A DNA stretch of 64,000 bases. It comes from Patescibacteria group bacterium. GTDB taxonomy: Bacteria > Patescibacteriota > Patescibacteriia > Patescibacteriales > JAQVLT01. The stretch spans positions 36,997-100,996 of the forward strand of contig JAQVLT010000003.1 of NCBI GenBank assembly GCA_028704015.1, written 5' to 3'. The notes beneath the pieces were generated by a model. That model saw nothing but the letters and a program-made list of their open reading frames with translations, had not been told where the DNA came from and did no database searches. Position numbers and translations under genes: made by a program. Below are positions 1 to 64,000 of the stretch, piece after piece. Every line of letters starts with the position of its first letter. Positions within the stretch are counted from its first letter, which is position 1.

Positions 1-25
1 TTTGAAATTTTTTTAAACTCTATTT

Positions 26-676
26 ATGGAATATTTGGAACATCAAAATATTGAAGAGGTAAGCATAAGTGAATTGACAAAAAAAATGGAATCAATGAGT
101 TTTCACTTACATCAAGAAACAACTGACAAAGCTCAACTAAACCCCATAAAGAGACTCTCATCAATTCAAAATGTTTGGAAAGCTGTAAAAACAAAACTTG
201 GCAATCCTAAAACCGCTCTGGATGTTGGGTCTGGATTTGCTTATGGAACTATATTTTTGGACAAGCAAAACATTAAAACCGTTGGAATTGAAAAAGTCCG
301 TTCTAAAAATACACAAGCCATAGAATTATTTCGCAAACTCGGAATCATTCTAAACAAAGTAGATGAGATTGACTTTACTAAATCCCCAGCAATTCTTGAA
401 GCTGATTTTAATTCATTGCAATCTCAAGAAGTGGCTGATTTGATAACAATGTTTTATCTTAGCGGAGAGTTGGTAACTAATCAACAAACATTCAAAGTTT
501 GCGAAAAATTACTCAAAAAAGATGGTAAAATCGTACTTTCAACTGAAGCAGATAGAAAAACAATAGAAAGTATTATTGGTAATGGAAATTTTAAATTGCC
601 AAGCGGTTTTTCTTTTGAAATAATTGATGTTCCAAACAATTTTGAAAAAACTGTTATAATATTAAACAAAGTTTAA
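26..676 (+). CDS. class I SAM-dependent methyltransferase (family unassigned)
   Basis: 216-aa ORF. Motif I-like LDVGSGFAYG, then VGIE and LKKDGKIVL at Rossmann-MTase spacing. Confidence 0.55.
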   Translation: MEYLEHQNIEEVSISELTKKMESMSFHLHQETTDKAQLNPIKRLSSIQNVWKAVKTKLGNPKTALDVGSGFAYGTIFLDKQNIKTVGIEKVRSKNTQAIELFRKLGIILNKVDEIDFTKSPAILEADFNSLQSQEVADLITMFYLSGELVTNQQTFKVCEKLLKKDGKIVLSTEADRKTIESIIGNGNFKLPSGFSFEIIDVPNNFEKTVIILNKV

Positions 677-809
677 AAAAATTTTCAAAAAATACATCGC
701 ACAACACGGTATATGCGAAATCCTGTATAATTCAAAAATATTTTTTAAAATTTAAGGATATTTAAACTTTCGATCAAAAATTTTATTAACGTATAATCTA
801 TCTATACTT

Positions 810-1691
810 ATGAACTTCAAAACACTTACTGACAACTTTCAGATTCCTGTTATTGGTCTTGGGACTTGGGGAATTGGTGGTTTTACGGAAACCGATTCTT
901 CAAAAGATACAGAGGCTATTCAAGCAATCAAGGACGCAATTGAATTGGGCTATTCACATATTGATACAGCAGAGCTTTATGGTGCGGGGCACACGCATGA
1001 ATTGATTGGCAACGCAATAAAGAATTTAGACAGATCTAAACTTATCATTACCAGCAAGGTATTCAAAACTAATTTGAAATATAATGATGTAATCGCTTCT
1101 TGCAAAAAAAGTTTAGAAAAATTGCAAACAAACTATATTGATATTTATCTCATCCATGCTCCAAATCCCGAAATACCGCTAGAAGAAACAATGAGAGCCA
1201 TGAATCATCTTGTTGGTCAAGGATTAGTTAATTATATTGGTGTTAGCAATTTTTCTGTTGAGCAGATGCAAGAAGCTCAAAAATATTTCAAAAATAAAAT
1301 CGTTGCCAATCAAATTCCTTATAACCTTGCTACAAGAAACGTTAATCTTGATCGTAATACCAACAATTTAGGTAGCTGTATTAATATGGAATCTGAAATT
1401 ATTCCCTATTGCCAGAAAAATAACATTATTATAATGGCATACAGACCAATAGAAAGAGGTTTCTTATTAAAACCAAATTTACTGCTTGATGGCTTATCCA
1501 AGAAATACGGTAAAACTAAAGCTCAAATCAGTATTAATTGGTTGGTTTCCAAAAAGAATATTATTACTATCTCCAAGTCCATAAACATAGATCATCTGAA
1601 AGAGAATTTAGGTGCAATTGGCTGGAATTTAAGCCCCGAAGATATAAAACTTTTAGACGAAATGGAATTTGAAAGTTCAAATAATTATTAA
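810..1691 (+). CDS. aldo/keto reductase
   Basis: 293 aa with GLGTWGIGG, HIDTAELYG and IYLIHAP, typical AKR motifs. Confidence 0.85.
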   Translation: MNFKTLTDNFQIPVIGLGTWGIGGFTETDSSKDTEAIQAIKDAIELGYSHIDTAELYGAGHTHELIGNAIKNLDRSKLIITSKVFKTNLKYNDVIASCKKSLEKLQTNYIDIYLIHAPNPEIPLEETMRAMNHLVGQGLVNYIGVSNFSVEQMQEAQKYFKNKIVANQIPYNLATRNVNLDRNTNNLGSCINMESEIIPYCQKNNIIIMAYRPIERGFLLKPNLLLDGLSKKYGKTKAQISINWLVSKKNIITISKSINIDHLKENLGAIGWNLSPEDIKLLDEMEFESSNNY

Positions 1692-1756
1692 AATCTCTAA
1701 ATAACAAACGCTGTCTAACAAGAGATACAAATAACTTTTCTTTTAGAAAATATTCT

Positions 1757-1779
1757 AAATCCCCTATTTTGGGGATTTT
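1757..1779 (+). terminator. hairpin AAATCCCC-TATTTT-GGGGATTT followed by a T-run
   Basis: Read directly. Lies downstream of the AKR gene and overlaps the last codons of comEC on the other strand. Confidence 0.45.
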
Positions 1780-3317
1780 TTGTTAGGAGAATTGCTATTG
1801 ACTAAATAAATTACAAATAGATAATAAATTAACACCCAGCCGAACCAAAGATAATCAACCTTGATATAAGCGTAGGGAATCCGCGACGTGTAATCAACTG
1901 CTAAAATCACAAATTTTAAAAGTAAATTCGCCGGTAGAAAAAATAAAAATGCCAAGCCGGGAAGCAAAAATCCAAGAATCATCGCCAAAAAAATAAAAAG
2001 CATTGCCGGAGCAATCGTCCAGAGAACTAATAAATTACTCAACGGCGCGACCAGGGAAATTTGCTTAAAATTATAAGCGATAATCGGCAAGGTAAAAACT
2101 TGTGCCGACAATGTTAGAGCTATAATTTCTGCGCCTAAACGAAAAAACTTATTTTTTGCTTTATCTAAATATTTTTCCCAGAGCGGATAAACATAAATCA
2201 AGCCAACTAGCGCCAAAAAAGATAGTTGAAAACCGACATCGTCCCGCAAAAGTCGCGGATTAAATAAAAGCATTGTGGCAGCTGCGAAAATCAAAGCATT
2301 GATCAGGCGACTTTTTCGACCAAGCTGAATAGCGAGCATTGCCAAAAAACTCATAACCGCCGCTCGCACCGCCGAAGCCGGCGCGCCAACCAAAATCGTA
2401 AAAATTATAATAAAAGCTAAGGACAAATAAAATGCCTGCCGCCGCCTAAGGCCAACGGCTAATAAAGCCGTCATACTGGCCGCGGCAATAATTGTCATAT
2501 TCATTCCGGAAACCGCCATGATGTGCGTGAGCCCAGTCTGCGAAAATTTCTGGTTTAATTCTTCGCCCATCCCCTGCCGGTCGCCAATCATTATCCCAAG
2601 CGCTAAACCCGACTCAGGATCAGATAGTCCAAAATTAATTATTTCGCGTATCTTATTTTTTAAAATAAAAATCTTTTTATAAAACCAATCCGCTGGTTTA
2701 TTTGTCACAATATCATCACCAATTTTTTTGATCTGCGGATAATAACAAACGGAAAAAATATTATAGCGCGCCAAATAGCGGTCATAGGAAAAATCGTTAA
2801 TCGCGTCCGGTTGTTTTAAATCACAATTAATTTCCAATTTATCGCCGAAATTATACTCGGGAAACAAATCGGCGGTGATTAATAATTTGCCGCTAACCGG
2901 TAGAGACGCATTGTCATGCGTCTCTACATTATCCGTTCCCACGGATCGTACCTTAATTTCCAATTTTTGATTATTTGACCGCACATCCGGCTCTTTATCC
3001 ACCACGCCATCTACAATAATTTTTTGGCCATTATAATGCCAAATTTTGTCCGGATAATTTTTCGGAATTGAAATTGAATAGCGCCAAACGCCAAAAAATA
3101 AAAAACAACCCCATAGGCCGAGCAGTAAAATTTTTTTATTTGACCAAGAAAAAATTGTTAAAATAAAAAACGCAACTAAAGACGAAAACCAAATAAATCT
3201 ATTTTGAATAATATTTTCTGACACGATTGAAGCCGAGACAATGCCAATAATAAAAAATAAACACAAAAATAAAAAAATCTTTGATTTAGAAAAAATAATA
3301 TCCCTCCTAAAAAACAT
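1764..3317 (-). CDS. comEC: ComEC/Rec2 DNA internalisation channel (no C-terminal MBL domain)
   Basis: 517 aa and polytopic. Competence-domain signature FSQTGLTHIMAVSGMNMTIIAA. The ORF ends before any metallo-beta-lactamase domain. Confidence 0.8.
   Translation of the reverse strand: MFFRRDIIFSKSKIFLFLCLFFIIGIVSASIVSENIIQNRFIWFSSLVAFFILTIFSWSNKKILLLGLWGCFLFFGVWRYSISIPKNYPDKIWHYNGQKIIVDGVVDKEPDVRSNNQKLEIKVRSVGTDNVETHDNASLPVSGKLLITADLFPEYNFGDKLEINCDLKQPDAINDFSYDRYLARYNIFSVCYYPQIKKIGDDIVTNKPADWFYKKIFILKNKIREIINFGLSDPESGLALGIMIGDRQGMGEELNQKFSQTGLTHIMAVSGMNMTIIAAASMTALLAVGLRRRQAFYLSLAFIIIFTILVGAPASAVRAAVMSFLAMLAIQLGRKSRLINALIFAAATMLLFNPRLLRDDVGFQLSFLALVGLIYVYPLWEKYLDKAKNKFFRLGAEIIALTLSAQVFTLPIIAYNFKQISLVAPLSNLLVLWTIAPAMLFIFLAMILGFLLPGLAFLFFLPANLLLKFVILAVDYTSRIPYAYIKVDYLWFGWVLIYYLFVIYLVNSNSPNKKSPK
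2900..2927. repeat. 28-nt GC-rich palindrome inside comEC coding sequence
   Basis: GTAGAGACGCA-TTGTCA-TGCGTCTCTAC, 11-bp perfect arms. Translated as VETHDNASL. Confidence 0.8.
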
Positions 3318-3322
3318 AAAAA

Positions 3323-3592
3323 AAATAAGAGGATATTAAAAACTCCTCTTTTTGAAATTAATCCTTTATTGGCTCATGGCCTTTCTTACGCCGTACGGCA
3401 GGCGTAAGGCGTCGGGAGGCAACACTCCTTCGGATATAATGCTGACAACTTTAGCGCCCAAAAGCGCGGCGCACCGGAAACAATCGCTCTCCCGACATCC
3501 AGGGGGACATACAACACTTTTTGGCCCTACTACGAGCAGATCCATGACTAACCTCCTTCCCTGTTGAAAAAGTACCCCCCCCTCTCTTTTTT
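3323..3592 (-). ncRNA. candidate structured RNA or cis-regulatory leader between prfB and comEC (class unknown)
   Basis: GC-rich block in an AT-rich spacer. Complementary pairs: GTCGGGAG 3411-3418 with CTCCCGAC 3489-3496; CTTACGCC with GGCGTAAG; GCGCC with GGCGC; TCATGG with CCATGA. Ends in AAGAGGA-N10-TCCTCTT plus U8 (3318-3350), which abuts the comEC ATG. No RNase P, tmRNA or SRP motifs recognised. Confidence 0.35.
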
Positions 3593-3629
3593 AGATTAAC
3601 ATAATTATTGTTTTAATGCTATTTTCTTA

Positions 3630-4727
3630 CTATATACTTCGCGCTTTGCGCAAATACGCTTCCATAAATTGTTCTAGTTCCCCATCTAAAATATTATCAA
3701 TATTTTGCGTTTCAAAATTTGTCCGATGATCTTTTACCATTTTATAAGGTTGCATGACATAAGAGCGAATTTGTTTTCCCCATTCAGCTTTCTGCGCTTC
3801 ACCGCGCATTTTCTTTTCTTCTTTGTCCTTTTCTTCTTCTTGCAATTTAAATAATTTTGATTTTAAAATTTTTAATGCGTTTTCCTTGTTCTGATGCTGA
3901 GAACGCTCAGTCTGACAAGTTACCGTGATGCCAGTCGGCTTGTGAACGACACGCACGGCCGAATCGGTAGTATTCACACTCTGACCGCCAGGACCGGATG
4001 AACGAAAAACATCAATCCGCAAATCTTCATCTTTTATTTCAATGCTTTCTGCTTCCGGCAATTCCGGTATTACCTCAACCAAAGCGAAAGAAGTATGCCG
4101 CATTTGCTCGGCGTCAAATGGCGAAATGCGAACCAAGCGATGAACGCCATTTTCACTGCGCAAATAGCCATATGCCCAGCGTCCGATAATTTTTATCACT
4201 GAGCTCTTTATACCAGCTTCATTACCCATAACTCTATCCATAATTTCCGTTTTCCAACCCCTTTTTTCCGCAAATCGTAAATACATCCGCTCTAAAATTT
4301 GCGCCCAATCTTGCGCATCAACGCCGCCCGTGCCAGCATGAATTGAAACAATTGCGTTGCTTCTGTCATATCTCCCGGAAAATAAAACTAAAAATTCAAG
4401 CTGAGAAAATTTTTCTTTCAATTCAATATATTTTTGATTTACCTCGTCATAAACCGAGACGTCATTTTCCTTCGCAGCCACTGCCGCAAATTCTTCAAGC
4501 TCTCTAACTTCTTTGGATAATTCTTCCCACTTATTTACCTCGCTCTCCAATTCTTCTAATTTTTTGCTGATTGTCACCGCCTTCTCATGATTATTCCAAA
4601 AATTGGGATTACTGATTTCCCTCTTAATTTCTCTAATTTCTGTTTTTTGCCCTTCCAAATCCAAAAGCTCCGAAGTATCTAAAATTCGCTCGCGTAATTC
4701 TTCCAAATTTTTCAATAAATTCTCCAT
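3630..4727 (-). CDS. prfB: peptide chain release factor 2
   Basis: 365 aa with the SPF tripeptide (RISPFD) and GGQ (SGPGGQSVN). One uninterrupted ORF, no +1 frameshift site. Confidence 0.92.
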   Translation of the reverse strand: MENLLKNLEELRERILDTSELLDLEGQKTEIREIKREISNPNFWNNHEKAVTISKKLEELESEVNKWEELSKEVRELEEFAAVAAKENDVSVYDEVNQKYIELKEKFSQLEFLVLFSGRYDRSNAIVSIHAGTGGVDAQDWAQILERMYLRFAEKRGWKTEIMDRVMGNEAGIKSSVIKIIGRWAYGYLRSENGVHRLVRISPFDAEQMRHTSFALVEVIPELPEAESIEIKDEDLRIDVFRSSGPGGQSVNTTDSAVRVVHKPTGITVTCQTERSQHQNKENALKILKSKLFKLQEEEKDKEEKKMRGEAQKAEWGKQIRSYVMQPYKMVKDHRTNFETQNIDNILDGELEQFMEAYLRKARSI

Positions 4728-4811
4728 ATCCCGGCAAATTACAAATTAACTCCGAATATACAAATATATAATAAGTATACCATAATATTTCGTAAAACTT
4801 CCAGCAAATAC

Positions 4812-4837
4812 AAAAATCCCGATTACTCGGGATTTTT
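4812..4837. terminator. bidirectional hairpin AAAAATCCCG-ATTACT-CGGGATTTTT
   Basis: Read directly, downstream of rpsI on the minus strand. Confidence 0.55.
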
Positions 4838-4878
4838 TGTTTATATCAATTTTTTTTCTAAAAACTAAAATCTTAAAA

Positions 4879-5331
4879 CTAACGTTTTGACCATTGCGGA
4901 GCGCGTCTTGCTTTTTTGAGGCCCGGCTTCTTTCTTTCTTTCTTGCGAGCATCTCTGGTTACTAAATCTTTTGCCCTTAAAACTAATTTTATTTCTTTAT
5001 TCATGGCAATTAATATTCTGGATATTCCTAGCCGTGCAGCTTCTGCCTGTGCTTTCTTCCCGCCGCCATGAACTATGATAGATATATCAAAATCTCTCTG
5101 TTGGCCGGTTAATTTCAATGATTGGCTGAGAATTGCAATATGATCAGCAGTAAAATATTTTTTAGCCGGTAAACCATTAACCGCAATCATGCCCTTGCCG
5201 TTTTGATAAATTCTAACTTCCGCCGATGCAGTTTTTCGAGAACCGATCGCTCTGATATATTTCCCTTTAAACTTAATTGCTTCTTCATTGTTTTCCACAA
5301 TTTTATTGGTTGTATTTTTTTCTTCTGTCAT
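4879..5331 (-). CDS. rpsI: 30S ribosomal protein S9
   Basis: C-terminus KKARRAPQWSKR and GSRKTASAEVRI core. About 20-aa N-terminal extension. Confidence 0.93.
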   Translation of the reverse strand: MTEEKNTTNKIVENNEEAIKFKGKYIRAIGSRKTASAEVRIYQNGKGMIAVNGLPAKKYFTADHIAILSQSLKLTGQQRDFDISIIVHGGGKKAQAEAARLGISRILIAMNKEIKLVLRAKDLVTRDARKKERKKPGLKKARRAPQWSKR

Positions 5332-5346
5332 AAATATTTATGCAAT

Positions 5347-5703
5347 TTATCTGATTATTAATCTTTTTAACATGCCATTGCGCAATCTATTAGCCGGAAG
5401 CATTTGTTTTACCGCTCGCATCAATATATCTCCCGGATTTTTTTCTTTTAGATCTTTCATTTTAGTGACTCTAATTCCTCCCGGATAACCTGAATAACGA
5501 TAATATTTTTTCTGTTCAAGTTTCTTGCCGGTAAACTTTAATTTACTAATGTTTGCAACTTCAACAATGTCTCCTGCGTCAATATTGGGAGTATATTCCG
5601 GTTTATTTTTGCCACGTAAAATTATTGCGATTTGAGATGCTAATCTTCCGACCGCCTTATCTGTCGCATCAATTTTTTGTAATTTTCTTTCAACCTTTTT
5701 CAT
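5347..5703 (-). CDS. rplM: 50S ribosomal protein L13
   Basis: KAVGRLASQIAIILRGKNKPEYTPNIDAGD matches the L13 N-terminal core. Only 118 aa, which is short. Confidence 0.9.
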   Translation of the reverse strand: MKKVERKLQKIDATDKAVGRLASQIAIILRGKNKPEYTPNIDAGDIVEVANISKLKFTGKKLEQKKYYRYSGYPGGIRVTKMKDLKEKNPGDILMRAVKQMLPANRLRNGMLKRLIIR

Positions 5704-5739
5704 ATTTGTAGATTTGAATATTATTTGTAGATTTGAGTG

Positions 5740-6090
5740 CTATACTAATTCTAATTGCACCACTTCGGCACCATCGCCTTTTCTATCACCCAATTTAATA
5801 ATTCTGGTATAGCCGCCTTTTTTGTCTTTATATTTAGCTCCTAAAACTTCCATGGCTTTTTTTATCGCCATTTTCTGCGGTAAAATCTGAATTAATTGGC
5901 GTCTGGCAGATAAGTCTCCTTTTTTGGCAATCGTAATAATTTTTTCTACCAACGGCTTAACTGCTTTTGCCTTTGCGGATGTAGTTTTTACTTTTTCGTA
6001 AATTAAAACGCTTGACGCCAAATTTCTCAGCATCAATTCCCTCGGTGCTTTTTTTCTGTCTAAAATTACTCCTTTATTTCCATGTCTCAT
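5740..6090 (-). CDS. rplQ: 50S ribosomal protein L17
   Basis: MRHGNKGVILDRKKAPR...GGYTRIIKLGDRKGDGA...LELV. Confidence 0.92.
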   Translation of the reverse strand: MRHGNKGVILDRKKAPRELMLRNLASSVLIYEKVKTTSAKAKAVKPLVEKIITIAKKGDLSARRQLIQILPQKMAIKKAMEVLGAKYKDKKGGYTRIIKLGDRKGDGAEVVQLELV

Positions 6091-6107
6091 ATGTATAATT
6101 TTTTATT

Positions 6108-6929
6108 TTAAGATTTCTTTGGGCGACCGCGCCTTTTCTTTTCTGTAGTAAGTTCCTCGGAAACCGACTCAGCATCCTCCTCGATAGATTCCTCTTCAAC
6201 TTTTTCTTCTTCAATATTTTGCGCTTTTTTTTCAACTTCCTCGCCCAACAAAGCGTTAAATTGGTTAATTAATATTTGCGCTGAATCTTCAAAAGCTTTT
6301 TGCGGAGTAATAGTGCCGTCAGTCACAATGTCCAATATCAACTTGTCCCAATTGGTCATTTTGCCGACGCGCATGCTATCTACTGAGATACCGACAGAAA
6401 CAACCGGAGAAAAAATTGAATCCATATCAATATGACCGATCTCATGCTTTTTTTCTTCTATACTTTCTATTGAGCGATAACCGCGTCCACGGCTCACATA
6501 GATTTCCATATTCAAACTGCCGGCCATGTCAGTAATATGCGCCAAAATTAAATCCGGATTAACAATTTCTACTTCGCTATTTTTAGTAATATCGCCCGCT
6601 TTTACTTCTTTCGCGCCATGCGCATTTAATTCTAATTTTATTTCTTCGTCGCTTTCAGAAAATATTTTTAAGCGCAATTGTTTCAAATTTAAAATAATAT
6701 CTAAAACATCTTCTTTGACGTGCGGCAAAGACATAAACTCATGATCAACTCCCTTTATCTTAACGCTCACTACCGCGGCGCCAGGCAAAGAAGAAAGCAA
6801 CACCCGCCTCAAAGAATTACCCAGAGTTGTGCCATAACCAGGATAGCACGGTTCAACCGTAACAATCCCCTGATTAGCACTTTCTCCGGCTTTAAATTCT
6901 ATTTTTTTAGGCAAAACGATGTCGTTCAT
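6108..6929 (-). CDS. rpoA: RNA polymerase alpha subunit: NTD only, with an acidic tail and AT-hook
   Basis: NTD motifs GNSLRRVLLSSLPGAAV. The ORF track starts at 6959, but ATG at 6929 (MNDIVLPKKIEF) matches the usual N-terminus. C-terminus is EE-rich and ends KKRRGRPKKS. Confidence 0.9.
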   Translation of the reverse strand: MNDIVLPKKIEFKAGESANQGIVTVEPCYPGYGTTLGNSLRRVLLSSLPGAAVVSVKIKGVDHEFMSLPHVKEDVLDIILNLKQLRLKIFSESDEEIKLELNAHGAKEVKAGDITKNSEVEIVNPDLILAHITDMAGSLNMEIYVSRGRGYRSIESIEEKKHEIGHIDMDSIFSPVVSVGISVDSMRVGKMTNWDKLILDIVTDGTITPQKAFEDSAQILINQFNALLGEEVEKKAQNIEEEKVEEESIEEDAESVSEELTTEKKRRGRPKKS

Positions 6930-7040
6930 AGAATGTAATTGGTGATTGGTAATTTGCAATTTGGCCGTATTTGCGGCTCTCCTCCAAAGCTTACCAAATT
7001 ACTGATTACAAATTACTAATTACTATTATATAAATAAAAA

Positions 7041-7670
7041 TTATCTTGAATAAAACTCAACGATCATCTGAATATTTAAATTGCTTCTTATATCATCCAT
7101 AGTCGGCAAATGTAAAATTTTTCCGCTTAATTCCTCAGTATTAACATTTACCCAGCTAGGCAGAGTTGCTTTTTTTAATTTTTCACCCAAATCTTTAAAA
7201 TGTTTAAACTTTTTACTTCTTTCTTTGACTTTAACAATATCACCAACTTTTACGGAATAAGACGGAATATTCACTGCTTTGCCATTTACGGTAAAATGGC
7301 CATGATTTACTAATTGCCGAGCTTGATTCCGTGAATTCGCCATATTTAAACGATAAACCGCGTTATCCAATCTTAATTCCAAAAGTTTAAATAAATTATC
7401 TCCGGTATTGCCTGAATGTTTCTTGGCTTTTTCAAAAGTGATAGAAAATTGCTTCTCATTTAAATTATATTGTTTCTTGGCTTTTTGTTTTTCGGTTAAC
7501 TGAATGCCATAGTCGCTCTGCTTTCTCTTATTCTTTTGGCCATGGCAACCAGGCGGATAGTTTCTTTTTACCATCGCGCATTTCTGCGTGCTACAACGAT
7601 CGCCTTTAAGCATCAGCTTTTCGCCTACTCGTCTGCATTGTTTGCATTTTGGATCTAAATTTCTTCCCAT
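7041..7670 (-). CDS. rpsD: 30S ribosomal protein S4
   Basis: 209 aa with the Cys-cluster N-terminus CKQCRR..C..QKC and an S4 domain (RLDNAVYRL). Confidence 0.93.
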   Translation of the reverse strand: MGRNLDPKCKQCRRVGEKLMLKGDRCSTQKCAMVKRNYPPGCHGQKNKRKQSDYGIQLTEKQKAKKQYNLNEKQFSITFEKAKKHSGNTGDNLFKLLELRLDNAVYRLNMANSRNQARQLVNHGHFTVNGKAVNIPSYSVKVGDIVKVKERSKKFKHFKDLGEKLKKATLPSWVNVNTEELSGKILHLPTMDDIRSNLNIQMIVEFYSR

Positions 7671-7698
7671 ATTTATTAATTAGAAATTCTTAAATTTA

Positions 7699-8304
7699 TT
7701 ATACTCTTCTTGGCTTCTTCGGACGGCAACCATTGTGAGGAATCGGAGTAATATCTTTGATTGAATTAATGTATAAACCATTAGCATTTAAAGCTCTTAC
7801 GGCTGATTCTCGGCCAGTACCAACTCCCTTTATAAAGGCGCTCACTTCTTCCAGGCCATAATCCTGACGCGCTTTTTCAACGGCTATTCTCGTAATAATG
7901 GAGGCGGCGTAAGGAGTTGATTTTTTTGCTCCTTTAAAACCGGCTATACCGGCGCTTGCCCATGAAAGGACATTGCCCTGTACATCAGTCAAGGTTACTA
8001 TCGTATTATTATAAGTGGCGTTAACAAAGGCCATGCCAATATTTGCTTTTCTCACAACTTTTTTCTTTTTCTTTTTGTATGATTTTTTTTCTGATTTATC
8101 ATTTTTTCTGCTTTCCAACTTTTTTCTAACTTCTTCCGGCAATTCTTCAAGTTCCGGTCCATTTTTCTGAGAAACATTTTCTTCAACTTCAAAATTTTCA
8201 TTTTCCTCAACATCAAACTGAGCTTCCTGGTTTGAAACTTCATCTTTTTTTATTTCGTCATTATTTTGTGTATCTTTTTCTTCAGTCATATAAATATAAT
8301 TCAA
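7699..8304 (-). CDS. rpsK: 30S ribosomal protein S11 with a long acidic N-terminal extension
   Basis: Core [18 protein letters not shown]...[13 protein letters not shown]. About 70 extra N-terminal residues rich in E/D/K. Confidence 0.9.
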
Positions 8305-8310
8305 ATTCTT

Positions 8311-8703
8311 TTAAGTTTTTTGCGCTGACATTTTTTTGCCGGAAGTTGCTGTTCTTCTGACGTTGCCGCGAACGGTTCGACTATTAGTCTTGGTTCTCTG
8401 GCCTCTTACCGGCAAACTCTTGGCATGACGCAAACCGCGATATGTATTAATTTCTTTTAATCTTTTAATATTTCCGGAAATATCTCTTTTTAAATCACCT
8501 TCAACGCGATGTTGCTTTTCAATAATTACTCTTAATTTATTTGCCTCTTCTTCGGTTAAATCTTTAACTCTTTTGTTTGGATCAATATCTGCTTGTTTTA
8601 AAATTTTGTTAGAAAGAGTTTGACCAATACCAAAAATATAAGTCAATGATGTTTCCACTCTTTTCTCGTTTGGAATTGTTACGCCAGCGATACGAATTGC
8701 CAT
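8311..8703 (-). CDS. rpsM: 30S ribosomal protein S13
   Basis: [16 protein letters not shown]...[20 protein letters not shown]. Confidence 0.93.
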
Positions 8704-8775
8704 TTTAAGAATTAAGATTTAAGAATTAAGATTTAAGAATTAATCTTAAATCGAAAATCTAAAATCAAAAATTAA

Positions 8776-8889
8776 TTATCCTTGTCTTTGTTTATGTTTA
8801 GGATTCTTGCAAATTATAAAAACCCGTCCTTTGCGTCGGACAGTTTTACAGTCTTTGCATATTTTTTTTACACTCGCGCGTACTTTCAT
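8776..8889 (-). CDS. rpmJ: 50S ribosomal protein L36
   Basis: Hand-translated 37-aa [40 protein letters not shown]. Too short for the ORF track. Confidence 0.9.
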
Positions 8890-8894
8890 AAATA

Positions 8895-9140
8895 TTACAA
8901 TCTATAAGTTACTCTTCCTTTTGTAAGGTCATATGGGCTCATTTCCACCCTTACTCTATCTCCCGGCAATAGTCTGATTTTATTCATTCTCATCTTGCCT
9001 GAGAGATGCGCTAAAATTTCATGACCGTTTTCCAATAAAACTTTAAAAGTCCCTGCCGGCATTAATTCCAGCACTTCTCCTTGCATTTCAATAAAATCCT
9101 TTGAATTTGGAATTGATGTATTTTCTGCCATTTTACACAA
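8895..9140 (-). CDS. infA: translation initiation factor IF-1
   Basis: S1-like core [35 protein letters not shown]. The start may instead be the second ATG at 9131. Confidence 0.92.
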
Positions 9141-9224
9141 AAAACTTGGTAAAATTTAAAAATTTACCAAAATTTTGGTAATTACTACGATTTATTAAAT
9201 ATTATTTATAGTTACGTAAAAATA

Positions 9225-9253
9225 ATTATATATGCTCATCAATTTATTGTCAA
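9225..9253 (-). promoter_or_regulatory. consensus sigma70-type promoter for the infA-rpsI operon
   Basis: Minus strand reads TTGACA (9253-9248), a 17-nt spacer, then TATAAT (9230-9225). Confidence 0.55.
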
Positions 9254-9311
9254 GAGACTGGGTTGTGAATAATATTGGGTCAAAAATTTTTCGTTTTCTT
9301 TTGGTATTATT

Positions 9312-11252
9312 TTATTCCAAAATCGCCTTGATTCTGCGCACACCAGAACTAGAACTTTCTTCTTTTTGGATTTTAAAATGCCCGAGCTCGCCGGTTCGCT
9401 CTACGTGCGGCCCGCCGCAAATTTCATAAGAAATAACATCGCTTCCCTCGCCGATTTTATAAACTTTTACTTTTTCGCCATACTTTGAATCAAACACGCC
9501 CATCGCGCCTTTTGCCTTGGCTTCATCCAGATTTAATTCCTCGCAAGACACTGGCAGATCTTTGGCTATCGCTTCATTCACTATTTTTTCAACTTCAATT
9601 TTTTGCGCATCGGTCATTTTTTCCGGATGCGAAAAATCAAACCGCAAACGCTCGGCAGTAATATTACTCCCCTTCTGTGTGACGTGATCGCCAAGAACTT
9701 TTCGCAAAGCCGCCAGTAAAAGATGCGCCGCTGTATGCAACTTCGTTGTTTCACGGCTGGCATCCGCCAAACCGCCCTTGAAAGTGCCGGCGCTCGCGGT
9801 ACGAGATTGTTCCTGATGCTTTTTTTGCTCCTCTTCAAATTCTTTATACATTTTTTCAATTGGAATATATATTTTTTTGATAGACAATTCTTCTAAAGAC
9901 ATTTCTAGCGGAAAGCCATATGTTTGAAATAAATCAAATAATTTTTTACCAACATCCGAAAAATCACTTAAATGTTTCCAATCTTTATCTTTATAAAATG
10001 ACGAAAATTTTTCAAATTCCTTTAACCCCTTTTCAATGGTTTTATTAAATTTCTCTTCCTCTTTCTTAAATTCTTCAATCACAAAATCAATATTTTTTCG
10101 CAGTTCGGGAAAAACATCGCCATAATCATGCGCGACAATCTTGGCGATTTCTTTTGTCCACGGGTATTCCGTAATGCCGAGCATGCGTCCATAGCGAATC
10201 GCGCGGCGAAGCAAGCGGCGGACAATGTATCCGGCGCCGACATTGGACGGTAAAATTCCTTTGTCATCGCCGACAATGAAAGTCGCGGCCTTGAGATGAT
10301 CAGCAATCACTTCAAAAGCGCGAACATTATCTTTGTAAACTTTTCCGCCGGAAAGCATGGAAATCTTATTCAAAATATGTTCAAACATGTCGGTCTCAAA
10401 ACTGTTGTCTTTGCCTTGCGCGACCATAGTCAATCGTTCTAAGCCGCCGCCAAAGTCCACATTTTTCTGGGGTAATTTTTCAAAACCTTTTTCAGTACGG
10501 ATAAATTCCATGAAGACATTATTACCAATCTCCACAAATCTTCCGCAATCGCAATTCACATGGCATGGCTCATCTTTCCAGGGAGAATTTTCGTGGCGTT
10601 TCAAATCCGCGCCCAAATCGTAAAACATTTCCGAATCCGGTCCGCCCGGCTCGCCCACCGGCATCTTGGCTGGCGCGCCGGAACGCGACCACCAATTTTT
10701 ATCACCATAATAAAATATCCGACCATCATCCAAACCATTTTCCCAAGAATTATCAACATCTTTCGCCTCAATGCCGGCGCTTAAAAATAATTTTTTCCAG
10801 ATCTCCACCGCTTCGGCGTCGCGCGGAATGCCAATCTCGTCATTGCCGCGAAAAACCGTTACATAAAGTCGCTTAGGATCTATGTTTATTTCTTTAGTTA
10901 AAAATTCAAAAATCCAAGATAACTGTTCTTGTTTAAAATAATCACCGAGAGACCAATTACCCAACATTTCAAAAACAGTGTGATGACGGCTGTCGCCCAC
11001 ATCTTCAATATCTTCGGCGCGAAAAGATTTCTGTGAATTAACCAACCGCGTGCCAGCCGGATGCTTAGCGCCCAAAAGATAAGGTACGAGCGGTTGCATG
11101 CCAGAACCGATAAAAAGAGTTGAGGAATCGTTTTCCGGAATCAAAGAAGCCGAGGGAATAATTACATGCCCCCTGGATTTTCCGCCCGAGGCGGATCCGC
11201 CTTTGGAGGAAAAAAATTCTAAATATTTTTGTCGTATTTCTTTGGAAGTCAT
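9312..11252 (-). CDS. alaS: alanine--tRNA ligase (short form, no C-Ala domain)
   Basis: 646 aa. N-terminus IRQKYLEFFSSKG..GHVIIPSASLIP and editing-domain HTAAHLL. Carries a 9-aa insert GSASGGKSR. Confidence 0.92.
   Translation of the reverse strand: MTSKEIRQKYLEFFSSKGGSASGGKSRGHVIIPSASLIPENDSSTLFIGSGMQPLVPYLLGAKHPAGTRLVNSQKSFRAEDIEDVGDSRHHTVFEMLGNWSLGDYFKQEQLSWIFEFLTKEINIDPKRLYVTVFRGNDEIGIPRDAEAVEIWKKLFLSAGIEAKDVDNSWENGLDDGRIFYYGDKNWWSRSGAPAKMPVGEPGGPDSEMFYDLGADLKRHENSPWKDEPCHVNCDCGRFVEIGNNVFMEFIRTEKGFEKLPQKNVDFGGGLERLTMVAQGKDNSFETDMFEHILNKISMLSGGKVYKDNVRAFEVIADHLKAATFIVGDDKGILPSNVGAGYIVRRLLRRAIRYGRMLGITEYPWTKEIAKIVAHDYGDVFPELRKNIDFVIEEFKKEEEKFNKTIEKGLKEFEKFSSFYKDKDWKHLSDFSDVGKKLFDLFQTYGFPLEMSLEELSIKKIYIPIEKMYKEFEEEQKKHQEQSRTASAGTFKGGLADASRETTKLHTAAHLLLAALRKVLGDHVTQKGSNITAERLRFDFSHPEKMTDAQKIEVEKIVNEAIAKDLPVSCEELNLDEAKAKGAMGVFDSKYGEKVKVYKIGEGSDVISYEICGGPHVERTGELGHFKIQKEESSSSGVRRIKAILE
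11175..11201. repeat. about 27-nt GC-rich imperfect palindrome in frame in alaS
   Basis: GGATTTTCCGCCCGAGGCGGATCC. It interrupts the conserved FFxSKGH motif. Confidence 0.7.
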
Positions 11253-11261
11253 ATTATATTT

Positions 11262-11295
11262 AGGTGTCCGACACCCTATAGGGTGTCGGACACCT
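11262..11295. terminator. perfect 34-nt palindrome between the MTase-like gene and alaS
   Basis: AGGTGTCCGACACCCTATAGGGTGTCGGACACCT. Flanked by an A-run and a T-run, 10 nt upstream of the alaS ATG. Confidence 0.5.
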
Positions 11296-11327
11296 TTTAT
11301 AAAATTTTATCTTTTGAAGTTATAATT

Positions 11328-12326
11328 TTATTTTACTAAACGTGCTACTAAATATATTTTATCATCTCTCTGAACCAAGACTTCGCCATAATCGGGCGTG
11401 CCATCTTCTTCGATTTTTGCGCTAGCTGAATCAGCGCGAAAACAATAAGAATAATAATCGGAAAAAATAACTTGCGAAAATCCGACGGCCCCTGCTAACT
11501 TTCTAACTTGATCTTCCATTTTTTTTCTTAATGAACCTCTGTTAATCTCCATAATTTCAAAAGTTGGCGCTTGTTTCCTTTTTAAATATTGCTCTTTTGC
11601 TTCGCCGAAAAGCTGCTCCACCATTATTAAACTTCCTCCCGGTTTTAAAATTTTGTAAGACTCGCCCAATACCCTTTGAATATTTTCATCAGTAGTTGAT
11701 ACTTTAACTATTTCTGGACGATCTTTGTCGCCCACTTTTCCCATTTTTAATAATCTTACTAATAAATGGTCGGTGCAAATTAAATCGGCTGTGTCTTCTT
11801 TATAAGGAAGATTAAAAACATCTCCCCTGACTAAAAGTTGGCCCCTGCTTTTATCAATCGTTTTTAACTCTTCATGCTGAAGATTAGTAAGAATTTCTTC
11901 AGAATTTGAATTTAATTTTTTTGAAATTTTATTAAATTCCGCAGCCGAAACATCGCCAGCGCAACCCAAGAAAACAAATCTTGCTTTTTCAAGTCTTCTT
12001 AATCTATTTATTTCCTCTTTGCCTAGTAATTTTAAAATGCTGGGCAGATCAATACCGATTGTCTGAACGAAAGAATAAATTTCTCTTTTTGTTAAACCAG
12101 ATTCCTGAATATCACCCATGCTTTCGTCATATACTCTATTTCCCTCTCTATAAAGAGCATTTTGCATATCCCAGAATTCCTCTTGGCTGCCGTTAAATAA
12201 TCCTCTTCTCTTTGCTTCTTCGTAAATAACTTTGTTTAATTTATCGGGATCATCATAAGCATAAACAATATTTCCTTGTTTAGATGCGGTTTCAATTGTA
12301 TTATTCATTCTTTCTGCCATAATCAA
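11328..12326 (-). CDS. hypothetical protein with a methyltransferase-like C-terminal half
   Basis: 332 aa. VFLGCAGDVSAAEF and ILKPGGSLIMVEQ resemble MTase motifs I and post-III. N-terminal half unassigned. Confidence 0.45.
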   Translation of the reverse strand: MIMAERMNNTIETASKQGNIVYAYDDPDKLNKVIYEEAKRRGLFNGSQEEFWDMQNALYREGNRVYDESMGDIQESGLTKREIYSFVQTIGIDLPSILKLLGKEEINRLRRLEKARFVFLGCAGDVSAAEFNKISKKLNSNSEEILTNLQHEELKTIDKSRGQLLVRGDVFNLPYKEDTADLICTDHLLVRLLKMGKVGDKDRPEIVKVSTTDENIQRVLGESYKILKPGGSLIMVEQLFGEAKEQYLKRKQAPTFEIMEINRGSLRKKMEDQVRKLAGAVGFSQVIFSDYYSYCFRADSASAKIEEDGTPDYGEVLVQRDDKIYLVARLVK

Positions 12327-12371
12327 ATCTTACAAAAAATATCTAATTTTGGCAAGAATAAAAACAAATTC

Positions 12372-12399
12372 TTGACTACCAATGAAACAATACTATAAT
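12372..12399 (+). promoter_or_regulatory. sigma70-type promoter
   Basis: TTGACT (12372-12377), 16-nt spacer, TATAAT (12394-12399). Confidence 0.45.
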
Positions 12400-12434
12400 A
12401 AATATAATCACTTTTTTATAAACCATATTCCAAA

Positions 12435-12584
12435 ATGGGGTGGGAAGACATGAGAGAGAAGAAGAGAAATAAATTAACGCCCGGAGAATTCATCAGCAAG
12501 CTTGGGGATTTATTTTCACATAGACTCGCCAAGCTCATTTTCTGGCTCGTTTTTGTTCTTTACATTTGCGCCTTAATCAAATAG
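12435..12584 (+). CDS. small hydrophobic-tailed protein (49 aa), hypothetical
   Basis: Hand-translated MGWEDMREKKRNKLTPGEFISKLGDLFSHRLAKLIFWLVFVLYICALIK. Lies between a consensus promoter and a terminator. Confidence 0.3.
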   Translation: MGWEDMREKKRNKLTPGEFISKLGDLFSHRLAKLIFWLVFVLYICALIK

Positions 12585-12615
12585 TGATGATAAGGCGAAG
12601 GCGGAAATAAAAAAC

Positions 12616-12650
12616 GGCAAGGTCTTAGAGTCCTTGCCACTTTTTATTTT
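12616..12650. terminator. bidirectional hairpin GGCAAGG-N9-CCTTGCC with T-runs on both strands
   Basis: Read directly. Confidence 0.55.
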
Positions 12651-12658
12651 GTCAAGTT

Positions 12659-12997
12659 TTATTTTTTCAAACTTTCCCCTTCCTTACATTCATTACGGAA
12701 AAATTTCCATTCTTCACATTCGCTTCCGTCCTTAAATCCGCACATGCCATATTCACCGCCGGTAGCATCTTTTTTTATTTCTAGTTGTCCGCCCCTTTCC
12801 TCGCAATTTACTGACGCCGGATTAGCCAAGCCGGCTGCCGGCGTAAACTCAACCGCGTTATTGGCTCCCCTTCTTTGCGTGTAGCATTTTCCGTTCTGAA
12901 AGTAAAAAATCATAATCGCTAAAATTATAACTATCACGGTAAGGGCAATTACAAAAACTGTTAAAATTACATTTGCATTAGATGATGTTTTTTTCAT
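12659..12997 (-). CDS. DUF333-type (putative hemolysin-like) membrane-anchored protein
   Basis: N-terminal TM, then NPASVNCEERGGQL...GMCGF.DGSECEEWKFFRNEC, a DUF333-like Cys pattern. Confidence 0.65.
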   Translation of the reverse strand: MKKTSSNANVILTVFVIALTVIVIILAIMIFYFQNGKCYTQRRGANNAVEFTPAAGLANPASVNCEERGGQLEIKKDATGGEYGMCGFKDGSECEEWKFFRNECKEGESLKK

Positions 12998-13027
12998 AAA
13001 AATTAAAATTATAAAATTTTTATTAAA

Positions 13028-15649
13028 CTATTTTTCTATTACCATCGCGTAATATTTATCTACATTCAAAACGTCTTCAATGTGCCAGCCGTTTTCACTG
13101 ACTTTTGAACTAACCGGATATTTCCAGACGGCGCGCAAATTTGCCGGCAAAAATAAATTGGAAATAATCTTATCGCCAATTGATCCTGGTTGTTTTTGAA
13201 CAAATAACGAATAAGGCAATAAACTTTTCTGGTCGGGATTTAACAAATTTTCTATTTTTCCGAACCAACCCGCATCATCCCGAGGAGCTTCTTTGATTGT
13301 AAATGGTAATTTGTATTTGAGCACAACTGTTTTTATTTCTCCCGGCTCAAGCATAAACCAATTGGCAAAAACTGTTTTTCCATTCTCATTGTAAATTTTT
13401 GTTTTATTTTCTTCGTCAATTCGCGCTAAATTTTCCGTCTGAGCAATAAAAGGATCAACGCTCAATGATTCTTCTGGCTGTTTAGCGATATATTCTTTTT
13501 CATCCAGCTCGCTAAAACCCTCAGCGGATAAAAGTTCGCTCCCAGCCGGCACATAAACTCTCATCCAATCTAAATTTCGCACGCCGGTGAACAAATCTCC
13601 GCGGCTGGCATTGTGTTTTCTTGTAATCACCACGGTGTCAATAATGCTTCCATCATCGGCTATTTCCGCTTGGTGATTTATTGTTTCGTCAATCACTTTG
13701 TCGCTTTTCTGCCCGTAAATATTGGTATTAACAACTGATAAATAATCCCATTTGTTTTCTTCCATTTTTCCATCCCAACCGCGTTGGGCGATTTCTTTTT
13801 CCAATTTTTCATCAGTAAAATAAAATAAAATATGTTTTTCATTCAAATTGCCTTCTATTGCTTTTAAAATTTCAACGAATTTGTCCTTGTTATTGATTCT
13901 CTTTGGCAATTCAACGAGAATAGCATCCATTAAATCGCGGATAATTTCCTTGGGTTTAGCTTTGTCAACCTCAACTTTTCCGGAGGTGGAATCTTTTAAT
14001 TTGTCCAATTCTTCTTCACTTAAATTTCCCGCTTCAACTATTTTCTGAGTAGTATCCCAAAAATTATCCGCGTCAATCACCACGCCATATTTGGCCGTCA
14101 TATCAATCGGGCCGAGTACTCTTAAAATTCTCTCTAATACTGTCGGGGTAAAACTGATCACACCATCAACGGTCGGGCCATCGCTTTTTTCATAAAACCA
14201 TTTCAGCTTCTCCGCGCTGGTCGGCCAATCAGGCCACCAATTCGCATTCCAAAAAAACCAGCGCGTCCCAATAAGCCAAAATGGTTCGGGCGCCAAAACT
14301 GATTCTCTAAGCCCGGCCGTAGTGTCATAACTCCCGCCAGCCGGAGCTTCAATATTTTTTATTTTTCCATTTTGAAAATCTACGAGCGCGTAACTGCCGA
14401 CAAAACCGCCCGAACCGCGCATTTCGGAATTATTTTGAAAAACTAACAAATAACGTTTATTGCCGGCAACACCTAAAAATTCTTTGAGCTTTTCAGAAAT
14501 CAAAATAAAATCTCCCAAGCCGGCTTCCAGATCGGCTGATTTATTTCTCAAAAAAATAAACTGCTCTCTGTATTCAATGGGTAAAACATCAATATCAATC
14601 TGCGATAAATGACTATTCAAACTCGCGGCCGCTTCACGTGATTTTTCTCCATATAAAACAAAATTATCTAAAATTTTTGCCATGTCTTTCTCGCCACCTG
14701 AAAATAAACTTTGCAAAGCTAAACTCATATTTTCACCCAAAATGGCGGCATTCTCGCCGGCGGCGAGCATTTCTCGACTATAAGCGGCCAAACGCGCTTC
14801 GTCGCTAGGCGCATAAGCTGCTAATCTAAAAAGCAAACTGTTTATTTCTCCAAGCTCTTTTTCAGCTGAAAAAAATTTCTCACTTGCTTCGGAAAAATTG
14901 TTTGAAGCTTTATTAAAATCCAGATTCATCACGTCTTTGGAGCCATTAATAAAACTGGAAAAACCCGCTTCGGAAGCTAACACGACTTTATTTTTTAAGT
15001 CGCTTAAATTTATAGTTTTATAAAAATCTAAAAATTTAAAAGGCAAAATGATGATGAGCAGAAGTAAAGCGAATTTGAAAATTCCCTTGAAGGAATGTTT
15101 TTTATTGTCATTCTGATCCCGCTCTAGCGGGAGAAGAATCTCGGGTTTATCTATAAATTTCTTTGATTTAGCTTTTGCGTTTAGTATTGTCTCTCGCGCT
15201 TTCTGAGATCCCTGCCTGCCGGCAGGCAGGCTTCGTCCTCTGTTTGCGACCAGAGGATTCAGGATGACAATCGCTTTTTTTATCATTTTCCCCACCCACT
15301 TAACCAAAAATACCGGCGCAAAAATAACGCCATAAAAAAAATATTTTAAATAAACAAAAATATTCCTGCAAAAAATTTTTATTCCGGAAAAAACCCGGGA
15401 AACTTTTTCGACTAAAATTTTGAATAAACCAAAAAACTTTTTAAATAAAACAAAAATAATAAATATCTTGGCAAAAAACTTGAAAACGTTAATAAATATT
15501 TCTTTAAAATCAACATGAACTTTTGAACTATTTTTATGTTTTGATGCTTTAATGTTCTCGCGCGGTTTCAAATCCACAACAAATCTAGACGCTCGATCAT
15601 TTGCGCCAATATTAAAACTGCTAGATTGTTTATCTTTTCCGACAAGCAT
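13028..15649 (-). CDS. DUF4012-like large membrane-anchored protein
   Basis: 873 aa. RYLLVFQNNSEMRGSGGFVGSYA resembles the DUF4012 core. Contains the 168-nt element at 15104-15271. Confidence 0.65.
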   Translation of the reverse strand: MLVGKDKQSSSFNIGANDRASRFVVDLKPRENIKASKHKNSSKVHVDFKEIFINVFKFFAKIFIIFVLFKKFFGLFKILVEKVSRVFSGIKIFCRNIFVYLKYFFYGVIFAPVFLVKWVGKMIKKAIVILNPLVANRGRSLPAGRQGSQKARETILNAKAKSKKFIDKPEILLPLERDQNDNKKHSFKGIFKFALLLLIIILPFKFLDFYKTINLSDLKNKVVLASEAGFSSFINGSKDVMNLDFNKASNNFSEASEKFFSAEKELGEINSLLFRLAAYAPSDEARLAAYSREMLAAGENAAILGENMSLALQSLFSGGEKDMAKILDNFVLYGEKSREAAASLNSHLSQIDIDVLPIEYREQFIFLRNKSADLEAGLGDFILISEKLKEFLGVAGNKRYLLVFQNNSEMRGSGGFVGSYALVDFQNGKIKNIEAPAGGSYDTTAGLRESVLAPEPFWLIGTRWFFWNANWWPDWPTSAEKLKWFYEKSDGPTVDGVISFTPTVLERILRVLGPIDMTAKYGVVIDADNFWDTTQKIVEAGNLSEEELDKLKDSTSGKVEVDKAKPKEIIRDLMDAILVELPKRINNKDKFVEILKAIEGNLNEKHILFYFTDEKLEKEIAQRGWDGKMEENKWDYLSVVNTNIYGQKSDKVIDETINHQAEIADDGSIIDTVVITRKHNASRGDLFTGVRNLDWMRVYVPAGSELLSAEGFSELDEKEYIAKQPEESLSVDPFIAQTENLARIDEENKTKIYNENGKTVFANWFMLEPGEIKTVVLKYKLPFTIKEAPRDDAGWFGKIENLLNPDQKSLLPYSLFVQKQPGSIGDKIISNLFLPANLRAVWKYPVSSKVSENGWHIEDVLNVDKYYAMVIEK
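15104..15271. mobile_element. 168-nt MITE-like element inserted in frame
   Basis: TIRs ATTGTCATTCTGA and TCAGGATGACAAT (12/13 match). Internal GATCCCTGCCTGCCGGCAGGCAGG at 15207-15230. Same architecture as 18263-18420. Confidence 0.65.
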
Positions 15650-15792
15650 GGGGAAAGAGAAAATTTTAAATTCTAAATTTTAAATTTTAAATTTTAATTA
15701 ATTGATATTGATAATTGTTAATTAATTATAATTATACTACAAAATGGTATTGAAAGTAAAATAAAAGGGCTACCCACTGAAAGTGAATAGCC

Positions 15793-17070
15793 CTAAAGAG
15801 ACAAAGAGTCTCCGGTCATGGGCGCATAAGCTTCGCACCCAAGCTCGCGCGCCAGGCAAACCACTGCCTGACAAGCTTGCGGACTGCCATGCTGGGCAAT
15901 GACAATCCGAGGTTTGACCATCTGAATCGCTTGGCGGATGGCCGCGGCATCGGAATGAGCGGAGAAGCTTAGCTTCTCAACGTGGCAGCCCAATCTGACG
16001 CGTTCTCCACCAACGGAAATATTGCCAGTTTTCAGAAGATCTCTCCCTCTTGTGTCCTCTGCCTGATAACCGGCCAAAATAAGGAGATTCTTCGGATCAG
16101 GACCTTTTACTCGGATGTATTCCATGATAGGACCGCCCTCAAGCATGCCGCTCGTGGCGACAAATACACCTTGCGAAATTAGGTGTATCTGGCGATCCCA
16201 TTGGGAAATCCGCCTGACGGAGTAAAGCGCTTGGCGAAGTGCTTCGGGATCCCGAAGATATTCCGAATGCGCGAGAAATACATCCGTCACATTATTCCCC
16301 ATGCCATCCAAATGCACCGGGCAAGAGAGGCCCATCTCGGCAAGGAGAAGGAGAATCTCTTGCGTCCTCGCCAGCGCGAAGGCGGCGATCATCACTGAAC
16401 CGCCACCAGCGATTGTCTCGGCAACCAGAGACTTAAATCTCTCTTCAACCGCAGTCCTGTCAGGATGCGACCTGTCCCCATAAGTCGCATCAATGATAAG
16501 AATCTCCGCATGCGGAAGACGCTCGCATTTTTTCACGAGGCGAGTATCCATGCTATTAAAATCGCCGGTATAAAGCAATGACCTCCTACCTTGCTTCAGA
16601 ATGATACTGACTGAGCCGGGAATATGGCCAGCCGGGAAAAACTGATAGTGGACATTGCCGCGACGACCCTTTTCTTTGTACCGCATGAGCGACAGTACTC
16701 TCTCAATGTCGCTCTCATTATATCGCGGCTCTTGCTTCTTCTTCGCCGCAATTTTCAGAGAGTCATAGAGAAGAAGCTCTGCCGCTTCTTTGGTGATCGG
16801 CGTACAGAAGACGGGGCAATTCAGCCCATCTTTTGCCAGTTCAGCCAAGCCGCCAACATGGTCAAGATGCCCATGAGAAATCGCCGCGAAGCTGATTTTC
16901 TCCAGCCGCGTGATTTTTTCGGGCCAAGCCATAATTTTGGTTCCGCCTATGTTCGCGGGTTTGAGTCCATAATCAAGAAGGATCCGAGACCCATCAGGAA
17001 ATACTGCTTCGATGCAGCTTCTCCCAACTTCGGATCCTGCACCGTGCATTGTTATCCCGATGTTTCCCAT
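15793..17070 (-). CDS. MBL-fold beta-CASP family hydrolase (RNA/DNA-processing nuclease type)
   Basis: HGHLDHVGG motif and C-terminal FSAHSDAAAI...AQHGSP (beta-CASP motifs B/C). GC-rich. The ORF track begins at GTG 17079; ATG 17070 follows GGAGA. Confidence 0.8.
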   Translation of the reverse strand: MGNIGITMHGAGSEVGRSCIEAVFPDGSRILLDYGLKPANIGGTKIMAWPEKITRLEKISFAAISHGHLDHVGGLAELAKDGLNCPVFCTPITKEAAELLLYDSLKIAAKKKQEPRYNESDIERVLSLMRYKEKGRRGNVHYQFFPAGHIPGSVSIILKQGRRSLLYTGDFNSMDTRLVKKCERLPHAEILIIDATYGDRSHPDRTAVEERFKSLVAETIAGGGSVMIAAFALARTQEILLLLAEMGLSCPVHLDGMGNNVTDVFLAHSEYLRDPEALRQALYSVRRISQWDRQIHLISQGVFVATSGMLEGGPIMEYIRVKGPDPKNLLILAGYQAEDTRGRDLLKTGNISVGGERVRLGCHVEKLSFSAHSDAAAIRQAIQMVKPRIVIAQHGSPQACQAVVCLARELGCEAYAPMTGDSLSL

Positions 17071-17131
17071 ATTGACCACATCTCCTCTCGCTTTGATTTT
17101 TAGCTAAAAAGAACAACTTTACAGATTATGA

Positions 17132-17160
17132 ATATTATCAATTAAAAATAACCCTGTCAA
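17132..17160 (-). promoter_or_regulatory. sigma70-type promoter for the MBL gene
   Basis: Minus strand reads TTGACA, 17-nt spacer, TAATAT. Confidence 0.45.
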
Positions 17161-17213
17161 CTTCAAAATATTATTTAAAATTAGCAAAAATTAATAGTTT
17201 CTTAATAAAAACG

Positions 17214-17242
17214 TTGACAAAATAATTAAGATATGTTATTAT
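17214..17242 (+). promoter_or_regulatory. sigma70-type promoter
   Basis: TTGACA (17214-17219), 17-nt spacer, TATTAT (17237-17242). Confidence 0.45.
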
Positions 17243-17272
17243 TTTATGTTAATTGTTCTTTGAAAGACGTTT

Positions 17273-17330
17273 AGTTCTTGCCGGTTTTGTTGCTAAAATT
17301 TAGCGCTAAAACCGGCAAGAACTGTTTTTT
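17273..17330 (+). terminator. leader terminator/attenuator hairpin
   Basis: Perfect 16-bp stem AGTTCTTGCCGGTTTT / AAAACCGGCAAGAACT, 19-nt loop, then GTTTTTT. Sits between the promoter and the ATG at 17392. Confidence 0.5.
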
Positions 17331-17391
17331 GTTTTCAATTTTACGCGCTTTTCGCGCGCACCCATTCACACACCACAAAGGAGGAAGCACC

Positions 17392-18096
17392 ATGACGGAA
17401 GAGCGATATGACCATATTATGGTAAGCCTCAGGGCAAACCGGAACATGGTGGAGAGGGGGCGAAAGTTGGGTCTCCCCTACGTATTCCGGACAAAGCAAC
17501 AGCAGAAAGAGCTAACCGCGCTGTATGCGGCGAAAGCGGGTGAGGCCAAGGCGTTCCGGCTGGAGCGCGAGGACACCGCCGGCAATCCCCAGGCTGACGG
17601 TGGCAACCTCGTCTTCGGACGGAATGGCCAGGAGAACATCCATCTCTGGTCCCTCTTGGACGACTTGTCCAAGGCCGGCTACGGTCTGACCATCGCCGAG
17701 GTCTTCCAGAAGGAGAGCGACAGTAACGGCGTTGGTTTCATCAGGTTTGTTTTTACCCACGACAAAGCCGTTGTGATGCCGACCTTCTTCGAGGTCAGCG
17801 AAGAACAAGAGCGCTTTATGACTCTTCTCTTCAAACGCCTTTACCGGAAGGTGCACGGTTTCCGAAACAACGCGGCGGTCTCGCTCGAGGGCGAACAAAA
17901 CCCGATCCAGGGGCCCATCATCACGCTCAACGTGGCCGGCCCAGTCACGGAAGCGCGTGAACTCGAAGAGCGGCGCCCTTATCGCCGCGACCTGCGGCTC
18001 CTGGACGAGCTCGGGCATTTCCGGTGCCCGCTCCACGACTCCCAGGCCCACGCTCTGGCCAAGAAGCAGAAGGCCTCCGTCCAGGCCCCCGCCTGA
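17392..18096 (+). CDS. hypothetical protein (GC-rich, no recognisable domain)
   Basis: The ORF track starts at 17278, but ATG 17392 is preceded by AAAGGAGGAAGCACC. 234 aa. Confidence 0.55.
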   Translation: MTEERYDHIMVSLRANRNMVERGRKLGLPYVFRTKQQQKELTALYAAKAGEAKAFRLEREDTAGNPQADGGNLVFGRNGQENIHLWSLLDDLSKAGYGLTIAEVFQKESDSNGVGFIRFVFTHDKAVVMPTFFEVSEEQERFMTLLFKRLYRKVHGFRNNAAVSLEGEQNPIQGPIITLNVAGPVTEARELEERRPYRRDLRLLDELGHFRCPLHDSQAHALAKKQKASVQAPA

Positions 18097-18262
18097 CCCC
18101 ACCCTCGTTCTTTATCTTCCGACCCAATCGGGTCATATCTGGCCCCCGGCAAGAACAACACAAAAAATCGTGTTCGTTTCTTCCGGGGGTCTTGTCTTTT
18201 TAAAAATAAAAATCCCCGAAAGGTGGGGTCAAAAAATAAATTTGAGAGCCGAAAAATCTCTA

Positions 18263-18420
18263 TTTTGTCATCTCGAATCCCCCGGTCGCAACCGGGGGTG
18301 AGAGATCTATAATACTTTGTTTTCCTATAAAGCATTATTTATGCGCTTCGCCGTATATTAAAGATCCCTGCCTGCCGGCAGGCAGGTCTCGCACGCCTCG
18401 GGCGGGTCGAGATGACAAAA
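18263..18420. mobile_element. 158-nt MITE-like element (intergenic copy)
   Basis: Perfect 14-bp TIRs TTTTGTCATCTCGA / TCGAGATGACAAAA. Internal hairpins CCCCCGG..CCGGGGG and GATCCCTGCCTGCCGGCAGGCAGG (18363-18386). Confidence 0.65.
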
Positions 18421-18444
18421 AAATATTTTTTCTCAAATTTTAAA

Positions 18445-19836
18445 TCAATCAATTCTTAAATGCCAAAAATCTTTAAATATTTCTCTAACTTCGTTTAAAT
18501 TACCTTGCCCCATTAATTCTTTAGCATCTATTTCCTCTCTGCCTACCCATTCGGGCACCGGCTTATCCTCATAAAGCTCAAACAAATTAGCCAAAAAAGT
18601 AGTGGCGTAAGAACCCTTGCGCAGAAAAAACTGAACTACTGCTCCGCCGGCAAATATTTTGAATTTTAAATTAGCGGGATAAATCCTGCCAGGCGTTGTT
18701 CTCTTGGTTAAATAAACAAATTTCAAGGGCTGCAAATTTTTTAAAAAATTCTCGGTGCCGTCTTCGGCTAAATATTTCTGATAAAATTTATGATCATCAG
18801 GATCATCGCTTAAAAGAAGCGGAAATTCTTCGTTCACACAGCCCTTCTCACGGCTATATTCAGACAAATATTTGTTAAACAAAAGACTGGAATAAGCATA
18901 GAGGCAAATTGTTGCGCTATTCTTTACCTCGTTAAGCGCGCCAATAAAATTATTCGGTTTATTTTTTAAATATTCAACAATTTTCAATTCATTCAAAAAG
19001 CTATAAGGCAATCTTTCAAAAATTTTTGCTATTTCCAAAAAATTCGGATAAATTTTTTCGGCTTCTTTCTTTAATTCCGCAATTAATGGCATTTCGTATT
19101 CATTGGTTTTGAATAGAATATAACGAATAGCCAGTTCATATTTTCCTTGCATTATTAATTTTCCGATTTTATGGCTATCCAAACGCACGCTACCGAATCT
19201 TTGGCTTTGATAATAATTTAATATGCCATATTTTTCTATATTATCAATTTTTGCGGCCAGTAAACTCTCGTCGATTTTATCCTCGGTTCTGACGGTGATA
19301 GTAAACAAATTCCCTTCCAAATCCCCGGGACGGAGAAAGTCTTTTCCGTAATGCAAGTCGGATAACTTTAAATTGAGAATATTTTTTTCGGCAACATCTT
19401 CGATGGCAATCGGCTGATCCCTAAAAGCAATCAGTTGCGCCGTAAGAGCATATTCATCCTTAAGCCCGGCATAACCAATACGGCCATTAAAATTTAATGT
19501 TTGCTTTAATCTTTCAATCGCATCGGTCGTTGTGATCCCGATTTTTACCATATTGGCATAAAGAGTTTTTTCATTTTTTTCCCGTTCGCGATTCGCCTGG
19601 CTAAAAATATTAATCGGAATGACTTCTCCTTTTTCCGTTTTTTCTTCCACAATAAAGTCTTCAAAAAAATATCTCAGATATCCTTTTGGTTTATTCTGGG
19701 GAATATTCCAAATACCGATTTCTTTAAAAACATCCGCCTCTTTTCTTCTATTTTTCGGCTCAAGCAATTCAGGATTGTTTTTTTCCAGATCTTTGATTAT
19801 TTTTCGTTGTTTTTTCCAAGCTTCTTGAGAATCCAT
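18445..19836 (-). CDS. truD: tRNA pseudouridine synthase TruD/Pus7 family
   Basis: FEDFIVEE, GYAGLKDEYALTAQ (catalytic Asp motif), NYYQSQRFG, GSYATTFLANLFE. Confidence 0.75.
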   Translation of the reverse strand: MDSQEAWKKQRKIIKDLEKNNPELLEPKNRRKEADVFKEIGIWNIPQNKPKGYLRYFFEDFIVEEKTEKGEVIPINIFSQANREREKNEKTLYANMVKIGITTTDAIERLKQTLNFNGRIGYAGLKDEYALTAQLIAFRDQPIAIEDVAEKNILNLKLSDLHYGKDFLRPGDLEGNLFTITVRTEDKIDESLLAAKIDNIEKYGILNYYQSQRFGSVRLDSHKIGKLIMQGKYELAIRYILFKTNEYEMPLIAELKKEAEKIYPNFLEIAKIFERLPYSFLNELKIVEYLKNKPNNFIGALNEVKNSATICLYAYSSLLFNKYLSEYSREKGCVNEEFPLLLSDDPDDHKFYQKYLAEDGTENFLKNLQPLKFVYLTKRTTPGRIYPANLKFKIFAGGAVVQFFLRKGSYATTFLANLFELYEDKPVPEWVGREEIDAKELMGQGNLNEVREIFKDFWHLRID

Positions 19837-19840
19837 ATTT

Positions 19841-21049
19841 TTATTTTAACATATTTTTATAAACCGCCACTGTCTCCTCTGCCGCCTTATCCCAGCTATA
19901 TTTTTTTATCTGTTCAAAACCTTTTTGAATTAAATTTTGTCGCAAATTTTCGTCCTTGATTATTAATTTAATTTTTTTTATCATATCATCTTCATTTTCG
20001 GGATCAAAATAAATTGCCGCTTCGCTCAGAACTTCAGGAAGGCAAGATCTATCTGAACTTACTACCGGACAGCCCTGGCTCATAGCTTCTAAGGGCGGCA
20101 AACCAAAACCTTCATAAAGCGAAGGAAAAACATAGGCTGAGGCGTTTTGAAATAAAAATTTCAAATCTTCGTCCGGCACAAAACCGGGAAAATTAACCGG
20201 CGAATCTTCATCGTCTTTAAACAATCTTAATCCGCGAGCATAGTCTTTCACGCGTTTATAAAAATAATCTTCTTTGCCAACTAAAACCAATTTTAAATCA
20301 CTAAACCTTTCACGCAATTTCGGTAAAATTTTAATAAGCATTTCCAAATTCTTATGCGGATAAGCATTGCCAACGTAAAGGATAAACCTCTTTCCTCCCT
20401 CTCCCCCGTCCCCTCTCCTAATTAGGAGAGGGGTGTCTGAGCGAAGTGAAGACGAGGAGAGGTACTGGACTGGGGGTGAGGGAAAAGTTGTCCCTTCATA
20501 AATCATCACGATTTTTTTCGGCTTGACTTTGAATTGTTTTATTATATCTTCTTCTGTATATTTTGAAACAGCAATAATTTTTTTGGCACGCTTAACCGCT
20601 GTCCAGATAACAATTTTATAAAACAAATTTTTCAGTTTATACAGCCAAGGGCTCAAAGTACTCGCGCGTTGGGTGGGATATTTAGTGAGAATCAAATCCG
20701 GAATGGTAACGACAAATTTTACGGGCGTTAATATCGGCACATTAAAATGCGTAAAATGCATCAAACTAACATGTTCGCGCCAAATTAAAAACGGGAGCAT
20801 TATTTGCTCCTTCAAAGTATACCAGCGCGCATTGGCTAATACCTTCTTAACACCCTGGCGCGGCACGACAAAACTATCGTAATTGTCCTTATACAAAAAA
20901 ATTACGTAATCATTTTCCGTATCTTTCCTAATAACCCGATCAACAATTTCCTGCGTGTATCTCCCCAATCCTTTACCGACAGGGCCGTAGAAGCGAGCGT
21001 CAATGCCGATCACGTTATTTTTCTTTTTTAATTGCTCATGTCTACTCAT
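19841..21049 (-). CDS. GT4-family glycosyltransferase
   Basis: EGFGLPPLEAMSQGCPVV (E-x7-E). Interrupted by a palindromic-element peptide. Confidence 0.82.
   Translation of the reverse strand: MSRHEQLKKKNNVIGIDARFYGPVGKGLGRYTQEIVDRVIRKDTENDYVIFLYKDNYDSFVVPRQGVKKVLANARWYTLKEQIMLPFLIWREHVSLMHFTHFNVPILTPVKFVVTIPDLILTKYPTQRASTLSPWLYKLKNLFYKIVIWTAVKRAKKIIAVSKYTEEDIIKQFKVKPKKIVMIYEGTTFPSPPVQYLSSSSLRSDTPLLIRRGDGGEGGKRFILYVGNAYPHKNLEMLIKILPKLRERFSDLKLVLVGKEDYFYKRVKDYARGLRLFKDDEDSPVNFPGFVPDEDLKFLFQNASAYVFPSLYEGFGLPPLEAMSQGCPVVSSDRSCLPEVLSEAAIYFDPENEDDMIKKIKLIIKDENLRQNLIQKGFEQIKKYSWDKAAEETVAVYKNMLK
20386..20485. repeat. about 100-nt variant of the CCCCTCTCCTAATTAGGAGAGGGG element, in frame
   Basis: Core palindrome at 20410-20433. 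Translated ...SLRSDTPLLIRRGDGGEGG... Confidence 0.75.
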
Positions 21050-21235
21050 GCTTTAAATTATTTTAAATGTTAATTGAATGGGGACGAAAATTTTAAATTA
21101 TAAATTTTAAATTTTAATTAAATGATAAATTACTAAATTTTAAATTTTCCTTTGCAGCTAAGGCAACTCGGGAAAACAAAATTTGTCATTTTATTATTTA
21201 AAATTGATTTAAAATTTAAAATTTGATATTTAAAA

Positions 21236-22117
21236 TTATCTTTTTACTTTCTCAATAATCTCGGCCAAACCGTCGTCATCAAAAAACTCAATCACGATTT
21301 CACCCCCATGCCCCTTGCGTTTGATCTCCACTTTGGAGCCAAAAAATTCGCGCAAAGCAAATTCTTTATCCTTGTCGGCGTAATTAATTTTGATACGCGC
21401 ATTTTTTGTGCCGCCCATGCGCCGTGCTTCTTGATTGGTGTCGCGTACTGTTAAATTATTATGTAGAATGCGCCGGAATAAAGCCATTTGCTTATCCAGT
21501 GATTCAAGCCCCAAGATAAACTTAGCATGGCCATCAGTAATTTTTCCTTCAATCAAGGCTAACTGTACTTCTTCTGGCAAGTTTAAAAGACGTAAAGCAT
21601 TAGTTACTACCGGACGCGACTTCCCTACTTTTCTACCTACTTCTTCCTGCGTTAAACTAAATTCGTCAATCAATTTCTGGTAAGCAATCGCGGTTTCAAT
21701 GGGATTTAAATTTTCTCTTTGCAAATTTTCAATTAAAGCTATTTCTAATTTTTCCTGTTCGCCGGCTTCGCGCACGATTACCGGCACTTCTTTTAAACTC
21801 AAAGATTGCGATGCGCGCAAACGCCGTTCGCCGGCGATTAGTTCGTAACCATCAACAGACCTGGTAACAATGAGCGGCTGGATAATGCCATATTGTCGCA
21901 CAGACTCAATCAATTCGTCCAAACTGTAATCGGCAAATCTTTGCCGCGGCTGATGCGGGTTGACTTTTATTTGCGCGGGTGAAATTCGTAATATTTTATC
22001 TTTGTCTTCCGGCGTAATAGTTTCAATTACCTTAATCTCGCCATCTGCCGAAGCATCTTGTTTTTTTACTTTTGGAGGAATCAGCGAACTAAGTCCGCGA
22101 CCTAATGTATTGGACAT
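21236..22117 (-). CDS. parB: ParB/Spo0J partition protein
   Basis: GERRLRAS, LIENLQRENLNPIE, HTH region. Confidence 0.9.
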   Translation of the reverse strand: MSNTLGRGLSSLIPPKVKKQDASADGEIKVIETITPEDKDKILRISPAQIKVNPHQPRQRFADYSLDELIESVRQYGIIQPLIVTRSVDGYELIAGERRLRASQSLSLKEVPVIVREAGEQEKLEIALIENLQRENLNPIETAIAYQKLIDEFSLTQEEVGRKVGKSRPVVTNALRLLNLPEEVQLALIEGKITDGHAKFILGLESLDKQMALFRRILHNNLTVRDTNQEARRMGGTKNARIKINYADKDKEFALREFFGSKVEIKRKGHGGEIVIEFFDDDGLAEIIEKVKR

Positions 22118-22124
22118 AACTTAA

Positions 22125-22161
22125 AATTTTTAATTTTTAATTTTGTAATTTTTAAATAATA
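22125..22161. repeat. left arm of a perfect 37-bp inverted repeat
   Basis: AATTTTTAATTTTTAATTTTGTAATTTTTAAATAATA is the exact reverse complement of 22554-22590. Confidence 0.85.
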
Positions 22162-22186
22162 TTTTAATTTCAAATATTTAATAAAT

Positions 22187-22531
22187 TTATTCCTTGCAAC
22201 TTTTTGAAATTTTGGCAAAAATTAAAGTTAATTCATGAGCTTCTTGCCATAACTTCCGACATTTTTCTATCTGCTCAGTATTGGCAATAGCAATCATTCT
22301 TAACCAGTGTTTTGTTTCATTAGCCTCTTTCTGGCAAATTTTTATTTTATTTCTGAAATCTTTTTTAGAGCAACCCTGATTGGCTTCCATATAATTAGCG
22401 CCAATACTTGTGGCTGATCTGACTAGTTGATTTACTAATGGCTTATTAATATTATTATAATCTATTAGTTTGCAAAATATTATAATTTTTTCACCAAACT
22501 TAGCTGTCCTTTCTTCTAGATCATAAATCAT
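22187..22531 (-). CDS. four-helix-bundle protein (23S rRNA intervening-sequence protein / Avd-like family)
   Basis: 114 aa. SIGANYMEANQGCSKKDFRNKIKICQKEANETKHWL is the family signature. Confidence 0.8.
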   Translation of the reverse strand: MIYDLEERTAKFGEKIIIFCKLIDYNNINKPLVNQLVRSATSIGANYMEANQGCSKKDFRNKIKICQKEANETKHWLRMIAIANTEQIEKCRKLWQEAHELTLIFAKISKSCKE

Positions 22532-22553
22532 ATTAAAAATTAGGATATTTGTT

Positions 22554-22590
22554 TATTATTTAAAAATTACAAAATTAAAAATTAAAAATT
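22554..22590. repeat. right arm of a perfect 37-bp inverted repeat
   Basis: TATTATTTAAAAATTACAAAATTAAAAATTAAAAATT. Confidence 0.85.
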
Positions 22591-23349
22591 CTACAAGGCT
22601 ATTATTTCCTTCGCCAACTTCTCATACGCTCTGCCGCCGCGCGAAGACGGATCATAATGGAGAATAGAACGACCATAGCTTGGAGCTTCAGCTAATTTAA
22701 CACTGCGGGGAATAATAGTGCGGAAAATTCGATTAGGAAAATATTGGTAAAGCTCATTCATAACCGCGCCGGAAAGCCGATTGCGATTATCATACATCGT
22801 AATCACCGCGCCCATTATACCAAGTTCCGGTTTTAAATTTCCTTGCACGAGTCCAATCGTTTCCAAAAGCTGGCTTAATCCTTCCAGCGCGTAATATTCG
22901 CTCTGAATGGGAATCAAAACTTCGTCAGCGGCTACCAAGCTATTTACCGTGAGCAAACCAAGCGATGGCGGCCCGTCAATGATAATAAAATCATAATCAT
23001 CGCGCACGCTATTAATAATTTTTGCCAAGCGATATTCACGTTCTTCCATGCCAACTAATTCAATGCCGGCGCCCGCCAAAGAAAGAGTTGCCGGCGCCAC
23101 ATCAAAACCAACCTGCATGGTTTTTTTAAGCACCTCAAACATTGTTTTTTGTCCGATTAAAGCCTCGTAAATGCCATGTTCCAGACTACGATGATCTACG
23201 CCAAGACCACTTGTAGCATTGGCCTGCGGATCAATATCCACGAGCAAAACCTGCTTTCCTAAATACGCCAAATACGCGCCCAAATTCACCGCGGTAGTTG
23301 TTTTTCCTACTCCGCCTTTTTGATTTACGATAGAAATTATTTTACCCAT
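22591..23349 (-). CDS. parA: ParA/Soj partition ATPase
   Basis: Deviant Walker A NQKGGVGKTTTAVNLGA. Confidence 0.92.
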   Translation of the reverse strand: MGKIISIVNQKGGVGKTTTAVNLGAYLAYLGKQVLLVDIDPQANATSGLGVDHRSLEHGIYEALIGQKTMFEVLKKTMQVGFDVAPATLSLAGAGIELVGMEEREYRLAKIINSVRDDYDFIIIDGPPSLGLLTVNSLVAADEVLIPIQSEYYALEGLSQLLETIGLVQGNLKPELGIMGAVITMYDNRNRLSGAVMNELYQYFPNRIFRTIIPRSVKLAEAPSYGRSILHYDPSSRGGRAYEKLAKEIIAL

Positions 23350-23549
23350 AGAAATCAGTAAAATAGTAAACAGTAATTAGTAAATAATAATTTATCTACC
23401 ATTTACTAATTACTGTCTGTTATTTACTAAATATTATACCCCACTTTTTTTCCTTTGACAATTTAGAAAAAATAATTTATATTATTTATATAAAAACAGT
23501 GTCCATATTCACTGTATTTTTAATTAGAAATCAAACAAAATTAATTTTA

Positions 23550-23633
23550 GCCGAAGTGGCGAAACTGGTAGACGCGCACGACTCAAAATCGTGTGGAAGC
23601 AATTCCATGAGAGTTCGATTCTCTCCTTCGGCA
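23550..23633 (+). tRNA. tRNA-Leu(CAA), type II with a long variable arm
   Basis: Hand-folded. Acceptor GCCGAAG/CTTCGGC, anticodon stem CACGA/TCGTG with loop CTCAAAA, T-arm GAGAG-TTCGATT-CTCTC. No encoded CCA. Confidence 0.9.
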
Positions 23634-23708
23634 CAAATAATTTTTGATTTTCGATTTTTGAATAATGTTTACTTAAAAAATCTAAAATCGTAAATCAAAA
23701 ATTACTAA

Positions 23709-23780
23709 GGACGCTTAGCTCAGCTGGTTACCCGCCCGTACCGAACGCGGTACGTTCGGGCGGGGAGCGCCTCGTTTACA
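23709..23780 (+). pseudogene. tRNA-Val 5' half (nt 1-37) disrupted by a 34-nt GC palindrome in the D-loop
   Basis: GGACGCTTAGCTCAGCTGGTTA [CCCGCCCGTACCGAACGCGGTACGTTCGGGCGGG] GAGCGCCTCGTTTACA. Apart from the insert it is identical to 24027-24064. Confidence 0.75.
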
Positions 23781-23794
23781 ACTAATAATTTAAT

Positions 23795-24049
23795 ATGTAC
23801 ACAGTGTATATTTTAAAAGATGAAAATGGAAATTTGTATAAAGGCATGACAAGTGATATAAAACGAAGATTAAATGAACATCGGCGAGGAAAAACACAAA
23901 CTACTAGAAGAATGAAAAATATCAAATTAGTTTATCAAGAAGAGCTGGCTACATTTGATGCTGCACGCAAAAGAGAATTATATTTGAAAACTGCCGCTGG
24001 AAGAAAATTTATAAAAGAAAAATTAAGGACGCTTAGCTCAGCTGGTTAG
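23795..24049 (+). CDS. small GIY-YIG nuclease family protein (UPF0213/YhbQ-like)
   Basis: 84 aa. YTVYILKDENGNLYKGMTSDIKRRLNEHRRGK... The last 7-8 codons and the stop lie inside tRNA-Val. Confidence 0.85.
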   Translation: MYTVYILKDENGNLYKGMTSDIKRRLNEHRRGKTQTTRRMKNIKLVYQEELATFDAARKRELYLKTAAGRKFIKEKLRTLSSAG

Positions 24050-24103
24050 AGCGCCTCGTTTACACCGAGGAGGTCGAGGGTTCGATCCCTTCAGCGTCCA
24101 CCA
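24027..24103 (+). tRNA. tRNA-Val(TAC), CCA encoded
   Basis: Hand-folded. GGACGCT/AGCGTCC acceptor, D-arm GCTC..GAGC, anticodon stem CCTCG/CGAGG with loop TTTACAC, T-loop TTCGATC, then ACCA. Confidence 0.92.
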
Positions 24104-24107
24104 AAAA

Positions 24108-24134
24108 AGCTAAACCAAGGGGGTTTAGCTTTTT
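24108..24134 (+). terminator. hairpin AGCTAAACC-AAGGG-GGTTTAGCT plus TTTT
   Basis: Read directly, immediately 3' of tRNA-Val. Confidence 0.55.
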
Positions 24135-24185
24135 GTTCTTTTGTAACCTGGTAAAAACCAAAACAAGACAAGGAAGGAGTTCGCC

Positions 24186-25805
24186 ATGAAGAATGAAAAA
24201 AAACCGGAAAAGGTTGCCTTGTTGAGCGTTTTCAACAAGGACGGGATTGTGGAGTTTGCTCGCACCCTCAAGAACATGGGCTGGAAACTTCTTGCTTCCG
24301 GGGGCACGGCGCAGACGCTCAAAAACGCCGGGCTGGAAGTCAAGGATGTCGCGGACCTGGTCGGCGGCGGCGCTATTCTTGGACACCGCGTGGTCACGCT
24401 CTCACGGGAAATCCACGCCGGCCTTTTGGCGCGTGACATCCCTGAGGACAACGCGGAGCTGGACCGGCTGGGGATCCCGCGCATCGATCTTCTTTGCTCG
24501 GATCTCTACCCGCTTGAGCTGGCCATTGCCGCAGGTAAAACCATGCCCGAGGTCATTGAGATGACCGACATCGGCGGACCCACGCTGATCCGTTCGGCGG
24601 CAAAAGGCCGCCGTATTGTCATCTGCAACCCAAGGGACCGCATGGTTGTTCTCGGCTGGATGACCAGCGGCGAGCTGGACAAGGAAAGCTTCTTAAACAT
24701 GCTTGCCGCCAAAGCCGAAATGACCGTCGCCCGCTACGCACTATCTTCGGCGCGTTTCATCAGCGGCGGCGAGTTCGACGGTTTCCTCGGCCAACGCTAT
24801 CTTGAATGCCTATACGGGGAAAACGCCCCGCAGACTCCGGCCGGCGTCTTTAGCGCCCGTACAAGCGACCTGCTGGCGCTGGACAAACTCCGGCTCTTGA
24901 CCGAAACGTCGTCAAGCTACAACAATACGTGCGACCATGACCGGCTGCTCCAGACAATCACGCACATCGCCGCCGGCTTTGACCTCAACTTCGGCGAAGT
25001 GCCATATATCGCCGTGGCGGTCAAACACGGCAATCCCTGCGGCGTTGGCGTTGGAAAGACGCCGGAAGAAGCTCTCAAGAAGATGATTGACGGCGATCTT
25101 CGCGCCATTCTCGGCGGCATCGTCATGACCAACTTCCTGATAGACGAGACGGCCGCGAAAATCCTGGCCGTCTACCAGGTGCCCGTAAGGAAAAGGCGCT
25201 TGCTGGACGGGATTATCTGCCCGGTCATCACAGATAAGGCCGTTGCGATGCTCGAACGGAAAAAAGCCAAATGCCGGATTCTCATGAACCCTGCTCTAGC
25301 GGAACTGAACGAGAAATCACTGGACACGGCTCCCCGCCTTCGCTGCGTCCGCGGCGGATTTATGGTTCAGCCGAACTACACTTTCATTCTGGATCTGAAC
25401 CACCCGGAAATGAAAAAGTTCGGCCAGGCCACGCCTGAACAGAAACGCGCTATGGTGCTTGCCTGGGCTATCGCAGCCACGGCCAACAGCAACACCATCG
25501 CGCTTGTGAAGGACGGCATGCTTGTCGGCCTGGGATCTGGCCAGCAAGACCGTGTCGGCGCTTGCAAGGTGGCCTGTTTCCGAGCTGACGAATCCGGCCA
25601 TGACATCTTTGGGGCGATTGCGGCAAGCGATAGCTTCTTCCCCTTTGATGATGGCCCGCGCGCCCTTGCCGACAGGGGCGTCAAGGTGATCTTTTCTACC
25701 TCTGGCTCGATCAACGACCAAGCGGTCATTGACTTCTGCCAGGAAAACGGCATCGTGCTCTACATGCTTCCGGACAAGGTGGCCAGGGGTTTCTTCGGCC
25801 ACTAA
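24186..25805 (+). CDS. purH: bifunctional AICAR transformylase / IMP cyclohydrolase
   Basis: 539 aa. MGS-like N-terminus ALLSVFNKDGIVEFARTL..LASGGTAQTL and AICARFT domain. SD GGAGT upstream. GC-rich. Confidence 0.9.
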   Translation: MKNEKKPEKVALLSVFNKDGIVEFARTLKNMGWKLLASGGTAQTLKNAGLEVKDVADLVGGGAILGHRVVTLSREIHAGLLARDIPEDNAELDRLGIPRIDLLCSDLYPLELAIAAGKTMPEVIEMTDIGGPTLIRSAAKGRRIVICNPRDRMVVLGWMTSGELDKESFLNMLAAKAEMTVARYALSSARFISGGEFDGFLGQRYLECLYGENAPQTPAGVFSARTSDLLALDKLRLLTETSSSYNNTCDHDRLLQTITHIAAGFDLNFGEVPYIAVAVKHGNPCGVGVGKTPEEALKKMIDGDLRAILGGIVMTNFLIDETAAKILAVYQVPVRKRRLLDGIICPVITDKAVAMLERKKAKCRILMNPALAELNEKSLDTAPRLRCVRGGFMVQPNYTFILDLNHPEMKKFGQATPEQKRAMVLAWAIAATANSNTIALVKDGMLVGLGSGQQDRVGACKVACFRADESGHDIFGAIAASDSFFPFDDGPRALADRGVKVIFSTSGSINDQAVIDFCQENGIVLYMLPDKVARGFFGH

Positions 25806-25829
25806 TCAAAATTCTTTTAATCCTCCAGC

Positions 25830-25876
25830 AGGACTTTCAAAGTTTCTTACGAGAAACTACGAAAGTCCTTTTTTTC
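25830..25876 (+). terminator. hairpin AGGACTTTC...GAAAGTCCT plus T7
   Basis: Read directly after purH. Confidence 0.6.
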
Positions 25877-26024
25877 TTGCTTTTTTCTTAAAATTTATCT
25901 AATATAAAGTTAGAAAGGAGGGCCAATCTTATCGTAAGATTCGGCTCTTTTTGCACCTTGAAAAAATCGATTTTGAAAACCGTAGAGATAAACTGACAAC
26001 CCCTCAACGGAAAGGACTGATGCA

Positions 26025-27509
26025 ATGGACGAACGGTATACCATAGAAAAAATTACGAAAATCTGGTCGACTGAGAACAAGCTCAGTCTCTGGCAAAAAA
26101 CCGAACTCATGGCAATCAAAGCCAGGGTGATTCTCGGCCTTGTCGCCGAGACGATTTTCCTGAAGATCGAGGAAACGCTCAAGCGAATCCCGATTGACAT
26201 CCCGTGGTGGAAAAACCGCGACAAAGAGATCCGCCACGACCTTAACGCCTTTCTCGATGAGAGACTCCGTCACCTGACCGAGGAATTACAGCGCTACCTG
26301 CACGAGGACATGACCTCCTACGATACGGAGGAACCGGCTTTTGTGTGCATGCTCAGGGAGTCAGTGCAGATTGTCATCAGGAGTCTGGAAGAAGTCTGCA
26401 AAACTCTGAAAGCAATGGCACTCAAATACCGCTACACAATCATGAACGCCAGAACCCACGGACAGGAAGCCAAGCTGCAAAGCTTTGGTAAAAGATGCCT
26501 TACCTGGTACGTGATTTTGCAATTAGACCTCAACAACCTGAAGAATACGGTCAGTTCTCTCAAGTATGCCAAGCTTTCCGGCGCTGCCGGGAACTACGGC
26601 GACATGGATCCGGCGGTGGAGATCGAAACTCTGAAACAGCTTGGATTCGAACCGCTCTACGGCACACCCCAGATCCTTCCCCGCGAGCTTTTTGCTCCAC
26701 TGGCGCAAGCGCTCTGCCAGATCGTGCAGTCGTTGGACAAAATCGCGACCGATATTAGATTAGGCGCGCGTAGTGGACGGCCGATCTTGCAAGAGCCGTT
26801 CGGAAAAAAGCAAAAGGGCTCTTCCGCCATGCCGCATAAAAAAAACACCATCCGCACCGAGCAGATGGAAGGCATGGCGCGCATGGCGCGCGGCTACATG
26901 AATATGATCCTGGAAGCGATCAAAACCTGGGAAGAACGGGCTATTGAACAATCCTGCGTGGAAAGAGTGGCCTGGCCTGATCTCTTCCATGTGGTCGTTC
27001 ATTCACTGAAAACCATGAACGCAGTACTAACCGGCCTAACCGTTTATCCCGACAATATGCTTCTGGAAATCGCTGATTCCTGCGGAACTTACGCTTCGGA
27101 AGAAGCAAAAAAGCTTCTCCGGGAATTCCTGGCGGAACGCGGATTGTCAAGCGAAGTGGCCTACCGTATCGTGCAACTCGCCGCCTTCAATGCTCTGGAA
27201 CTTAGCGGCGGTTTCCAAAGATTGCGTGATGGCATTCCTTCAACGATAGAAGAAGCGGAAGTGGCGTTAAAGGAAGCTTCTAGTTTGGATCGACCAAGGA
27301 GAGAAAGCATCCAGGACATCATCCCTTTAGGCCATTTGCGCCACTCACCCCAACTCGAAGCTACCGAGAAAGAAATCGAGGGATGGAACGTGATGCTGTT
27401 CACCATCTTCTCGAGTCGCAGAATTCGCGATCGCTGGAACCAAATCTTCCGGCCGTCATACCAGCTAAGACGCGAACCTTTTCTCTACGAAAAGATACTT
27501 GGAAAATAA
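26025..27509 (+). CDS. purB: adenylosuccinate lyase
   Basis: Fumarate-lyase signature GSSAMPHKKNT. N-terminus RYTIEKITKIWSTENK. Confidence 0.9.
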   Translation: MDERYTIEKITKIWSTENKLSLWQKTELMAIKARVILGLVAETIFLKIEETLKRIPIDIPWWKNRDKEIRHDLNAFLDERLRHLTEELQRYLHEDMTSYDTEEPAFVCMLRESVQIVIRSLEEVCKTLKAMALKYRYTIMNARTHGQEAKLQSFGKRCLTWYVILQLDLNNLKNTVSSLKYAKLSGAAGNYGDMDPAVEIETLKQLGFEPLYGTPQILPRELFAPLAQALCQIVQSLDKIATDIRLGARSGRPILQEPFGKKQKGSSAMPHKKNTIRTEQMEGMARMARGYMNMILEAIKTWEERAIEQSCVERVAWPDLFHVVVHSLKTMNAVLTGLTVYPDNMLLEIADSCGTYASEEAKKLLREFLAERGLSSEVAYRIVQLAAFNALELSGGFQRLRDGIPSTIEEAEVALKEASSLDRPRRESIQDIIPLGHLRHSPQLEATEKEIEGWNVMLFTIFSSRRIRDRWNQIFRPSYQLRREPFLYEKILGK

Positions 27510-27535
27510 CCCCCCCCACCGAAAGGAGACCGCCC

Positions 27536-28093
27536 ATGAATCCTAAATTTGTACCGCAAGTCGTAATCATCGCCGGAAGCGACACGGATCTCAAAGCGAT
27601 TGAAGATGCCGGTATGTTGAAGGCCTTCCAGGAAATGAGCATAACCTACGCTCTTTCCTTTCTCTCCGCACACCGCCATCCTGATGATCTGAAGAACTAT
27701 TTACTCGCCATGGAAAAGGAAGGTACTCTAGTTTTCATCGGGATCGCCGGCATGTCCGCTGCTCTTCCTGGAGATATGTCAGCAATTCTCAAAAACAAAC
27801 GTCCTGTCATCGGAGTTCCTTTGATCGCACCCGACGGATTCAGCGGTCTGGATGCTCTTTTCTCCATGATCCGTTTGCCAGCAAGCACTGCCGTGGCCGT
27901 CCCGGGAATCGGCAAAGCAGGACTGAAAAACGCGACGATCCTTGCTTGCCAGATTCTTGGAGTAGAGCGGCCCGAAACACAGGTCGCTTTGAACAACTAC
28001 CTCACGAAAAAAGCGGCCAAAAAGCCACCCCAACCCGACTTCGAAATTTTTAACGGGAAAACCGTTCACCACCAACATAAAGGAGGAGCATAA
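27536..28093 (+). CDS. purE: PurE (AIR carboxylase / N5-CAIR mutase family)
   Basis: VVIIAGSDTDL, SAHRHPDD, AGMSAALPG, PVIGVPL. The ORF track starts at 27383, but ATG 27536 follows GAAAGGAGA. Confidence 0.85.
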   Translation: MNPKFVPQVVIIAGSDTDLKAIEDAGMLKAFQEMSITYALSFLSAHRHPDDLKNYLLAMEKEGTLVFIGIAGMSAALPGDMSAILKNKRPVIGVPLIAPDGFSGLDALFSMIRLPASTAVAVPGIGKAGLKNATILACQILGVERPETQVALNNYLTKKAAKKPPQPDFEIFNGKTVHHQHKGGA

Positions 28094-28096
28094 CCC

Positions 28097-28987
28097 ATGA
28101 TCCAGCCCCTGTTCGAAACCAACTTTCCCGGCCTTCCCGTTCCTCGTCGCGGCAAAGTCCGCGACATCTATGACCTAGGTGATTTTCTGCTCATGGTCGC
28201 CACTGACCGGCTATCAGCTTTCGACGTGGTCATGAAGGACCCGATCCCAGGTAAAGGCATTACCCTCACGCAGATGACCTTGTTCTGGCTGGAAATGTTC
28301 GCAGATATGGTGTTGAACCACTTGGTTACGGCTGATCCCGCCCAGTACCCGGACATCTGCAAACCCTACGCCGACATTCTTGTCGGCCGCAGCATGCTGG
28401 TCAAAAAATGTGCGCCCCTGCCAGTGGAATGCATCGTCCGCGGCTACCTTAGCGGTTCCGGCTGGAATGATTACAAAAAGACCGGATGCGTCTGCGGCAT
28501 CCAGCTTCCGCCCGGCCTTCTGGAATCGGCGCAGCTTCCTGAACCGATTTTCACGCCTTCTACCAAGGCTGAGCAGGGCAAGCACGACGAGAACATTTTG
28601 TTTGAACAAGCAGTAAAACTACTCAGCCGCGAGACCGCAGAAAAAATCCAAAAACTCTCACTCGCGCTCTACCAACGGGCCGCGGCTCATGCCCGCAGAC
28701 GCGGCATCATCATAGCGGACACGAAATTCGAGTTCGGGCTTGATAAAGACGGCAACATCGTGCTGATAGACGAGGTTCTCACCTCGGATTCATCCAGGTT
28801 TTGGCCCGCCGCCCAATACGAACCCGGACATGGCCAGCCGAGCTTTGACAAACAAGGCGTCCGCGACTTTCTGGTTAAGATCGGCTGGGACAAAAAGCCG
28901 CCTGCACCCAAACTCCCGATCGGCGTCATCGCCGAGACGCGCGAGAAGTACCTGAAGGCTCTCCGCCTCCTCACCGGCCAATTCTAA
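28097..28987 (+). CDS. purC: SAICAR synthetase
   Basis: GKVRDIYD, LIDEVLTSDSSRFW. Confidence 0.92.
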   Translation: MIQPLFETNFPGLPVPRRGKVRDIYDLGDFLLMVATDRLSAFDVVMKDPIPGKGITLTQMTLFWLEMFADMVLNHLVTADPAQYPDICKPYADILVGRSMLVKKCAPLPVECIVRGYLSGSGWNDYKKTGCVCGIQLPPGLLESAQLPEPIFTPSTKAEQGKHDENILFEQAVKLLSRETAEKIQKLSLALYQRAAAHARRRGIIIADTKFEFGLDKDGNIVLIDEVLTSDSSRFWPAAQYEPGHGQPSFDKQGVRDFLVKIGWDKKPPAPKLPIGVIAETREKYLKALRLLTGQF

Positions 28988-29016
28988 CACCAACCGCTCC
29001 TTTCTTCACTTCTAAC

Positions 29017-29073
29017 CCGTGGACTTTCGCATTACTCACCATCCGAGTTCTAGCGAAATCCACGGTTTTTTTT
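29017..29073 (+). terminator. hairpin CCGTGGACTTTCGC...GCGAAATCCACGG plus T8
   Basis: Read directly. Marks the right edge of the GC-rich block. Confidence 0.6.
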
Positions 29074-29206
29074 ATTAAAAAATAGTAAACAATAATCAGT
29101 AAAAAAATTAACAGTGTAATTTTCTATTTACTAATTACTATTTACTATTCCCAAAAAATACTTATCACACGTTACGAGTTATGAGATACGCGATATGTGA
29201 TACGAG

Positions 29207-30253
29207 TTAAACGTTCTGCCCCTCCCCTTTTTTCTCAAAAATATCTTTAAGAAATACGCTAATTACCGTCGTAAAAGGAATGGACAAAACGGCGCCAACC
29301 ACGCCAGCTAATTTAAAACCGATAAGCAAAGCAATAATTATCACGATCGGATTTAGACCTACAAATTTTTGCATTAATTTTGGAATAATAATATTACTTT
29401 CCACTAAATGAATAACATAAAAAAGAATCAGAACAAATAATGCTAACATAGGTGATTGCGCGAGAGCTAAAAATATTGCGGGAATAGCTGCCAAAAAAGG
29501 CCCAAGGTAAGGAATAAATTCAATAATTCCCGCAATCAAGGCCAAAACCAAGGCATAGCGAACTCCCAATATTGATAAACCTGAAAAAGCTAAAACAAAA
29601 ATTATCAAAGATAAAATTAGCTGGCCGCGCAACCACAGGCCGATTTTTATTTGCATGCGATTGACAAGTTTCAAAATATACGGCTGATGATGCTCAGGCG
29701 CGATTGACCAAATAATTTTTTTGAGAGCGTTTTCTTCCGCCGCCATATAAAAAGTAATCACTAAAACTAAAATAAAAGAAAAAATATTGCCAAAAATTCC
29801 CGATACCGTAGAATAAACTCCGCCAGCCGTAAGTTCTAGGCTGGAACTCAAAGAATTTATCCCTGCTTTTAAATTATCTAGCAAATTATGGCTAATGGCA
29901 TAATTTTTAAACATTGAAAAAGCGGAAATAACTTTTTCAAAATAATGCGGAAAATTTTGTGCTAAATCGGTTAACTGGCGAATAATCGGCGGCACCGCCA
30001 AATAAACAATACCACCAACAAAAATTAAAACCGCTCCATAAATAAAAACAATCCCCAGGGTTCTCGGAATTTTTTTCTTCTGCATCCAATCAACCCATGG
30101 ATCAATAGCGCTTGATAAAACTAAGGCGGCAAATAAAATTGCCACGATATCACGCACCAAAAACAAAAAATAAAGCGCTAAAACAATAATAATAGTTTTG
30201 AATATTGTAGCGGAAGAAATATTTATATTGTAATCTTTTTTTTCTTCTGACAT
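29207..30253 (-). CDS. AI-2E family (PerM/UPF0118) transporter
   Basis: 348 aa, about 8 TM, C-terminal LAGVVGAVLSIP pattern. Confidence 0.8.
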   Translation of the reverse strand: MSEEKKDYNINISSATIFKTIIIVLALYFLFLVRDIVAILFAALVLSSAIDPWVDWMQKKKIPRTLGIVFIYGAVLIFVGGIVYLAVPPIIRQLTDLAQNFPHYFEKVISAFSMFKNYAISHNLLDNLKAGINSLSSSLELTAGGVYSTVSGIFGNIFSFILVLVITFYMAAEENALKKIIWSIAPEHHQPYILKLVNRMQIKIGLWLRGQLILSLIIFVLAFSGLSILGVRYALVLALIAGIIEFIPYLGPFLAAIPAIFLALAQSPMLALFVLILFYVIHLVESNIIIPKLMQKFVGLNPIVIIIALLIGFKLAGVVGAVLSIPFTTVISVFLKDIFEKKGEGQNV

Positions 30254-30267
30254 AACTTATTTAGCTT

Positions 30268-30531
30268 TTAGCTGTTAGGTGTTAGCTTTGAGCTTATTGG
30301 TTCCAATACTAGCATATAAGCCGTACTATCTAAAATATTATTATACCAAGCAAATAGTAAATCATTCTCTTTTATTTTTGATCTTTTGGGAGTAGAAGGA
30401 TCATTATACCAAAACATACCATTTTGATATTTTGTAATAACAATGAAATGCCCCGTTTCGCTAAAATCTCCCTCTCGAAACAAAAATGTTCTTACTGCTA
30501 TAATAACTGGTAATTTTTTTCTTAAAATCAA
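30268..30531 (-). CDS. C39-like peptidase C-terminal fragment (possible gene remnant)
   Basis: 87 aa. GHFIVITKYQNGMFWYNDP resembles the His-containing half of peptidase_C39_2. No N-terminal Cys region. Confidence 0.35.
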   Translation of the reverse strand: MILRKKLPVIIAVRTFLFREGDFSETGHFIVITKYQNGMFWYNDPSTPKRSKIKENDLLFAWYNNILDSTAYMLVLEPISSKLTPNS

Positions 30532-30553
30532 CCTTAAAGCTAAAAGCTCTAAG

Positions 30554-31093
30554 CTATAACCTACGCAGCCATTTTAATATTCCCCAAGCAATAGCGCCGC
30601 CGGCAATAGCGGTAAAAAATTGCATCCAGCCCATCATCTGCGCGATTTTTATGGTTAAATCTTCTTTGACAATAATCCTGGCCACCATATTTATTGAAGC
30701 ATAAAGAAAAATAAATTTTAACAACGCGCCGGTAAACACTCCAATCCAATAACCTTTTTTATCATCTTTGAAATTATAGTAAATCCAATCAATAGCTAAA
30801 ATAAAAATTACATTGCTAATCATAATAAACGGCAAAGCTGGCGCAAAAACTGCCGGTAAAAGTCCGCTGGTTAGCGCCATAATACTCGGAATAAAACACG
30901 CGATTAAAGCGCTCCGCAATCCTACTAAAATTAAAATTAAAATCAACAATGCATTGATTATTGGGCCGGTAAACCATTGGATGTGGATATAGAAAGGTAA
31001 AAGCATTACCAAGCCAACCATGGCTAAAAATTGAGCAATAGTCCGCGCGTTCACCTGTTCAAAAGTTTGTTCTTGAAAATAACGCATGTTCAA
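30554..31093 (-). CDS. small polytopic membrane protein, ECF-transporter S-component-like
   Basis: 179 aa, 5-6 TM. The assignment is by general resemblance only. Confidence 0.35.
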   Translation of the reverse strand: MNMRYFQEQTFEQVNARTIAQFLAMVGLVMLLPFYIHIQWFTGPIINALLILILILVGLRSALIACFIPSIMALTSGLLPAVFAPALPFIMISNVIFILAIDWIYYNFKDDKKGYWIGVFTGALLKFIFLYASINMVARIIVKEDLTIKIAQMMGWMQFFTAIAGGAIAWGILKWLRRL

Positions 31094-31112
31094 AATTTAA
31101 GAATAAACGACG

Positions 31113-31403
31113 CTAAAATTTTACTAATTTTACCACTACACCGCTTACACTTTTAATTTCCTGCTCTAGAAGTTTTATTTTACTCGCTTCGCCCTCCACT
31201 ACCAAATTAATCAATCCGGTGCAATGCGCAATGCAAACCGGCTGAACATTTATCCCTAACCGCGCGGTAATCAAATGACCTTCTCTGGTAAAAATCTTTT
31301 GCAATTTGTCGGCCTGCTTCTGTCGATCTGGGAGTAGAATACTAATTGTGGCTAATTTTTTTTTGGGCATATTATTTTTTAATTTTTTTATTTTTTTGCT
31401 CAT
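31113..31403 (-). CDS. ACT-like small protein resembling the TM1266 putative iron-only-hydrogenase system regulator
   Basis: 96 aa. ISILLPDRQ...LITARLGINV...INLVVEG...VVVKLV pattern. Located next to hydA. Confidence 0.4.
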   Translation of the reverse strand: MSKKIKKLKNNMPKKKLATISILLPDRQKQADKLQKIFTREGHLITARLGINVQPVCIAHCTGLINLVVEGEASKIKLLEQEIKSVSGVVVKLVKF

Positions 31404-32010
31404 CTTTTAATTTGGTAACTATAGCCCTTTTACCATCCCAATCAGCTCTTAGAAAGTTCTCAACCGAACAATAATTGCCAGAAAAATCTCCCTCATATTT
31501 AACTTCGGATTCAGTGGGAGTGCTGCCAATTAATAAATGAAAAATTCTATATTGTTTACAGTCAGAAAAAATTTCTTGAAGTAAAATTTTAAAGTCACTA
31601 ATAATACTGTCACATTCTAATGCTTCATTTTCGTTCCTTTGGTCTATAGAGTCAATTTCTTTATACATTTTGTCATACAAATTCCTCATGTTATATAGCC
31701 ATAACTCTTGAATTAATTTAAGTCGATCTTCTTTGGATTTTGCCAAAAAATCTTTAATTGAAAATTTGCCTGTCAAATCTGTATTAATTCTTTCTTTGCC
31801 TTCGATAATATCACCACCAACCAAAGCTTGATACAAATTATAATTACGAATGTCAGGAACTAACTCTTCTAGCAATCGGGTAAATGGTTCAAGTTGTTTA
31901 TCATAAAGTCTGTCATCATTTTCAACTTCCCCCACGACTTGATCAGCAATCTCCTGAATTTCCTTTATGCTATAATTTTTTTCCTCTTGTATTATTGCTT
32001 TTTCATCCAT
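31372..32010 (-). CDS. hypothetical acidic protein with an internal duplication
   Basis: 212 aa. The segments YNLYQALVGG..DLTGKFSIKDFLA and YRIFHLLIGS..DFSGNYCSVENFLR are repeats. Confidence 0.5.
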   Translation of the reverse strand: MDEKAIIQEEKNYSIKEIQEIADQVVGEVENDDRLYDKQLEPFTRLLEELVPDIRNYNLYQALVGGDIIEGKERINTDLTGKFSIKDFLAKSKEDRLKLIQELWLYNMRNLYDKMYKEIDSIDQRNENEALECDSIISDFKILLQEIFSDCKQYRIFHLLIGSTPTESEVKYEGDFSGNYCSVENFLRADWDGKRAIVTKLKDEQKNKKIKK

Positions 32011-32063
32011 ATTTTTTAACTATTTAATTAATAACTAATTATCCCAATCTCCTCATAACCCAA

Positions 32064-33929
32064 TCATGTTCTTTTTACATACGTCGTATGTAAAACTTTA
32101 TGTTCCAAATCTTTATTTTTCTTAAGCCAATCAAGCGCTTCTATTACTCCTTTATTTTCATGCGCGCGCCTGACCTTTTTATCTTTATCAATTTTATAAA
32201 GCGCTTCAATACGTTTCCGGCGAATTTCCTGCGTTGTTGGGATTGGCTGTCCGCCGCCGCCGATGCAGCCGCCCGGACAGGCCATTACTTCAATATAATC
32301 ATAATTATTAAGATTTTTTAAAACTTCGTCAACACAGCCGATGCCGTTTACCACAGCCACGCGTAATTTCTTTCCCGCCACGGTTACCGTAGCCTCTTTC
32401 ACTCCTTCCAGTCCCCTAACTTCTTTAAAATCAATCCGGCGCTCGCAGATTTTTGCTTTACTTTTTTCACAAGCTAAGGCCTGTGCGGCTCGCAAGGCTG
32501 ATTCCATTACACCTCCGCTTCCGCCGTAAAGCACGGCGGAGCCGGAAAATTCTCCCAAAGGATTGTCGGCGGTTGTTTTCTCTATATTGGCAAAATCAAT
32601 ATTATTTTTTTTCATGAGCCAGGCAAACTCGCGCGTGGTAATCACGTAATCAACCGGCGCGTTGCCATTAATCTTCAATTCCGGACGCGAAACTTCAAAC
32701 TTTTTTGCTGTGCACGGCATCACTGAAACTACGATAATGTCTTTTGGTTTAATGCCCATTTTTTCCGCCCAATAAGTTTTTACTAATCCGCCGTTATGAA
32801 CATGCGGGGAACGAGCTGTGGTTAAATTCGGAATCAACTTCGGATGATAAAATTCTACATATTTCACCCAGGCTGGACAACAGGAAGTAATCATCGGCAC
32901 CTCCCCCCCGTCCCCTCTCCTAATTAGGAGAGGGGTGGCGGAGCCGGGGAGAGGTTTGCGGATACGAGCCAGTCTTTCTAATAATTCCTCCGCTTCCACC
33001 ATCGTTGTCACATCCGCGGCAAAACTGGTATCAAAAACATAATCAAAGCCCAAAGCCCGCAAAGCTGAAACAATTTGTTCGGTTACTATCTGGCCATAAG
33101 GCAAACCAAATTCCTCGCCAATACTCACACGAATTGATGGCGCGAATTGCGCCACTACCACTTTATTTTCTGACTTTTTCTTCTTCAAAATTTCTTCCAC
33201 TTTATCCCAATGCGCTTGTTCCTGCGCCGCGCCCACCGGACAATGCAGGGCACACTGGCCGCAATAAATGCAATCAATTGATTTATTTTTTTCTGACAAT
33301 AAATCTTTCGCGCGAAACAATGGCGGCTCTAATATTTTATTACTTTTGAGTGGTATTATTTCTTGTTCACTTCCCTTGCCTTTTAATTCTAGATAGTTTA
33401 TCTTCTGCATCAACGAACAAGCGTCAAGGCAATTGCGACAATCAATGCATTGCGTACCGTCAATTTCCACGGCATTAGAAAATTTATAAATTTTTCTCTT
33501 TCCTTTACGGTCAGGGAAACGGCAAATTTCCAGTTTGTATCGGTCTGCTAAATTCAAGAGTTCGCAATTCACGCGCCAGATGCAAGTCGGGCATTTTTCA
33601 ATATGCTCGGCAAAAATTAATTCAATATTCAGGTTGCGCGCTTTCTTCACCCGATCCGTGTCAGTGCGTATTTCCATACCGCTTTTAACTTTGGTTTTAC
33701 ATGACATTGCTAATTTTGCTCGACCATTAATTTCTACGCAGCAAACACGGCAATTGGCTTTTGGCGGAAAATCTGGATGGCTGCAAAGCGCTGGAATAAA
33801 AATATCGTTTTGGCGCGCTACATTTAAAATCGTCCGCCCTTCTTCGCATTTTATTACCTTATTATTAATTTTTATTTTTACCTTTTTCATAATTTTATTT
33901 AAAACATTCACAAATTGTTTTTCTGTCAA
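32064..33929 (-). CDS. hydA: [FeFe]-hydrogenase catalytic subunit (HydA/HndD-like)
   Basis: 2Fe-2S and 4Fe-4S Cys clusters. H-cluster motifs TSCCPAW, MPCTAKKFE, ACPGGCIGGGGQP. Alternative start at ATG 33890 (MKKVKIKIN). Confidence 0.88.
   Translation of the reverse strand: MTEKQFVNVLNKIMKKVKIKINNKVIKCEEGRTILNVARQNDIFIPALCSHPDFPPKANCRVCCVEINGRAKLAMSCKTKVKSGMEIRTDTDRVKKARNLNIELIFAEHIEKCPTCIWRVNCELLNLADRYKLEICRFPDRKGKRKIYKFSNAVEIDGTQCIDCRNCLDACSLMQKINYLELKGKGSEQEIIPLKSNKILEPPLFRAKDLLSEKNKSIDCIYCGQCALHCPVGAAQEQAHWDKVEEILKKKKSENKVVVAQFAPSIRVSIGEEFGLPYGQIVTEQIVSALRALGFDYVFDTSFAADVTTMVEAEELLERLARIRKPLPGSATPLLIRRGDGGEVPMITSCCPAWVKYVEFYHPKLIPNLTTARSPHVHNGGLVKTYWAEKMGIKPKDIIVVSVMPCTAKKFEVSRPELKINGNAPVDYVITTREFAWLMKKNNIDFANIEKTTADNPLGEFSGSAVLYGGSGGVMESALRAAQALACEKSKAKICERRIDFKEVRGLEGVKEATVTVAGKKLRVAVVNGIGCVDEVLKNLNNYDYIEVMACPGGCIGGGGQPIPTTQEIRRKRIEALYKIDKDKKVRRAHENKGVIEALDWLKKNKDLEHKVLHTTYVKRT
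32898..32958. repeat. 57-60-nt nested palindromic element, in frame in hydA
   Basis: ACCTCCCCCCCGTCCCCTCTCCTAATTAGGAGAGGGGTGGCGGAGCCGGGGAGAGGT. Near-identical to 42044-42100. Confidence 0.85.
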
Positions 33930-34938
33930 AATTTTCTACTTTTATTTTTTCGTCAGATAATTTAGTAAACACATTCTTCATGTAAGATTTTATTGGCAAA
34001 GGCAAAGCCATGCCCAAACCGCACAAAGCCGTTTCGCTTAAATTATTCAAAACATCAAAAAATAGCTGCCAATCAATTTTTTCAGAATTGATAATTTCAT
34101 TCAACCGATAAATTCCTTCCCGGCAAGGCGTGCACTGTCCGCAAGATTCTTTTTGAAAAAATTCCAACCAATATTTGATTAATTTCTTGGGCTGGTGCTT
34201 GGAAATATTATGCACTGTGATTAATCCCGCGCCACTCGCCGGATTTTTCAATTGTTTGGAATTCAAAACCTCTCCGGAAGCATCTCCACCCACTTGGACA
34301 AAGAAAGGAAAATCGGGATAATTTTTTGTCATCTTCAAAATTTTTTCAATTGTTTCATCGTCAGAAAATTCATAAACTCCGGGCTTAAAAGACTCGCCGC
34401 CGATGGTATAAAATCTTTTATTTTTATATTCGCCATCGTTAACCAAACTGACATTATAAAAAGTTTCTACATTGTTAATCAAAGTTGGGCAACCAAAAAG
34501 TCCGGCGGTTGTGGGAAATGGCGGCCGCAAGCGCGGTTCCACGCGGCAACCCTCAATCGCGTTGAGCAATGACGACTCTTCGCCGCCAATATAACCCGAA
34601 CCAACCGGTTTTATAAAAAATTCTATTGGCAATTGGCCGATCGCATTTTCTAATTTATTGCCATATTTTTTATGGTAATCATGATTAATATAGAAATACG
34701 CTTTCTCGGCGCCAAGAAAATCAATGGCCAATTTAATGCCACCAATTACTCTTCCGGGATAATTTTCCAAAATATACCCATCCTTTTTTACTCCCGGCTC
34801 GCCTTCGCTGGCATTGCATACCACAAATTTTCTTTTTCCCGGAACATCTTTAACCATGCCCCACTTTATTGCGGTTGAAAAACAAGCGCCACCGCGACCG
34901 ACTAATTTAGCTTTTTTAATTTTATTTAAAATCGACAT
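33895..34938 (-). CDS. NuoF-like flavoprotein subunit (HydB/HndC-like, minimal)
   Basis: GRGGACFSTAIKW, GGEESSLLNAIEG, SCGQCTPCREG. Confidence 0.85.
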   Translation of the reverse strand: MSILNKIKKAKLVGRGGACFSTAIKWGMVKDVPGKRKFVVCNASEGEPGVKKDGYILENYPGRVIGGIKLAIDFLGAEKAYFYINHDYHKKYGNKLENAIGQLPIEFFIKPVGSGYIGGEESSLLNAIEGCRVEPRLRPPFPTTAGLFGCPTLINNVETFYNVSLVNDGEYKNKRFYTIGGESFKPGVYEFSDDETIEKILKMTKNYPDFPFFVQVGGDASGEVLNSKQLKNPASGAGLITVHNISKHQPKKLIKYWLEFFQKESCGQCTPCREGIYRLNEIINSEKIDWQLFFDVLNNLSETALCGLGMALPLPIKSYMKNVFTKLSDEKIKVENFDRKTICECFK

Positions 34939-34957
34939 AAATATTATTATACAAAAT

Positions 34958-35965
34958 TTAAGAAGATTTTTTCTCTAACTTTTCTAAATATTCAATGGAT
35001 TCAATAGTTCTTGCGCCCGTATTATCATTGTTTATTTCTAGTATCATCGGGGCGTTCGGACAATATTTATTTTTTAACTGGAAAAAATTATTCCAGTCTA
35101 CAATTCCTCTGCCTAGCGATTTATGTTCTCTTCTAAATCTATGTTTATTGTCTGGTGGCAAACTATTATCCGGCAAAGCATTTTCGGCTAGCACATCATG
35201 AATATGTAAAAGCTTAATATCCGCGCCTAACTTTTTAAACCAAACTTCAATTGGATATTGTTTTAATATTTGAGTATTACTTACAACGTGTCCGAAATCA
35301 AAAGTGTAACAAATTTTTGACAATGCTTCTTCAATAGGCATTTTAATTTTTCTTGAAACAATTTCTGCTATTTTTTTTCTTATAGCCATCATATGCTCCG
35401 GCTTTGTGCCTAATTTTTCCGGCTCATCATTTCGGCAGGTAACATTTTCTATTGCCATAACTCTACCGGCTTTTATTCCCTCGGCGAATAAATCCGCCAA
35501 TTCATTCGCTATAGAATTTGCTAAAGCAGTTTCTCTCCAATTTCCCAGCTCATCTAAGACTAAACTCGCGTCTTTCCAACCCGGATGTATATTATAAAGT
35601 TTAAAATTATTAGAATTGGCTGACAATTTTATCATTTCAACTATTTCTTTTCTTTGCGCCGCATCAATAACGCCCGTTTCTGTATCAAATTTAAGATTAT
35701 CTAAATGAATACTGGTATTGTCAGCGTCCTCATTTAAACCAGCCAGCAATTTTGTCATCTCTTCAATGTTTTCTGGACGAAATTGCATTGCTGGCGGATT
35801 GGCTTTATTGCAAACTTCTATTTTTCTTTCTATGGGTCTCATACCATTACAAACAATACCAATATTCGGAAATTTGTCCCTCAACATCTTAACCTTTAAA
35901 ATTAATTGCTCTGGATTAAAGATTTCTGAATTTAATTGCGGCTCCATTCCGCTGATGTTTTTCAT
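34958..35965 (-). CDS. xylose-isomerase-like TIM-barrel (sugar phosphate isomerase/epimerase family) protein
   Basis: 335 aa. LLHIHDV...HKSLGRGIVDWNNFF resembles the AP_endonuc_2 pattern. Confidence 0.45.
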   Translation of the reverse strand: MKNISGMEPQLNSEIFNPEQLILKVKMLRDKFPNIGIVCNGMRPIERKIEVCNKANPPAMQFRPENIEEMTKLLAGLNEDADNTSIHLDNLKFDTETGVIDAAQRKEIVEMIKLSANSNNFKLYNIHPGWKDASLVLDELGNWRETALANSIANELADLFAEGIKAGRVMAIENVTCRNDEPEKLGTKPEHMMAIRKKIAEIVSRKIKMPIEEALSKICYTFDFGHVVSNTQILKQYPIEVWFKKLGADIKLLHIHDVLAENALPDNSLPPDNKHRFRREHKSLGRGIVDWNNFFQLKNKYCPNAPMILEINNDNTGARTIESIEYLEKLEKKSS

Positions 35966-35989
35966 TGAAAATATAAATTTAAATTATTA

Positions 35990-37036
35990 CTATACCAAAT
36001 TTTTTCTCCTGATATATTCTACTAAATCCGCCATGCGGCAAGAATAGCCCCATTCATTATCATACCACGCGACGACTTTCAACAAATCGCCGTCAATTAC
36101 TTTAGTTAGCGACAAATCAACGATCGCGCTGGCCGGATTGCCAATAATATCGGAAGAAACAATTGGCTCTTCGGTTGCCTCCATAATTCCTTTTAGCCGC
36201 GCGCTCTGCGCTTCTTTTTTAAATATCTGGTTAACTTTTTTCTCGTCAACTTTTTTATTGGTAATAAAAACAATGTCGCAAATTGAACCAACCGGCACGG
36301 GAACGCGAATAGACATACCATCAAATTTTCCCGCCAAACCAGTAATAGTTTTGGTCGTGGCTATTGCCGCTCCGGTAGTAGTGGGAATAATATTAGTGGC
36401 GGCTGTTCGCGCGCGGCGCAAATCTTTATGTGGGCCGTCAACTAAATTTTGATCAGCGGTATACGCGTGCACCGTGGTCATGATCGCTTTTTTGATGCCA
36501 AAATTCCTGCGAACTACATCCGTTACTGGTGACAAACAATTTGTAGTGCACGAAGCCATTGATAAAACTTTATCCGACTTGGTAATTTTTTCTTCATTAA
36601 CACCCGGCACGATAGTTTTTACTTCTGTCTCGCCTTTTGCCGGCGCCGAGATTATTACTTTTTTCGCGCCGCCCTTCAAATGCAGGCCAGCATCTTCGGC
36701 CTTGGTAAATCTGCCAGTGCATTCTAAAACTATATCCACATCTAATAATCTCCATGGTAATTTGTCCGGCTCTTTAACGGCTAAAACTTTGTATTTTTTT
36801 CCTTCAATAATAATGCAATCGGCGGTTGCGCCGACTTTTTTATTATAAACACCATAGCATGAATCATATTTTAGTAAATGCGCCAAAGTTTTTGTGTCAG
36901 TCAAATCATTAATCGCAACCACCTCAATTTGCGGGCACCGTTCCAAAATTGCCTTAAAAGTAGCCCGACCAATCCGGCCAAAGCCATTTATCGCTGCTTT
37001 AATAGGCTTGGTTTTTAAAAAAATCTCCTTGATCAT
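35990..37036 (-). CDS. gap: type I glyceraldehyde-3-phosphate dehydrogenase
   Basis: INGFGRIGR, SCTTNCL, WYDNEWGYS. Confidence 0.93.
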   Translation of the reverse strand: MIKEIFLKTKPIKAAINGFGRIGRATFKAILERCPQIEVVAINDLTDTKTLAHLLKYDSCYGVYNKKVGATADCIIIEGKKYKVLAVKEPDKLPWRLLDVDIVLECTGRFTKAEDAGLHLKGGAKKVIISAPAKGETEVKTIVPGVNEEKITKSDKVLSMASCTTNCLSPVTDVVRRNFGIKKAIMTTVHAYTADQNLVDGPHKDLRRARTAATNIIPTTTGAAIATTKTITGLAGKFDGMSIRVPVPVGSICDIVFITNKKVDEKKVNQIFKKEAQSARLKGIMEATEEPIVSSDIIGNPASAIVDLSLTKVIDGDLLKVVAWYDNEWGYSCRMADLVEYIRRKNLV

Positions 37037-37107
37037 ATTTTTTTAAAATTAAATGATTAATGATAATATTATACCACATTTTAATAAAATAAAAAAAGCG
37101 TTAAAGC

Positions 37108-37632
37108 TTATGCAGCTGTTAACGCTTCACGGACCGCTTCATGATACCCTGGCGGACGCTTTCGGCTCTTCCCTCCATAGCCATGTGGATTGTTGCATCC
37201 GCCTCTGCCAGGAGCCTTCAGGCCGAATTTTCGTACTCGTTCTGCGATGGTAGTTTTGTGCAATCCAAACTTTCTGCCAATCGCATTGATCCCCATGCCT
37301 GAGCTTAACATCTTTTTGAGAAGCTCCCTTGTGTTTGTCGCTCCGTACTCCCCAAAAGATGCTTCAAATTTTCTTTCCACCTTATTGGCGGGAACCTCCA
37401 ATATTCTAAGAAGTTTTTGAACGAGATTGACTTCAAAACCGAGTTTCTTGCCAATCTCTTTTGCGGTTAAAAGCTCGTCCATGCTAAGACTGACGAGCAT
37501 ATCCGTAATGGTTTCAAAATGGAGAGCGGATGCCGCCTGCCTCCATTCCTCGAAATTTCTCTCTCTTCTACTAAAATCATCCCTTCTCAGACAGCGCATC
37601 GCTCTCACCTCCCTCCTGAATTTTATGTGCAT
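37108..37632 (-). CDS. GC-rich tandem helix-turn-helix protein, function unknown
   Basis: 174 aa. LTAKEIGKKLGFEVNLVQKLL and INAIGRKFGLHKTTIAERVRKFG are HTH-like. Basic, Gly-rich C-terminus. Confidence 0.5.
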   Translation of the reverse strand: MHIKFRREVRAMRCLRRDDFSRRERNFEEWRQAASALHFETITDMLVSLSMDELLTAKEIGKKLGFEVNLVQKLLRILEVPANKVERKFEASFGEYGATNTRELLKKMLSSGMGINAIGRKFGLHKTTIAERVRKFGLKAPGRGGCNNPHGYGGKSRKRPPGYHEAVREALTAA

Positions 37633-37767
37633 TTTTTCTTGTTCCTAATAAATTAGCTTTTTGAAAAACAAATGTCAAATAACTAAAACGACCCAAATCC
37701 TATGCAGGTTTCGGGTCGCTATTATCACTTTGTTTAAATTGTCTAACTAATCAATTATACAACTGAT

Positions 37768-38625
37768 TTATTTCTTGTTTCTATTCAAATCCACCTCCAC
37801 AATAATTCTGCCTTCGCTATTGCCTTTCTCTCCGGGAAATTCTACATCTACTGTCTGTTTTAAAATGTGATGCCCAACTACAACTCCCTTTTTTCCGTCC
37901 ACATCAACCTTTACTCCAAGCGGCGGCATTTTTTGCGACATATCTTTATATCCTTTTTCTTCATAAGCCAAACAGCACATTAAACGACCACAAATTCCGG
38001 AAATACGATCACTGCCGCGATGGGCACATTGCTGAACATCAGCCATCTCGGAGGTAATGGAAAATAAATCTTTCAAAAATTGCCGGCAACAAAGCTGACG
38101 TCCACAATGACCGTAGTCTCCCATTAATTTCGCCTCATCTCTGATGCCGATCTGCTGGAGCCTGATTGTGCGGCCGAAATGTTTAGTTAATTCTTTTACC
38201 AATTCACGAAAATCAATTCGTCCATCGGCAATAAAAGCAAAAGTAATGCGCGAATCATCATAAGCAAAATGAACATCAACCAATTTCATCGGTAATTTAT
38301 GTCTTTCAACAAATTTTTTACAATCTTCAAGCGCTTTTCTTTTTTCTCTGAAATCCGGTAATTTTTCCAAATCGGCTGGCAGAGCTTTGCGTAAAACCGG
38401 TTTTAATTCCCGGGTATAACTTTCTGTTTCCTCGTCTATCTTATCTTCTGTTTTTTCCTCGTTTATTTTATCCGCATCAAAATCGGCAAATTTAATAATT
38501 TTTCCCATTTCCATGCCTAAATCAGTCTGAACAATCACATAGTCGCCGACTCTTAGATCAAGCTTGGCAGGATCAAAATTATAAACTTTATCCCACGGAG
38601 CGAATTGTATTTGAACGACACGCAT
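37768..38625 (-). CDS. PSP1 domain protein (YaaT/RicT-like)
   Basis: HCGRQLCCRQFL and ICGRLMCCLAYE Cys motifs. Confidence 0.8.
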   Translation of the reverse strand: MRVVQIQFAPWDKVYNFDPAKLDLRVGDYVIVQTDLGMEMGKIIKFADFDADKINEEKTEDKIDEETESYTRELKPVLRKALPADLEKLPDFREKRKALEDCKKFVERHKLPMKLVDVHFAYDDSRITFAFIADGRIDFRELVKELTKHFGRTIRLQQIGIRDEAKLMGDYGHCGRQLCCRQFLKDLFSITSEMADVQQCAHRGSDRISGICGRLMCCLAYEEKGYKDMSQKMPPLGVKVDVDGKKGVVVGHHILKQTVDVEFPGEKGNSEGRIIVEVDLNRNKK

Positions 38626-38682
38626 ACAGATAGCAGATAGCAGATAGCAGCAAATTTCTGCCGTCTGCTATCTATTTTCTAT

Positions 38683-39486
38683 TTATAATGAATATCTGAC
38701 AAATTTCTCCACTTTCACATCGCCTAAAATATCCTGAACTTTTTTCTTGTCATCTTTAATATATTCTTGTTTATTCAGACAAACTTCTTCATAATATTTT
38801 GCTATTTTACCTTCCAAAATCTTCTCAATCATATTTTCCGGTTTGCCCTCTTTGGCTAACTGTTCGCGATAAATTTCTTTCTCTTTATTTAATTCCTCCG
38901 CCGCAACATCTTCCGGCTTGATATATTTTGGATTAGCCGCCGCAACTTGCATCGCCACGTCAACGGCTAAATCTTTTTGTCCTGATTTATCAAGAGCCAC
39001 CAAAACGCCTATCATTCCGCCCAAGTGTGAATAAGCGCCCACGGTCGCGCCGCTTAAAACGTCAAATCTCTTAACGCCCATTTTTTCGCCAATAACGCCG
39101 CTTAAACTATCCACACTATCCTTAACGCTAATACCGCCAGACAAAGTCAGATTCATCAACTCATCAAAATTTGTTGGTTTATCTTTTTTAATTAACACAA
39201 AAATTTCTTCGGCTAAATTTTGAAATTTTTCATTGCGAGCAACAAAATCGGTCTCCGCATTAATTTCCAAAATATAACCCTCTGTCGCATCATCATTAAC
39301 GCCAACTTTAACAATACCTTCTTTAGCTTCGCGGTCGCCTCTTTTAGCCGCCTTGGCGATGCCTTTTTTTCTTAAGAGTTCAATAGCTTTTTCCATATCG
39401 CCGCCAGCTTCATCCAATACGTTCTTACAGTCAGCCATGCCGGCGCCGGTTTTTTCACGCAATTGTTTTATTAATTCCATGCTCAT
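38683..39486 (-). CDS. tsf: elongation factor Ts
   Basis: LREKTGAGMADCKNVLDEAGGDMEKAIELLRKKG. Confidence 0.93.
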   Translation of the reverse strand: MSMELIKQLREKTGAGMADCKNVLDEAGGDMEKAIELLRKKGIAKAAKRGDREAKEGIVKVGVNDDATEGYILEINAETDFVARNEKFQNLAEEIFVLIKKDKPTNFDELMNLTLSGGISVKDSVDSLSGVIGEKMGVKRFDVLSGATVGAYSHLGGMIGVLVALDKSGQKDLAVDVAMQVAAANPKYIKPEDVAAEELNKEKEIYREQLAKEGKPENMIEKILEGKIAKYYEEVCLNKQEYIKDDKKKVQDILGDVKVEKFVRYSL

Positions 39487-39611
39487 ATTATTTTTTAGAA
39501 CAAGAACTTTAAGATATTTAAGATCATTAGGATAATTAGGAAAAATATCCTAAATACCGCAAAAATCCTAATAATCTTAACGCTCTTAATAATCTTAATA
39601 ATCCTAAATAT

Positions 39612-40304
39612 TTACTTCTTCGCTGCTTTTCCTTCTTCTACTGCTTCTTTTAATGTATTGATGATGAGTTTAATGGTTTTAGTGGCATCGTCATTCGTGG
39701 GAATAATATAATTCACATTATCCGGATTAACATTAGTATCGCAAACTGCAACAACCGGAATATTTTTTTTCTTTGCTTCCGCGACTGCTGTGGCTTCGTG
39801 TTTAATATCCCAAACAAATACGACATCCGGAATTTTTAACAAATTAACTAAACCGCCAACACGTAGTTCTAGCTTGGCGATTTCACGGTCAAAATCAAGT
39901 TGTTCTTTCTTGGTATATTTTTTCAACTCTCCGATTTCTTTTCTTTTGGTTAAATCCAAATATCGTCTGATAGATTTTTTAATAATATTAAAATTCGTTA
40001 AACAGCCGCCCAGCCATTTGCCCACGATAAAAGGCATGCCGGTTTCTTCGGCCATTTTTTTCATTGTTTCTTTGACTTGCGGCTTTGTGCCGACAAAGAG
40101 AACAACCTTGCCTTCGCTTATCATTTTAGTAATAAACTCAAGCGCCTCAGCTAATAACTTCTGGGTTTTAGCCAAATCAATAATGTGCACGCCGTTTCTT
40201 TCGCCGTAAATGTACGGTTTCATTTTCGGGTGCCATCTTGATGTACGATGCCCAAAGTGCATTCCCGCCTTAAGCATCTCTTCTAATGTTGGGATTTTTG
40301 TCAT
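39612..40304 (-). CDS. rpsB: 30S ribosomal protein S2
   Basis: MLKAGMHFGHRTSRWHPKM. The ORF track starts at TTG 40346; ATG 40304 follows AAAGGA. Confidence 0.93.
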   Translation of the reverse strand: MTKIPTLEEMLKAGMHFGHRTSRWHPKMKPYIYGERNGVHIIDLAKTQKLLAEALEFITKMISEGKVVLFVGTKPQVKETMKKMAEETGMPFIVGKWLGGCLTNFNIIKKSIRRYLDLTKRKEIGELKKYTKKEQLDFDREIAKLELRVGGLVNLLKIPDVVFVWDIKHEATAVAEAKKKNIPVVAVCDTNVNPDNVNYIIPTNDDATKTIKLIINTLKEAVEEGKAAKK

Positions 40305-40349
40305 AAATTTTTTTCCTTTAGTCCTCTGCTCTCTTGTATTAGACAATCT

Positions 40350-40475
40350 GCTTAACTCGCGCCCAGCCGTAAACGGCAGGGCTATTTTGTTAAAGCCCCA
40401 TTAATGGGGCTTCCGCCTATCTAGCCCAATCCATTTATGGCCATGCCTACCGGCAGGCAGGTTGGGCGTAGAAAT
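40350..40475. repeat. GC-rich palindromic block in the rpsB 5' leader
   Basis: AAGCCCCATTAATGGGGCTT plus GCCCAA..CCTACCGGCAGGCAGG..TTGGGC. Shares the CCGGCAGGCAGG core with the other elements. Confidence 0.6.
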
Positions 40476-40619
40476 TGCCTAACAAGGAAATTGTTTTAGA
40501 GCATGAGAGATTAGTTTAAATTAAAATAATTGGGGAGAATATTCTCCGCCAATATTGTAAGTATAAATTATAATATTTTAAATAATTTGTCAAGAAAAGA
40601 TGCTCTAAAACTATTTCCC

Positions 40620-40648
40620 TTGAAAATATAAACATTTGTTGATATAAT
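40620..40648 (+). promoter_or_regulatory. sigma70-type promoter
   Basis: TTGAAA, 17-nt spacer, TATAAT (40643-40648). Confidence 0.45.
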
Positions 40649-40681
40649 TAAAATGGTTTTAATAATTAAAGTAAAAATTAT

Positions 40682-41482
40682 ATGGACGATTTAACAATAA
40701 CAATGACTGGCGCGGAAAAAGAAAAAACTTTTGATCAAACGCTGTCGGAACTTCCAGATTCCGTCAAGCAATTAATTCCTGATAATAATTTGGGTTATTA
40801 CAAAAAGACAAGCGAAATGCATTGTGACACAAAAAAACCGGGCGGTTCAAAATTTACTGAAATTGGCAATATTCTTGAAGTATTAAAAAAAGACGCTCCA
40901 AAAATTGATACTGGCGTCGAAAAGAGAACCGATGACCGCGAAGCTCTTTTGGCCGTAGGTGCAAGTGAAAGAGCATTTTTGCCAGCCACTAAAACACCAG
41001 GACAACCCGAAGGATTGCCAGAAGCTTTATATTTTAAAGTTGATGGATTTAAAGGGAAGCTGGGAATTATACAACTTAAAGATTTAGACCCCAACACAAA
41101 AATAATTATCCGTCGCGAAAAAAGCGTAATTGATGAAAAAACTGGCAAGGAAAAAGTTCCCTGTTCTTTTTCGGTTGTAAAAGAAACGGTTGAGGATATG
41201 CCCGATGTTGATTTTGCAACTGTGATCATTGGACGTGAAGGCGGCGAAAATGGTAACAATGAACTATGGACAATTCATCCAGGAGCGCCAATTAAATCTT
41301 CGGAAGGAGATTTTATTGCTGGTTCAGAAACTTTATCTGGGCCAAAAGAGGGCGAAAAACAAAAAGTTATAATTATTACTGCGGGAGAATTGCTTAAAAC
41401 AGAAAAAATGACTGAAAATGACTATGTAAAAATTATAAATGGAAAAGAAAATGACATCATTGATCAATATGAAAAAATTTAA
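40682..41482 (+). CDS. hypothetical protein (orphan, monocistronic)
   Basis: 266 aa with no motif recognised. Has its own promoter and terminator. Confidence 0.55.
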   Translation: MDDLTITMTGAEKEKTFDQTLSELPDSVKQLIPDNNLGYYKKTSEMHCDTKKPGGSKFTEIGNILEVLKKDAPKIDTGVEKRTDDREALLAVGASERAFLPATKTPGQPEGLPEALYFKVDGFKGKLGIIQLKDLDPNTKIIIRREKSVIDEKTGKEKVPCSFSVVKETVEDMPDVDFATVIIGREGGENGNNELWTIHPGAPIKSSEGDFIAGSETLSGPKEGEKQKVIIITAGELLKTEKMTENDYVKIINGKENDIIDQYEKI

Positions 41483-41529
41483 CATAAGATAAAATTAAAT
41501 TAATTATATATAAATTATTTATTTAAATA

Positions 41530-41560
41530 AAACCGAGAGCAAAACTCCCGGTTTTTATTT
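41530..41560. terminator. bidirectional hairpin ACCGAGAG-N5-CTCCCGGT with T-runs
   Basis: Read directly between convergent genes. Confidence 0.5.
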
Positions 41561-41574
41561 TTTATTCTTAATTT

Positions 41575-42765
41575 TTAAATCTCAATTATTCCCCCTCCCA
41601 ATATTTCATCACCTTTATAAAATACCGCACTCTGCCCAGCCGTAATCGCCCGTTCGGGTTTCTCTAGTCGTGCGAATAGGGCATTATCTTGCTCCCACGC
41701 GACATTACCCTGTTCTTTTTTAGCTCCCCTCGCCTGGCTGGCCTGCCTGCCGGCGAGGCAGGGAGAGGGACAGGGGGCGAGGGTGCATTTTATCGGCTTA
41801 TGCCGATATCTTATCACTACTTCACATTTAAACGGAAATTTCGGCTCTGCACACGAAACCCAATTCACGTTGCTGAGATAAAATTTATCGCTATAAAGTA
41901 GCGGGTCATCATGGTCGCTCGTCACATATAAAATATTTTTTTTATAATCGCACTTCACTACGTAATACGGCCCGGTGCCGCCAATCTCCACACCGCGCCT
42001 CTGCCCAATCGTGTACAACGGCAGGCCTTTGTGCTCGCCGACGACCTCTCCCCCGTCCCCTCTCCTAATTAGGAGAGGGGTGGCGGAGCCGGGGAGAGGT
42101 TTAGCGGAGGTGAGGGCAATAATCTTACCTGGTTTTAATTTTATTTTTCCTTTCAAAAATTCATTGTGCTCCCCGGGAAGAAAACAAACATCCTGGCTCT
42201 CGGTTTTTAAATTTGGCAAACCCGCTTTGGCTGCAATTTTTTTAATATCTTCTTTTTTGTAATCCCCAAGCGGAAATAAAATCTTTTGTAATTTTTCCTG
42301 TGTTAAAGTATATAAAAAATAACTCTGATCCTTACTCTCGTCCTTCCCCTTTATCAATTTATATAAATACTTTTTACTTTTTACTTTATACTTTTTACTT
42401 TTTACGTAATGACCTGTTGCCAAATAATCCGCTCCCAGTTCGCGCGCGATTTGTAAAAGCTTTCCAAATTTTATAAATTTATTGCATTTGACACACGGAT
42501 TCGGCGTAATGCCGCGCTCATAACTTTCTAAAAAATAATTAATAATTTCTTTTTTAAACTCCGGCGCCAGATTGACTGGATAAAATTTTATTCCCAACTT
42601 CTGACAGACATGCCGCGCCGCGTCCTCGGCATTTTTATTTTCCACGCCCAAACGCATAAAAACTCCCATTACTTCATAACCGGCTTTTTTTAATATCATT
42701 GCGGTAACGGAAGAATCCACTCCGCCTGATATGGCAACTATTATTTTTCTTTTTTTCTTTATCAT
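41575..42765 (-). CDS. mnmA: tRNA 2-thiouridine(34) synthase
   Basis: PP-loop VAISGGVDSS, NPCVKCN, TIGQRRG, AITAGQSAVFY. Two element insertions. Confidence 0.9.
   Translation of the reverse strand: MIKKKRKIIVAISGGVDSSVTAMILKKAGYEVMGVFMRLGVENKNAEDAARHVCQKLGIKFYPVNLAPEFKKEIINYFLESYERGITPNPCVKCNKFIKFGKLLQIARELGADYLATGHYVKSKKYKVKSKKYLYKLIKGKDESKDQSYFLYTLTQEKLQKILFPLGDYKKEDIKKIAAKAGLPNLKTESQDVCFLPGEHNEFLKGKIKLKPGKIIALTSAKPLPGSATPLLIRRGDGGEVVGEHKGLPLYTIGQRRGVEIGGTGPYYVVKCDYKKNILYVTSDHDDPLLYSDKFYLSNVNWVSCAEPKFPFKCEVVIRYRHKPIKCTLAPCPSPCLAGRQASQARGAKKEQGNVAWEQDNALFARLEKPERAITAGQSAVFYKGDEILGGGIIEI
41724..41786. repeat. GC-rich palindromic insertion (CCTGCCTGCCGGC family) in frame in mnmA
   Basis: CCCTCGCC...GCCTGCCTGCCGGCGAGGCAGG...GGCGAGGG. 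Translated PCPSPCLAGRQASQARG. Confidence 0.7.
42044..42100. repeat. 57-nt nested palindromic element, in frame in mnmA
   Basis: ACCTCTCCCCCGTCCCCTCTCCTAATTAGGAGAGGGGTGGCGGAGCCGGGGAGAGGT. Translated KPLPGSATPLLIRRGDGGEV. Confidence 0.85.
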
Positions 42766-42802
42766 GTTTGATGAGTTTGTATTAGCTAAAATATTAACAA
42801 TA

Positions 42803-42960
42803 AAATCCTAAATTCTAAACTCTAAATTCTAAACAAGCACAAAACTCAAAACACAAAATCCAAAACAACTTCTAAATTTTTAATTTTTGATATTTAAAAT
42901 TGTTTTGTGCTTTGGATTTTTAATTTTGGATTTGTTTAGAATTTAGGATTTAGTGCTTAG
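42803..42960. repeat. about 160-nt AT-rich imperfect hairpin in an intergenic spacer
   Basis: Outer 18-bp perfect arms AAATCCTAAATTCTAAAC (42803-42820) / GTTTAGAATTTAGGATTT (42934-42951), with further imperfect inner pairing. Confidence 0.7.
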
Positions 42961-42989
42961 AATTTTTTCAAACATTTTGCAGATTTGCA

Positions 42990-44231
42990 TTATATAAAAA
43001 TAAATGCGACTAGCAAACAAAACAACCCAATAGAAGACGCAATAATGTGCGGATGCTGTTTTTTTATTTCAATAAAAATATTTAGGAGAAGCGCAATAAA
43101 TAAAATTAAGGCCAAAATTTTAAAATACAGCGAACTCACGTCCAGAAGCGGCTGAATAAATTTTGATCCGGTTGATTTGATAAAAAAATACTGGCTCAAA
43201 ACGGAAGGCTGGAGTGGTTCCACGCCAGAGATATTGATATCACTTGTGTTTTTTTCGCCGTTAGCATTGTAAACGGTGATTGTTGGCAAAACTACCGGAT
43301 TAAATATCCGCTCTTTTTCTTCTTTGGTTAATACTGCATTGCCGATCCATTTATTTTTTTCACTCACATCTTTAGTCAAGGTAATCAAATAACCATTCAA
43401 ACTAACCTCCGCCTTCTCGGCGCCAATATTTAAATCGGCCACGACCTGCACCAACGTTTCTTTTTGAAAAGGAGAATCAGCCACGGAGATTTTACTATTC
43501 GCCGAATTAAACAAAATACTATCGCCATCTGTCGCAATTAAATCATTAGTAATTGTTTGTGAATTTATCTTGGGAATTGAAACGTCATCTTCTTTCTTGG
43601 CCGCGATAATTTCTTGTTTCTTGGTAATAGCTTTATTCTCGCTTGCCAACATTTCCTTGGTAATGCCGAAATATTGCGCGACAAAAGTGGTATTGCGATC
43701 ATTATACGGACCACTAGCGGCGCCCACGCCAATCTCACGGTAATCAGGATCAATCATATTGGCGTAATGCGTTTTGCTGTTTACCCAACCGTCTACCACA
43801 CCTTCGGGAGCTGAAAATCCCATGGCCAAATTTTCCCCAGCCATCGCATAATCATATTTTACAATTTTTAGCCAATCACGAAGACTTCTATTATCCGGAC
43901 CAACATGCGCGAAATATTGATTGATAATCATATCTTCCGCCTTGGCGAGCGCCGCATTATTCAAAAACTGATTTTCAGCTAATACGTAAAGTCCTAAATT
44001 TCTTCTAATATCATTAGTCAATTTAATAATTTTTTTACTCTGTTCGGCTTCCACCTCAGGCGTTAGCCACGCTTCCATTGGAAAAGCCACGATCAAAAGC
44101 ACCACCGCAACTTTTATTGCAATCGCGCTTAAGGCATGAAAAAACAACCGCTTTGGATGTAGAGACTTTGGTTTATAATTATTACCCGCGTGCGGAATAA
44201 AAAGGTCTTTAATTGTATTTACATCAAACAT
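42990..44231 (-). CDS. CAP/SCP/PR1-domain protein with N- and C-terminal TM segments
   Basis: YFAHVGPDN...GENLAMGF...GWVNSKTHYANMIDPDYREIGVG. Confidence 0.75.
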   Translation of the reverse strand: MFDVNTIKDLFIPHAGNNYKPKSLHPKRLFFHALSAIAIKVAVVLLIVAFPMEAWLTPEVEAEQSKKIIKLTNDIRRNLGLYVLAENQFLNNAALAKAEDMIINQYFAHVGPDNRSLRDWLKIVKYDYAMAGENLAMGFSAPEGVVDGWVNSKTHYANMIDPDYREIGVGAASGPYNDRNTTFVAQYFGITKEMLASENKAITKKQEIIAAKKEDDVSIPKINSQTITNDLIATDGDSILFNSANSKISVADSPFQKETLVQVVADLNIGAEKAEVSLNGYLITLTKDVSEKNKWIGNAVLTKEEKERIFNPVVLPTITVYNANGEKNTSDINISGVEPLQPSVLSQYFFIKSTGSKFIQPLLDVSSLYFKILALILFIALLLNIFIEIKKQHPHIIASSIGLFCLLVAFIFI

Positions 44232-44318
44232 AGCGCAAATTTTAAATATTAAATTTTAAATCAATTTTAAATGATAAATGACAATTAAAAATTTAATAAT
44301 TTATCATTCAATTAAAAT

Positions 44319-45497
44319 TTATAATTTAAAATTTAAAATTTTACTGTATTCCTTTCCCACTCTTTCCCAACTAAATTTTTCCACTCTTTTCAAACCTTTC
44401 GCGATTAAGCTTTCACGCAATTTTTGATTATTTAAAACTTCTTCAATCGCTTTGGCGATTTCATTAATATTAAAAGGATTTACCAGTATTGCCGCCTCGC
44501 CGACAACTTCCGGCAGACTGGAAACCGCGCTCGCGATTACCGGCGTGCCCGAGGCCATAGCTTCAAGCGGCGGAAAACCGAATCCTTCATAAAAAGACGG
44601 GAAAACAAAAACCGAAGCAAGTTTGTAGAGAGCCGGCTTGTCTTCGTCATCAACATACCCCAAGAATATTATATCATTTTTATACTTAGATTTCTCGCGC
44701 TCCGCCAAAATACTCTCATATTTCCAGCCCATGCCACCAGCTATAATCAACTTTTGACAACCTGCCTGCCGGCAGGCAAGGTTAACATTTGACAATTGAC
44801 TTCTATACTTATTGTAAGCCTGAATAAGGCCAACGATATTTTTTCTCGGCTCAACCGTACCCAAAAATAAAATGTATTTTTCTGGAAGGTTATATTTCTT
44901 TCTAATATTTTGAAATTTGGGAATTGAAAATTGAAAATTGAAAATTTTAAAGCGTTCATCAACACCCGAGTATATTACCCTCGCTTTCTCCTCTGGCACC
45001 CCACATAATTCCACAACATCCCGTCTGGTGTTTTCCGATATCGCAATTACTAAATCAAACTGCTTAATCAATTTTTTTACATTCAAGGCACGGTGCCAAA
45101 TATTTTTTCGCCAGCTGAAATACTCCGGATACCGCAGAAATGACAAATCATGAATGGTGATAATTTTCCGGCAATCCGAGGAAAGCGACAAAAAATTAAT
45201 GTGCGGCGCCCAAAAAACATCCACTCCGCCTAGCAACTTGTCAATCTTCGGCCAGCAAAAAATTTTTTGCAAAATATAATTAAAAATTTTATTCGGATAT
45301 TTGGTTCTATAAATTTTAACATTGGGCTGATCAAATTTCGGCAACCGCTCGCTGATATCGCGATAAGAATTGTAATATAACAAATATTCATTACTCTTAT
45401 CCTCTGCTAAAATTTCTTTAACTAAAGCCAACGTGTACTCCGACACGCCACTATATCGCTTATCCATGAGTGTCCGAATATCAATGCCAATTTTCAT
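44319..45497 (-). CDS. GT4-family glycosyltransferase
   Basis: [20 protein letters not shown]. Contains the insert [12 protein letters not shown]. Confidence 0.85.
44759..44783. repeat. 25-nt palindrome of the CCTGCCTGCCGGCAGGCAGG family, in frame
   Basis: AACCTGCCTGCCGGCAGGCAAGGTT. Confidence 0.75.
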
Positions 45498-45564
45498 AAA
45501 GCTTTTAGCTTGAAGCTTTAAGCTGTTAGCTTATAGTAATTTAAATGGCTTATAAAACTCAAAG

Positions 45565-46680
45565 CTATTTTCTGCTAGCAGAAAATTTCTCCCATTCTTT
45601 TCCAATAAATTCTTTCATTTCTTTTTTGAATCTTTCTTTGGAAAATTTTTCCGCGTGTTCACGGATAAACTGCGGGGTAAAATTATTCGGATTAAAATTT
45701 TGGACAGTTTCTTTAATCGCTTCCGCGGTTTGCTCGCTGAAAAATAAGCCGGTCTTTCCGGGTATAACTGTTTCCAGCGCTCCGCCGCGCGAATACGCGA
45801 TCACCGGCCGACCGGAAGCCATTGATTCCACGACCGTTATGCCGAAATCTTCCACTTGCGGATTAATAAACGCCTGACATTGGCTGAATAACTTCGCCCG
45901 CTCGGCATCGCTTACTCTTCCCAGTAATTCAATATTTTCCGCCTCGCCGGCGATATTTTTTAACCGTGACAAATCAATGCCATCGCCAAAAACTTTTAAT
46001 TTTTTGTCCGGCATTTTTTTGAAAGCGTCAATCACGATGTCAATCCTTTTGTAAGGCACCAAACGGCAACCGACCAAAAAATAATCTCCCACCTCTGATG
46101 AAATATTAAATTTTTCTATATCCACATTCGGGTAAATAATCGTTGATTCCCGCCTGTAGTATTTAGTAATTCTTTTTTGGCAAGTCAAAGAATTGGCGAT
46201 AAAAACATCCACGCGATCCGCCGCTTGCCTGTCCCAAATGCGCACGTAGTTCAAAACCAAAGAAATTATTTTTTTGAAATATTTATTGTATTTCAGTGCA
46301 TTGATGTATTCATGAGTATCGCTCCAGAGATAGCGCGTCGGCGTATGGCAATAATCAATGTGCAAAGTTTCCGGTTTAGTAATCACTCCCTTCGCGAAAG
46401 ACGAGGAATCAGAGAGCACCAAATCATAATTTCCCAAATCAAAAAACTCCACCGCCATCGGCATAAACGGCATATACCACTGATAATGCTTCACACCGCC
46501 AGGCAAACGCTGAATAATTGAAGCGTCAATTTGGCGGTCGCGGTAATATTTATCTATGTATTTCTGATCATAAAGCAAAGTGTAAATCGGCGCATCAGGA
46601 AATATCTCAACCAAAGCCTTAAAAACTTGCTCGGCGCCGCCGTCCTGCGCTAAATGATCGTGAACTAAGGCAACACGCAT
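45565..46680 (-). CDS. GT4-family glycosyltransferase
   Basis: EDFGITVVESMASGRPVIAY. Confidence 0.85.
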   Translation of the reverse strand: MRVALVHDHLAQDGGAEQVFKALVEIFPDAPIYTLLYDQKYIDKYYRDRQIDASIIQRLPGGVKHYQWYMPFMPMAVEFFDLGNYDLVLSDSSSFAKGVITKPETLHIDYCHTPTRYLWSDTHEYINALKYNKYFKKIISLVLNYVRIWDRQAADRVDVFIANSLTCQKRITKYYRRESTIIYPNVDIEKFNISSEVGDYFLVGCRLVPYKRIDIVIDAFKKMPDKKLKVFGDGIDLSRLKNIAGEAENIELLGRVSDAERAKLFSQCQAFINPQVEDFGITVVESMASGRPVIAYSRGGALETVIPGKTGLFFSEQTAEAIKETVQNFNPNNFTPQFIREHAEKFSKERFKKEMKEFIGKEWEKFSASRK

Positions 46681-46727
46681 GATTTTAGATTTAAGAATAA
46701 AGATTTATGATTTAAGAATGAGTCATC

Positions 46728-46830
46728 CTTTTGTCATTCCGGATCCGCCCGGGGGCGTAATCCGGAATCCCCGCCTACACCGAGGCTTCGGCGGGCAGGC
46801 AGGAGCCAGCGATAAAAACATTATTTTTCC
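46728..46830. repeat. degenerate copy of the TTGTCAT...GGCAGGCAGG element (intergenic)
   Basis: TTTTGTCATTCCGGATCCGCCCGGGGGCG...CGGCGGGCAGGCAGG. No matching right TIR seen. Confidence 0.5.
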
Positions 46831-46869
46831 TACTACGTCACAGCCCCTAAAAAAAGACTGGGAAAAACC

Positions 46870-47271
46870 TTAACGAACAAAATCTTGATAATACTTATCT
46901 ATGGACGCGTCTTCTGCTTCTCTGTTCATAATTACCTCGCTCGGAACATTTATTTCTATTGCTCTGCTTTCTTCATTTGACGGTCGAGATAACCATATAA
47001 AAATTAATGCGTAGAAAAGTATGAGTAAAAAAACTGGAGAAAAAAGATAACTCCAAAAATGACTAGGAAAATATTTTTTTATCCTCGATTCTCTCGGGGG
47101 AATCTTTTTTCCCCATTCACGAAAAATAGTTATAGTGTCTTTTTCCATAAAATTATACATTTTCACCGCCGCGGCACAGTCCTCGCGGAGAGACTGCGCC
47201 GGAACTAAATAACGTTTTTTCTTTTTTATTGACTTAATTTTGTTAAGTTGTGGTATTATCAAATATTTCAA
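46870..47271 (-). CDS. hypothetical single-TM protein
   Basis: 133-aa ORF with a central TM (FWSYLFSPVFLLILFYALIFIWL). The start is uncertain (alternative M at 47160). Confidence 0.4.
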   Translation of the reverse strand: MKYLIIPQLNKIKSIKKKKRYLVPAQSLREDCAAAVKMYNFMEKDTITIFREWGKKIPPRESRIKKYFPSHFWSYLFSPVFLLILFYALIFIWLSRPSNEESRAIEINVPSEVIMNREAEDASIDKYYQDFVR

Positions 47272-47920
47272 ATGCCCTATTTTTTAAATAAAAAACAACT
47301 TCCACCTCTTCTTTGTCAATTCCAGAATTAATACTATCTTCTTCACGCTTATCAAATACATCATTTCCCTTAGAACGTTTTTCAAATAAGTTTAACATTT
47401 TAGCGATCCACTCTCCGTTGGATAGTAATCTTCCTTCCTCGTACATTAACCCAACTTTTTTAGGTAGCGGATAGCGACCAATCCATAACAAATGTTTGTT
47501 AATTAATTCAATATAAAACCGCTCTTTTTTCTCTGATAAAATCATATCTGAATCTTTAAATAATTCAATCAATCCGTGTCTATAAATTTTATCTAATTCA
47601 AGTGGAGCTGAAGTAATTAACGGATGATTATTCTTGTATTTTTGTATAATAATTCCCTTGAGAATATTTTCAAATCCAAACCCCCACAACATTCGAATGA
47701 TCCCATCTATCCAAAAACATCTAATTACAATTTCATTTGAAAAAAGTTTCAACAATCTTTTTTCTTTGTCAGGAAAATTGTCTTGCCACTTTATAGTATT
47801 AAATTCTAGCAAAATTTGCGCTGATTGGAATAAGTCGCAAGCTGTTTCTTTCCATATTTCAGATTTTTTATAGCACGTATCTTTTAAAAAACGAAATGAA
47901 TCTTCACTATTTTGAGACAT
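47243..47920 (-). CDS. hypothetical all-helical protein
   Basis: 225 aa with no confident family. ENILKG...YRHGLIELF is only vaguely HEPN-like. Confidence 0.5.
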   Translation of the reverse strand: MSQNSEDSFRFLKDTCYKKSEIWKETACDLFQSAQILLEFNTIKWQDNFPDKEKRLLKLFSNEIVIRCFWIDGIIRMLWGFGFENILKGIIIQKYKNNHPLITSAPLELDKIYRHGLIELFKDSDMILSEKKERFYIELINKHLLWIGRYPLPKKVGLMYEEGRLLSNGEWIAKMLNLFEKRSKGNDVFDKREEDSINSGIDKEEVEVVFYLKNRAFEIFDNTTT

Positions 47921-47990
47921 ATTTTTCTATTTTTTATTTCATTCCTCTAAACCTCCATTTTTAAATCTCTAATCTAAAATCTAAAATTCC

Positions 47991-49424
47991 TTACTCCGCC
48001 TTCCTCCCCCTAAGCACCGCCAGCGGCGTCCGAAGTAATATTGTTAAATCAAAAAGCAGAGACCAATTTTCAATATAATAAGTATCTAATTTCACTTCTT
48101 CCTCAAAACTTAAATCACTGCGACCGGAAATTTGCGCCAATCCGGTAATGCCCGGTTTGATTGACAGAACCTTCTTGTGGTGGCTTTCATATTTTGCCAC
48201 TTCTCGCGGCTGATGCGGACGAGGGCCAACCAGACTCATAGTACCCAATAAAACATTAAAAAATTGCGGCAACTCATCAATGCTCCAACGCCTGATAAAT
48301 TTACCCACGCGCGTAACGCGCGGATCATCAGCAATTTTATACAATGGCTCGCCTTCTTTGATGCTTTTTTCTTCAATTAATTTTCTCTCATATTCTAATG
48401 CTTTATTAACATCTCCATATTCTTCACCCACGCAATGCTGAATCAGCATGGAACGAAATTTTAAAACTTTAAAAGTACCGTTTTTGCTTACCCTCTCATT
48501 TTTGTATAAAACTGAACCGTGCGAATCAAGCTTGATGGCCAGGGCCGCTAAAATTAAAATTGGCGAAAATAAAATTATCAAAAATAATGAACCGACAATA
48601 TCAACAATTCTTTTGGCAATTTTTCCCCAGCCATCTAACGGAGTTTCTACAATTTCCACAATCGGGATACCGGCAATTTCTGTCACCTCGGTTTTTAAAA
48701 CTTTTGTCCCCAAAAGATCGGCGGCAAATTTAAAAGTTAAATGATTCTCATCAGCGAAATCATAAAGCCTTAGCACCTCGCCCTTGGTTAAATTGGGATC
48801 GCTTTGAATAATTTCGTCAGCTTCATTGTTATTCAAAAATTCTTTTAATTCCTCGGAGGTTTCAATATTAAAATCCCTAAAACGTTTAACAATTTCATAG
48901 CCGTATCTCTTGTTGCTGGAAAATTCATGAACTAAACTATCTGTCGTTTTACTGTTTCCCACCAAGACTACTTTATGCACGCCAACGCCGGTAGCTAAAA
49001 GCGCTCTTTGTAAAGCACGCACCAAAATACGACCAAAACTTACAAAAAATATTGATAAAATCCAGGCGGCTAAAACAATAAAACGGGAATCAAATAATTC
49101 CCGCCTAATAAATATCAAAATTACTATTACCATCAAACCGGTTGAGCAAGCTAAAACGACACGATAAATTTCTTTTATTAATTTCCGGCTGGTTTTAATA
49201 TTATAAAGTCCGGCTAAGGCAAAAACAATCAGCCAAATAAAGGCGACAAAAAATACAATATTCAAATAAACGCCGAAAGGCAGATTGTTAGTAAAAATAA
49301 CCGGCCTAAAATCAGTTATCAGTTTGGCAAAACGAATATAATAAGCAAAAATTCCGGCCACGACAAGCATAATATAATCTAGCGGGACGAGTAAAAAAGA
49401 AAAAAATAATTCTGATTTTTTCAT
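47991..49424 (-). CDS. polyprenyl-phosphate glycosyl-1-phosphate transferase (WbaP/EpsB-like sugar transferase)
   Basis: N-terminal TMs plus DELPQFFNVLLGTMSLVGPRP. Confidence 0.88.
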   Translation of the reverse strand: MKKSELFFSFLLVPLDYIMLVVAGIFAYYIRFAKLITDFRPVIFTNNLPFGVYLNIVFFVAFIWLIVFALAGLYNIKTSRKLIKEIYRVVLACSTGLMVIVILIFIRRELFDSRFIVLAAWILSIFFVSFGRILVRALQRALLATGVGVHKVVLVGNSKTTDSLVHEFSSNKRYGYEIVKRFRDFNIETSEELKEFLNNNEADEIIQSDPNLTKGEVLRLYDFADENHLTFKFAADLLGTKVLKTEVTEIAGIPIVEIVETPLDGWGKIAKRIVDIVGSLFLIILFSPILILAALAIKLDSHGSVLYKNERVSKNGTFKVLKFRSMLIQHCVGEEYGDVNKALEYERKLIEEKSIKEGEPLYKIADDPRVTRVGKFIRRWSIDELPQFFNVLLGTMSLVGPRPHQPREVAKYESHHKKVLSIKPGITGLAQISGRSDLSFEEEVKLDTYYIENWSLLFDLTILLRTPLAVLRGRKAE

Positions 49425-49487
49425 TTTTTTATTTTTTCTCTCCTTTTAATAAGGAGAGATTTAAATGAGACTTTAAATTTCACTAAT

Positions 49488-49946
49488 CTCAAGGCAAGCT
49501 ATAAGCCGGATTCTGTCTAGGACAATCATCTATCTTGTCCAGCGATTGCTCGCGGGATCATGCGAACTACTTTTCTTTACCATTTCCTTCATCCCCTCTC
49601 CTTCACAAGGAGAGGGTTAGGGTGAGGTAAATTTGTTCTTGCTTCAAGCAGGGTTTACCATCCACGGCTGTCACCAGCCGAAAAAAATTGTAGCCATTTA
49701 TCTAGAACAAATGACATCAATTAACTTTTCACCTTTCTTTTTGACTTACAATAGATTAAGATAAATCTTAAATCTAAAATCGTAAATCAAAAATAGTATA
49801 GTCTCTGTGGCACTTTCCCTAAGATTACTCCTGGTTGCTGTTAGCAACTGCTTTTTTATTTTTAGCGATTTAATTCGCAAAAATGAAGTCCGGACTTTCC
49901 TCCCCGTCTTTCAATGAAAAACGGAGCGATTGTCTACTTACCTTGA
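49488..49946 (-). ncRNA. rnpB: RNase P RNA (bacterial type A-like)
   Basis: Minus strand has GAGGAAAGTCCGGAC (49902-49888), AGTGCCACAGAGA, GGTAAACCC..AGCAAG..CAAAT and ACAGAATCCGGCTTA (49516-49502). P1 pairs CAAGGTAAG with CTTGCCTTG. The ends are approximate. Confidence 0.85.
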
Positions 49947-50101
49947 TATTAGCGAAATTTAATGAACAATTTCAATTTATTATTTATCCAAAATATACTA
50001 CATTATTACAAAAAAGTCAACTCCAACACCCTAACTAAAACGGGCGAACAAAATAGTCCGCCCAAAAATAAAATAACAATACATTTTTTATATTTATTTT
50101 T

Positions 50102-51142
50102 TTATTCTTGCCCTCTCATCGCCAAACCAATTGCTACTGCCAATCGCGGCGCTACCTCATCCAAAACCGGTTTTAAATCAATCGGACATGACACCCTTGA
50201 CCAGGGATCGCCAACAATTGTATTTAAATTGAATATTTTAGAAAAATATTCTGGAAGATTAAGTAAAATTGCCGAGCCGCCCGACAAAACAATCTTTTCC
50301 ACTTTTTCATTATGCTTGCTTTCAAACAAATTCAACATATGCTTAATTTCATTTATTATAGGGCTAATCGCTTCAATAATCGTCTGCGGAATGACCTCCT
50401 GTTTTCTCTCGCCGATACTAATACCTAAATCATATTTAAATTGTTCCGCCCTTTCCAAGCCAATATTTAAATTTTTGCTTATTGCGTTAGTAATTGTAGC
50501 GCCGCCAACATCAATACTTCTATTTAATAATGGTATGCTTTTGTTAACAATAGAAATATCAGTAGTGCTCGCACCTATTTCTACTATCATCATTGGAGTT
50601 TTATCATTACCCAAAAGAGCTCGGATCAAAGAAAAAGTTTCAGTTTCTAAACTTAATAAATTAATTTTTGCGGCCTTAAAAATCTCAATATATTTTTTGA
50701 CCAATGTTTTAGGCGCCGCCGTTAACAAAACACTCATTCCTTTTTTGTTTTGGCCGTTTTCTATTTCTTTCCAATCCAAAACCATTTCTTCCAAAGGCAT
50801 AGGAATTACTTTCTTTGCCTCCCAATTTATTGCCGAAGGTATATCTTTCTTTGCTACGCTGGCTAAATTAATTACGGATGAAAAAACAGAAAAAGTAGGC
50901 AGGGCGGCGATGGCATTTTTTGATTTAACACCAGCTTTCTCGCAAATTTTATTAATAACTTCGGCTGTATACTCAATATCTTTTTGCCAATCGCTCGCGT
51001 TTAAACCGCCGCCGGTATTCTCGCTAAAACCATACGTTGATAACCTAAGACCTCCTTTTGTTTTTTTTAATTCAACAATTTTAATTCCCACACTGCCAAT
51101 GTCTACTCCTAAATAACTTTGATTTGAAGAAAATAAACCCAT
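50102..51142 (-). CDS. pilM: type IV pilus assembly protein PilM
   Basis: Actin-like ATPase fold: LGVDIGSVGIKIVEL, VEIGASTTDISIV, IVLSGGSA. Confidence 0.85.
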   Translation of the reverse strand: MGLFSSNQSYLGVDIGSVGIKIVELKKTKGGLRLSTYGFSENTGGGLNASDWQKDIEYTAEVINKICEKAGVKSKNAIAALPTFSVFSSVINLASVAKKDIPSAINWEAKKVIPMPLEEMVLDWKEIENGQNKKGMSVLLTAAPKTLVKKYIEIFKAAKINLLSLETETFSLIRALLGNDKTPMMIVEIGASTTDISIVNKSIPLLNRSIDVGGATITNAISKNLNIGLERAEQFKYDLGISIGERKQEVIPQTIIEAISPIINEIKHMLNLFESKHNEKVEKIVLSGGSAILLNLPEYFSKIFNLNTIVGDPWSRVSCPIDLKPVLDEVAPRLAVAIGLAMRGQE

Positions 51143-51308
51143 ATTTATACAAATATTTAAAAATCAAATTTTGTATTATTTATAATAATATTATATAATA
51201 TAGTTAACAAATAAACAACTTGCTGTTATTAATTATACCACATAACCCGAAATACAAACAATACGCGATTTTTATTTTTATATTTTTAATTTCTTAATAT
51301 TTTATTTT

Positions 51309-52544
51309 ATGAACTTCTTTGCAAAGTATAAAAAAATCTTTATAATTATCATTTTTTTAGTTTTTATTCTGCTAGTGTCTTATCTAATTTATATTACCTT
51401 TTTTAAATCCACGGCCGTTATGCCCGTCGTTCAACCTGGCGCTACTACTACACCACTCGGCCTACCAACTTCACCTACCGGCCCGGGGCAAATAGTGGCT
51501 ACAACGCCGGCGGAAAAACTACCGACCGGGACTGAACAACCGGCTACCCCAGCTGATGAAATTGCCGCTGGCAGGCTAACAAAAACCACCAGTTTAAACA
51601 GTACTCCGAGCTTGGGAGTTACTTTGGATATAGATGGAAAAGAACTTCGCTATTACAATAGTATTGATGGCATATTTTATCGGATTACGTCAGAAGGGCA
51701 AGCCGAGCCTCTTAATGACAAAACCTTTTACAACGTGAGCAAGGTTACTTGGTCGCCTGACAAAAATAAGGCGATTTTGGAATATCCCGACGACTCTAAT
51801 ATTATTTATGATTTTCAAAAAAAACAACAAACTACCCTGCCTAAACACTGGAAAGAATTTGCTTATGCGCCTAGCGGCAATCAAATTGTTATGAAAAGCA
51901 TCGGCCTTGATCCTTCTAATCGCTGGTTGGCAATTTCTAATGATGACGGCTCGCAAACTCAGCCGATTGAAGAAATAGGCGAAAATGAGGCTACAGTCTT
52001 TCCTTCCTGGTCGCCCAACGGACAAACTATCGCTATGTATACCAAAGGTGTGGATTTTAACCGGCAAGAAATATTTTTTGTTGGGCTTCATGATGAAAAT
52101 TTTAAATCAATGGTTATAGAAGGGCGCGACTTCCGCTCTGCATGGTCGCCAAATGGCGATCGCCTCCTCTATAGCGTATATTCTAGCGACAACGATTTAA
52201 AACCGATGCTTTGGATAAGCGGAGCGCAAGGCGATAATATTGGCGCTAACAGAAAAAGCCTGGGCCTAGAAACTTGGGCGGATAAATGCGTTTTTGTCGA
52301 TAGCCAAAACGCGATTTGCGCCGTGCCGACAAGCCTAGAAAAAGGCGCGGGATTATTTCCCGAAATGGCTCAAAACACACCTGACATCCTTTATCAAATT
52401 GACACTTACACAGGATTAAAAAAAATAATTGCTACTCCTGATTCAAATTTGACTATGTCCAATTTGATAATTTCAAACGACAAAAAATATCTTTACTTCG
52501 TGGACTCACTTACCCAGTCAATACATAAAATAAATCTTAAATAA
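51309..52544 (+). CDS. TolB-like beta-propeller protein with an N-terminal TM
   Basis: Repeated WSPDKNKA, WSPNGQTIA and WSPNGDRLLY (PD40 repeats). Confidence 0.7.
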   Translation: MNFFAKYKKIFIIIIFLVFILLVSYLIYITFFKSTAVMPVVQPGATTTPLGLPTSPTGPGQIVATTPAEKLPTGTEQPATPADEIAAGRLTKTTSLNSTPSLGVTLDIDGKELRYYNSIDGIFYRITSEGQAEPLNDKTFYNVSKVTWSPDKNKAILEYPDDSNIIYDFQKKQQTTLPKHWKEFAYAPSGNQIVMKSIGLDPSNRWLAISNDDGSQTQPIEEIGENEATVFPSWSPNGQTIAMYTKGVDFNRQEIFFVGLHDENFKSMVIEGRDFRSAWSPNGDRLLYSVYSSDNDLKPMLWISGAQGDNIGANRKSLGLETWADKCVFVDSQNAICAVPTSLEKGAGLFPEMAQNTPDILYQIDTYTGLKKIIATPDSNLTMSNLIISNDKKYLYFVDSLTQSIHKINLK

Positions 52545-52570
52545 AAATTTTATTTTATTTTTAAACAAAA

Positions 52571-52600
52571 AATGGCGAGCCGACAAAGTCGCCATTATTT
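52571..52600 (+). terminator. hairpin AATGGCGA-N10-TCGCCATT
   Basis: Read directly. Confidence 0.45.
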
Positions 52601-52626
52601 GAAGTTTTTTGTAATTTATATAATAC

Positions 52627-53355
52627 ATGCCGATTAACATCCTGTTTTCAAAAATTAATCAGGCGAAAAAATTGATTTCAGACCTTCTTTTTCCCGTCAC
52701 CTGCCTTGGTTGTGGCCGGGAAGGAAAATGGCTTTGTGAAGAGTGTTTTGAAAAATTGGAATTTTCCACTCAACAAGTCTGCTTGGAATGCAAAGCAAAA
52801 AATGAATTTGGCCGATTTTGCCCAAATTGTTCGGCTAAATTCGCGCTTCAAGGAATTTTAATTGCTGCGGATTATAATAATAAAATTATTTCCGCGTTGG
52901 TAAAAAATCTAAAATATCATTTTGCTCAAGATATTGCCGAAATGCTCGGCAATTTTTTAATCGCTTTTTTAAAAAACGAGGAGAACAAAAACTTTTCAAA
53001 TTTTCTTAAAAATTCTATAATAATACCCGTGCCTTTGCACAAAAAACGTTTTCGCTGGCGCGAATTCAATCAAGCGGAAGAGATCGCCAAAATTGTGACT
53101 AAACATTTTAACTTGCCAATTACCACCGATCTTGTTAGGATTAAAAATACTAAGCCGCAAGTAAAATTAAACGCGGCGGAAAGAAAAACAAATTTGAAAA
53201 ATTGTTTCACCTGGACTGGAAATAATCTAAACGGTAAAAATATTTTAATCATTGATGATGTTTCTACGACCGGCTCAACGCTGAATGAATGCGCCCATGC
53301 TTTAAAACCTGCCGGCGCCGGACAAATCTGGGGGTTGGTGGTAGCTAACGGCTAA
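52627..53355 (+). CDS. comFC: ComF family phosphoribosyltransferase-like protein
   Basis: N-terminal CxxC pairs (CLGCG..CEEC, CLEC..CPNC) and PRT motif ILIIDDVSTTGSTL. Confidence 0.85.
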   Translation: MPINILFSKINQAKKLISDLLFPVTCLGCGREGKWLCEECFEKLEFSTQQVCLECKAKNEFGRFCPNCSAKFALQGILIAADYNNKIISALVKNLKYHFAQDIAEMLGNFLIAFLKNEENKNFSNFLKNSIIIPVPLHKKRFRWREFNQAEEIAKIVTKHFNLPITTDLVRIKNTKPQVKLNAAERKTNLKNCFTWTGNNLNGKNILIIDDVSTTGSTLNECAHALKPAGAGQIWGLVVANG

Positions 53356-53387
53356 AAATTTATAATTTAAAACTTAAAATTTCACGT

Positions 53388-54131
53388 ATGGTCTATCTCT
53401 ATACTCTATCAAGCGTTATTATCGTTTCTATTCTCTCCCTGATCGGCGTAATCACACTGGCGGTAAAACCCGTGACGCTAAAAAAAATCACCTTTCTTTT
53501 GGTAAGCTTGTCAGCCGGAACTTTGCTGGGCGATAGTTTTCTGCATCTTCTTCCTGAAGCAATTGAAAAAAATAGCGATTTAGCCATCTGGTTTTGGCTC
53601 TTAGGCGGTATTCTGATATTTTTTGTTTTGGAAAAAATAATTTGCTGGCGCCACTGCCATCTGGAAACTACCGACAATCATCCTCATCCGGTCGGCACAA
53701 TGAACTTAGTTGGCGACGGCCTGCATAATTTAATTGACGGAATAGTGATTGCTGGTTCATTTATAGTGAGTATTCCCCTGGGCCTCACCACTACAATCGC
53801 GGTTATTGCCCATGAAATACCCCAGGAAATCGGTGATTTTGGGGTTCTTATTCATGCCGGCTATACACGCAGCAAAGCATTATTTTTAAATTTCTGTTCT
53901 GCGGCCACCTCTCTAATCGGCGCATTATTTATTCTGGTTACCAGCGTAAACTCTGATAATTTTTCAGCTTCAATAATACCTTTTACTGCTGGCGGATTTA
54001 TTTATATCGCTACCGCCGACCTTATTCCGGAATTAAAAAAAGATACCGGTGCCATTAAATCTTTTGGGCAACTAATCGCAATTATAGCGGGAATTGCTAT
54101 AATGTTTGGATTGAAATTTATATTTGAATAA
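53388..54131 (+). CDS. ZIP family metal transporter
   Basis: HEIPQEIGDFGVL motif, 8 TM. Confidence 0.85.
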   Translation: MVYLYTLSSVIIVSILSLIGVITLAVKPVTLKKITFLLVSLSAGTLLGDSFLHLLPEAIEKNSDLAIWFWLLGGILIFFVLEKIICWRHCHLETTDNHPHPVGTMNLVGDGLHNLIDGIVIAGSFIVSIPLGLTTTIAVIAHEIPQEIGDFGVLIHAGYTRSKALFLNFCSAATSLIGALFILVTSVNSDNFSASIIPFTAGGFIYIATADLIPELKKDTGAIKSFGQLIAIIAGIAIMFGLKFIFE

Positions 54132-54154
54132 TTATAATCAAAAAAATTTTATAC

Positions 54155-54185
54155 AAAAAAGCGGGATTTATAAATCCCGCTTTTT
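54155..54185. terminator. bidirectional hairpin AAAAAGCGGGATTTATAAATCCCGCTTTTT
   Basis: Read directly between convergent genes. Confidence 0.6.
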
Positions 54186-54199
54186 GCTAACTTTATTTT

Positions 54200-55465
54200 C
54201 TAAGGCAATAGAGAAGAAAACCAATTTTTAATTTTACCTATGCTTTTATCAACCACCTCTCCGCCTGGCCAATTAACGTTAAAACGACCTTTATTTTTAG
54301 TCAAATAACTTCCCCAAACTACCAAGCCCAAAGCAGTAAGATATTTTAAATCATTTATTTTATCAATAACCGATTCCACATTTCTTGCCTTGCCCAATGC
54401 TGCCGGCAAACGCAATTTGTTTTTAGCAACATCCAAAATATCTTCTAACTTTGCTCCACCGCCTATTAATATAACACCGGCCGGCAACATACCGGAGCGT
54501 TCAACTTTTTTGAACTCCTGATCAACTTTTTCAAAAATCTCTTCAACGCGCGCTTCAATTATTTCCGCCACGTATTTCTGATTTATCTCTTTTAAATCAT
54601 CACCGACTTCTTCTTCTTTGAGCAATTCGCTAATATCTATTTCTTCTTTTTTTGTAAATCTGTTCGGCTGAGCGCTGCCATATTCTTTTTTAATACGTTC
54701 CGCTAAATTTATTGGACACCTCAAGCCAATAGCGATATCAGAAGTTATATGTTCTGAGCCGATCGGTATAACAGCCGTATGCAAAAGTTCGCCTTCTTCA
54801 AAGATTGCTAAACTTGTGGTAGAAGCGCCGATATTCACAATAGCCACGCCTAATTCTTTTTGCTTGGAATTTAATACTGCTTCAGCGGAAGCCAAGGGAG
54901 AAAGAACTAAATCATCAATATCCAAACCGGTCCGATAAATTGCCTTGGTTAAATTTTTAATTTGCGAAGACATGCCCTGGATAATCATAGTTTCCACTTC
55001 CAGGCGCACTCCAGTCATTCCGATCGGATCTTTAATGTCGGTCTGATTGTCAACGGAAAATTTTACCGGAATCACATGAAGAATTTCATAGTTTGGCGGA
55101 ACAGTTAAAGCTCTAGCCGCTTCAATCGCCCGTTCTATATCGTCTTCGCTAATCTCGCCATCGCTCTTGCCAACAGCTACCACTCCCCGGCTACGCTCGC
55201 ATTTTATATGAGGATCATTAATACTTACCCAGACATTTTCAATTGGTACGCCAATTAATCTTTCGGCTTTTTCTAAACAAGCAGAAATAGCCGAAGTCGC
55301 GTCTTCAATACTGGTAACCCCTCCTCTATTTATCCCCTGAGCTAAAGCTGAAACGGCGCCAATAATTTGTAATTTTTCTCCGTCTATCCCGTTTGCTTTT
55401 TGTCCTATTACCAGTCTAATTAAAGTTGAGCCAATATCCAAACCGGCAATTATATCATTTTTCAT
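54200..55465 (-). CDS. ftsA: cell division protein FtsA
   Basis: IIAGLDIGSTLIRLVIG, VNIGASTTSLAIF, VILIGGGAKL. The ORF track starts at 55501; ATG 55465 is preferred. Confidence 0.88.
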   Translation of the reverse strand: MKNDIIAGLDIGSTLIRLVIGQKANGIDGEKLQIIGAVSALAQGINRGGVTSIEDATSAISACLEKAERLIGVPIENVWVSINDPHIKCERSRGVVAVGKSDGEISEDDIERAIEAARALTVPPNYEILHVIPVKFSVDNQTDIKDPIGMTGVRLEVETMIIQGMSSQIKNLTKAIYRTGLDIDDLVLSPLASAEAVLNSKQKELGVAIVNIGASTTSLAIFEEGELLHTAVIPIGSEHITSDIAIGLRCPINLAERIKKEYGSAQPNRFTKKEEIDISELLKEEEVGDDLKEINQKYVAEIIEARVEEIFEKVDQEFKKVERSGMLPAGVILIGGGAKLEDILDVAKNKLRLPAALGKARNVESVIDKINDLKYLTALGLVVWGSYLTKNKGRFNVNWPGGEVVDKSIGKIKNWFSSLLP

Positions 55466-55681
55466 ATTTATTTTAACCCACAAATCAACAAACCCCTTCA
55501 TGAATTCACAAATTCTAAAAAATATATTTCTACAATATTTTTAGATTTATTGATAGATTCGTTGGTTTGTGGGTTATAAAACTATTTTTATACTCCTCGC
55601 GCTTATTTTAAAAAAATTAAATAATAACCCTGATATATGTTTATCCCTTTTATTATAACCAAAAAAATATAATCTGCCAAG

Positions 55682-56491
55682 CTAAAAAAGCCCAAAATAC
55701 CAATTTATTATTTTATCACCACAAAAAAGTGTAATTATTGTAGATACAGAAAGAAATACTCCTAGTGGCACCTGCGAGCCCCAATTCTTCTTTCTGGAAG
55801 CGATTAGGCCTATTCCCGCTACCGAACCTATTAAATACCCCAAAACAATAGCTACGAGCAAATATTCCCACCTTCCCAAAGACACACCCATTAATAATCC
55901 CAATCTTATATCTCCGCCGCCAATCCAGCGGCCGCGAGAAATTAAAAATTGCAAAAGAAAAAAGCCGGCGCCAATTATACCGCAAACCAACAAGCTAAGC
56001 CAGCTAAACCCCAAAAATAAATTAAATATAATCATTAAAATGCAAGCTGACAAACTAACCCTGTCCAATATCAAATACCACCGCAAATCGTAAACAAAAA
56101 TTATTATCATCATCGCAATTAAAAACCAATCGCGAAGGATGATAATTAGCAAATAGTGATTAATAAATAGTAATTGATAATTAGAAATTGTTTGAAAATT
56201 TTTAATAAAAATAAGTAGAAATAAAAAACCGGTTATAATTTCCACTACCGGATATTGCCAAGAAATCGGCTTGCCGCAATGTCGGCACTTGCCGCGTAAA
56301 AATAAAAAGCTGAAAACAGGAATATTATCATACCACGCAAGCTGGCGCAGACATTTTGGGCAAATTGAGCGTCCGCCAATGCTTTTTTCCTCGTGCATGC
56401 GCCAAATCAAACAATTTAAAAAACTACCGATGCATAAGCCGAAGATGAAAATAAAAAAATATATAAAATAAATCATAAATACCCAAAACAA
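55682..56491 (-). CDS. pilD: prepilin peptidase (A24 family)
   Basis: GSFLNCLIWR, CPKC..C.HCG zinc-ribbon, GGGDIRL motif. Confidence 0.88.
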   Translation of the reverse strand: MFWVFMIYFIYFFIFIFGLCIGSFLNCLIWRMHEEKSIGGRSICPKCLRQLAWYDNIPVFSFLFLRGKCRHCGKPISWQYPVVEIITGFLFLLIFIKNFQTISNYQLLFINHYLLIIILRDWFLIAMMIIIFVYDLRWYLILDRVSLSACILMIIFNLFLGFSWLSLLVCGIIGAGFFLLQFLISRGRWIGGGDIRLGLLMGVSLGRWEYLLVAIVLGYLIGSVAGIGLIASRKKNWGSQVPLGVFLSVSTIITLFCGDKIINWYFGLF

Positions 56492-56493
56492 AT

Positions 56494-58824
56494 TTAGTTA
56501 ATTTGAAGATTAACAATAAAATTAGCTAATTCTTTATTTCCTGGCTCAAGTTTCAAGGCCGACGCGGCGTACTCCTTGGCTTGTTCGCTATCCCCTTTTT
56601 CTTTATAAAGCATGGCAAGGGCATATGGCCAAGCATAATCTTTGGGGTTTCTGGCCTGCCCGTGTTTATTATACCATATCGCCTTATCAAAATCTCCTTT
56701 CTGGTAATAAGTATCGGCGATTTTTTTATTGAGAGAAATTGTATCGGGATTATCCAAATAAGCCAAACGGTAATAATTTTCCGCATCTTCAAATAATTTT
56801 TTATTCAAATAAATATCTCCCAAACTGCGATAGATTCGGCTTCTTTCATTTTTGACTGCGTTTTTGTGCTGAAAATTTATATAAGGACTATCCAGATCGG
56901 GGAATAATTCCAATGCTTTTAAATAATAATTTGCGGCTTCATTAAATTTTTCTATTTTAAATAAAAAATCGCCGTATTCATGATAACTTTTTGGCATTTG
57001 CGAGCTTAATGAGATTAATTCCAAAAAACTACTATTCGCCCCATCCGCATACTTAAAATCAATTTGCGCTAATCTTGATAAAATTTTTGCTCGTAAATAT
57101 TCATCGGCATAATTATCATATTTAATTTTTGATAAAATTTCTTCTAATTTTTTTGCCGGCAAAATATTAAGAAAATTATTCTTCATCACTTCATCCCAAT
57201 CTGATAATAATAAAGCAAACTTATATTCATAATAATTCGGTTTGATCGCCTTATCTTCTATTAAATAATAAATTTTCCACGCGCCGATAAAATCGTTTTC
57301 CTGCCTCGCATCTTCTATGGCTTTAAAGTAATAATCGCAAACTAATAAATTAAATTCTTTTTTTATTCCGATAATAACCAAGATTATAACAGCCGACAAA
57401 ATAATAATTTTAAATTTTTTTTTGCCTAACGAAGAAAATTTCTTAATTTTTGAATTATCTTCTTCAATTTTTTCTTTATTAACACCATCATTCTGCAAAG
57501 TAAAAATTATCGCAAAATAAAGCCAAAAGTAAATATTTGTAACTACGACAGAAAAGCTAAACAAAAGAGAAATTAAATAACCGCTTATCGCGATTAAAAG
57601 GAAAAAAGATAATAATGAACATTGGCCGTTAGCTTTAAAAATATTTAAAGCTCTGCGGAAAAAAACATATAATATAATTAAAAAAATTATTAAACCTGCT
57701 ATACCGCTGGTTAATAGTATATCCAAAATTAAATTGTGCGCGCGATCCGGATAATCATTGACCGTGCCATAAATCGCCCAATCTTTCTGATAATATTTCA
57801 CCAATATTTCACCCTGAGTTTCTAGCCCGTAGCCAAAAAAAGGCTTTTCTTTTATCGCATCCCAGCTAGCTTGCCAAAAATACATCCGCGCCGCCACGCT
57901 TCCTGACTTCAAATCAAAACCGTTTTTAATCCTTGACGCGAAAGAATTGTCAAATTTAAAAATAAAAATTAACGAAAATATAATCGCCAAGCCGAAAAAG
58001 ACAACCAAAGTTTTATTTTTAAATATTTTTCCTACAAAAAAACTTTTGCAATTATAAAAATATAAAACCCCGCTCAAAAACAAGGCGCCAATCATCCCTA
58101 AATACCCCCCGCGGCTTCCGGTAAAAATGAGACAAAGAAGATTAAAAAATAAAATAATAATAAAAGAAAATCTAACTAAAAATTTTTTACTTTGAAAAAT
58201 TAAATAAAAAATCAGAGGGATTATCAAGAGCAAATAAGAAGCTAAAAAATTTGGTTGCCCAAAAGTTGAAGTAACTCTGCCGGTCAGTAACGGCGGTTCG
58301 CTCCAATAAACAAAATCATAACCGAATTTTTGCGCTAAACCATAAAAACTGACAATAAAAGACGAAAATATAACAGCTAAAATTATGCGACTGATTCTAT
58401 TATTTTTTTCTTTATTGTCTATTGAGAGATGCAATAAAACAATGAAAAAAAATAATAAATAATAAAGGCTGGTTTCTAATCCTTGGTAGCGTTTGTACGC
58501 CCCAAAAAGGCTAAGACTCGGGTTAATGGAAAATATCGTTGATATCGCTAAGGAAAAAATAAATAGAAATAATATAAAAAAATATCTTGAAAATAAAATA
58601 TCTTTTATATTAAAATCATTTTGGTTTTTGATAAAAATAATTCTTGCGGACATAAATAACAGCAAAATCAAAACCAATGATTTAAAAATGAACAATTTAT
58701 TAATTTCAAATAAATCGGAGGTAAAAAAATAATAGGAAAAATAAACAGGCGTTGCCGCTATCACCGGCAACAATAAAGATTCTATTGTTAAATCAAAAAT
58801 TTTTGCCAAATTTAATCTTTTCAT
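56494..58824 (-). CDS. O-antigen ligase/Wzy_C-like polytopic protein with C-terminal TPR repeats
   Basis: GSRGGYLGMIGALF and RAHNLILDILLTSGIAG. At least 4 TPR-like repeats at the C-terminus. Confidence 0.72.
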   Translation of the reverse strand: MKRLNLAKIFDLTIESLLLPVIAATPVYFSYYFFTSDLFEINKLFIFKSLVLILLLFMSARIIFIKNQNDFNIKDILFSRYFFILFLFIFSLAISTIFSINPSLSLFGAYKRYQGLETSLYYLLFFFIVLLHLSIDNKEKNNRISRIILAVIFSSFIVSFYGLAQKFGYDFVYWSEPPLLTGRVTSTFGQPNFLASYLLLIIPLIFYLIFQSKKFLVRFSFIIILFFNLLCLIFTGSRGGYLGMIGALFLSGVLYFYNCKSFFVGKIFKNKTLVVFFGLAIIFSLIFIFKFDNSFASRIKNGFDLKSGSVAARMYFWQASWDAIKEKPFFGYGLETQGEILVKYYQKDWAIYGTVNDYPDRAHNLILDILLTSGIAGLIIFLIILYVFFRRALNIFKANGQCSLLSFFLLIAISGYLISLLFSFSVVVTNIYFWLYFAIIFTLQNDGVNKEKIEEDNSKIKKFSSLGKKKFKIIILSAVIILVIIGIKKEFNLLVCDYYFKAIEDARQENDFIGAWKIYYLIEDKAIKPNYYEYKFALLLSDWDEVMKNNFLNILPAKKLEEILSKIKYDNYADEYLRAKILSRLAQIDFKYADGANSSFLELISLSSQMPKSYHEYGDFLFKIEKFNEAANYYLKALELFPDLDSPYINFQHKNAVKNERSRIYRSLGDIYLNKKLFEDAENYYRLAYLDNPDTISLNKKIADTYYQKGDFDKAIWYNKHGQARNPKDYAWPYALAMLYKEKGDSEQAKEYAASALKLEPGNKELANFIVNLQIN

Positions 58825-58856
58825 ATTTATATTATAACCCAGAAAAAAACAAACTA

Positions 58857-58883
58857 AAAGTCCCGACTTACTCGGGACTTTTA
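58857..58883. terminator. hairpin AAAAGTCCCG-ACTTAC-TCGGGACTTTT
   Basis: Read directly, downstream of the pilin gene. Confidence 0.55.
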
Positions 58884-58907
58884 GTTGTATACAATTAAGT
58901 TTTATTC

Positions 58908-59330
58908 TTAATTATCAGCAATGGAACCGGGGGTGGCATAATTTAAATTGCCAACCACTGATTCGGGAGCGCCAGCCGCGACCGCTTCAAGACAATATTG
59001 TATTGTATAAGATGATCCTGCGGGTGTACCTGTTTGAGCGTAGGTATAATTATTTTCTGCTCCGGTGCAACTGCTTGGAGACGGATCTTGCGGAACTTGT
59101 TTCATATAAGTAAGAAACAAAGTATCAGTTAAATCTATTGGATAAGTACTACTAGCGGTATAATACATTTCCAAAGCCGTTTGCATTTGTTTAATATCTG
59201 ATAAACGCCTTACGTCCCTTGCTTTACCTCTAGCGCTACCCAACGATACTAATGCTAAAGTCGCTAACAAACCAAGAATGGCAATAACGACCAAAAGCTC
59301 AATTAAAGTAAAACCTTTTTTATTCTTCAT
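58908..59330 (-). CDS. type IV pilin (prepilin N-terminal methylation motif)
   Basis: KGFTLIELLVVIAILGLLA. Strong SD GGAGGTG. Confidence 0.88.
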   Translation of the reverse strand: MKNKKGFTLIELLVVIAILGLLATLALVSLGSARGKARDVRRLSDIKQMQTALEMYYTASSTYPIDLTDTLFLTYMKQVPQDPSPSSCTGAENNYTYAQTGTPAGSSYTIQYCLEAVAAGAPESVVGNLNYATPGSIADN

Positions 59331-59480
59331 AATTCACCTCCTTCTAAAATTATCGGTCGTTATTTTAATCCCAGGAATTAAAATAACGAACGAAAGATTT
59401 TTTAATAATTAATAGCTACTACTTATCCACAATTATAACATAAAATTTAATTATATTCTATAATTTTCTGTGCTATTTTT

Positions 59481-60686
59481 TTAAAATGCCGAGGCCATAT
59501 TATACATCGGCAAAATTATTGCCGCCACCATAACCGCTACGGCGATACCCATAATAACCATAATCACCGGTTCCATTAATGACATGAGATTATTAACCGT
59601 ATTATTAATATCTCGCGTGTAAAAATCAGTAACTTTAGCCAAAACTAAATCTAATTTTCCGGTTTTTTCTCCAACGCTTAGCATTTGCGAGACCATTTTT
59701 GGAACTTCCGGACTGGCGGCAAACACTCCCGATATAGTGTTACCGTTCTCAACCTCCTTTAACGTCTCAATAATCAATTCTTTGTAAATTTTATTATCAA
59801 CAACGTCGGCAGCCACTTCTAAACTTTTGGAAATTGTTACGCCGCCAAGTATCAAGGTATGCATTGAGCGGGAAAAACGGACTAAATAAATATTTTTTAA
59901 CAAATTGCCAAAAAGCGGGAGTTTCAATTTTAAGTGATCAATCGTCCTCTTGCCGGAAATTGTTTTAGCATAAAATCTAAAACCAACGACTGCCGCCACT
60001 AAAATTATTAAAAATAACCACCAATAACTGACTAAAAAATCAGAAATCCCTATTAATATTTTAGTAGCCATTGGCAGCGGCGCCCCGCTTTCAATCATCA
60101 CAGCGGTTAATTGCGGAATAACTTTTATCATCATTAATGCCCCCACAACAACTAAAGTGCAAAAAAGAAAAATCGGATAAATCATCGCTCCTTTGATCTT
60201 GCTCATCATGTCAAAATCCTTTTCCATTTCATCGGCTAAATAATTAAGCACTTCGTCTAATTTTCCGGAAGTTTCTCCCGACTTAATCACGCTGACAAAA
60301 AATTCAGAAAATACCTTGGATTTTTTTGACATCGCCTCTGACAAACGCGCGCCACCGTCCACTTCGTCGGAAATTTCCGTAATAACAGACTTTAATTTCT
60401 CATTTTCCGTTTGTTCGGCGACAATGCCCAAGGCCTGCACAATCGCCACGTTAGCCGACACCATGACAGAAAACTGCCGGGAAAATATAACCAAATCCTT
60501 TGTTTTTATTCTATTAAACAATGAGATATTTAAGTTTATTTTTTTCCCTTTATCCGGACCCAAGTAAATAACTTCCAAATTGTTATCACGCAAAATCTCA
60601 GCCGCCAAACTTTCGGTCGGTGCTTCTACCAGCCCGGCAACTAAATTTTTTTCGCTATCAGAGGCTTTGTATTTAAATATTGGCAT
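59481..60686 (-). CDS. pilC: type IV pilus platform protein PilC (GspF family)
   Basis: 401 aa with two T2SSF repeats and 3 TM. Confidence 0.9.
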   Translation of the reverse strand: MPIFKYKASDSEKNLVAGLVEAPTESLAAEILRDNNLEVIYLGPDKGKKINLNISLFNRIKTKDLVIFSRQFSVMVSANVAIVQALGIVAEQTENEKLKSVITEISDEVDGGARLSEAMSKKSKVFSEFFVSVIKSGETSGKLDEVLNYLADEMEKDFDMMSKIKGAMIYPIFLFCTLVVVGALMMIKVIPQLTAVMIESGAPLPMATKILIGISDFLVSYWWLFLIILVAAVVGFRFYAKTISGKRTIDHLKLKLPLFGNLLKNIYLVRFSRSMHTLILGGVTISKSLEVAADVVDNKIYKELIIETLKEVENGNTISGVFAASPEVPKMVSQMLSVGEKTGKLDLVLAKVTDFYTRDINNTVNNLMSLMEPVIMVIMGIAVAVMVAAIILPMYNMASAF

Positions 60687-60689
60687 AGT

Positions 60690-61736
60690 TTATAATTTAA
60701 ATTTTTGCACTTCTTCGCGCTCTATGAGCCCGGATTTTTCCAAATCTTCAATTGATTTTTTCATGCTAACCATGCCTTCACTCCGGGAAGTTTGAATAAT
60801 ATTTTCAAGCTGTTGAATTTTTCCTTCACGAATTAAGGATTTGGCCGCCGGATTGGCAAAGAAAATTTCTAATGCCAAAGCCAAACCGCCACCTCTTTTA
60901 GGAATTAAACGTTGAACGATAACACCAATTAATATATCAGCCAAGGCGTAACGAATTGTCTCGGAAGAAGATTTTTTTTCCGAAGAACCAATAATTTTTT
61001 CCAGCGCCCGCAAGGCATTTTCCGCTTTCATTTCCATAATAACCAGGGAATTTCCTGCCGCCAACTCTAAAACCAAGGGGACCGAAGCGTTAAATTCCTT
61101 TTTTAAATCATCAACGTAGATTATATCAACATCTTCCTCTAAGCAATGTTCGAGTCCGGCCTGAAAAGATTCTACATCCTTGCCCACTCCTCTTTGATCA
61201 ATAATGCTTTTTTTATTATTAAAAATATATTTAATCGGATATTCCAAGGTATTAATATATTTCTTGCTATTTTTATTTACTTCTTCTAGAAGAGCGGTGA
61301 TGGTAGAAGTCTTGCCTGAGTCATTCGGACCGGCAATAATCAAAAGCCCGGAATTAAAATTTAAAATGTTACTGAGTTCCTTTGGTAATCCCAGCTCGGA
61401 TAAAGTTTTTATTTTATCGGAAATATAGCTAAAAGAAATAGCGGGCAAATTTTTTTGATAAAAAATACTCGCTTGAAAACGAAAATCGTTAACAAAATTT
61501 TTTACTACCGTGATTTCCCGCGCTTGTTTGAATTTTTCCATTTCGCTTTCATCCAAAATCGTTCCGATTAACTTGTTAAGCAAATCTAAAGAAAGCGGCG
61601 ACTCTTTTTCCAATGAATTCAATTTACCATCAATTCTCAAAACCGGCGCGCTGCCGGCGGAAAAATGCAAATTAGTCGCCCCCTTCTTGGCGGTTTCCAA
61701 AAGTATTCTATCAAGATATGCTTTGGGTAACTCCAT
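60690..61736 (-). CDS. PilT-like hexameric ATPase with degenerate Asp, Walker B and His boxes
   Basis: Walker A GPNDSGKT is retained. By-eye alignment: TLEYPIK for TIEDPIE, IIYVDDLKK for ILVGEMRD, AGNSLVIMEMKA for TGHLVFGTLHT. Confidence 0.78.
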   Translation of the reverse strand: MELPKAYLDRILLETAKKGATNLHFSAGSAPVLRIDGKLNSLEKESPLSLDLLNKLIGTILDESEMEKFKQAREITVVKNFVNDFRFQASIFYQKNLPAISFSYISDKIKTLSELGLPKELSNILNFNSGLLIIAGPNDSGKTSTITALLEEVNKNSKKYINTLEYPIKYIFNNKKSIIDQRGVGKDVESFQAGLEHCLEEDVDIIYVDDLKKEFNASVPLVLELAAGNSLVIMEMKAENALRALEKIIGSSEKKSSSETIRYALADILIGVIVQRLIPKRGGGLALALEIFFANPAAKSLIREGKIQQLENIIQTSRSEGMVSMKKSIEDLEKSGLIEREEVQKFKL

Positions 61737-61746
61737 ATTGTAAATT

Positions 61747-62142
61747 TTACTTTTTCTTGCTTTCTTGAACTAAGTTTTTTATTTTATCAATAACCTCCGA
61801 GGGCATAAAATGCGCGTTGATTAAATAATCGTTAGCACCGAGCGCCAAGCCTTTTTCCACTGAATCTTTCTGACTCAAATTAGTAAGCAAAATTACGGGA
61901 ATTTTGTTTGTTTTGGAATCTTTTTTGATTCTTTTTAAAAATTCAAAACCATCTATGCCGGGAAGAATTATATCTAACAAAATAATATCCGGAATATCTT
62001 TGGATATTATTTCCAATCCCTTCTCCGCGTCTTCGGCGGTTGATACTTTAAAATTTTCCAATTCAAATTTGGTAGCATACATACCAAGCAAAAATAAATC
62101 GTCCTCTACAATTAAAATTTTATAATTTCCATTTTTTGGCAT
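61747..62142 (-). CDS. single-domain response regulator (CheY-like)
   Basis: KILIVEDD...ILLDIILPGIDGFE. Confidence 0.88.
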   Translation of the reverse strand: MPKNGNYKILIVEDDLFLLGMYATKFELENFKVSTAEDAEKGLEIISKDIPDIILLDIILPGIDGFEFLKRIKKDSKTNKIPVILLTNLSQKDSVEKGLALGANDYLINAHFMPSEVIDKIKNLVQESKKK

Positions 62143-62212
62143 ATTTTTATAATTAATTTTAAACTATGATTATCTATATTTTACACTATTTTTGATTTTA
62201 TCGCCAGCTAAC

Positions 62213-62653
62213 TTATCGTCTTCTGCGCCCGCCGATAATCATTTCTATCGTATCCAAAACTTCCTGCGGTGTCACGTCGCGTTTAAAAATATAGGCGGCT
62301 GCTCCCATTTTCTCGCTTTTTTTCCTGTCCTGCTCGGTATCAAGGTTGGTAAACATAAGAATCGGTATTTCTCTGATTTTACGATTCTTTTTAACCACCC
62401 TTAGGTACTCATATCCTTGCTCGGCAACCATATTCATAACGCCCTTTTCTTCTTTGGGAATAATAATATCCAATAACACAATGTCCGGCTGTTCAAATTC
62501 GGTAATGCTAAGCGCTTCTTTAATGTTTGAAGTGGTCATAAAATCATAGCCATTTTTTTCAAAAAAATCATGATACATATCCACCAAGTTTTTTTCATCT
62601 TCAACGAAAAGTATCCTTCCCTTGCTTGATTTCATTACATTTGTCCTTGCCAT
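62213..62653 (-). CDS. single-domain response regulator (CheY-like)
   Basis: RILFVEDE...VLLDIIIP...MFTNL. Confidence 0.85.
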   Translation of the reverse strand: MARTNVMKSSKGRILFVEDEKNLVDMYHDFFEKNGYDFMTTSNIKEALSITEFEQPDIVLLDIIIPKEEKGVMNMVAEQGYEYLRVVKKNRKIREIPILMFTNLDTEQDRKKSEKMGAAAYIFKRDVTPQEVLDTIEMIIGGRRRR

Positions 62654-62662
62654 ATATTTTAT

Positions 62663-63847
62663 TTATTTTTCAAATATAACAATCTTATTTTTTGCGGTTA
62701 CTGCTTGCTGTCCATCGGCGGATTTTTGGCCTTGATAAAGCGGGATTGTGAAACTGAAAGTCGTACACTTACCTTCGCCGGCGCTATTAAAGCCGATTTC
62801 ACCATCGTTTCCCTCTACGATTTTCTTGGCGATATATAATCCCAGCCCGGAACCATCAGCGCGCAAAGAGGTAGCGCCAATGCCGCGGGAAAATTTCTGG
62901 AATAATATTTTCTCATTCTCCTTGCTGACGCCGACTCCGGTATCCTTGATTTTTATTTTTAAAAACTTTCTGTCTCCGGTTAATTCATACGCCGCGCTGA
63001 CACTGCCTTCACGCGTGTAATAAACCGCATTATCCAAAAGATTGGAAATAACATGAGTGATCTTCTTCTCGTCACACCAGACAAGCGGAACGGTAAAATC
63101 CGGCTTTTCTACGAATATTTTTAATTTACGATCAATCGCCAGTTTCATTTTCTTTTTCTCCTCCGCGAGCTTTTCCACTACTGGCGCGATATCGGTTTTC
63201 GCCTGATCCATTTTCATTTTTTCTCCCTCAAGTTCGTAAGCGTCCCAAAAATCGAAAACCGTCTGCGCCATTCGTTCAAATCCAGCCTTGATATTTAAAA
63301 GCGCGCGCTCTGTTGCCCAGCTTTTATCTTCCATCATTGCAAAAGCGCCCCGCACGATTGAAATTGGCGTGTTTAATTGGTGATTAACCACCCGCAAAAA
63401 GTCATTCTTCATATTTAATAATTCCTGTAGATATCTGCTTTTTTCTCTAATATCCTGAGTTTGTTCGTTTACTTTTTCCTCAAGATTGTCAGTTAATTCC
63501 TTTAATTCATCTTTGGCTTTTTTAAGAGAAAAATTTGCTTTGATAATTTTCTCGGTACTACTATTAAAAAAGTAGCCGTAGACAATAACCAATGCAAAAA
63601 CTGTAATTATCGCTAACAAGGAAAGTCTTTTTTCAATAAGAACAAAAAGTGTAAAAGATAAAAGTATTAAAATCAGACTGATAATTTGGTATTGCAAAAA
63701 TAAACAATTGCGAAAATTAAATTCGCAATATTGACAACGCTTATAGGGCGGATAATTAAGATTTTTGACTAACCAGCAATTTTTATTAAGATAGCTGCAG
63801 CCGCCAACCTCTTTCTGCCCACTTTTATTCTTGACGCCTTCTTTCAT
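62663..63847 (-). CDS. sensor histidine kinase with a Cys-rich N-terminus
   Basis: H-box VVNHQLNTP, N-box NLLDNAVYYT, DTGVGV, GSGLGLYIAKKIV. The N-terminus carries 5 Cys before 2 TM. Confidence 0.88.
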   Translation of the reverse strand: MKEGVKNKSGQKEVGGCSYLNKNCWLVKNLNYPPYKRCQYCEFNFRNCLFLQYQIISLILILLSFTLFVLIEKRLSLLAIITVFALVIVYGYFFNSSTEKIIKANFSLKKAKDELKELTDNLEEKVNEQTQDIREKSRYLQELLNMKNDFLRVVNHQLNTPISIVRGAFAMMEDKSWATERALLNIKAGFERMAQTVFDFWDAYELEGEKMKMDQAKTDIAPVVEKLAEEKKKMKLAIDRKLKIFVEKPDFTVPLVWCDEKKITHVISNLLDNAVYYTREGSVSAAYELTGDRKFLKIKIKDTGVGVSKENEKILFQKFSRGIGATSLRADGSGLGLYIAKKIVEGNDGEIGFNSAGEGKCTTFSFTIPLYQGQKSADGQQAVTAKNKIVIFEK

Positions 63848-64000
63848 GTATTATAAAATGCTAACTATTTGCTATTTCTACTAAATATTTTTTTAAAAAA
63901 AACATACATTAAAGTTGCCACGCAAAAACCGACAAAACAAGCTAAAAATATCATCGCATCAACTACTAAAAGATAAATCCAGGCACCATCAACAAATTTG

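Follow-up and report, generated by a model that had tools for sequence, protein, structure and literature searches.

Does the GC-rich block which separates prfB from comEC in this genome, a MAG of an uncultured Patescibacteria group bacterium, encode a structured RNA, or does it have another origin? The initial annotation of the window (the whole stretch of 64,000 nucleotides that was analysed) had described the block as a helix-rich RNA candidate ending in a terminator, and had considered as possible identities a riboswitch-like leader of comEC, a stand-alone sRNA such as 6S, or another GC-rich inserted element. Homology searches, folding statistics and comparison with related loci make it likely that the block arose by insertion, rather than being a structured RNA of a conserved kind.

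The location of the block between the two genes, on their coding strand, is confirmed, as both genes could be identified. The upstream one carries the Pfam domains PCRF and RF-1 and scores 489 bits against the NCBIfam model TIGR00020, whose cutoff is 370; the match data of the downstream gene are given in Table 1, along with the coordinates of all features. Both genes lie on the minus strand, which the annotation had left unstated. The spacer measures 312 nt (3629..3318), and its AT-rich proximal part is probably ancestral, judging from the alignment. Read from 3583 to 3362, the unique part consists of a G8 run (3582-3575), 38 nt in total from the left edge to the ATG of a small open frame called ORF59, the frame itself, which takes up most of the block, and 4 nt beyond it; the Shine-Dalgarno-like (SD) motif and the helices named in the annotation are all included. 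GCA_028707515.1 and a second assembly of the same organism are identical over 7.1 kb, and neither has a gene call in the spacer.

Table 1. Features of the prfB-comEC junction, in order of transcription (positions refer to the window)
Feature	Position	Strand	Remarks
prfB (peptide chain release factor 2)	4727..3630	minus	upstream gene; stop TAG at 3632-3630
AT-rich proximal spacer	3600..3629	minus	begins like the spacer of relative L167 (alignment)
Direct repeat, left copy	3584..3599	minus	TTAATCTAAAAAAGAG; imperfect 16-nt repeat
GC-rich unique part	3362..3583	minus	222 nt; from GC profile and indel in alignment with closest relatives
Shine-Dalgarno-like AAGGAGG	3552..3558	minus	6 nt before ORF59 ATG
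ORF59	3545..3366	minus	59 codons plus TAA; unannotated; product MDLLVVGPKSVVCPPGCRESDCFRCAALLGAKVVSIISEGVLPPDALRLPYGVRKAMSQ
Long-range 8-bp pairing	3411..3496	minus	GUCGGGAG/CUCCCGAC; encloses GCGCC/GGCGC stem; all within ORF59
8-bp hairpin, 8-nt loop	3385..3408	minus	CUUACGCC/GGCGUAAG; inside 3' part of ORF59
Direct repeat, right copy	3346..3361	minus	TTAATTTCAAAAAGAG; shares 5 nt with the beginning of the terminator's 5' arm
Intrinsic-terminator-like hairpin	3318..3350	minus	AAGAGGA, 10-nt loop, UCCUCUU, A-U8, then comEC ATG
ComEC-family gene	3317..1764	minus	downstream gene; 517 aa; Pfam DUF4131 and Competence; also NCBIfam

The block is rightly called GC-rich for intergenic DNA. Its GC content reaches 0.55-0.57 in a profile of 100-nt segments, against 0.18-0.35 beside it, and peaks at 0.60 per 100 nt in a comparison of intergenic regions; most intergenic regions of the window range from 0.16 to 0.35, and the same peak is reached only by those containing tRNAs, RNase P or GC-rich repeat elements. 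This property is one argument for a species-specific sRNA, either stand-alone or derived from the 3' UTR of prfB, which would span approximately 3592-3318 on the minus strand, end at the terminator and act in trans or as a protein sponge. GC-rich long intergenic regions of AT-rich genomes are indeed enriched for structured RNAs (PMC8632094), and the same strand as the neighbouring genes, the end in a hairpin followed by U8 and the few stable local hairpins suit this hypothesis as well. High GC by itself says little in this window, because its base composition is heterogeneous (sd 0.085, 95th percentile 0.545 in segments of 200 nt) and its large GC-rich stretches are accounted for by ordinary genes for proteins, among which purH, purB, purE, purC and a gene for a beta-CASP nuclease.

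The individual helices are real. The pairing of GTCGGGAG (3411-3418) with CTCCCGAC (3489-3496) can be read directly in the sequence, GCGCC (3454-3458) is matched by GGCGC (3468-3472), and the CTTACGCC/GGCGTAAG hairpin is present, though at 3385-3408, one base off the originally given 3386-3409. What is not borne out is an abundance of helices beyond chance. The core of the block (3357-3592, minus strand) has a minimum free energy (MFE) of -76.8 kcal/mol vs -73.4 +/- 4.3 for shuffled sequences (z = -0.79), and 43 of the 200 shuffles fold as well; the z values of the whole spacer, -1.66 on the minus and -1.67 on the plus strand, reveal no strand specificity, and the frequency of the MFE structure in the ensemble is about zero for spacer and core alike. 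The segment 3405-3500, which includes the long-range pairing, reaches -35.8 kcal/mol (z = -1.67; 14 of 200 shuffles as good) and the 8-bp hairpin -13.0 kcal/mol (z = -2.0; 10 of 200), individual hairpins having z values around -2. Helices are therefore no more than base composition predicts, and the equal z of the antisense strand, like the vanishing frequency of the MFE structure, counts against an sRNA; folding no better than chance counts equally against a riboswitch-like leader.

Nor does the block belong to a described RNA family. The statement that it resembles neither RNase P, tmRNA, SRP nor the common riboswitches stands, since neither Rfam, also when relaxed to E<=10, nor ARAGORN, which detects no tmRNA or tRNA in the block, returned a match. 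At gathering thresholds the Rfam covariance-model scan, a check which the initial annotation had asked for, found RNase P and two tRNAs only in the whole window, and nothing in the spacer; the RNase P gene exists as claimed, with coordinates 49486-49945 in place of 49488-49946. At E<=10 the region 3200-3720 yielded noise of about 15 bits, to be compared with thresholds of about 60, the best matches being Fibro-purF (15.6 bits, threshold 60) and L20_leader (15.0 bits, threshold 58.7). In the loci of 16 relatives Rfam detected distant tRNAs only, and no RNA gene downstream of prfB. 6S, SRP, group II intron domain V and retron RNAs were considered and discarded, as covariance models gave no hit and a long closing helix is missing; these RNAs appear, moreover, to lack their partner genes here. 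For a species-specific sRNA the absence of any matching Rfam family, even at E<=10, adds to the ordinary folding energy and to the lack of a counterpart in related genomes described below, and a scan of the spacer found no promoter at the threshold used. A motif known from a single representative is, besides, unclassifiable by the criteria of PMC8632094, whose authors report that some GC-rich intergenic RNA candidates prove to be ORFs.

Via prfB, 160 related loci were gathered from species-representative genomes and JGI metagenomes, all from Falkowbacteria or other Patescibacteria, with a prfB identity of at most 77%. In 127 of them prfB is followed by comEC on the same strand, and the spacer is mostly short: it measures up to 40 nt in 28 loci and 41-150 nt in 47, so that 75 of the 127 do not exceed 150 nt, the remainder falling into classes of 151-250 nt (3 loci), 251-600 nt (28) and more than 600 nt (21). 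Searches with nhmmer, blastn and tblastn of 167 related loci, including the 160 prfB loci, found no counterpart of the spacer. A ComEC search of a collection of 5.8 billion proteins added only two closer relatives (L165 and L167, 67% identity), with spacers of 53 and 119 nt, respectively, each provided with a hairpin and devoid of the GC block. A three-way alignment matches the relatives at the 3' end of prfB and the 5' end of comEC, with a clean gap in place of the block. Comparative alignment of prfB-comEC spacers had been suggested as a check of the RNA candidate, to be abandoned if related genomes showed no conservation, and this is the outcome: neither of the closest relatives has the block, and nothing resembling it was detected in the 160 loci. 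As it has no homologues, no covariation can be computed, which deprives the sRNA hypothesis of any demonstrable covariation.

The GC-rich part is bracketed by a direct repeat (3346-3361/3584-3599), whose copies are identical at 14 of 16 positions and spaced by 238 nt. Repeats of this quality arose in 18 of 2000 trials with shuffled AT-rich flanks, and an equally good one was detected in one of 19 similar-sized spacers of relatives. As an insertion signature the repeat is thus moderately significant, suggestive and not conclusive. Taking out one 238-nt unit leaves a spacer of 74 nt with a hairpin, the common form in relatives. Flanking direct repeats were not seen as a general mechanism in the inserts of relatives. 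Terminal inverted repeats are missing at the block, no second copy exists in the 64-kb window, and a nucleotide search of phage and plasmid collections with the spacer retrieved only A/T-rich matches of up to 46 nt.

The initial proposal of another GC-rich inserted element is supported in broad terms by the indel relative to the closest relatives and by the 16-nt direct repeat, and fails as far as the GC-rich palindromic repeat family of the window is concerned. Such MITE-like elements reside at 18265-18410, 40440-40465 and 46726-46805, and in the spacers of two relatives (L014 and L017). The block, which is itself bracketed by the short direct repeat, resembles them as a GC-rich, hairpin-forming insertion in AT-rich intergenic DNA, but differs from them in lacking both terminal inverted repeats and the family motifs GTCATYYCGRAT... 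and CCTGCCGGCAGGCAGG. That it is a copy of the family was rejected, since the block has none of the motifs found in these elements (18.3, 40.4 and 46.7 kb) and is single-copy in the window.

The terminator deserves separate consideration. The arrangement AAGAGGA-N10-TCCTCTT-U8 directly before the comEC ATG was correctly read, an A preceding the U8: AAGAGGA maps to 3327-3333, TCCTCTT to 3344-3350, A-U8 to 3326-3318 and the ATG to 3317-3315. A stem-loop followed by a U-run, with a same-strand gene upstream, qualifies the element as an intrinsic terminator. The hairpin (-8.4 kcal/mol, z = -2.1) has a 7-bp stem with 3 G-C pairs, and a consensus terminator scan omitted it because its loop exceeds 8 nt. 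It is thus similar to Rho-independent terminators in its stem-loop and eight U residues following prfB/ORF59, and unlike typical ones in its weak stem, long loop and U-run running into the next start codon. The same arrangement is found in relatives which lack the block. Of the 44 distinct spacers of 30-160 nt that were surveyed in relatives, 18 have a T-run preceded by a hairpin with an energy of -6 kcal/mol or lower, and in 14 of these 18 the assigned start of comEC lies no more than 2 nt from the end of the T-run; L167, one of the pair of closest relatives, has a long hairpin and T-run before comEC. A terminator abutting comEC is, on this comparison of sequences, a property of the junction across the family, and the one described here is probably older than the block, ancestral to the junction and outside the insert. 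Since relatives without the block share the arrangement, the terminator is not the expression platform of the block. We are accordingly fairly confident that the block is a lineage-specific insertion, belonging to no described RNA family and without a demonstrable conserved structure, which has borrowed a pre-existing terminator.

These data also bear on the notion that the block is a riboswitch-like or attenuator leader, which would respond to a ligand, or to ORF59 being translated as a long leader peptide, and thereby control formation of the terminator. The layout is inviting, as a terminator comes right after a structured-looking segment and right before a gene, and the U-run abuts the comEC start, so that comEC transcription initiated upstream must read through it. 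A ribosome terminating at the ORF59 stop, 15 nt away, could conceivably reach the foot of the hairpin, and purine tracts further upstream show partial complementarity to the hairpin's 3' arm (inverted repeat I1, 16 nt, 75%). Still, the block departs from a riboswitch or attenuator in having no conserved aptamer, no convincing anti-terminator pairing was found, and the closest relatives lack the sequence altogether. Known attenuator leader peptides of the trp, his and leu type are far shorter than 59 codons. Together with the lack of an Rfam match, of excess folding energy and of conservation, and with the many relatives in which the terminator at comEC occurs without an upstream block, these features make the leader reading very improbable.

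What the insert contains is largely ORF59; that it might be a small protein-coding ORF was not among the readings initially considered. No earlier start codon precedes its ATG in the open frame, and the terminator begins 15 nt beyond its stop codon; start codon, ribosome-binding site, open frame and stop are all in place for a small protein gene. The window contains AGGAGG 17 times, both strands counted, and the four other sites where it precedes an ATG by 6-12 nt all introduce ORFs of 140-296 aa, three of which have Pfam domains. In this genome native ribosomal-protein genes have no SD, and the SD-led genes of the window are mostly GC-rich and apparently acquired (purH/B/E/C and a pilin-like gene); ORF59, being GC-rich and SD-led, is thus in keeping with what acquired coding DNA looks like in this genome.

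No relative of ORF59 was found. A word-indexed search of 5.8 billion proteins gave no homologue, and an exhaustive HMMER search of 1.84 billion representatives only three spurious matches to repeat proteins, artefacts which share with ORF59 nothing but a short low-complexity motif of the 'SEGAVPPD' type. No match was obtained by tblastn in the 167 related loci, in Pfam and NCBIfam at E<=10, or among PDB sequences. Phage, plasmid and viral collections hold no true homologue; two matches in viral contigs were dismissed as spurious, as they run antisense to capsid or scaffold genes. The composition of ORF59 is not that of the genome's genes: its codon score lies at the 0-1st percentile of coding windows of the same length and within the distribution of non-coding frames, with training on the window's native genes as well as with training on its GC-rich ones. 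The amino-acid score, once corrected for composition, places ORF59 at the 3rd percentile of coding windows, a value reached by 65% of stop-free non-coding windows. A foreign origin could explain such atypical codon and amino-acid usage. ORF59 is absent from NCBI and Logan gene calls. An open frame of 59 codons is not unusual in DNA of 55% GC, and another GC-rich intergenic element of the window carries an ATG-initiated ORF of 64 codons.

An AlphaFold2 (AF2) model from the single sequence predicts a beta-alpha-beta arrangement over residues 3-35 (mean pLDDT 62.6, pTM 0.44), with a pLDDT of about 80 for residues 11-30. The predicted structure favours ORF59 as a gene only weakly, because the antisense control, ORF71, has a pLDDT of 58.5 and a pTM of 0.20. 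ORF71 (3352-3567, plus strand, 71 codons) was itself discarded as a candidate gene: it starts with TTG, is not preceded by an SD, has GC2 higher than GC1, a poor amino-acid score and the low pTM just mentioned, and no homologue in Pfam or in the 5.8-billion collection. The soluble-looking product of ORF59 has four cysteines in a C-X3-C-X4-C-X2-C motif, which could serve metal binding or redox activity. The succession of a strand, a CxxC at the start of a helix and a second strand recalls thioredoxins and glutaredoxins; this assignment was dropped, as Foldseek retrieved no thioredoxin fold from PDB, nor any other match with E<2. On the whole, that ORF59 is really translated is conceivable, and somewhat doubtful.

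Where relatives have spacers of 250-600 nt, a small SD-led ORF with a terminator behind it is often found in the slot. In seven loci, including L031, L035, L039 and L046, this is a DUF378 gene (the L031-type ORF scores 87 bits with PF04070); others (L006, L026, L028 and L051) carry unrelated orphan small ORFs. These slot ORFs have 36-79 codons, and ORF59 matches them in position, strand, strong purine-rich SD and the hairpin with T-run before comEC, but shows no sequence similarity to any of them. DUF378 is a recognised family of membrane proteins, whereas ORF59 looks soluble, has four cysteines and belongs to no family; there is no Pfam match to PF04070 even at E<=10. Screens for structured RNAs in long GC-rich intergenic regions regularly yield unannotated ORFs (PMC8632094), and ORF59 is comparable to these in being SD-led, having its own stop and a downstream terminator, lying in a GC-rich region and having been missed by gene callers. 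The ORFs known from such screens were, however, recognised by conservation, whereas ORF59 has no homologue and a composition unlike that of the genome's genes.

The choice is thus mainly between a small gene and a piece of inert foreign DNA. According to the latter hypothesis the block is non-functional scrap, derived from the 5' end of a donor gene together with its SD and start, or from a solo mobile or repeat element, in which ORF59 merely stays open until stop-rich, AT-rich native sequence is reached; nothing would be produced beyond a longer 3' UTR of prfB. The orphan status of the block at both DNA and protein levels, the non-coding-like composition of ORF59 and its omission by gene callers are all as expected for inert DNA, and so is a block which is confined to one lineage and flanked by a direct repeat. 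ORF59 stops right at the insert boundary, as a truncated frame would, and GC-rich inserts are common in the intergenic regions of the window and were found also in this very spacer in L014 and L017. The scrap hypothesis must, in turn, treat an AAGGAGG at optimal spacing before the first ATG as a coincidence, unless it was inherited from the donor, although the other such sites of the window are real gene starts; it must also accommodate a block without the motif of the GC-rich repeat family or terminal inverted repeats, and relatives in which small SD-led genes fill the same slot. We consider inert DNA rather unlikely, if by no means negligible.

An orphan small-protein gene is favoured by the SD-ATG-ORF-terminator layout, by the extent of the ORF, which fills the insert, and by the precedent of small genes in the slot, just as the missing homologues and the non-coding-like composition favour inert scrap. 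The best explanation, about which belief and doubt are evenly balanced, is that of a foreign-looking insert carrying an orphan small ORF, either functional or decaying. By comparison, a species-specific sRNA is decidedly improbable. Scarcely more credible is a broader alternative, in which ORF59 is an expressed, taxonomically restricted and perhaps newly arisen micro-protein modulating read-through into comEC, or the block a structured RNA of one species, without relatives in present databases; translation of ORF59 up to a stop located 15 nt before the terminator could, in principle, influence such read-through.

For the foreign-looking insert with its small ORF, the following scenario may be envisaged. 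A unit of about 238 nt would have been recently inserted, in this lineage only, into a short prfB-comEC spacer, just upstream of the terminator hairpin already present at the junction. The insert would essentially be a single small gene cassette, made of a 38-nt leader with AAGGAGG and of ORF59. Transcription of the minus strand may be ensured by read-through from prfB, or by a promoter in the AT-rich interval 3629-3593, and the pre-existing terminator (3350-3318) would provide its 3' end. From ORF59 an orphan small protein containing four cysteines would then be made, the product of a gene which may be young or already decaying.

A lineage-specific insertion with an orphan small ORF is a fairly ordinary finding, and its value is mainly one of annotation. 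It illustrates that, in an AT-rich CPR genome, islands of high GC between genes are not necessarily RNA genes. In Falkowbacteria-like genomes the region between prfB and comEC emerges as a variable slot, which has repeatedly gained small genes and GC-rich repeats. The terminator running into the comEC start, found throughout the family, may merit study in connection with the expression of the competence channel in reduced genomes. Should ORF59 truly be translated, it would be a clear-cut case of an orphan micro-protein from an uncultured bacterium of the symbiont type.

The window carries several GC-rich blocks in intergenic DNA, which belong to one repeat family and are listed in the table along with the other features. 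Two hallmarks recur in these blocks: hairpins starting with TTTGTCAT(C/T)..CG(A/G)AT, and palindromes of the type CCTGCC(T)GCCGGCAGGCAGG. The repeats look like MITE-like elements, and two relatives (loci L014 and L017) have the same kind of GC-rich element between prfB and comEC. One element includes an incidental 64-codon ORF starting with ATG (46679-46873).

Features of the window other than the prfB-comEC junction
Feature	Position	Strand	Remarks
GC-rich intergenic repeat-family block	18265-18410		
GC-rich intergenic repeat-family block	40440-40465		
GC-rich intergenic repeat-family block	46726-46805		
purH-purB-purE-purC cluster	24186-28987	(+)	50-58% GC, strong Shine-Dalgarno sites
Region grouped with purine cluster	15793-17079	(-)	
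Region grouped with purine cluster	17278-18096	(+)	neighbouring ORF, 58% GC, no Pfam match
RNase P RNA	49486-49945	(-)	match across full 367-position class A model

In a more distant clade (L054, L057, L070, L079, L080, L154, L160 and others) a sequence-conserved hairpin, ATACCGTTA..loop..TAACGGTAT, is found just upstream of comEC, with a TA(T/A/G)AAT hexamer and a CTTTATCTTTTCTTCATCTC motif ahead of it. Taken together, hairpin, hexamer and motif resemble a prfB terminator combined with a promoter/operator for comEC. Blocks of 50-74% GC occur directly 3' of prfB, within the first 200 nt, in several relatives (L004, L020, L043 and L047). comEC was not detected downstream of these blocks, and Rfam revealed no RNA in the three scanned (L004, L020 and L043). 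The RNase P RNA of the window spans 460 nt, and therefore carries a lineage-specific insertion of about 90 nt relative to the model.

In the region 4728-8304 (minus strand), the native genes for S9, L13, L17 and S4, as well as prfB, have AT-rich leaders lacking a Shine-Dalgarno motif. Of the 49 long ORFs, only 7 show any motif resembling Shine-Dalgarno at 20 nt or less from the first start codon. The purine-synthesis cluster, GC-rich and equipped with strong sites, stands apart from a genome of about 38% GC, in which ribosomal-protein genes have none. Adjoined by two tRNA genes, tRNA-Leu/Val (23550-24103), it looks like a horizontally acquired island.

The ComEC protein of the window (1764-3317, minus strand) is only 517 aa long, and includes the DUF4131 and Competence domains. 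It does not reach the score cutoff set for the full-length ComEC/Rec2 equivalog, and the C-terminal metallo-beta-lactamase domain therefore appears to be missing; this also applies to the ComEC proteins of its relatives, 484-568 aa in length. An AGGAGG sequence (3308-3303, minus strand) is located 9 nt within the annotated ORF (region 3294-3317), and is followed 6 nt further on by an in-frame ATT at 3296. ComEC N-termini are 5-8 residues shorter in the closest relatives. The annotated start, ATG 3317, may have been wrongly assigned. If so, terminator and true comEC start would be about 20 nt apart.

What the first reader, a model, noticed from the sequence alone, without database searches (positions are those of the whole stretch)
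6108..6255. RpoA lacks the alpha-CTD and ends in an acidic linker plus a canonical AT-hook
After a normal alpha-NTD, the protein ends with EEVEKKAQNIEEEKVEEESIEEDAESVSEELTTEKKRRGRPKKS. There is no helix-hairpin-helix CTD of about 85 aa as in E. coli alpha. The last residues, KRRGRPKK, match the AT-hook core (R-G-R-P flanked by basic residues), a minor-groove binder of A/T tracts. The alpha-CTD normally contacts A/T-rich UP elements in the minor groove. An AT-hook tail could therefore be a minimal functional replacement in this very AT-rich genome.
Basis: partly seen in the sequence, partly recalled or inferred. Interest (0 to 1): 0.65.

Follow-up and report, generated by a model that had tools for sequence, protein, structure and literature searches.

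The report
RNA polymerase alpha with AT-hook tail
In this uncultivated Patescibacteria (Falkowbacteria-like) genome, the RNA polymerase alpha subunit has lost its usual DNA- and activator-binding C-terminal domain and ends instead in a floppy acidic linker and one strictly conserved AT-hook, so a whole bacterial clade probably contacts promoter-upstream DNA in a different, minimal way.

Summary
rpoA (6108-6929, minus strand, 273 aa) encodes a normal alpha N-terminal domain, a 34-aa acidic linker and the tail KKRRGRPKKS. It has no alpha-CTD. rplQ starts 17 nt after the stop codon, so a frameshift cannot restore a CTD, and two independent assemblies carry identical DNA.

The tail is under strong selection. 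In 126 distinct relatives G-R-P is invariant and the flanking K/R are nearly so. The hook always lies 3-8 residues from the C-terminus, after a variable linker, and is spelled with many synonymous codons.

The loss is clade-wide. None of 80 Falkowbacteria-like species representatives has a CTD: 21 end in the AT-hook, 53 in a lysine-rich cluster and 6 in neither. More distant Patescibacteria keep the CTD.

My best reading is that a flexibly tethered basic peptide, two per polymerase, replaces the DNA-anchoring role of the alpha-CTD. The AT-hook version probably prefers the A/T minor groove. DNA binding and UP-element use were not shown, and the promoter tests here were weak or inconclusive. A stand-alone CTD elsewhere in the genome could not be excluded. 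I found no published description. I rate it a new variant of a known kind, of moderately high interest.

The parts
6108..6929 (-). rpoA coding sequence (273 aa plus stop codon at 6108-6110): the RNA polymerase alpha subunit without an alpha-CTD
   Evidence: ORF and translation. Pfam finds PF01000 and PF01193 only. NCBIfam NF003519 scores 279.4 (cut-off 277) and TIGR02027 scores 259.5 (cut-off 227.8). It is 100% identical to P0001, named 'DNA-directed RNA polymerase subunit alpha [Patescibacteria group bacterium]'. It sits in the canonical order infA-rpsM-rpsK-rpsD-rpoA-rplQ-rplM-rpsI.
6243..6929 (-). Alpha N-terminal domain (residues 1-229): dimerisation and core-assembly domain
   Evidence: Pfam RNA_pol_L covers residues 36-234 of the 283-aa ORF and RNA_pol_A_bac covers 66-184. 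The AlphaFold2 model has pLDDT above 90 for residues about 1-230. Solved alpha subunits align here with E about 1e-55.
6141..6242 (-). Acidic, variable, predicted-disordered linker (residues 230-263, EEVEKKAQNIEEEKVEEESIEEDAESVSEELTTE)
   Evidence: Translation. pLDDT is 40-51. No column reaches a majority consensus across 86 homologues. In 124 AT-hook relatives the linker is 27-84 aa long (median 40) and 35% D/E. It is about 40% D/E in both hook-type and Lys-type species representatives.
6111..6140 (-). C-terminal basic tail KKRRGRPKKS with a single AT-hook (core G268-R269-P270 at 6120-6128)
   Evidence: Sequence. In 126 distinct relatives G, R and P are 126/126, R at -1 is 125/126, K/R at +3 is 126/126 and K at +4 is 125/126. 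The hook always lies 3-8 residues from the C-terminus. There are 20 different DNA spellings of RGRP(K/R) in 21 genomes. The tail matches Pfam AT_hook PF02178 positions 1-12 of 13, but this was detectable only when the tail was artificially duplicated.
5740..6090 (-). rplQ (ribosomal protein L17), the next gene, starting 17 nt after the rpoA stop; it bounds the space available for any CTD
   Evidence: ORF list and sequence. Pfam Ribosomal_L17 on the identical contigs.
9225..9253 (-). Context: perfect sigma-70-type promoter TTGACA-17-TATAAT upstream of infA.
   Evidence: Promoter scan gives 12/12. Sequence. The perfect consensus is kept in 57 of 66 related loci.

Best explanation
In this Falkowbacteria-like lineage of Patescibacteria, the helix-hairpin-helix alpha-CTD has been lost. 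What replaces it is a minimal module: an intrinsically disordered acidic linker of about 35-40 residues ending in one AT-hook (KKRGRPKK).

Alpha is a dimer in core RNA polymerase, so each polymerase would carry two such tethered hooks.

The inferred mechanism has three elements. First, the hooks insert into the minor groove of A/T-rich DNA upstream of the -35 element. Second, this anchors the enzyme on DNA, accelerating and stabilising promoter binding, as the flexibly tethered alpha-CTDs do at UP elements and on non-specific DNA. Third, the acidic linker keeps the tether extended and off the DNA, and may damp non-specific sticking.

The activator-docking role of the alpha-CTD would simply be absent.

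What is shown: the architecture, the absence of a CTD, the predicted disorder, strong purifying selection on the hook, the clade-wide distribution, and the interchange of the hook with lysine-rich tails.

What is inferred: DNA binding, the A/T minor-groove preference, the position upstream of promoters, and the effect on initiation.
For: 1. No CTD is present. Pfam and NCBIfam match the N-terminal domain only. A profile that recognises 91 CTD-bearing relatives finds nothing at E<0.3 in six frames of the window plus 80 related loci, 558 kb in total.

2. The tail is predicted disordered (pLDDT 40-51) while the N-terminal domain is above 90.

3. Selection acts on the peptide. KKRGRPKK is essentially invariant in 126 distinct proteins, always at the very C-terminus, while the linker varies in sequence and length. 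Synonymous codons vary freely.

4. The pattern is clade-wide. 105 of the 120 closest protein clusters have the hook and none has PF03118. Of 80 species representatives, 0 have a CTD, 21 have the hook and 53 have a Lys-rich tail, with the same median length (272 aa) and the same acidic linker in both types.

5. In a neighbour-joining tree of the N-terminal domains, a 132-tip clade around the query has no CTD, and hook and Lys-rich tails interleave. The shared property is therefore a tethered basic, DNA-binding-type peptide.

6. There is a precedent. Myxococcus CarD is an RNAP-binding domain followed by an acidic segment and RGRP AT-hooks that bind DNA. That paper's reference list cites Garcia-Heras et al. 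[quoted passage not shown]

7. The physics is plausible. Single-molecule work reports that the two tethered alpha-CTDs speed RNAP-DNA association about 55-fold, and proposes that any small flexibly tethered DNA binder would do so (bioRxiv 10.64898/2026.07.21.739884).

8. There are weak promoter hints. At the orthologous infA promoter, positions -62 to -38 are 74% A+T in 16 hook-type genomes against 63% in 50 others, at equal locus A+T (Mann-Whitney P=0.0016, not corrected for phylogeny). The tRNA-Leu promoter has a T7 tract at about -45 to -39 and AAATATTAT at about -62 to -54.
Against: There is no experimental or structural evidence that this tail binds DNA.

A single AT-hook binds weakly on its own; by established knowledge of HMGA proteins, high affinity needs two or three hooks or a partner domain. 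Pfam does not score one copy above threshold.

The in-window promoter test is not significant: upstream A+T is 0.81 against 0.73 for intergenic background, n=6, P about 0.13. Other strong promoters in related loci show no difference between groups, but there are only 4 against 15 sites.

The infA comparison is confounded. In many Lys-type genomes the upstream gene ends within about 25 nt of the -35 box, and the genomes are phylogenetically non-independent.

Most sister species have Lys-rich tails with no GRP, so A/T-specific reading is not the conserved feature. Six of the 80 have neither tail type.

Only 64 kb of this genome was available, so a CTD supplied in trans cannot be excluded.
Confidence: 0.5

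Rival explanations
1. The tail is a purely electrostatic, sequence-non-specific tether to DNA or the nucleoid. It raises the local DNA concentration for the polymerase but gives no UP-element-like promoter discrimination. On this view the AT-hook is just one spelling of a short basic tail.
For: 53 of 80 species representatives carry KKxKKxKK-type tails instead of the hook, with the same linker and the same total length. Hook and Lys-rich tails interleave in the tree. Genome A+T does not differ between the two types. The in-window promoter test is not significant. The tether-acceleration effect was measured on non-promoter DNA.
Against: A generic basic tail would not need invariant G-R-P with invariant flanks across 126 proteins and many synonymous spellings. 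That degree of constraint implies a specific binding geometry. There is also a hint of more A/T-rich DNA upstream of the infA promoter in hook-type genomes.
Confidence: 0.3
2. The tail is not a DNA anchor. It binds RNA (AT-hook-like peptides can bind structured RNA) or serves as a short linear docking motif for another protein such as a regulator, sigma factor or nucleoid protein. The acidic linker may act as a DNA or RNA mimic.
For: This rests mainly on general knowledge that extended AT-hooks can bind RNA and that disordered tails often carry docking motifs. The strict invariance of an 8-residue motif is also typical of peptide-protein interfaces. No DNA-binding data exist for this tail.
Against: Repeated exchange with featureless Lys-rich tails is hard to reconcile with a specific protein-docking motif. 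The position on alpha, at the end of a flexible linker, is exactly where the DNA-binding CTD normally sits. The CarD precedent links the acidic-plus-AT-hook arrangement to DNA binding.
Confidence: 0.1
3. The alpha-CTD function is retained but encoded elsewhere, as a split gene or stand-alone CTD protein, or supplied by a second full-length rpoA. The tail would then be an accessory.
For: Only about 64 kb of the genome and about 6.7 kb around rpoA in each of 80 relatives could be searched, so absence genome-wide is untested.
Against: There is no CTD-like segment in 558 kb of six-frame translation and no tblastn hit in the window. rpoA sits in the canonical operon position in all relatives. The C-terminal tail itself is under strong selection, which would be unexpected for a mere truncation remnant.
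Confidence: 0.06
4. The feature is an artefact: a frameshift, premature stop or mis-assembly truncates a normal rpoA.
For: None found.
Against: Identical DNA occurs in two independent assemblies plus the NCBI MAG. rplQ starts 17 nt downstream. The same architecture is seen in more than 200 related sequences from many studies.
Confidence: 0.01

Closest known systems
Canonical bacterial RNA polymerase alpha subunit (E. coli or B. subtilis RpoA: NTD, flexible linker, alpha-CTD)
   Same: It has an orthologous N-terminal dimerisation and assembly domain, the same operon position before rplQ, and a flexible linker leading to a C-terminal element. That element sits where the DNA- and UP-element-binding domain normally is.
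   Different: The roughly 85-aa helix-hairpin-helix alpha-CTD (PF03118) is absent. The linker is longer and strongly acidic (34 aa here, median 40). The C-terminal element is a 10-residue disordered basic peptide with one AT-hook. The CTD surfaces used by activators and by sigma region 4 cannot exist.
Myxococcus xanthus CarD (CarD_CdnL_TRCF N-terminal RNAP-binding domain plus HMGA-like C-terminal region)
   Same: An RNAP-associated folded domain is followed by an intrinsically disordered acidic segment and then basic RGRP AT-hook(s) that bind DNA. A paper cited there (Garcia-Heras et al. 2009, by its title) reports histone H1-like and HMGA-type domains as functionally equivalent in a bacterial transcription factor (PMC4374960). 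This mirrors the hook versus Lys-tail interchange seen here.
   Different: CarD is a separate factor that binds the beta subunit and has four AT-hooks in a tail of about 140 residues. Here a single hook is fused directly to a core subunit, two copies per enzyme, and it replaces a pre-existing DNA-binding domain. There is no sequence homology beyond the motif.
Eukaryotic HMGA proteins / the AT-hook motif (Pfam PF02178)
   Same: It has the core R-G-R-P flanked by Lys/Arg, an intrinsically disordered context and an adjacent acidic stretch.
   Different: There is one hook rather than three. The acidic part precedes rather than follows the hook. The host is bacterial, and the motif is attached to RNA polymerase itself. 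DNA binding is untested.
Lys-rich-tailed, CTD-less RpoA of sister Falkowbacteria/Parcubacteria lineages
   Same: They share the N-terminal domain, the acidic linker and the overall length (median 272 aa), lack a CTD, and end in a short basic cluster.
   Different: The terminal cluster is KKEKKEKKxKKTKK-like without G-R-P. It is presumably a non-specific electrostatic DNA binder.

Membership tests
Bacterial RNA polymerase alpha subunit (RpoA) | N-terminal dimerisation/assembly domain (Pfam PF01193 with inserted PF01000) | tested here: met
   PF01000 E=1.1e-30 and PF01193 E=2.6e-19. AlphaFold2 pLDDT is above 90 over residues 1-230.
Bacterial RNA polymerase alpha subunit (RpoA) | Equivalog-level match to curated rpoA models | tested here: met
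   NF003519 scores 279.4 against a cut-off of 277, and TIGR02027 scores 259.5 against 227.8. Both align only to profile positions up to 253 and 234.
Bacterial RNA polymerase alpha subunit (RpoA) | Conserved operon context rpsM-rpsK-rpsD-rpoA-rplQ | tested here: met
   Gene calls on identical contigs and window ORFs.
Bacterial RNA polymerase alpha subunit (RpoA) | C-terminal helix-hairpin-helix domain (alpha-CTD, PF03118) | tested here: not met
   No PF03118 hit at E<=1. None of the 120 closest clusters carries PF03118. A custom CTD profile gives no hit.
AT-hook motif (Pfam PF02178 / HMGA-type) | Core G-R-P preceded by R and flanked by Lys/Arg | tested here: met
   KKRRGRPKKS. The consensus KKRGRPKK is nearly invariant in 126 sequences.
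AT-hook motif (Pfam PF02178 / HMGA-type) | Score above the Pfam gathering threshold | tested here: inconclusive
   A single copy is not reported by hmmscan. An artificial tandem of two tails scores 20.4 bits against a cut-off of 17.4, matching profile positions 1-12 of 13. The motif is too short for one copy to be significant alone.
AT-hook motif (Pfam PF02178 / HMGA-type) | Intrinsically disordered context | tested here: met
   pLDDT is 40-51 for residues 231-273. The linker is low-complexity, variable and acidic.
AT-hook motif (Pfam PF02178 / HMGA-type) | Binds the minor groove of A/T-rich DNA | not testable with these tools
   This requires gel-shift, footprinting or NMR experiments. Only indirect and weak promoter-composition hints were obtained.
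HMGA-like domain as in CarD | Multiple (3-4) AT-hook repeats | tested here: not met
   Exactly one GRP per protein in 126 of 126 sequences.
HMGA-like domain as in CarD | Acidic segment adjacent to the hooks, attached to an RNAP-associated domain | tested here: met
   The acidic linker is 35-42% D/E and lies directly N-terminal of the hook. The CarD architecture is described in PMC4374960.

The most novel reading that the evidence does not exclude
A large clade of Patescibacteria (Falkowbacteria and neighbouring Parcubacteria) transcribes without any alpha-CTD. It has repeatedly swapped that near-universal domain for a 10-residue tethered basic peptide, either an AT-hook or a lysine cluster.

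If so, the indispensable job of the alpha-CTD in these cells is only to act as a flexible DNA anchor. Class-I-type activation and sigma-CTD contacts would be dispensable. The AT-hook subclade would use a eukaryote-style minor-groove reader, built into the polymerase, as its UP-element sensor.
Probability: 0.4. Interest if true: 0.8.

Novelty: new variant of a known kind. Interest (0 to 1): 0.66.

Why it matters
The alpha-CTD is regarded as a nearly universal part of bacterial RNA polymerase. It reads UP elements, is the docking site for many activators, and was recently reported to speed DNA association by more than an order of magnitude.

A clade-wide natural replacement by a 10-residue peptide on a disordered tether is a ready-made minimal system. 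It allows one to ask what the CTD is fundamentally needed for. It also says something about how little transcriptional regulation these ultra-small, host-dependent bacteria use. Finally, it gives a simple, portable module (acidic linker plus AT-hook) that could be grafted onto E. coli alpha(1-235) to test the tethered-anchor model directly.

It also matters for annotation. These proteins are labelled plain 'RNA polymerase subunit alpha', although they lack a defining domain.

Tried and rejected
1. Frameshift or sequencing error. Rejected: rplQ starts 17 nt after the stop, and independent assemblies carry identical DNA.

2. A separate alpha-CTD ORF nearby. tblastn with the E. coli and B. subtilis CTDs found nothing below E=0.1. 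A CTD profile HMM run on six-frame translations of the window plus 80 loci found nothing below E=0.3.

3. AT-hook as a common decoration in this genome. Rejected for the window: RpoA is the only real gene with a basic-flanked GRP.

4. UP-like A/T enrichment upstream of strong promoters in the window. Inconclusive: n=6, P about 0.13.

5. The same test on non-infA promoters in related loci. Too few sites (4 against 15) and no difference.

6. The infA promoter comparison between hook-type and other genomes gave a nominally significant difference. I treat it as a hint only, because of phylogenetic non-independence and confounding by upstream coding sequence.

7. Taxon names for distant Lys-tailed and hook-tailed cluster representatives. 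Mostly unnamed metagenome proteins.

8. Literature searches for CPR/Patescibacteria with alpha-CTD, rpoA and AT-hook returned nothing relevant.

9. Rfam scan of the window. No rRNA operon is present, so the classical UP-element test case, an rRNA promoter, is unavailable.

Full report
**What is in the sequence**

The minus-strand ORF at 6108-6959 is rpoA. The start used by the identical NCBI protein P0001 is the ATG at 6929, which gives 273 aa.

Pfam finds only the two N-terminal-domain families, PF01000 and PF01193. It finds no alpha-CTD family, PF03118, even at E<=1. NCBIfam rpoA equivalogs match, but only over profile positions up to about 253 of 298-344. All solved alpha subunits in the PDB align only to query residues up to about 260.

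An AlphaFold2 model built on 86 homologues is confident for residues 1-230 (pLDDT above 90). It drops to 40-51 for residues 231-273. The C-terminal 43 residues are therefore predicted to be disordered rather than a cryptic domain.

**It is not an artefact**

rplQ starts at 6090, 17 nt after the rpoA stop. No reading-frame change here could add an 85-residue domain.

The same rpoA DNA is present in contigs assembled independently from two sequencing runs. Both show the gene order infA-rpsM-rpsK-rpsD-rpoA-rplQ-rplM-rpsI.

tblastn with the E. coli and B. subtilis alpha-CTDs finds nothing in the window. I also built a CTD profile that recognises 91 CTD-bearing relatives. It finds nothing at E<0.3 in the six-frame translation of the window plus 80 related loci, 558 kb in total.

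**Conservation**

All 120 closest protein clusters (60-83% identity) lack PF03118. Of these, 105 end in the AT-hook and the rest in lysine-rich tails such as KKKSKKS.

I pooled 126 distinct hook-bearing sequences and anchored them on GRP:
- The consensus is K-K-R-G-R-P-K-K.
- G, R and P are present in 126/126, R at -1 in 125/126, K/R at +3 in 126/126 and K at +4 in 125/126.
- There is exactly one hook per protein, 3-8 residues from the C-terminus.
- The preceding linker has no consensus, ranges from 27 to 84 residues (median 40) and is 35% Asp/Glu.

Among 21 species-representative genomes, the pentapeptide RGRP(K/R) is spelled with 20 different DNA sequences. The constraint therefore acts on the peptide, not on the DNA. 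Within the 64-kb window, RpoA is the only genuine gene with a basic-flanked GRP.

**Distribution**

A scan of species-representative genomes returned 80 loci. Those with informative titles are Candidatus Falkowbacteria, Parcubacteria or Patescibacteria MAGs.

None of the 80 encodes a CTD. Twenty-one end in the AT-hook, 53 in a lysine-rich cluster (for example KKEKKEKKEKVKKTKK) and 6 in neither. Hook-type and Lys-type proteins have the same median length (272 aa) and equally acidic linkers.

I also examined the 150 best 50%-identity representatives from a library of 1.8 billion proteins. Of these, 91 keep a normal CTD; two named examples are labelled Patescibacteria. About 40 have Lys-rich or acidic tails, and five clusters have the hook.

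In a neighbour-joining tree of the N-terminal domains rooted on E. coli:
- The inferred root state is CTD.
- A 132-tip clade around the query contains no CTD (106 hook, 23 Lys-rich).
- Hook and Lys-rich tails interleave within that clade.
- Isolated Lys-tailed proteins also appear among CTD-bearing branches.

This suggests repeated CTD loss and repeated hook/Lys exchange. A neighbour-joining tree of one 228-column domain is too weak to count events reliably.

**How it probably works**

The architecture is a folded RNAP-assembly domain, a long disordered tether and a very short basic peptide, present twice per enzyme. It sits exactly where the DNA-binding alpha-CTD normally sits.

By established knowledge, the AT-hook RGRP core binds the minor groove of A/T tracts. 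The alpha-CTD also contacts the A/T-rich UP element through the minor groove.

Two pieces of literature make it more so:
- Myxococcus CarD combines an RNAP-binding domain with an acidic segment and RGRP hooks that bind DNA. That paper cites Garcia-Heras et al. [quoted passage not shown] This parallels the hook/Lys interchange seen here.
- A 2026 preprint reports that the two tethered alpha-CTDs accelerate RNAP-DNA association about 55-fold. It argues that any small, flexibly tethered DNA binder would do the same (10.64898/2026.07.21.739884).

I therefore favour a tethered DNA-anchor function, with the hook version adding A/T minor-groove preference. The activator-contact functions of the CTD would be lost.

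**What is not shown**

DNA binding is untested. The promoter evidence is weak:
- The window holds a perfect TTGACA-17-TATAAT promoter upstream of infA (9253-9225).
- For the six best promoter-like sites in the window, positions -62 to -38 average 81% A+T against 73% for intergenic DNA (P about 0.13).
- At the orthologous infA promoter, hook-type genomes are more A/T-rich upstream than the others (74% against 63%, at equal locus A+T; Mann-Whitney P=0.0016). The genomes are not independent, however, and in many Lys-type genomes the upstream gene ends almost at the -35 box.
- Other strong promoters in the loci are too few to test.
- The tRNA-Leu promoter has a T7 tract at about -45 to -39 and a further A/T block upstream. 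This is compatible with a UP-like element but does not prove one.

The premise of an 'AT-rich genome' is weak. The window is about 37% G+C, and hook-type and Lys-type genomes do not differ in A+T.

**Comparison with known systems, and novelty**

The protein is a bona fide RpoA orthologue that fails one defining feature of the family, the alpha-CTD.

The tail meets the sequence definition of an AT-hook. A single copy is too short to pass the Pfam threshold; it was detected only when I duplicated it artificially.

It works like, but is not a member of, the HMGA/CarD type of domain: it has one hook rather than three or four.

Eight full-text searches combined rpoA, alpha-CTD, AT-hook and the CPR, Patescibacteria, Parcubacteria and Saccharibacteria names. 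They found no description of this architecture. The library does not cover most subscription journals, so prior mention cannot be excluded.

I rate it a new variant of a known kind. It is real, conserved and clade-wide, and it would be surprising to transcription specialists. Its mechanism is inferred, not demonstrated.

Noticed in passing
window 24186-27509 (+), with 28097-28987 (+): A G+C-rich island (0.53 against about 0.37 elsewhere) carries purH-like (AICARFT_IMPCHas plus MGS) and purB-like (Lyase_1) genes, with purC (SAICAR_synt) next to it. These purine-synthesis genes were probably acquired horizontally by a CPR genome.
   Followed up: partly
window 7699-8304 (-): Ribosomal protein S11 carries an N-terminal extension of about 89 residues. 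The extension is acidic and then lysine-rich (...[14 protein letters not shown]) and precedes the Pfam S11 domain at residues 90-200. It has the same acidic-then-basic disordered style as the RpoA tail.
   Followed up: no
window 9225-9253 (-) and leader to about 9141; loci L001-L080: The infA promoter is a perfect TTGACA-17-TATAAT and stays perfect in 57 of 66 related genomes. It always lies about 90-185 nt upstream of infA. The leader in the window contains the perfect palindrome TTACCAAAATTTTGGTAA (about 9155-9172), which could be an operator, an attenuator or a structured leader.
   Followed up: partly
window 23455-23483 (+), upstream of tRNA-Leu at 23550: A promoter-like site TTGACA-17-TATATT lies upstream of tRNA-Leu. 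It has a T7 tract at about -45 to -39 and AAATATTAT at about -62 to -54. It lies back-to-back with a minus-strand promoter-like site at 23461 that has a 25-nt uninterrupted A/T run upstream.
   Followed up: partly
proteins P0121 (569 aa), P0122 (526 aa), P0130 (475 aa), P0159 (664 aa): Some cluster representatives are much longer than RpoA and match the query in two stretches. P0130 still ends in KKRGRPKKS. They may be fusions with the upstream gene (for example S4-RpoA), tandem duplications or gene-calling read-through.
   Followed up: no
loci L001, L006, L009, L013, L014 and many others (record titles): Many clearly Patescibacteria-type loci come from 'binchicken' and SRP co-assembly MAGs whose record titles read 'uncultured Gammaproteobacteria bacterium', and one reads 'Bacillota bacterium'. 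These labels look wrong or are placeholders.
   Followed up: no
protein P0268 (349 aa): This CTD-bearing RpoA representative additionally ends in ...AAKRRGRKPSR, a basic, hook-like (but not GRP) C-terminal extension after the CTD. Basic tails may therefore also be added to intact alpha subunits.
   Followed up: no
window 13028-15649 (-): An 873-aa protein whose only Pfam match is DUF4012, a large protein of unknown function typical of CPR genomes.
   Followed up: no
window 49486-49945 (-): A full-length bacterial class A RNase P RNA (190 bits). It is the only non-tRNA Rfam match in the window; no rRNA operon is present.
   Followed up: no

Follow-up and report, generated by a model that had tools for sequence, protein, structure and literature searches.

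Within the 64-kb stretch of DNA that was analysed (64,000 nucleotides, the window), a gene for a DUF4012 membrane protein contains a palindromic element of 168 bp. This element is probably, at roughly 80%, an SRM/NTS-type repeat in the linker of the protein that is translated as a tolerated loop of 56 residues, as in the elements of Rickettsia. The protein and its best non-self homologue, P0002, are 49% identical over the full length; at this distance no empty site is shown, so that the insertion rests on the family evidence, from which we infer the arrival of the element by this route. According to the literature searched, the repeat is of a known kind and is seen in Patescibacteria for the first time in this case. 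The gene and the parts of the element are:

13028-15649, minus strand: DUF4012 membrane-protein gene, 873 aa (Pfam PF13196, E 1.8e-29)
15104-15271, no strand assigned: palindromic element, 168 bp = 56 codons, with inverted TGTCAT-tagged hairpin arms around an AT-rich spacer
15104-15142, plus strand: left arm, with ATTGTCATTCTGA at 15104-15116, hairpin TCCCGCTCTAGCGGGA at 15117-15132 and inner end GAAGAATCTC at 15133-15142
15143-15204, no strand assigned: AT-rich spacer between the arms
15205-15271, minus strand: right arm, with ATTGTCATCCTGA, hairpin CCTCTGGTCGCAAACAGAGG, then CGAAG, the 20-nt palindrome and GATCTC
15211-15230, no strand assigned: nested perfect 20-nt palindrome CCTGCCTGCCGGCAGGCAGG, translated as LPAGRQG

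Anatomy of the element

A preliminary description had presented the element as complete and bounded by terminal inverted repeats (TIRs). Both ends were found to be matched, with ATTGTCATTCTGA at 15104-15116 and TCAGGATGACAAT at 15259-15271 complementary in 12 of 13 positions, and the element is complete. The AT-rich middle lies where it had been placed and the second hairpin (CCTCTG..CAGAGG) was located at 15237-15256. The small hairpin TCCCGCTCTAGCGGGA at 15117-15132 is also present, but a stem of 5 bp with a 4-nt loop is more realistic than the 6-bp stem with a 2-nt loop that had been given. Similarly, the block of 24 nt exists as a string, but it really consists of GATC and the separately nested 20-nt palindrome. 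When the palindrome is taken out of the right arm, the canonical inner end GAAGGATCTC results, which can be compared with the canonical arms in loci L018, L087 and L088. Each arm has the layout (T)TGTCAT, hairpin and ATC. Folding of 15104-15271 as a single strand gave z-scores of -5.2 (DNA) and -5.9 (RNA) against shuffled sequences.

The element lies in the reading frame of the DUF4012 gene

The host gene is located on the minus strand, which corrects the preliminary description. As had been claimed, the 168 nt are in phase 0 with the minus-strand ORF 13028-15649 and make up 56 codons with zero stops. Of the six frames, the one used by the host is the sole one open through the element, the other five carrying stops. 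The peptide quoted earlier had 57 residues, the leading A of which belongs to the upstream codon; the element itself encodes IVILN...DQNDN, aa 127-182. In the protein, this peptide follows an SRFVVDL motif (aa 21-27) and a long helix, and C-terminal to it are a transmembrane helix at about aa 187-212 and the DUF4012 domain at aa 396-535. The protein is identical to NCBI MDD4332763.1, and the NCBI annotation (PGAP) of the source contig calls all 873 aa.

Comparison with orthologues had been proposed as a check. Full-length orthologues can be aligned to the 126 codons upstream of the element from the first residue of both onwards, and the upstream 126 aa match the N-termini of P0002 (E 5e-10) and P0004 (E 2e-9). 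Residues S21, F23, D26 and L27 of the SRFxxDL motif are invariant across 33 sequences. The insert region shows the lowest identity (0.08) to 32 homologues, and the linker around it ranges in length from 139 to 307 aa among homologues, two of which (P0012 and P0092) have arm-like inserts of their own in the same linker. AlphaFold2 predicted residues 129-186 as coil with pLDDT < 50 between helices 48-129 and 187-212. The 56-aa peptide had zero matches among 1.84 billion representative proteins, and nothing was found in a protein search with the N-terminal 200 aa.

The position of the element inside the reading frame, as first described, is borne out by the N-terminal homology, the invariant residues, the PGAP call and the lack of a start between the element and the helix. 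Most likely, the element adds 56 unstructured amino acids to the DUF4012 protein, a translation that we infer from these data. Tryptic peptides that would span the element include AIVILNPLVANR, ETILNAK and FIDKPEILLPLER.

Further copies and other repeats in the window

Two complete copies (56% identical) and one partial copy were seen within the 64-kb window, and one copy of this family is intragenic. The other two are:

18263-18420, no strand assigned: second complete element, intergenic, with TIR TTTTGTCATCTCGA (14/14), a hairpin with loop TCGCAA, inner end GAGAGATCT, spacer, GATC + palindrome (18367-18386) + TCTC, hairpin and the other TIR
46729-46803, plus strand: partial family member, intergenic, with the arm TTTTGTCATTCCGGA-hairpin-TCCGGAATCC, then the half palindrome GGCGGGCAGGCAGG

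The architecture of 18263-18420 had been called the same as that of 15104-15271, and indeed the module order is identical and the TIR of 14 nt is perfect. The recurrence of arms, palindrome and module order in the intergenic copy agrees with the earlier judgement that this is a repeat element and not a protein domain. The two complete elements have a 30-nt core in common (28/30), yet overall they are only ~56% identical and therefore give no sign of recent activity. Folding of 18263-18420 against shuffles yielded z = -7.1. The pattern TTGTCATYYYGA occurs four times in 64 kb (0.04 expected), exactly at the ends of both elements, and the palindrome core four times in the window (0.01 expected). 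The right TIR is absent from the partial copy 46729-46803, whose arm is the closest one in the window to the Neisseria NTS consensus (GTCATTCC..GGAATC). The left arm of 18263-18420 closely resembles the 3' arm of a GIY-YIG cassette in locus L059. A search of Rfam at gathering and at permissive thresholds assigned neither the two elements nor the region of 17.1-18.4 kb to a family.

Both complete copies bracket the segment 15272-18262 with two genes that are atypically GC-rich (52% and 60% compared to 38%). A composite transposon made of the two copies around these GC-rich 3 kb was considered and rejected, since the N-terminus of the DUF4012 protein is encoded inside the bracket.

Besides the DUF4012 gene, at least five conserved genes of the window carry in-frame palindromic inserts and are undisrupted; the TGTCAT arms, the 20-nt palindrome and a 'PLLIRRG' palindrome together account for such inserts in five genes. 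The density of such inserts in this 64-kb window is high. A different palindrome family of the window encodes the conserved peptide PLLIRRGDGGE in three genes.

The family in other genomes and the 20-nt palindrome

The same architecture was found in 11 metagenome loci, and in over 119 stretches of genomes belonging to many phyla the palindrome adjoins an arm end. The arm stems (GTCAT..xxATC layout) covary across loci with at least 8 variants, namely at 283 of 791 sites compared to 67 in the control. In other genomes, ORFs of the MoeA-like, Tgt and membrane glycosyltransferase-like types contain arm/palindrome elements that are read through in frame.

In both complete window copies, the palindrome is the precise 20-nt difference between the two arms, situated between GAAG and GATC in one element and between GAGA and GATC in the other. 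The exact 20-mer was also detected within ORFs and AT-rich tandem repeats, in the space separating arms, in the stem or loop of unrelated arm hairpins, nested in a second copy of the 20-mer, and in 35 stretches of viral contigs; its genome matches belong to more than ten phylum-level groups. No common target was seen among the flanking sequences of its copies. Tentatively, CCTGCCTGCCGGCAGGCAGG might be a self-contained insertion module and not part of the element, although this is regarded as the less probable case. An adapter or sequencing artefact was rejected as its source due to its presence in the isolate genomes of Niastella, Flavivirga, Muriicola and Sinomicrobium, and its occurrence in independent assemblies likewise excludes an artefact. 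Literature searches by sequence string with the palindrome and the arm ends returned nothing or primers only, and no description of this family was found in the literature on MITEs and REPs in CPR/Patescibacteria.

Comparison with known repeat families

The designation MITE-like is appropriate insofar as the element is small (168 bp), has TIRs (12/13 and 14/14 in the two copies) and lacks a transposase ORF; it fails on two other hallmarks, a target-site duplication and a transposase partner. A target-site duplication, which the preliminary description had suggested looking for, is absent at both window copies. Out of 100 TIR pairs from the window and the loci, 56 had no adjacent direct repeat and 38 had one of 1-2 nt, which is about chance. 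A search of 1.3 Mb of fetched loci for TIR pairs separated by 300-3500 bp revealed no transposase, but GIY-YIG nuclease ORFs instead. Classical MITEs and intragenic ERIC/BOX repeats (PMC10969869) are alike in being small, in having TIRs without encoding anything themselves and in forming occasional in-frame fusions with host ORFs. Classical MITEs differ by the target-site duplication lacking in the 100 TIR pairs and by a DDE-transposase parent with the same ends, none of which was found in the loci searched. Judged by sequence, the 'TIRs' are not transposase ends and the arms have the hairpin anatomy of NTS/SRM repeats (CGTC-tagged REPs).

The NTS has the form CGTCATTCCCGCG..GCGGGAATC and is cleaved in single-stranded form by SsnA, a GIY-YIG nuclease (Chenal et al. 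2025, PMC11893778); an NTS-ssnA-NTS architecture was described in Neisseria and a cytosine 3' of the palindrome is critical for SsnA binding (PMC11893778). The SRM tag HGTCWY stands directly before the hairpin as TGTCAT in the partial arm as well as at each of the four ends of the complete elements. A cytosine is found just 3' of the palindrome in AGAATC (15137-15142), GAGATC (18303-18308) and GGAATC (46764-46769), and in the two arms that bear the 20-nt insert, this insert interrupts the segment ending in that cytosine. The published SRM pattern HGTCWYN(0-2)YYVSBRHN(0-5)WNVSBRGN(0-2)RNCYNB, built from 29 genomes of four phyla (PMC11893778), had 0 matches in the window, even with a loop of 0-30 nt, and 23 in the loci, e.g. 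the L070 arm. The likeness to NTS, dRS3 and SRM consists of a GTCAT tag followed by a hairpin and a C right after the palindrome (..GGAATC, ..AGAATC, ..GAGATC). With NTS and SRM, the family further shares its spread across phyla, the motif on both sides of small single-domain GIY-YIG genes and a GIY-YIG gene in the same genome. It differs in that the window arms fail the degenerate SRM pattern, and in that the NTS is rarely intragenic (2% in N. meningitidis), whereas 15104-15271 is coding (PMC11893778). Patescibacteria are not mentioned in that paper (PMC11893778).

REPINs and BIMEs (GTAG-tagged REPs), which go with RAYT transposases, are alike in that two tagged hairpin units stand in opposite orientation and fold together into a larger hairpin, with a mosaic modular build, no target-site duplication and a presumed spread as single-stranded hairpins. 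In contrast to them, the tag is TGTCAT and not GTAG, no RAYT/Y1 transposase occurs in the annotated parts of the window (no Y1_Tnp in precomputed Pfam calls for 3028-15077 and 18353-43824), and the partner gene in related loci encodes a GIY-YIG nuclease.

Palindromic elements of Rickettsia (RPEs) were reportedly described by Ogata in 2000. RPE-4 and RPE-6 are the CGTC-4 and CGTC-1 REPs of R. conorii (Di Nocera 2013, PMC3733652). Besides RPE-4/-6, the CGTC REPs include dRS3, and members are found in frame within genes (PMC3733652), and RPEs inside ORFs have been reviewed (PMC10969869). Like these, 15104-15271 is a small palindromic repeat within a conserved ORF, in frame and stop-free with host homology on both sides; it would add tens of residues where the fold tolerates them, here by prediction a variable linker modelled as coil (AF2 pLDDT < 50), and it is found in a reduced genome. 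Both have a hairpin preceded by a (C/T)GTC tag, and in both the units are often paired in inverted orientation with spacers of 20-100 bp. The differences from RPE-4/-6 are the host phylum, Patescibacteria, the tag TGTCAT in place of CGTC, and arms that are expanded by extra GC hairpins and the nested 20-nt palindrome. Furthermore, the peptide is not conserved among copies, one intragenic copy is seen in the window and the peptide has no protein relatives.

A GIY-YIG nuclease gene and the proposed mechanism

One further gene of the window is of relevance:

23795-24049, plus strand: single-domain GIY-YIG nuclease gene, 84 aa (Pfam PF01541, E 1.5e-13), sitting in a tRNA-Val gene

Its product is homologous to arm-bracketed ORFs (jackhmmer E 5.6e-27), with 38% identity to the ORF of L017; the gene itself is not bracketed by arms. 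In L017, L059 and L123, where arms bracket a cassette, the GIY-YIG ORF occupies the position of the spacer. Arms bracket three out of ten GIY-YIG ORFs compared to 10 of 3221 control ORFs (p = 2.6e-6). NCBIfam provided no subfamily name for these proteins. The nuclease encoded at 23795-24049 is a candidate trans-acting partner of the arms.

A mechanism can be proposed from these observations. In this repeat of a non-coding type, two hairpin units with the tag (T)TGTCAT face each other across an AT-rich spacer, and the 20-nt palindrome is nested in one arm. By their layout, the arms are divergent, expanded members of the superfamily of CGTC-tagged REPs, dRS3-NTS and SRM. The element may have been spread as single-stranded hairpin DNA by an Ssn-like GIY-YIG nuclease, one gene for which is located 8.5 kb away, and copies without an ORF would be MITE-like derivatives of arm-GIY-YIG-arm cassettes. 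It presumably inserted into the length-variable cytoplasmic linker between the N-terminal SRFVVDL/helix region and the transmembrane anchor. With 56 codons in phase 0 and the sole stop-free frame being read, the gene would have remained intact and a basic, unstructured loop of 56 residues would be tolerated.

Alternative explanations

The probability that the element owes its position in the gene to an assembly artefact, i.e. a chimeric join through the repeat, is close to negligible. A 30-nt core common to both elements would allow for such a join, and the contig of the near-identical MAG GCA_028707515.1 breaks 26 nt before 15104-15271 and inside the second element, breaks that suggest what is expected for repeats. 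The halves of the DUF4012 gene meet in the correct orientation and frame, however, and the second element is covered without a mismatch by an independent Logan contig. Had the assembly switched at the shared core, mismatched ends would have resulted; each element has matching TIRs (12/13 and 14/14) that differ from those of the other, which speaks against a chimera. The preliminary description had itself named a start at a non-ATG codon downstream, by which the element would become 5' UTR or promoter region, as the scenario speaking against its reading. The NCBI record MDD4610545.1 (P0001) does begin at KFALLLL, right after the element, but it is 'partial' merely because its contig ends at window position 15077. 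The upstream 126 codons are in frame and homologous to the N-termini of orthologues, with the invariant residues, and the first in-frame ATG, GTG or TTG past the element is the TTG of codon 202, inside the conserved transmembrane helix. With this homology, no in-frame start before the helix and the long form called by PGAP, the scenario is not supported and is considered extremely improbable. A start at the ATG of codon 122, four codons before the element, is a different case in that it would still include the element, which would encode residues 6-61 of a new N-terminus, the upstream 121 codons being a relic. Upstream of this ATG (15286), the G-rich stretch GTGGGTGGGGAAA could serve as a ribosome-binding site, and many N-terminal intragenic REPs may be non-coding (Di Nocera et al., PMC3733652). 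Yet the 121 codons are open in the same frame and retain the SRFxxDL motif and the hydrophobic helix, and PGAP annotates the long form, so that such a start appears quite unlikely.

It is very unlikely that the insertion inactivated the gene and that the locus is a young pseudogene with a frame left open by luck. As one in six frames is open, such luck is not very improbable in itself, and the mRNA would hold a structure of -59.6 kcal/mol within the coding sequence. The other 817 codons, however, are without frameshift or stop and keep all invariant residues of the family; the linker that harbours the insert is disordered and naturally varies in length, with P0012 and P0092 having their own inserts there, and the other conserved window genes with palindromic inserts are undisrupted as well. 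Finally, the element could be kept as a structure functional for the host with an incidental coding role, either as an Ssn-target site modulating recombination or transformation near the GC-rich segment of 3 kb or as an mRNA structure tuning DUF4012 expression. The two copies bracketing 15272-18262 with its two GC-rich genes, the strong predicted structure and the finding that NTS pairs around genes alter transformation in Neisseria (PMC11893778) are in favour of such a role. It is nevertheless judged unlikely: the bracket also holds the N-terminal coding part of DUF4012 and so is not a clean cassette, the stem of one arm is split in its 3' half by the palindrome, and the copies of other genomes are dispersed and have no neighbour in common.

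Significance

Read as a translated SRM/NTS-type repeat, the element adds the Candidate Phyla Radiation to the range of two known phenomena, namely in-gene repeats of the Rickettsia style and the Ssn/NTS hairpin-repeat system. In the literature searched, neither in-gene palindromic repeats nor Ssn/NTS repeats were described for this group. The finding also matters for annotation, as a second assembly breaks at the repeats and one public record of the DUF4012 gene is truncated there. Peptides derived from the repeats (LPAGRQG, PLLIRRG, ..QNDN) inflate the 'hypothetical' sequence space. Whether Ssn nucleases spread their motifs was left open by the Ssn paper (PMC11893778), and arm cassettes without an ORF and those bearing a GIY-YIG gene are a natural set for testing whether Ssn-type ssDNA nucleases do so.

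The element and its place in the DUF4012 gene

The 168-bp repeat at 15104-15271 lies in a DUF4012 gene on the minus strand, which corrects the earlier description. Judging from its sequence, it consists of two TGTCAT-tagged hairpin repeats (arms) in inverted orientation around an AT-rich spacer, of the kind named NTS/dRS3, SRM (Ssn-related motif) or CGTC-tagged REP. The terminal repeats, two hairpins, AT-rich part and 24-nt block of the preliminary description were all found in place, and the block was refined to GATC followed by a perfect 20-nt palindrome.

Host gene and parts of the element
13028..15649, minus strand, host ORF, 873 aa, Pfam DUF4012
15104-15116, left terminal repeat ATTGTCATTCTGA
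15117-15132, hairpin TCCCGCTCTAGCGGGA
15133-15142, inner end of the left arm GAAGAATCTC
between 15133-15142 and 15205-15210, AT-rich spacer
15205-15210, GAGATC
15211-15230, perfect 20-nt palindrome CCTGCCTGCCGGCAGGCAGG
15237-15256, hairpin CCTCTGTTTGCGACCAGAGG
15259-15271, right terminal repeat TCAGGATGACAAT, 12/13 complementary to the left one

TTGTCATYYYGA occurred four times in the window (0.04 expected), exactly once at each end of this element and of a second, intergenic one at 18263-18420. The palindrome core was also present in four copies (0.01 expected), and single-strand folding of both elements was far stronger than that of shuffles (z -5.2 to -7.1). The G+C content of the element was 47%, compared to 28% in the coding sequence directly upstream and 38% in the window.

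The host frame runs through the element without a stop, as described before; the peptide quoted then carried one extra upstream residue, and the 168 bp alone account for 56 residues (aa 127-182). The start codon lies upstream of the element, at 15649, according to several sequence results: the 126 residues before it align residue 1 to residue 1 with full-length orthologues (P0002, E 5e-10; P0004, E 2e-9), S21, F23, D26 and L27 of an SRFxxDL motif are invariant in a 33-sequence alignment, identity to P0002 is 49% over the entire protein, and no in-frame ATG, GTG or TTG occurs between the element end (aa 182) and the conserved transmembrane helix (from ~aa 187). The next in-frame start codon is a TTG at aa 202 within that helix, and the NCBI protein MDD4332763.1, from a 101,988-bp MAG contig, is the exact 873-aa sequence. 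A start downstream of the element, which would leave it in the 5' UTR, is not supported by these results. The shorter record P0001, annotated as partial, begins just past the element; it is partial only because its contig stops at window position 15077. An alternative start at the ATG of codon 122 is possible and would still include the element. With either start, the element would be translated as part of the DUF4012 protein. Only one of the six frames is free of stops through the element, and it is the frame in use. This fits survival of frame-preserving insertions only. An outcome with a chance of 1 in 6 is by itself no strong argument. The element would have reached the gene by insertion.

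AT-rich tandem heptamer tracts (TAAATTT, TAAATTC and variants) were seen at 15660-15705, 21087-21140, 44229-44345 and other intergenic sites, just upstream of genes and immediately upstream of the DUF4012 start.

Between the two elements (15793-18200), this 38% G+C genome has genes of unusually high G+C content, and the 234-aa ORF or the whole segment was possibly acquired horizontally.

Features between the two elements
15793-17079, beta-CASP/RNase J-like gene, 52% G+C
17392-18096, 234-aa ORF, 60% G+C, strong AAAGGAGG ribosome-binding site, no Pfam match
17275-17322 and 18141-18190, hairpins with common CCGGCAAGAAC on both sides of the 234-aa ORF

Soundness of the assembly

A near-identical second MAG, GCA_028707515.1, differed by one mismatch in 12,050 nt. 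Its contigs end at 15077, 26 nt short of the element, and at 18353, inside the second element. An independent Logan contig (SRR22315503) matched 16017-20427 without mismatch, spanned the second element and ended inside another palindromic repeat. All three ends (15077, 18353 and 20427, of L120, L132 and L133), from public assemblies of the same organism, lie at or inside palindromic repeats, and the public DUF4012 record MDD4610545.1 is shortened as a consequence of such a contig break. A chimeric switch at the 30-nt core, the sole sequence common to the two elements, was excluded as it would have given mismatched ends: the terminal repeats agree within each element and differ between them (TTCTGA/TCAGGA vs CTCGA/TCGAG). 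The two halves of the DUF4012 gene join in frame.

The encoded peptide

Between the N-terminal motif and the PFK of the membrane helix, 29 family members had from 139 to 307 residues, and identity to homologues was lowest in the element columns (0.08, compared to 0.40-0.71 in the membrane-helix region and DUF4012 domain). In an AlphaFold2 model based on this family alignment, residues 129-186 had a pLDDT below 50 and no secondary structure between helices 48-129 and 187-212. No relatives of the 56-aa peptide were found among 1.84 billion representative proteins. On these grounds, the peptide appears to be a tolerated and, by the model, probably disordered loop, which bears out the earlier statement that it is not a protein domain. 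Inserts in other homologues (arm-like in P0012, aa ~240-280, and P0092, aa ~95-150; otherwise repeat-like in P0032, aa ~70-100, ~170-200 and ~555-600) read ..ALLRSRMTG.., VLSFRA...RFLPMVEMTG and PSPSPIAMGEGR. Most of them fall in the same N-terminal linker, which makes it a recurrent site of landing or tolerance.

The repeat family and its nested palindrome

That the element belongs to a family was borne out by the second element and by searches elsewhere. The palindrome followed by 15-45 nt and ATGACAA was present in more than 119 stretches among the matches listed from one-genome-per-species contigs. By record title, these came from Patescibacteria, Bacteroidota (including the isolates Niastella, Flavivirga, Muriicola and Sinomicrobium), Nitrospirota, Omnitrophota, Planctomycetota, Gammaproteobacteria, Elusimicrobiota and others. 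Their arms share one build: (T)TGTCAT, then a short stem, a loop or additional hairpin, the complementary half of the stem and finally ATC. The stems covary (ATTCT/AGAAT, ATCCT/AGGAT, ATTGC/GCAAT, ATCTC/GAGAT, ATCCC/GGGAT, ATTCC/GGAAT and more) and were present at 283 of 791 TGTCAT sites compared to 67 in a shuffled control. A stricter architecture pattern gave 11 metagenome loci, the closest (L124, L128) being 62-66% identical to the element. Solo arms also occur, and one in locus L059 is a close match to the left arm of the second element, its stem differing by compensatory changes. The window holds a third, partial copy at 46729-46803.

The proposed check for target-site duplications found none among 100 pairs of terminal inverted repeats. 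The only clear flanks resembling one were the same 7-nt direct repeat (GCCTAGT / ACTAGGC) at two arm-pair elements, L066 2413-2574 and L075 6887-7023 (Flavivirga sp. 57AJ16), which may reflect a site-specific target or a longer element.

The 20-mer occurs in only one arm of each window element, and its removal restores the inner end of the other arm (GAAG|GATCTC vs GAAGAATCTC; GAGA|GATCT vs GAGAGATCT). In other genomes, the identical 20-mer was located in hairpin loops or stems of arms differing in sequence, between arms and in AT-rich tandem repeats; no common target was seen in its flanks. The 20-mer could be a module that inserts on its own. In L078, near position 178 (minus strand), one complete 20-mer interrupts another a single base away from its centre, and in L053 (1860-1925) arms are extended stepwise (CCTGCCTACCCTGCCTACCCTGCCTGCCGGCAGGCAGGGTAGGCAGGGTAGG); these palindrome-within-palindrome layouts suggest iterative hairpin growth. 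The exact 20-mer was also present in 35 viral-contig stretches (L135-L169, IMG/VR; ~0.05 expected by rough estimate). One 29.5-kb viral contig held six copies, and IMGVR_UViG_3300037242_000417 is an example from this set. It may be carried or spread by viruses, or by CPR contigs that were misclassified.

The window is rich in palindromic inserts that stay in frame, and Pfam domain spans are stretched or split where they sit; the MnmA variant splits its Pfam match into two stretches.

Further palindromic copies in the window
40443-40460, solo or variant 20-mer, intergenic, downstream of rpsB
41725-41780, 20-mer variant with 1-nt insertion within a further small hairpin, MnmA C-terminal domain, peptide PCLAGRQAS
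44762-44779, degenerate 20-mer in frame in glycosyltransferase ORF 44319..45497, peptide NLACRQAGC
20397-20455, 32899-32957 and 42044-42102, second family, core CCCCTCTCCTAATTAGGAGAGGGG enclosed by an outer stem, each copy in frame in a conserved minus-strand gene

The hosts of the CCCCTCTCCTAATTAGGAGAGGGG family encode a GT4 glycosyltransferase, an Fe-hydrogenase-like protein and MnmA. The peptide ..PLLIRRGDGGE.. is found in all three, and only one frame per strand stays open through the TAATTA loop of the repeat. In other genomes, the frames of MoeA-like, Tgt and membrane glycosyltransferase-like ORFs likewise continue through arm or palindrome elements.

Association with GIY-YIG nuclease genes

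A search for long-range arm pairs in the fetched DNA gave no transposase; the pairs instead held small GIY-YIG nuclease ORFs (~85-100 aa, Pfam PF01541) between inverted arms whose inner ends are those of the window elements.

Arm-bracketed GIY-YIG cassettes and the window gene
L017 1914-2360, cassette
L059 1150-1652, cassette
L123 7271-7858, cassette
23795-24049, one GIY-YIG gene of the window, 84 aa

Three of ten GIY-YIG ORFs in this DNA were bracketed by arms, compared to 10 of 3221 control ORFs (p = 2.6e-6). Because the ORF takes the place of the AT-rich spacer, the window elements look like derivatives of these cassettes that lack the ORF; in the opposite scenario, nuclease genes may home into the middle of arm pairs. 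The window protein shares homology with those between arms, with 38% identity to the L017 ORF, and no arms flank its gene.

This gene lies within a tRNA-Val gene (region 23709-24103). A 5' tRNA half-copy, which reaches the anticodon loop and carries a GC hairpin insert, precedes it, and the intact tRNA-Val (24027-24103) overlaps its 3' end. L070 has the same arrangement in a different tRNA gene, which suggests homing-like insertion of GIY-YIG nuclease genes into anticodon loops.

Relation to known repeat systems

The Neisseria NTS is defined as CGTCATTCCCGCGMAVGCGGGAATCYRG, in which a GTCAT tag is followed by a hairpin and binding depends critically on the C behind the palindrome (Chenal et al. 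2025, PMC11893778). SsnA, a 94-aa single-domain GIY-YIG protein, binds NTS as ssDNA and cuts a few nucleotides upstream; SRMs lie on both sides of ssnA homologues in 42% of cases across phyla, and the NTS-ssnA-NTS architecture was called IS-like with its mechanism of spread left open (PMC11893778). Patescibacteria are not mentioned in that paper. The same units were described as CGTC-tagged REPs, mostly inverted dimers with 20-100 bp spacers and without dedicated transposase, including Neisseria dRS3 (CGTC-1) and R. conorii RPE-6 (CGTC-1) and RPE-4 (CGTC-4); copies lying in frame within genes code for 20-82 residues (Di Nocera et al. 2013, PMC3733652). Rickettsia palindromic elements (RPEs) in ORFs are summarised in a MITE review (PMC10969869).

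The window element shares the layout and behaviour of SRM/CGTC-REP, but with arms that have diverged. The degenerate SRM pattern from the literature had no match in the window and only 23 in the fetched loci, compared to 269 generic arms. The element is therefore classed as working like this superfamily and probably belongs to a divergent branch of it, and it may have been mobilised in the Ssn manner. The observation of a repeat element lying in frame within the DUF4012 gene was confirmed and its interpretation supported; the data show its anatomy, its site in the gene and its family association. Given its in-frame place in the probably disordered DUF4012 linker, the element is an RPE-like insert in a new phylum.

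Follow-up and report, generated by a model that had tools for sequence, protein, structure and literature searches.

The window analysed here is a 64-kb stretch of DNA from a Patescibacteria MAG (~36% GC). An open reading frame on its minus strand (19841-21049) encodes a GT4 glycosyltransferase whose translation contains the segment ...YEGTTFPSPPVQYLSSSSLRSDTPLLIRRGDGGEGGKRFILYVGN... (over a longer stretch, ...IVMIYEGTTFPSPPVQYLSSSSLRSDTPLLIRRGDGGEGGKRFILYVGNAYPHKNLE...). The two Pfam domains of this protein, Glyco_transf_4 and Glycos_transf_1, cover residues 27-186 and 218-378, respectively, which makes the segment the interdomain linker between the two Rossmann halves of the enzyme. The DNA encoding it includes a perfect 24-nt palindrome, CCCCTCTCCTAATTAGGAGAGGGG, which is found at three positions in the window (20410-20433, 32912-32935 and 42057-42080). 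All three of these exact-core copies are located inside minus-strand genes (GT4, [FeFe]-hydrogenase or hydA, and mnmA) and are translated as TPLLIRRGDGGE. No occurrence would be expected by chance, as 100 shuffles of the sequence yielded 0 matches even with 3 mismatches tolerated. The genes and copies discussed below, including a loop variant of the repeat in an RNA gene, are:

19841..21049, minus strand: host gene, GT4 (GT-B fold) glycosyltransferase, a 402-aa ORF in a conserved ParB-GT4-TruD synteny
32064-33929, minus strand: [FeFe]-hydrogenase gene, host of a short copy
32899..32955, minus strand: 57-nt short copy in the [FeFe]-hydrogenase gene (from the family profile and a structure alignment)
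41575-42765, minus strand: mnmA gene, host of a short copy
42044..42100, minus strand: 57-nt short copy in mnmA (from the family profile and comparison with E. coli MnmA)
49593..49628, minus strand: loop-variant copy, ACCTCACCC TAA CCCTCTCC TTGTGAA GGAGAGGGG, inside the RNase P RNA gene (profile E=0.0015)

The window GT4 protein matches, at 100% identity, an NCBI entry annotated as "Patescibacteria group bacterium" that is present on 2 contigs, the longer one of ~102 kb. Of the 91 near-invariant columns in a comparison with 119 orthologues, the window protein departs from the others at a single one (in TIHDLIL, whose invariant His is replaced by Pro), on which ground we rejected the possibility of a decaying pseudogene. 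Apart from this one unexplained substitution, the gene looks, on the whole, maintained.

The profile of the repeat family (built from 54 non-identical copies) matches positions 20398-20463 over its full length (E=1e-15). On the coding strand, the 67-nt unit reads ACCTCTCCTC / GTCTTCACTTCGCTCAGACA / core / AC / GGGGGAGAGGG. This unit, its parts and the adjoining segments can be delineated as follows:

20397..20463, minus strand: repeat unit in GT4, 67 nt (profile match; architecture as in loci L030, L051 and L058)
20410..20433, no strand assigned: core palindrome CCCCTCTCCTAATTAGGAGAGGGG, perfect, 24 nt (read from the sequence)
20434..20453, minus strand: variable module GTCTTCACTTCGCTCAGACA (coding strand), 20 nt, with a weak GTCT/AGAC hairpin; a long form of the 10-nt hydA/mnmA module
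20454..20463, minus strand: inner arm ACCTCTCCTC (coding strand; family alignment)
20397..20407, minus strand: opposite arm GGGGGAGAGGG (coding strand; family alignment)
20464..20482, minus strand: second arm CCCTCACCCCC and spacer AGTCCAGT, an additional segment not covered by the family model
20387..20396, minus strand: degenerate purine run resembling an arm, AGGAAAGAGG (coding strand), which borders the GC-rich block on its 3' side and prolongs the outer stem in folds

In both the DNA and RNA folds it is the second arm, CCCTCACCCCC, and not the inner one that pairs with the arm at 20397-20407. Similarly doubled arms are found in L004, L058 and P0102/L065. An intrinsic terminator was considered and rejected: neither strand of 20386-20485 gave a terminator-like site, and the bases next to the hairpin are GTTGTCC (plus strand) and TTTATCC (minus strand).

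The GT4 module GTCTTCACTTCGCTCAGACA corresponds to the short hydA/mnmA module, GGCTCCGC--CA, extended by 10 nt. The identity between the GT4 and mnmA copies is unbroken over 38 nt (20398-20435); the alignment resumes after a 10-nt indel and continues through the second arm, and each of the 57 short-form positions has a counterpart in the 67-nt long form. The first-pass annotation of this DNA had correctly given the sequence at 20386-20485 with its core palindrome at 20410-20433, and its placement of the segment between the N- and C-terminal Rossmann halves agrees with the Pfam domain boundaries. The sharing with the hydA and mnmA copies that it described is real, but its extent (the core plus ~35 nt) was overestimated, the unbroken identity with the mnmA copy being limited to the core plus 14 nt.

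A second copy of the 67-nt subtype is not present within the 64-kb window. The long module recurs as GTCTTCGCTTTACTCAGACA in the PP-loop ATPase gene of several Falkowbacteria-like genomes (L030, L051, L059, L060 and L061), where the copies encode the peptide YLSPSSLYSDTPLLIRRGAGGEV, and as GTCTTTGCTTCGCTCAGACA in a metagenome contig (L058). This recurrence identifies the "longer variant" as an established subfamily rather than a one-off. The first-pass annotation had held that a lack of other extended copies in the genome, together with a linker conserved in orthologues, would speak against its reading; such copies do exist (L030, L051, L058-L061), all of them outside the window.

The alignment of the window MnmA with its E. 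coli counterpart (2der) revealed an insert of 18-19 aa in the window protein, falling in an alignment gap. The exact removal of 57 nt (ACCTC...GAGGT) from mnmA leaves KIIALTSANVGEH, which equals the E. coli segment KIITVDGDEIGEH in length. Likewise, the alignment of the hydrogenase with HydA1 (8a6t) showed an insert of 18 aa (~18-19) immediately upstream of the PMxTSCCP motif. Both 57-nt copies begin at codon position 3, both are translated as KPLPGSATPLLIRRGDGGEV, and no flanking direct repeats were found at either insertion. An identical mnmA protein, including the copy, is also recorded under another assembly accession (GCA_028707515.1). Relative to the solved structures, the hydA and mnmA copies are clean insertions of ~19 codons. 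The copy in the RNase P RNA gene, with its ACCTCACCC arm and a loop written as CCCTCTCC-TTGTGAA-GGAGAGGG, is located in a variable hairpin region, which we take to be P16/P17.

A scan for the exact core (one genome per species) identified 57 loci beyond the window in ~20 Patescibacteria genomes. Most of these loci are from Falkowbacteria, Kuenenbacteria, Parcubacteria and unclassified Patescibacteria, with at least 9-11 exact-core copies in single genomes. Their common plan is composed of an arm (A-CCTCWCC-CC), a module, the core (CC-CCTCTCC-TAATTA-GGAGAGG-GG), a linker of 4-8 nt and the opposite arm (GG-GGWGAGG-T). The unit can thus be described as four copies of the heptamer CCTCWCC forming two nested inverted repeats, the outer one by the arms and the inner one by the core. 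In 91 of 110 arms, an A adjoins the heptamer on its outer side, a base that therefore belongs to the arm; the terminal inverted repeats ACCTCWCCCC / GGGGWGAGGT are present in nearly all copies. The variable module (5-40 nt) is located between an arm and the core, on one side only in each copy, and the length differences among the 60+ copies (48-84 nt between heptamers, ~50-86 nt from arm to arm) are almost wholly confined to it. The modules fall into recurring types, many of them hairpins in their own right (e.g. TCCCGCCAGCTGGCGGGA and GTCCCGAGGCTTCGGGAC), with stems that change with compensation between copies. The smallest units are near-perfect 50-nt hairpins. For example, the predicted RNA fold of L003 has an energy of -51.7 kcal/mol (z = -10), and the z-scores of individual hairpins range from -2.8 (the GT4 copy) to -10. 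Two proposals of the first-pass annotation hold up on this larger set: that the family has length variants, and that these are composite or nested, as illustrated by the hairpin modules, by the doubled arms (in GT4, L004, L058 and P0102) and by an orthologous KsgA site where the module may lie on one or the other side of the core.

Our full-text literature searches found no account of such elements in Patescibacteria, and the family has apparently not been described previously for this phylum. Several other repeat types were seen in passing in Patescibacteria genomes.

Two of the reading frames of the core are closed by TAA or TAG, and the third is open and reads PLLIRRG. Due to the perfect palindromic symmetry of the core, this frame yields the same peptide on either strand. 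Among 62 non-identical copies, 23 (~40%) are inside long ORFs, in both orientations relative to the host gene and invariably in the PLLIRRG frame; every genic copy leaves the frame open throughout. These copies span at least ten gene families, with hosts including KsgA (at two sites), MurG, LigA, RecG, UvrB, dihydrouridine synthase (Dus), a PP-loop ATPase and a HlyD-like protein. The intergenic copies are in short spacers between tandem genes in 31 of the 33 classifiable cases. A protein search with a 50-aa concatenate of the element peptide returned 5 word-sharing candidates, none of which scored.

The GT4 copy differs from the two short ones in its relation to the native protein. In 111 parsed orthologues (confirmed as such by the ParB-GT4-TruD synteny; the nearest one is 67% identical), the distance between YEG and FLLYVGN has a mode of 30 aa (61/111) and is 24-27 aa in the closest clade, and a motif L..YxI (consensus VANLAKGRDSLFAAKLDDKETLLGYNINSP) is kept in 99 of them. 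The linker of the window GT4 is 35 aa long, nearly all of it repeat-encoded, and lacks this motif. The orthologue comparison, suggested as a check in the first-pass annotation, thus showed no conservation of the window linker. Rather than being a clean insertion, the GT4 copy replaces a native linker of ~24-30 aa that is retained by orthologues. Neither 67 nor 86 can be divided by three, and the frame as it now stands therefore requires ~70 nt of native sequence to have been lost in compensation. We infer an insertion (possibly nested), which a deletion may have followed. The start positions of the Pfam domains do not discriminate linker loss, since the linker is outside both domain models in orthologues too. 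Both the replacement of the native linker and the wide spread of the family in Patescibacteria had been missed by the first-pass annotation.

The same linker harbors repeat-derived sequences in other GT4 orthologues. It contains a copy of the repeat with one core mismatch (peptide SLLIRRG) in P0102, a TTRTSAA-loop variant (peptide PLLIKER; the same loop variant as in the RNase P RNA copy) in P0038, related palindromes in P0057 and P0079, and an unrelated repeat in the closest relative, P0002. Overall, the GT4 linker is, by these comparisons, a hot spot for repeat-derived sequence. An AlphaFold model based on a 32-sequence alignment showed a confident GT-B fold (pTM 0.83, mean pLDDT 84), with pLDDT below 50 for residues 191-206 and 211-218 and an average of 39-48 over blocks 191-220. 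The repeat-encoded peptide is thus modelled as a disordered interdomain loop, and the enzyme is predicted still to fold as GT-B. The insertions are located at structurally permissive sites: the disordered linker of GT4, the alignment gaps of hydA and mnmA, and the hypervariable loops of KsgA and GT4.

Taking these observations together, we consider it probable that the GT4 segment is a copy of a non-coding GC-rich palindromic repeat family, comparable to the palindromic elements of Rickettsia (RPEs) and tolerated at a permissive site. Such a family would have become dispersed in Falkowbacteria, Kuenenbacteria, Parcubacteria and related Patescibacteria, all with AT-rich genomes. Copies landing in genes would survive only in the open PLLIRRG phase, owing to the stops in the other two core frames, and would give the protein an additional loop, rich in Pro/Leu/Arg/Gly, where its surface is permissive. 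The GT4 copy may then be described as the 67-nt subtype with an extra solo arm, whose insertion would have been followed by the loss of ~70 nt of native linker codons; alternatively, nested insertions would have been combined with a deletion, the frame being kept in either case.

This account presumes that the repeat was mobile in the past. Our analysis of the copies failed to identify a target-site duplication, an empty site or an autonomous partner. A duplication of TA was rejected, as TA is present on both sides of only 8 of 54 copies, and a tblastn search of the window with 22 host proteins from other genomes yielded no orthologue for an empty-site comparison. With its strong hairpins and no target-site duplication, the repeat would fit a mechanism of recombination or hairpin recognition better than a classic DDE transposase. 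An exact core was not found in viral contigs, and a phage collection gave one weak 36-nt match, thus providing no evidence for a viral vector.

A different, unlikely possibility is that the repeat is a functional cis-element kept by selection, be it an array of four CCTCWCC heptamers bound by a Patescibacteria-specific protein, a signal for DNA uptake or recombination, or an RNA hairpin for the control of mRNA stability or translation; the in-gene copies would then be functional sites that happen to be translatable. This possibility is consistent with the degree of conservation at orthologous KsgA, MurG, LigA and PP-loop sites, where the elements are 84-98% identical and the 300-nt flanks 69-78%, even though these figures are inflated in part by ascertainment, the loci having been picked by the exact core. 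For example, L028 and L032 differ at 1 of 30 non-core positions (~8 differences expected). A purely neutral passenger should not outconserve its flanks. The retention of the same arms and core across several candidate classes, the compensated module stems (e.g. TCCCGCC..GGCGGGA, CTCCGCC..GGCGGAG and ATCCGCC..GGCGGAT) and the very stable RNA hairpins (-42 to -52 kcal/mol, z from -4.7 to -10) also argue for function. On the other hand, the central W of the outer arms shows no covariation (24 matched vs 25 mismatched pairs), and the copies are found in either orientation relative to the host gene and in coding, intergenic and RNA-gene contexts with no shared position. Moreover, GT4 and KsgA orthologues carry them only sporadically, and a series of decay can be seen. 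When KsgA sequences were sampled on protein similarity only, the loop that separates NEDIL from YKIVANLPY was found to vary from 8 to 49 aa. It displays the decay series PLLIRRG, PLLTRRG, PLLNRRG, PLLKGG, PLIRGA and PFIKGE; at one orthologous site it also features modules on either side of the core as well as unrelated AT-rich repeat peptides. The KsgA decay, the lack of arm covariation and the mixed orientations and contexts favor a scenario in which permissive loops were colonised long ago and repeatedly and the copies then decayed, with some homogenisation or constraint at orthologous sites remaining unexplained.

A related and unlikely hypothesis is that the repeat is a conserved four-CCTCWCC array forming a double hairpin, recognised by a putative Patescibacteria-specific factor (a hairpin-specific HUH or recombinase system homing it to equivalent positions of orthologous genes, or the DNA-uptake machinery). 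Patescibacteria are naturally competent, nucleotide-scavenging cells. If true, this hypothesis would explain the 84-98% identity of elements whose surrounding codons have diverged to ~72%.

We consider it improbable that the repeat is a classic MITE, i.e. a deletion derivative of an IS moved in trans by a DDE transposase recognising its terminal inverted repeats. The ~10-nt terminal inverted repeats, small size, non-coding nature, multiple copies and AT-rich flanks (with "ATA" common beside the arms) would all fit such an origin. However, TA is found at both ends of only 6 of 36 intergenic and 2 of 18 coding copies, and the two short copies in the window have no flanking duplication, the exact 57-nt removal restoring the native protein length. 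Nor was a long element with the same ends found in the 0.5 Mb of fetched sequence, where two arm pairs ~1 kb apart are most likely the ends of separate elements. Finally, the view that the GT4 segment is not an inserted element at all, being either a lineage-specific low-complexity linker (the linker is indeed naturally variable and outside both Pfam domain cores in orthologues too) or an assembly artefact joining reads across a repeat, is extremely improbable in the light of the match of the whole 67-nt unit to copies in unrelated genes, the GC content of the linker (57% in a gene of 38% GC), the occurrence of the identical GT4 protein on 2 contigs and of the identical copy-bearing mnmA protein under another assembly accession, and the intact ParB-GT4-TruD synteny.

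The preferred reading of a tolerated repeat copy can be placed among known systems. RPEs are multi-copy palindromic repeats of which nearly half are in frame in unrelated genes; each family encodes a conserved peptide, and structural compatibility has been proposed (PMC10969869). The Patescibacteria repeat resembles them in being a short palindromic multi-copy repeat of a small AT-rich genome, with ~40% of copies in frame in unrelated housekeeping genes, a family-specific peptide at tolerated sites, additional intergenic copies and no known transposase. RPEs also occur in RNA genes. The Patescibacteria repeat differs from RPEs in its host phylum, in its size (~50-86 nt vs ~100-150 bp, about half), in its four heptamers with a module slot, and in a perfect-palindrome core giving the same peptide in both orientations. 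We conclude that it works like an RPE but is not an RPE proper, a distinction drawn from host phylum, size and architecture.

Among other bacterial repeats, the MITEs Correia/CREE, RUP, ERIC and BOX resemble the Patescibacteria repeat in that they have terminal inverted repeats, are small and abundant in copies, and occasionally form in-frame fusions with ORFs, and its mosaic, modular composition is common to BOX and BIME. Unlike these MITEs, it has neither a target-site duplication nor a cognate IS that we could find, and its in-gene share is far higher. The REP/BIME elements associated with RAYT (Y1 HUH) transposases are likewise hairpin-based, lack target-site duplications and combine into mosaics. 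On the other hand, REPs are extragenic with a conserved 5' GTAG, whereas the Patescibacteria repeat starts with ACCTC and is ~40% intragenic, and we therefore do not assign it to the REPs. Yeast mitochondria contain GC clusters and "byp" elements, GC-rich palindromic mobile clusters of an AT-rich genome, some of them in protein-coding genes. The Patescibacteria repeat shares with them the GC-rich palindromes, the AT-rich genomic setting and the presence of some genic copies. In contrast to a byp, which interrupts the frame and is skipped by the ribosome, its genic copies are frame-open and need no bypass.

The tiny, streamlined genomes of Patescibacteria nevertheless carry a repeat in frame in essential genes (KsgA, MurG, LigA, RecG, UvrB, MnmA and hydrogenase) and in the RNase P RNA gene. 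For annotators and builders of protein families this calls for caution, as G/R/P/S-rich inserts in such proteins are repeat-derived and not native. The repeat is also a source of loop variation in proteins, and "Rickettsia-style" selfish DNA within genes is not confined to one lineage with reduced genomes.

Each of the three window copies of the main palindromic repeat carries a polypyrimidine mirror repeat, CCTCTCCCC-CGT-CCCCTCTCC, formed by the outer arm and the adjacent half of the core on the module-free side, and in principle a candidate for triplex (H-DNA) formation. All three copies (3/3) also give rise to an RGD tripeptide. The positions of this and the other elements considered here are as follows.

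Features of the window
20397-20419, 32899-32921 and 42044-42066: polypyrimidine mirror repeat in the three copies of the main family
49486-49945 (-): RNase P RNA gene
41718-41790: second GC-rich in-frame insert in mnmA (~26 aa)
15206-15235, 18362-18391, 40437-40466 and 44756-44785: sites listed with the palindrome of this insert
15793-17079: beta-CASP metallo-beta-lactamase gene
24186-28987: purine-synthesis cluster
8690-8772, 15651-15707, 21086-21245, 22118-22161/22549-22594 and 44229-44358: AT-rich repeats

The RNase P RNA gene (460 nt versus 367 model positions) contains a family-like hairpin at 49593-49628 (-), ACCTCACCC TAA CCCTCTCC TTGTGAA GGAGAGGGG, within a variable region of 57 nt as compared to 34 in the model, which in our reading corresponds to the P16/P17 region. 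This loop variant is also found in the GT4 linker of an orthologue (protein P0038, locus L066). The GT4 glycosyltransferase of the window (19841-21049, -) has Pro at residue 117, occupied in 119 out of 119 other orthologues by the His of the TIHDLIL motif, and this is its sole departure among 91 near-invariant columns.

The second mnmA insert (..APCPSPCLAGRQASQARGAKK..) has no counterpart in E. coli MnmA. It is centred on the palindrome CCTGCCTGCCGGC(A/G)AGGCAGG and has CCCTCGCC-like arms; this palindrome also makes up a separate repeat family with four copies within the window. Two copies of AGATCCCTGCCTGCCGGCAGGCAGG (93% identical) lie at either end of 15206-18391 and bracket a stretch of ~3.1 kb with a GC content of up to ~50%, which includes the beta-CASP gene and an ORF without a Pfam match (17278-18096); this stretch may be an inserted island. 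The purine-synthesis cluster (51-56% GC versus ~36% for the genome), preceded by two tRNA genes (23550-23633 and 24027-24100), is comprised of a PurH-like AICARFT/IMPCHase, a Lyase_1 family protein (probably PurB), AIR carboxylase and SAICAR synthetase, and was probably acquired horizontally.

The AT-rich families (TTTAAGAATTAAGA.., AAATTTTAAATT..) occur in intergenic spacers as direct and inverted copies. Similar repeats are found inside KsgA, MurG and PP-loop proteins of other genomes, where they are translated (e.g. to FQISNF, IRNYEL, NTKTRKH). Across Patescibacteria, one loop in the orthologues of GT4 (P0002-P0120) and one in those of KsgA (P0121-P0240) are the site of many differing inserts, either G/R/P/S-rich or derived from AT repeats (e.g. 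LRQGFGGQ, PIGRRTSLNPIGRRTSLNP, TSPQPSPSEGEGERV, PPLNLPLVKGESPQGRG). Therefore, in-frame colonisation by repeats looks like a general feature of Patescibacteria genomes.
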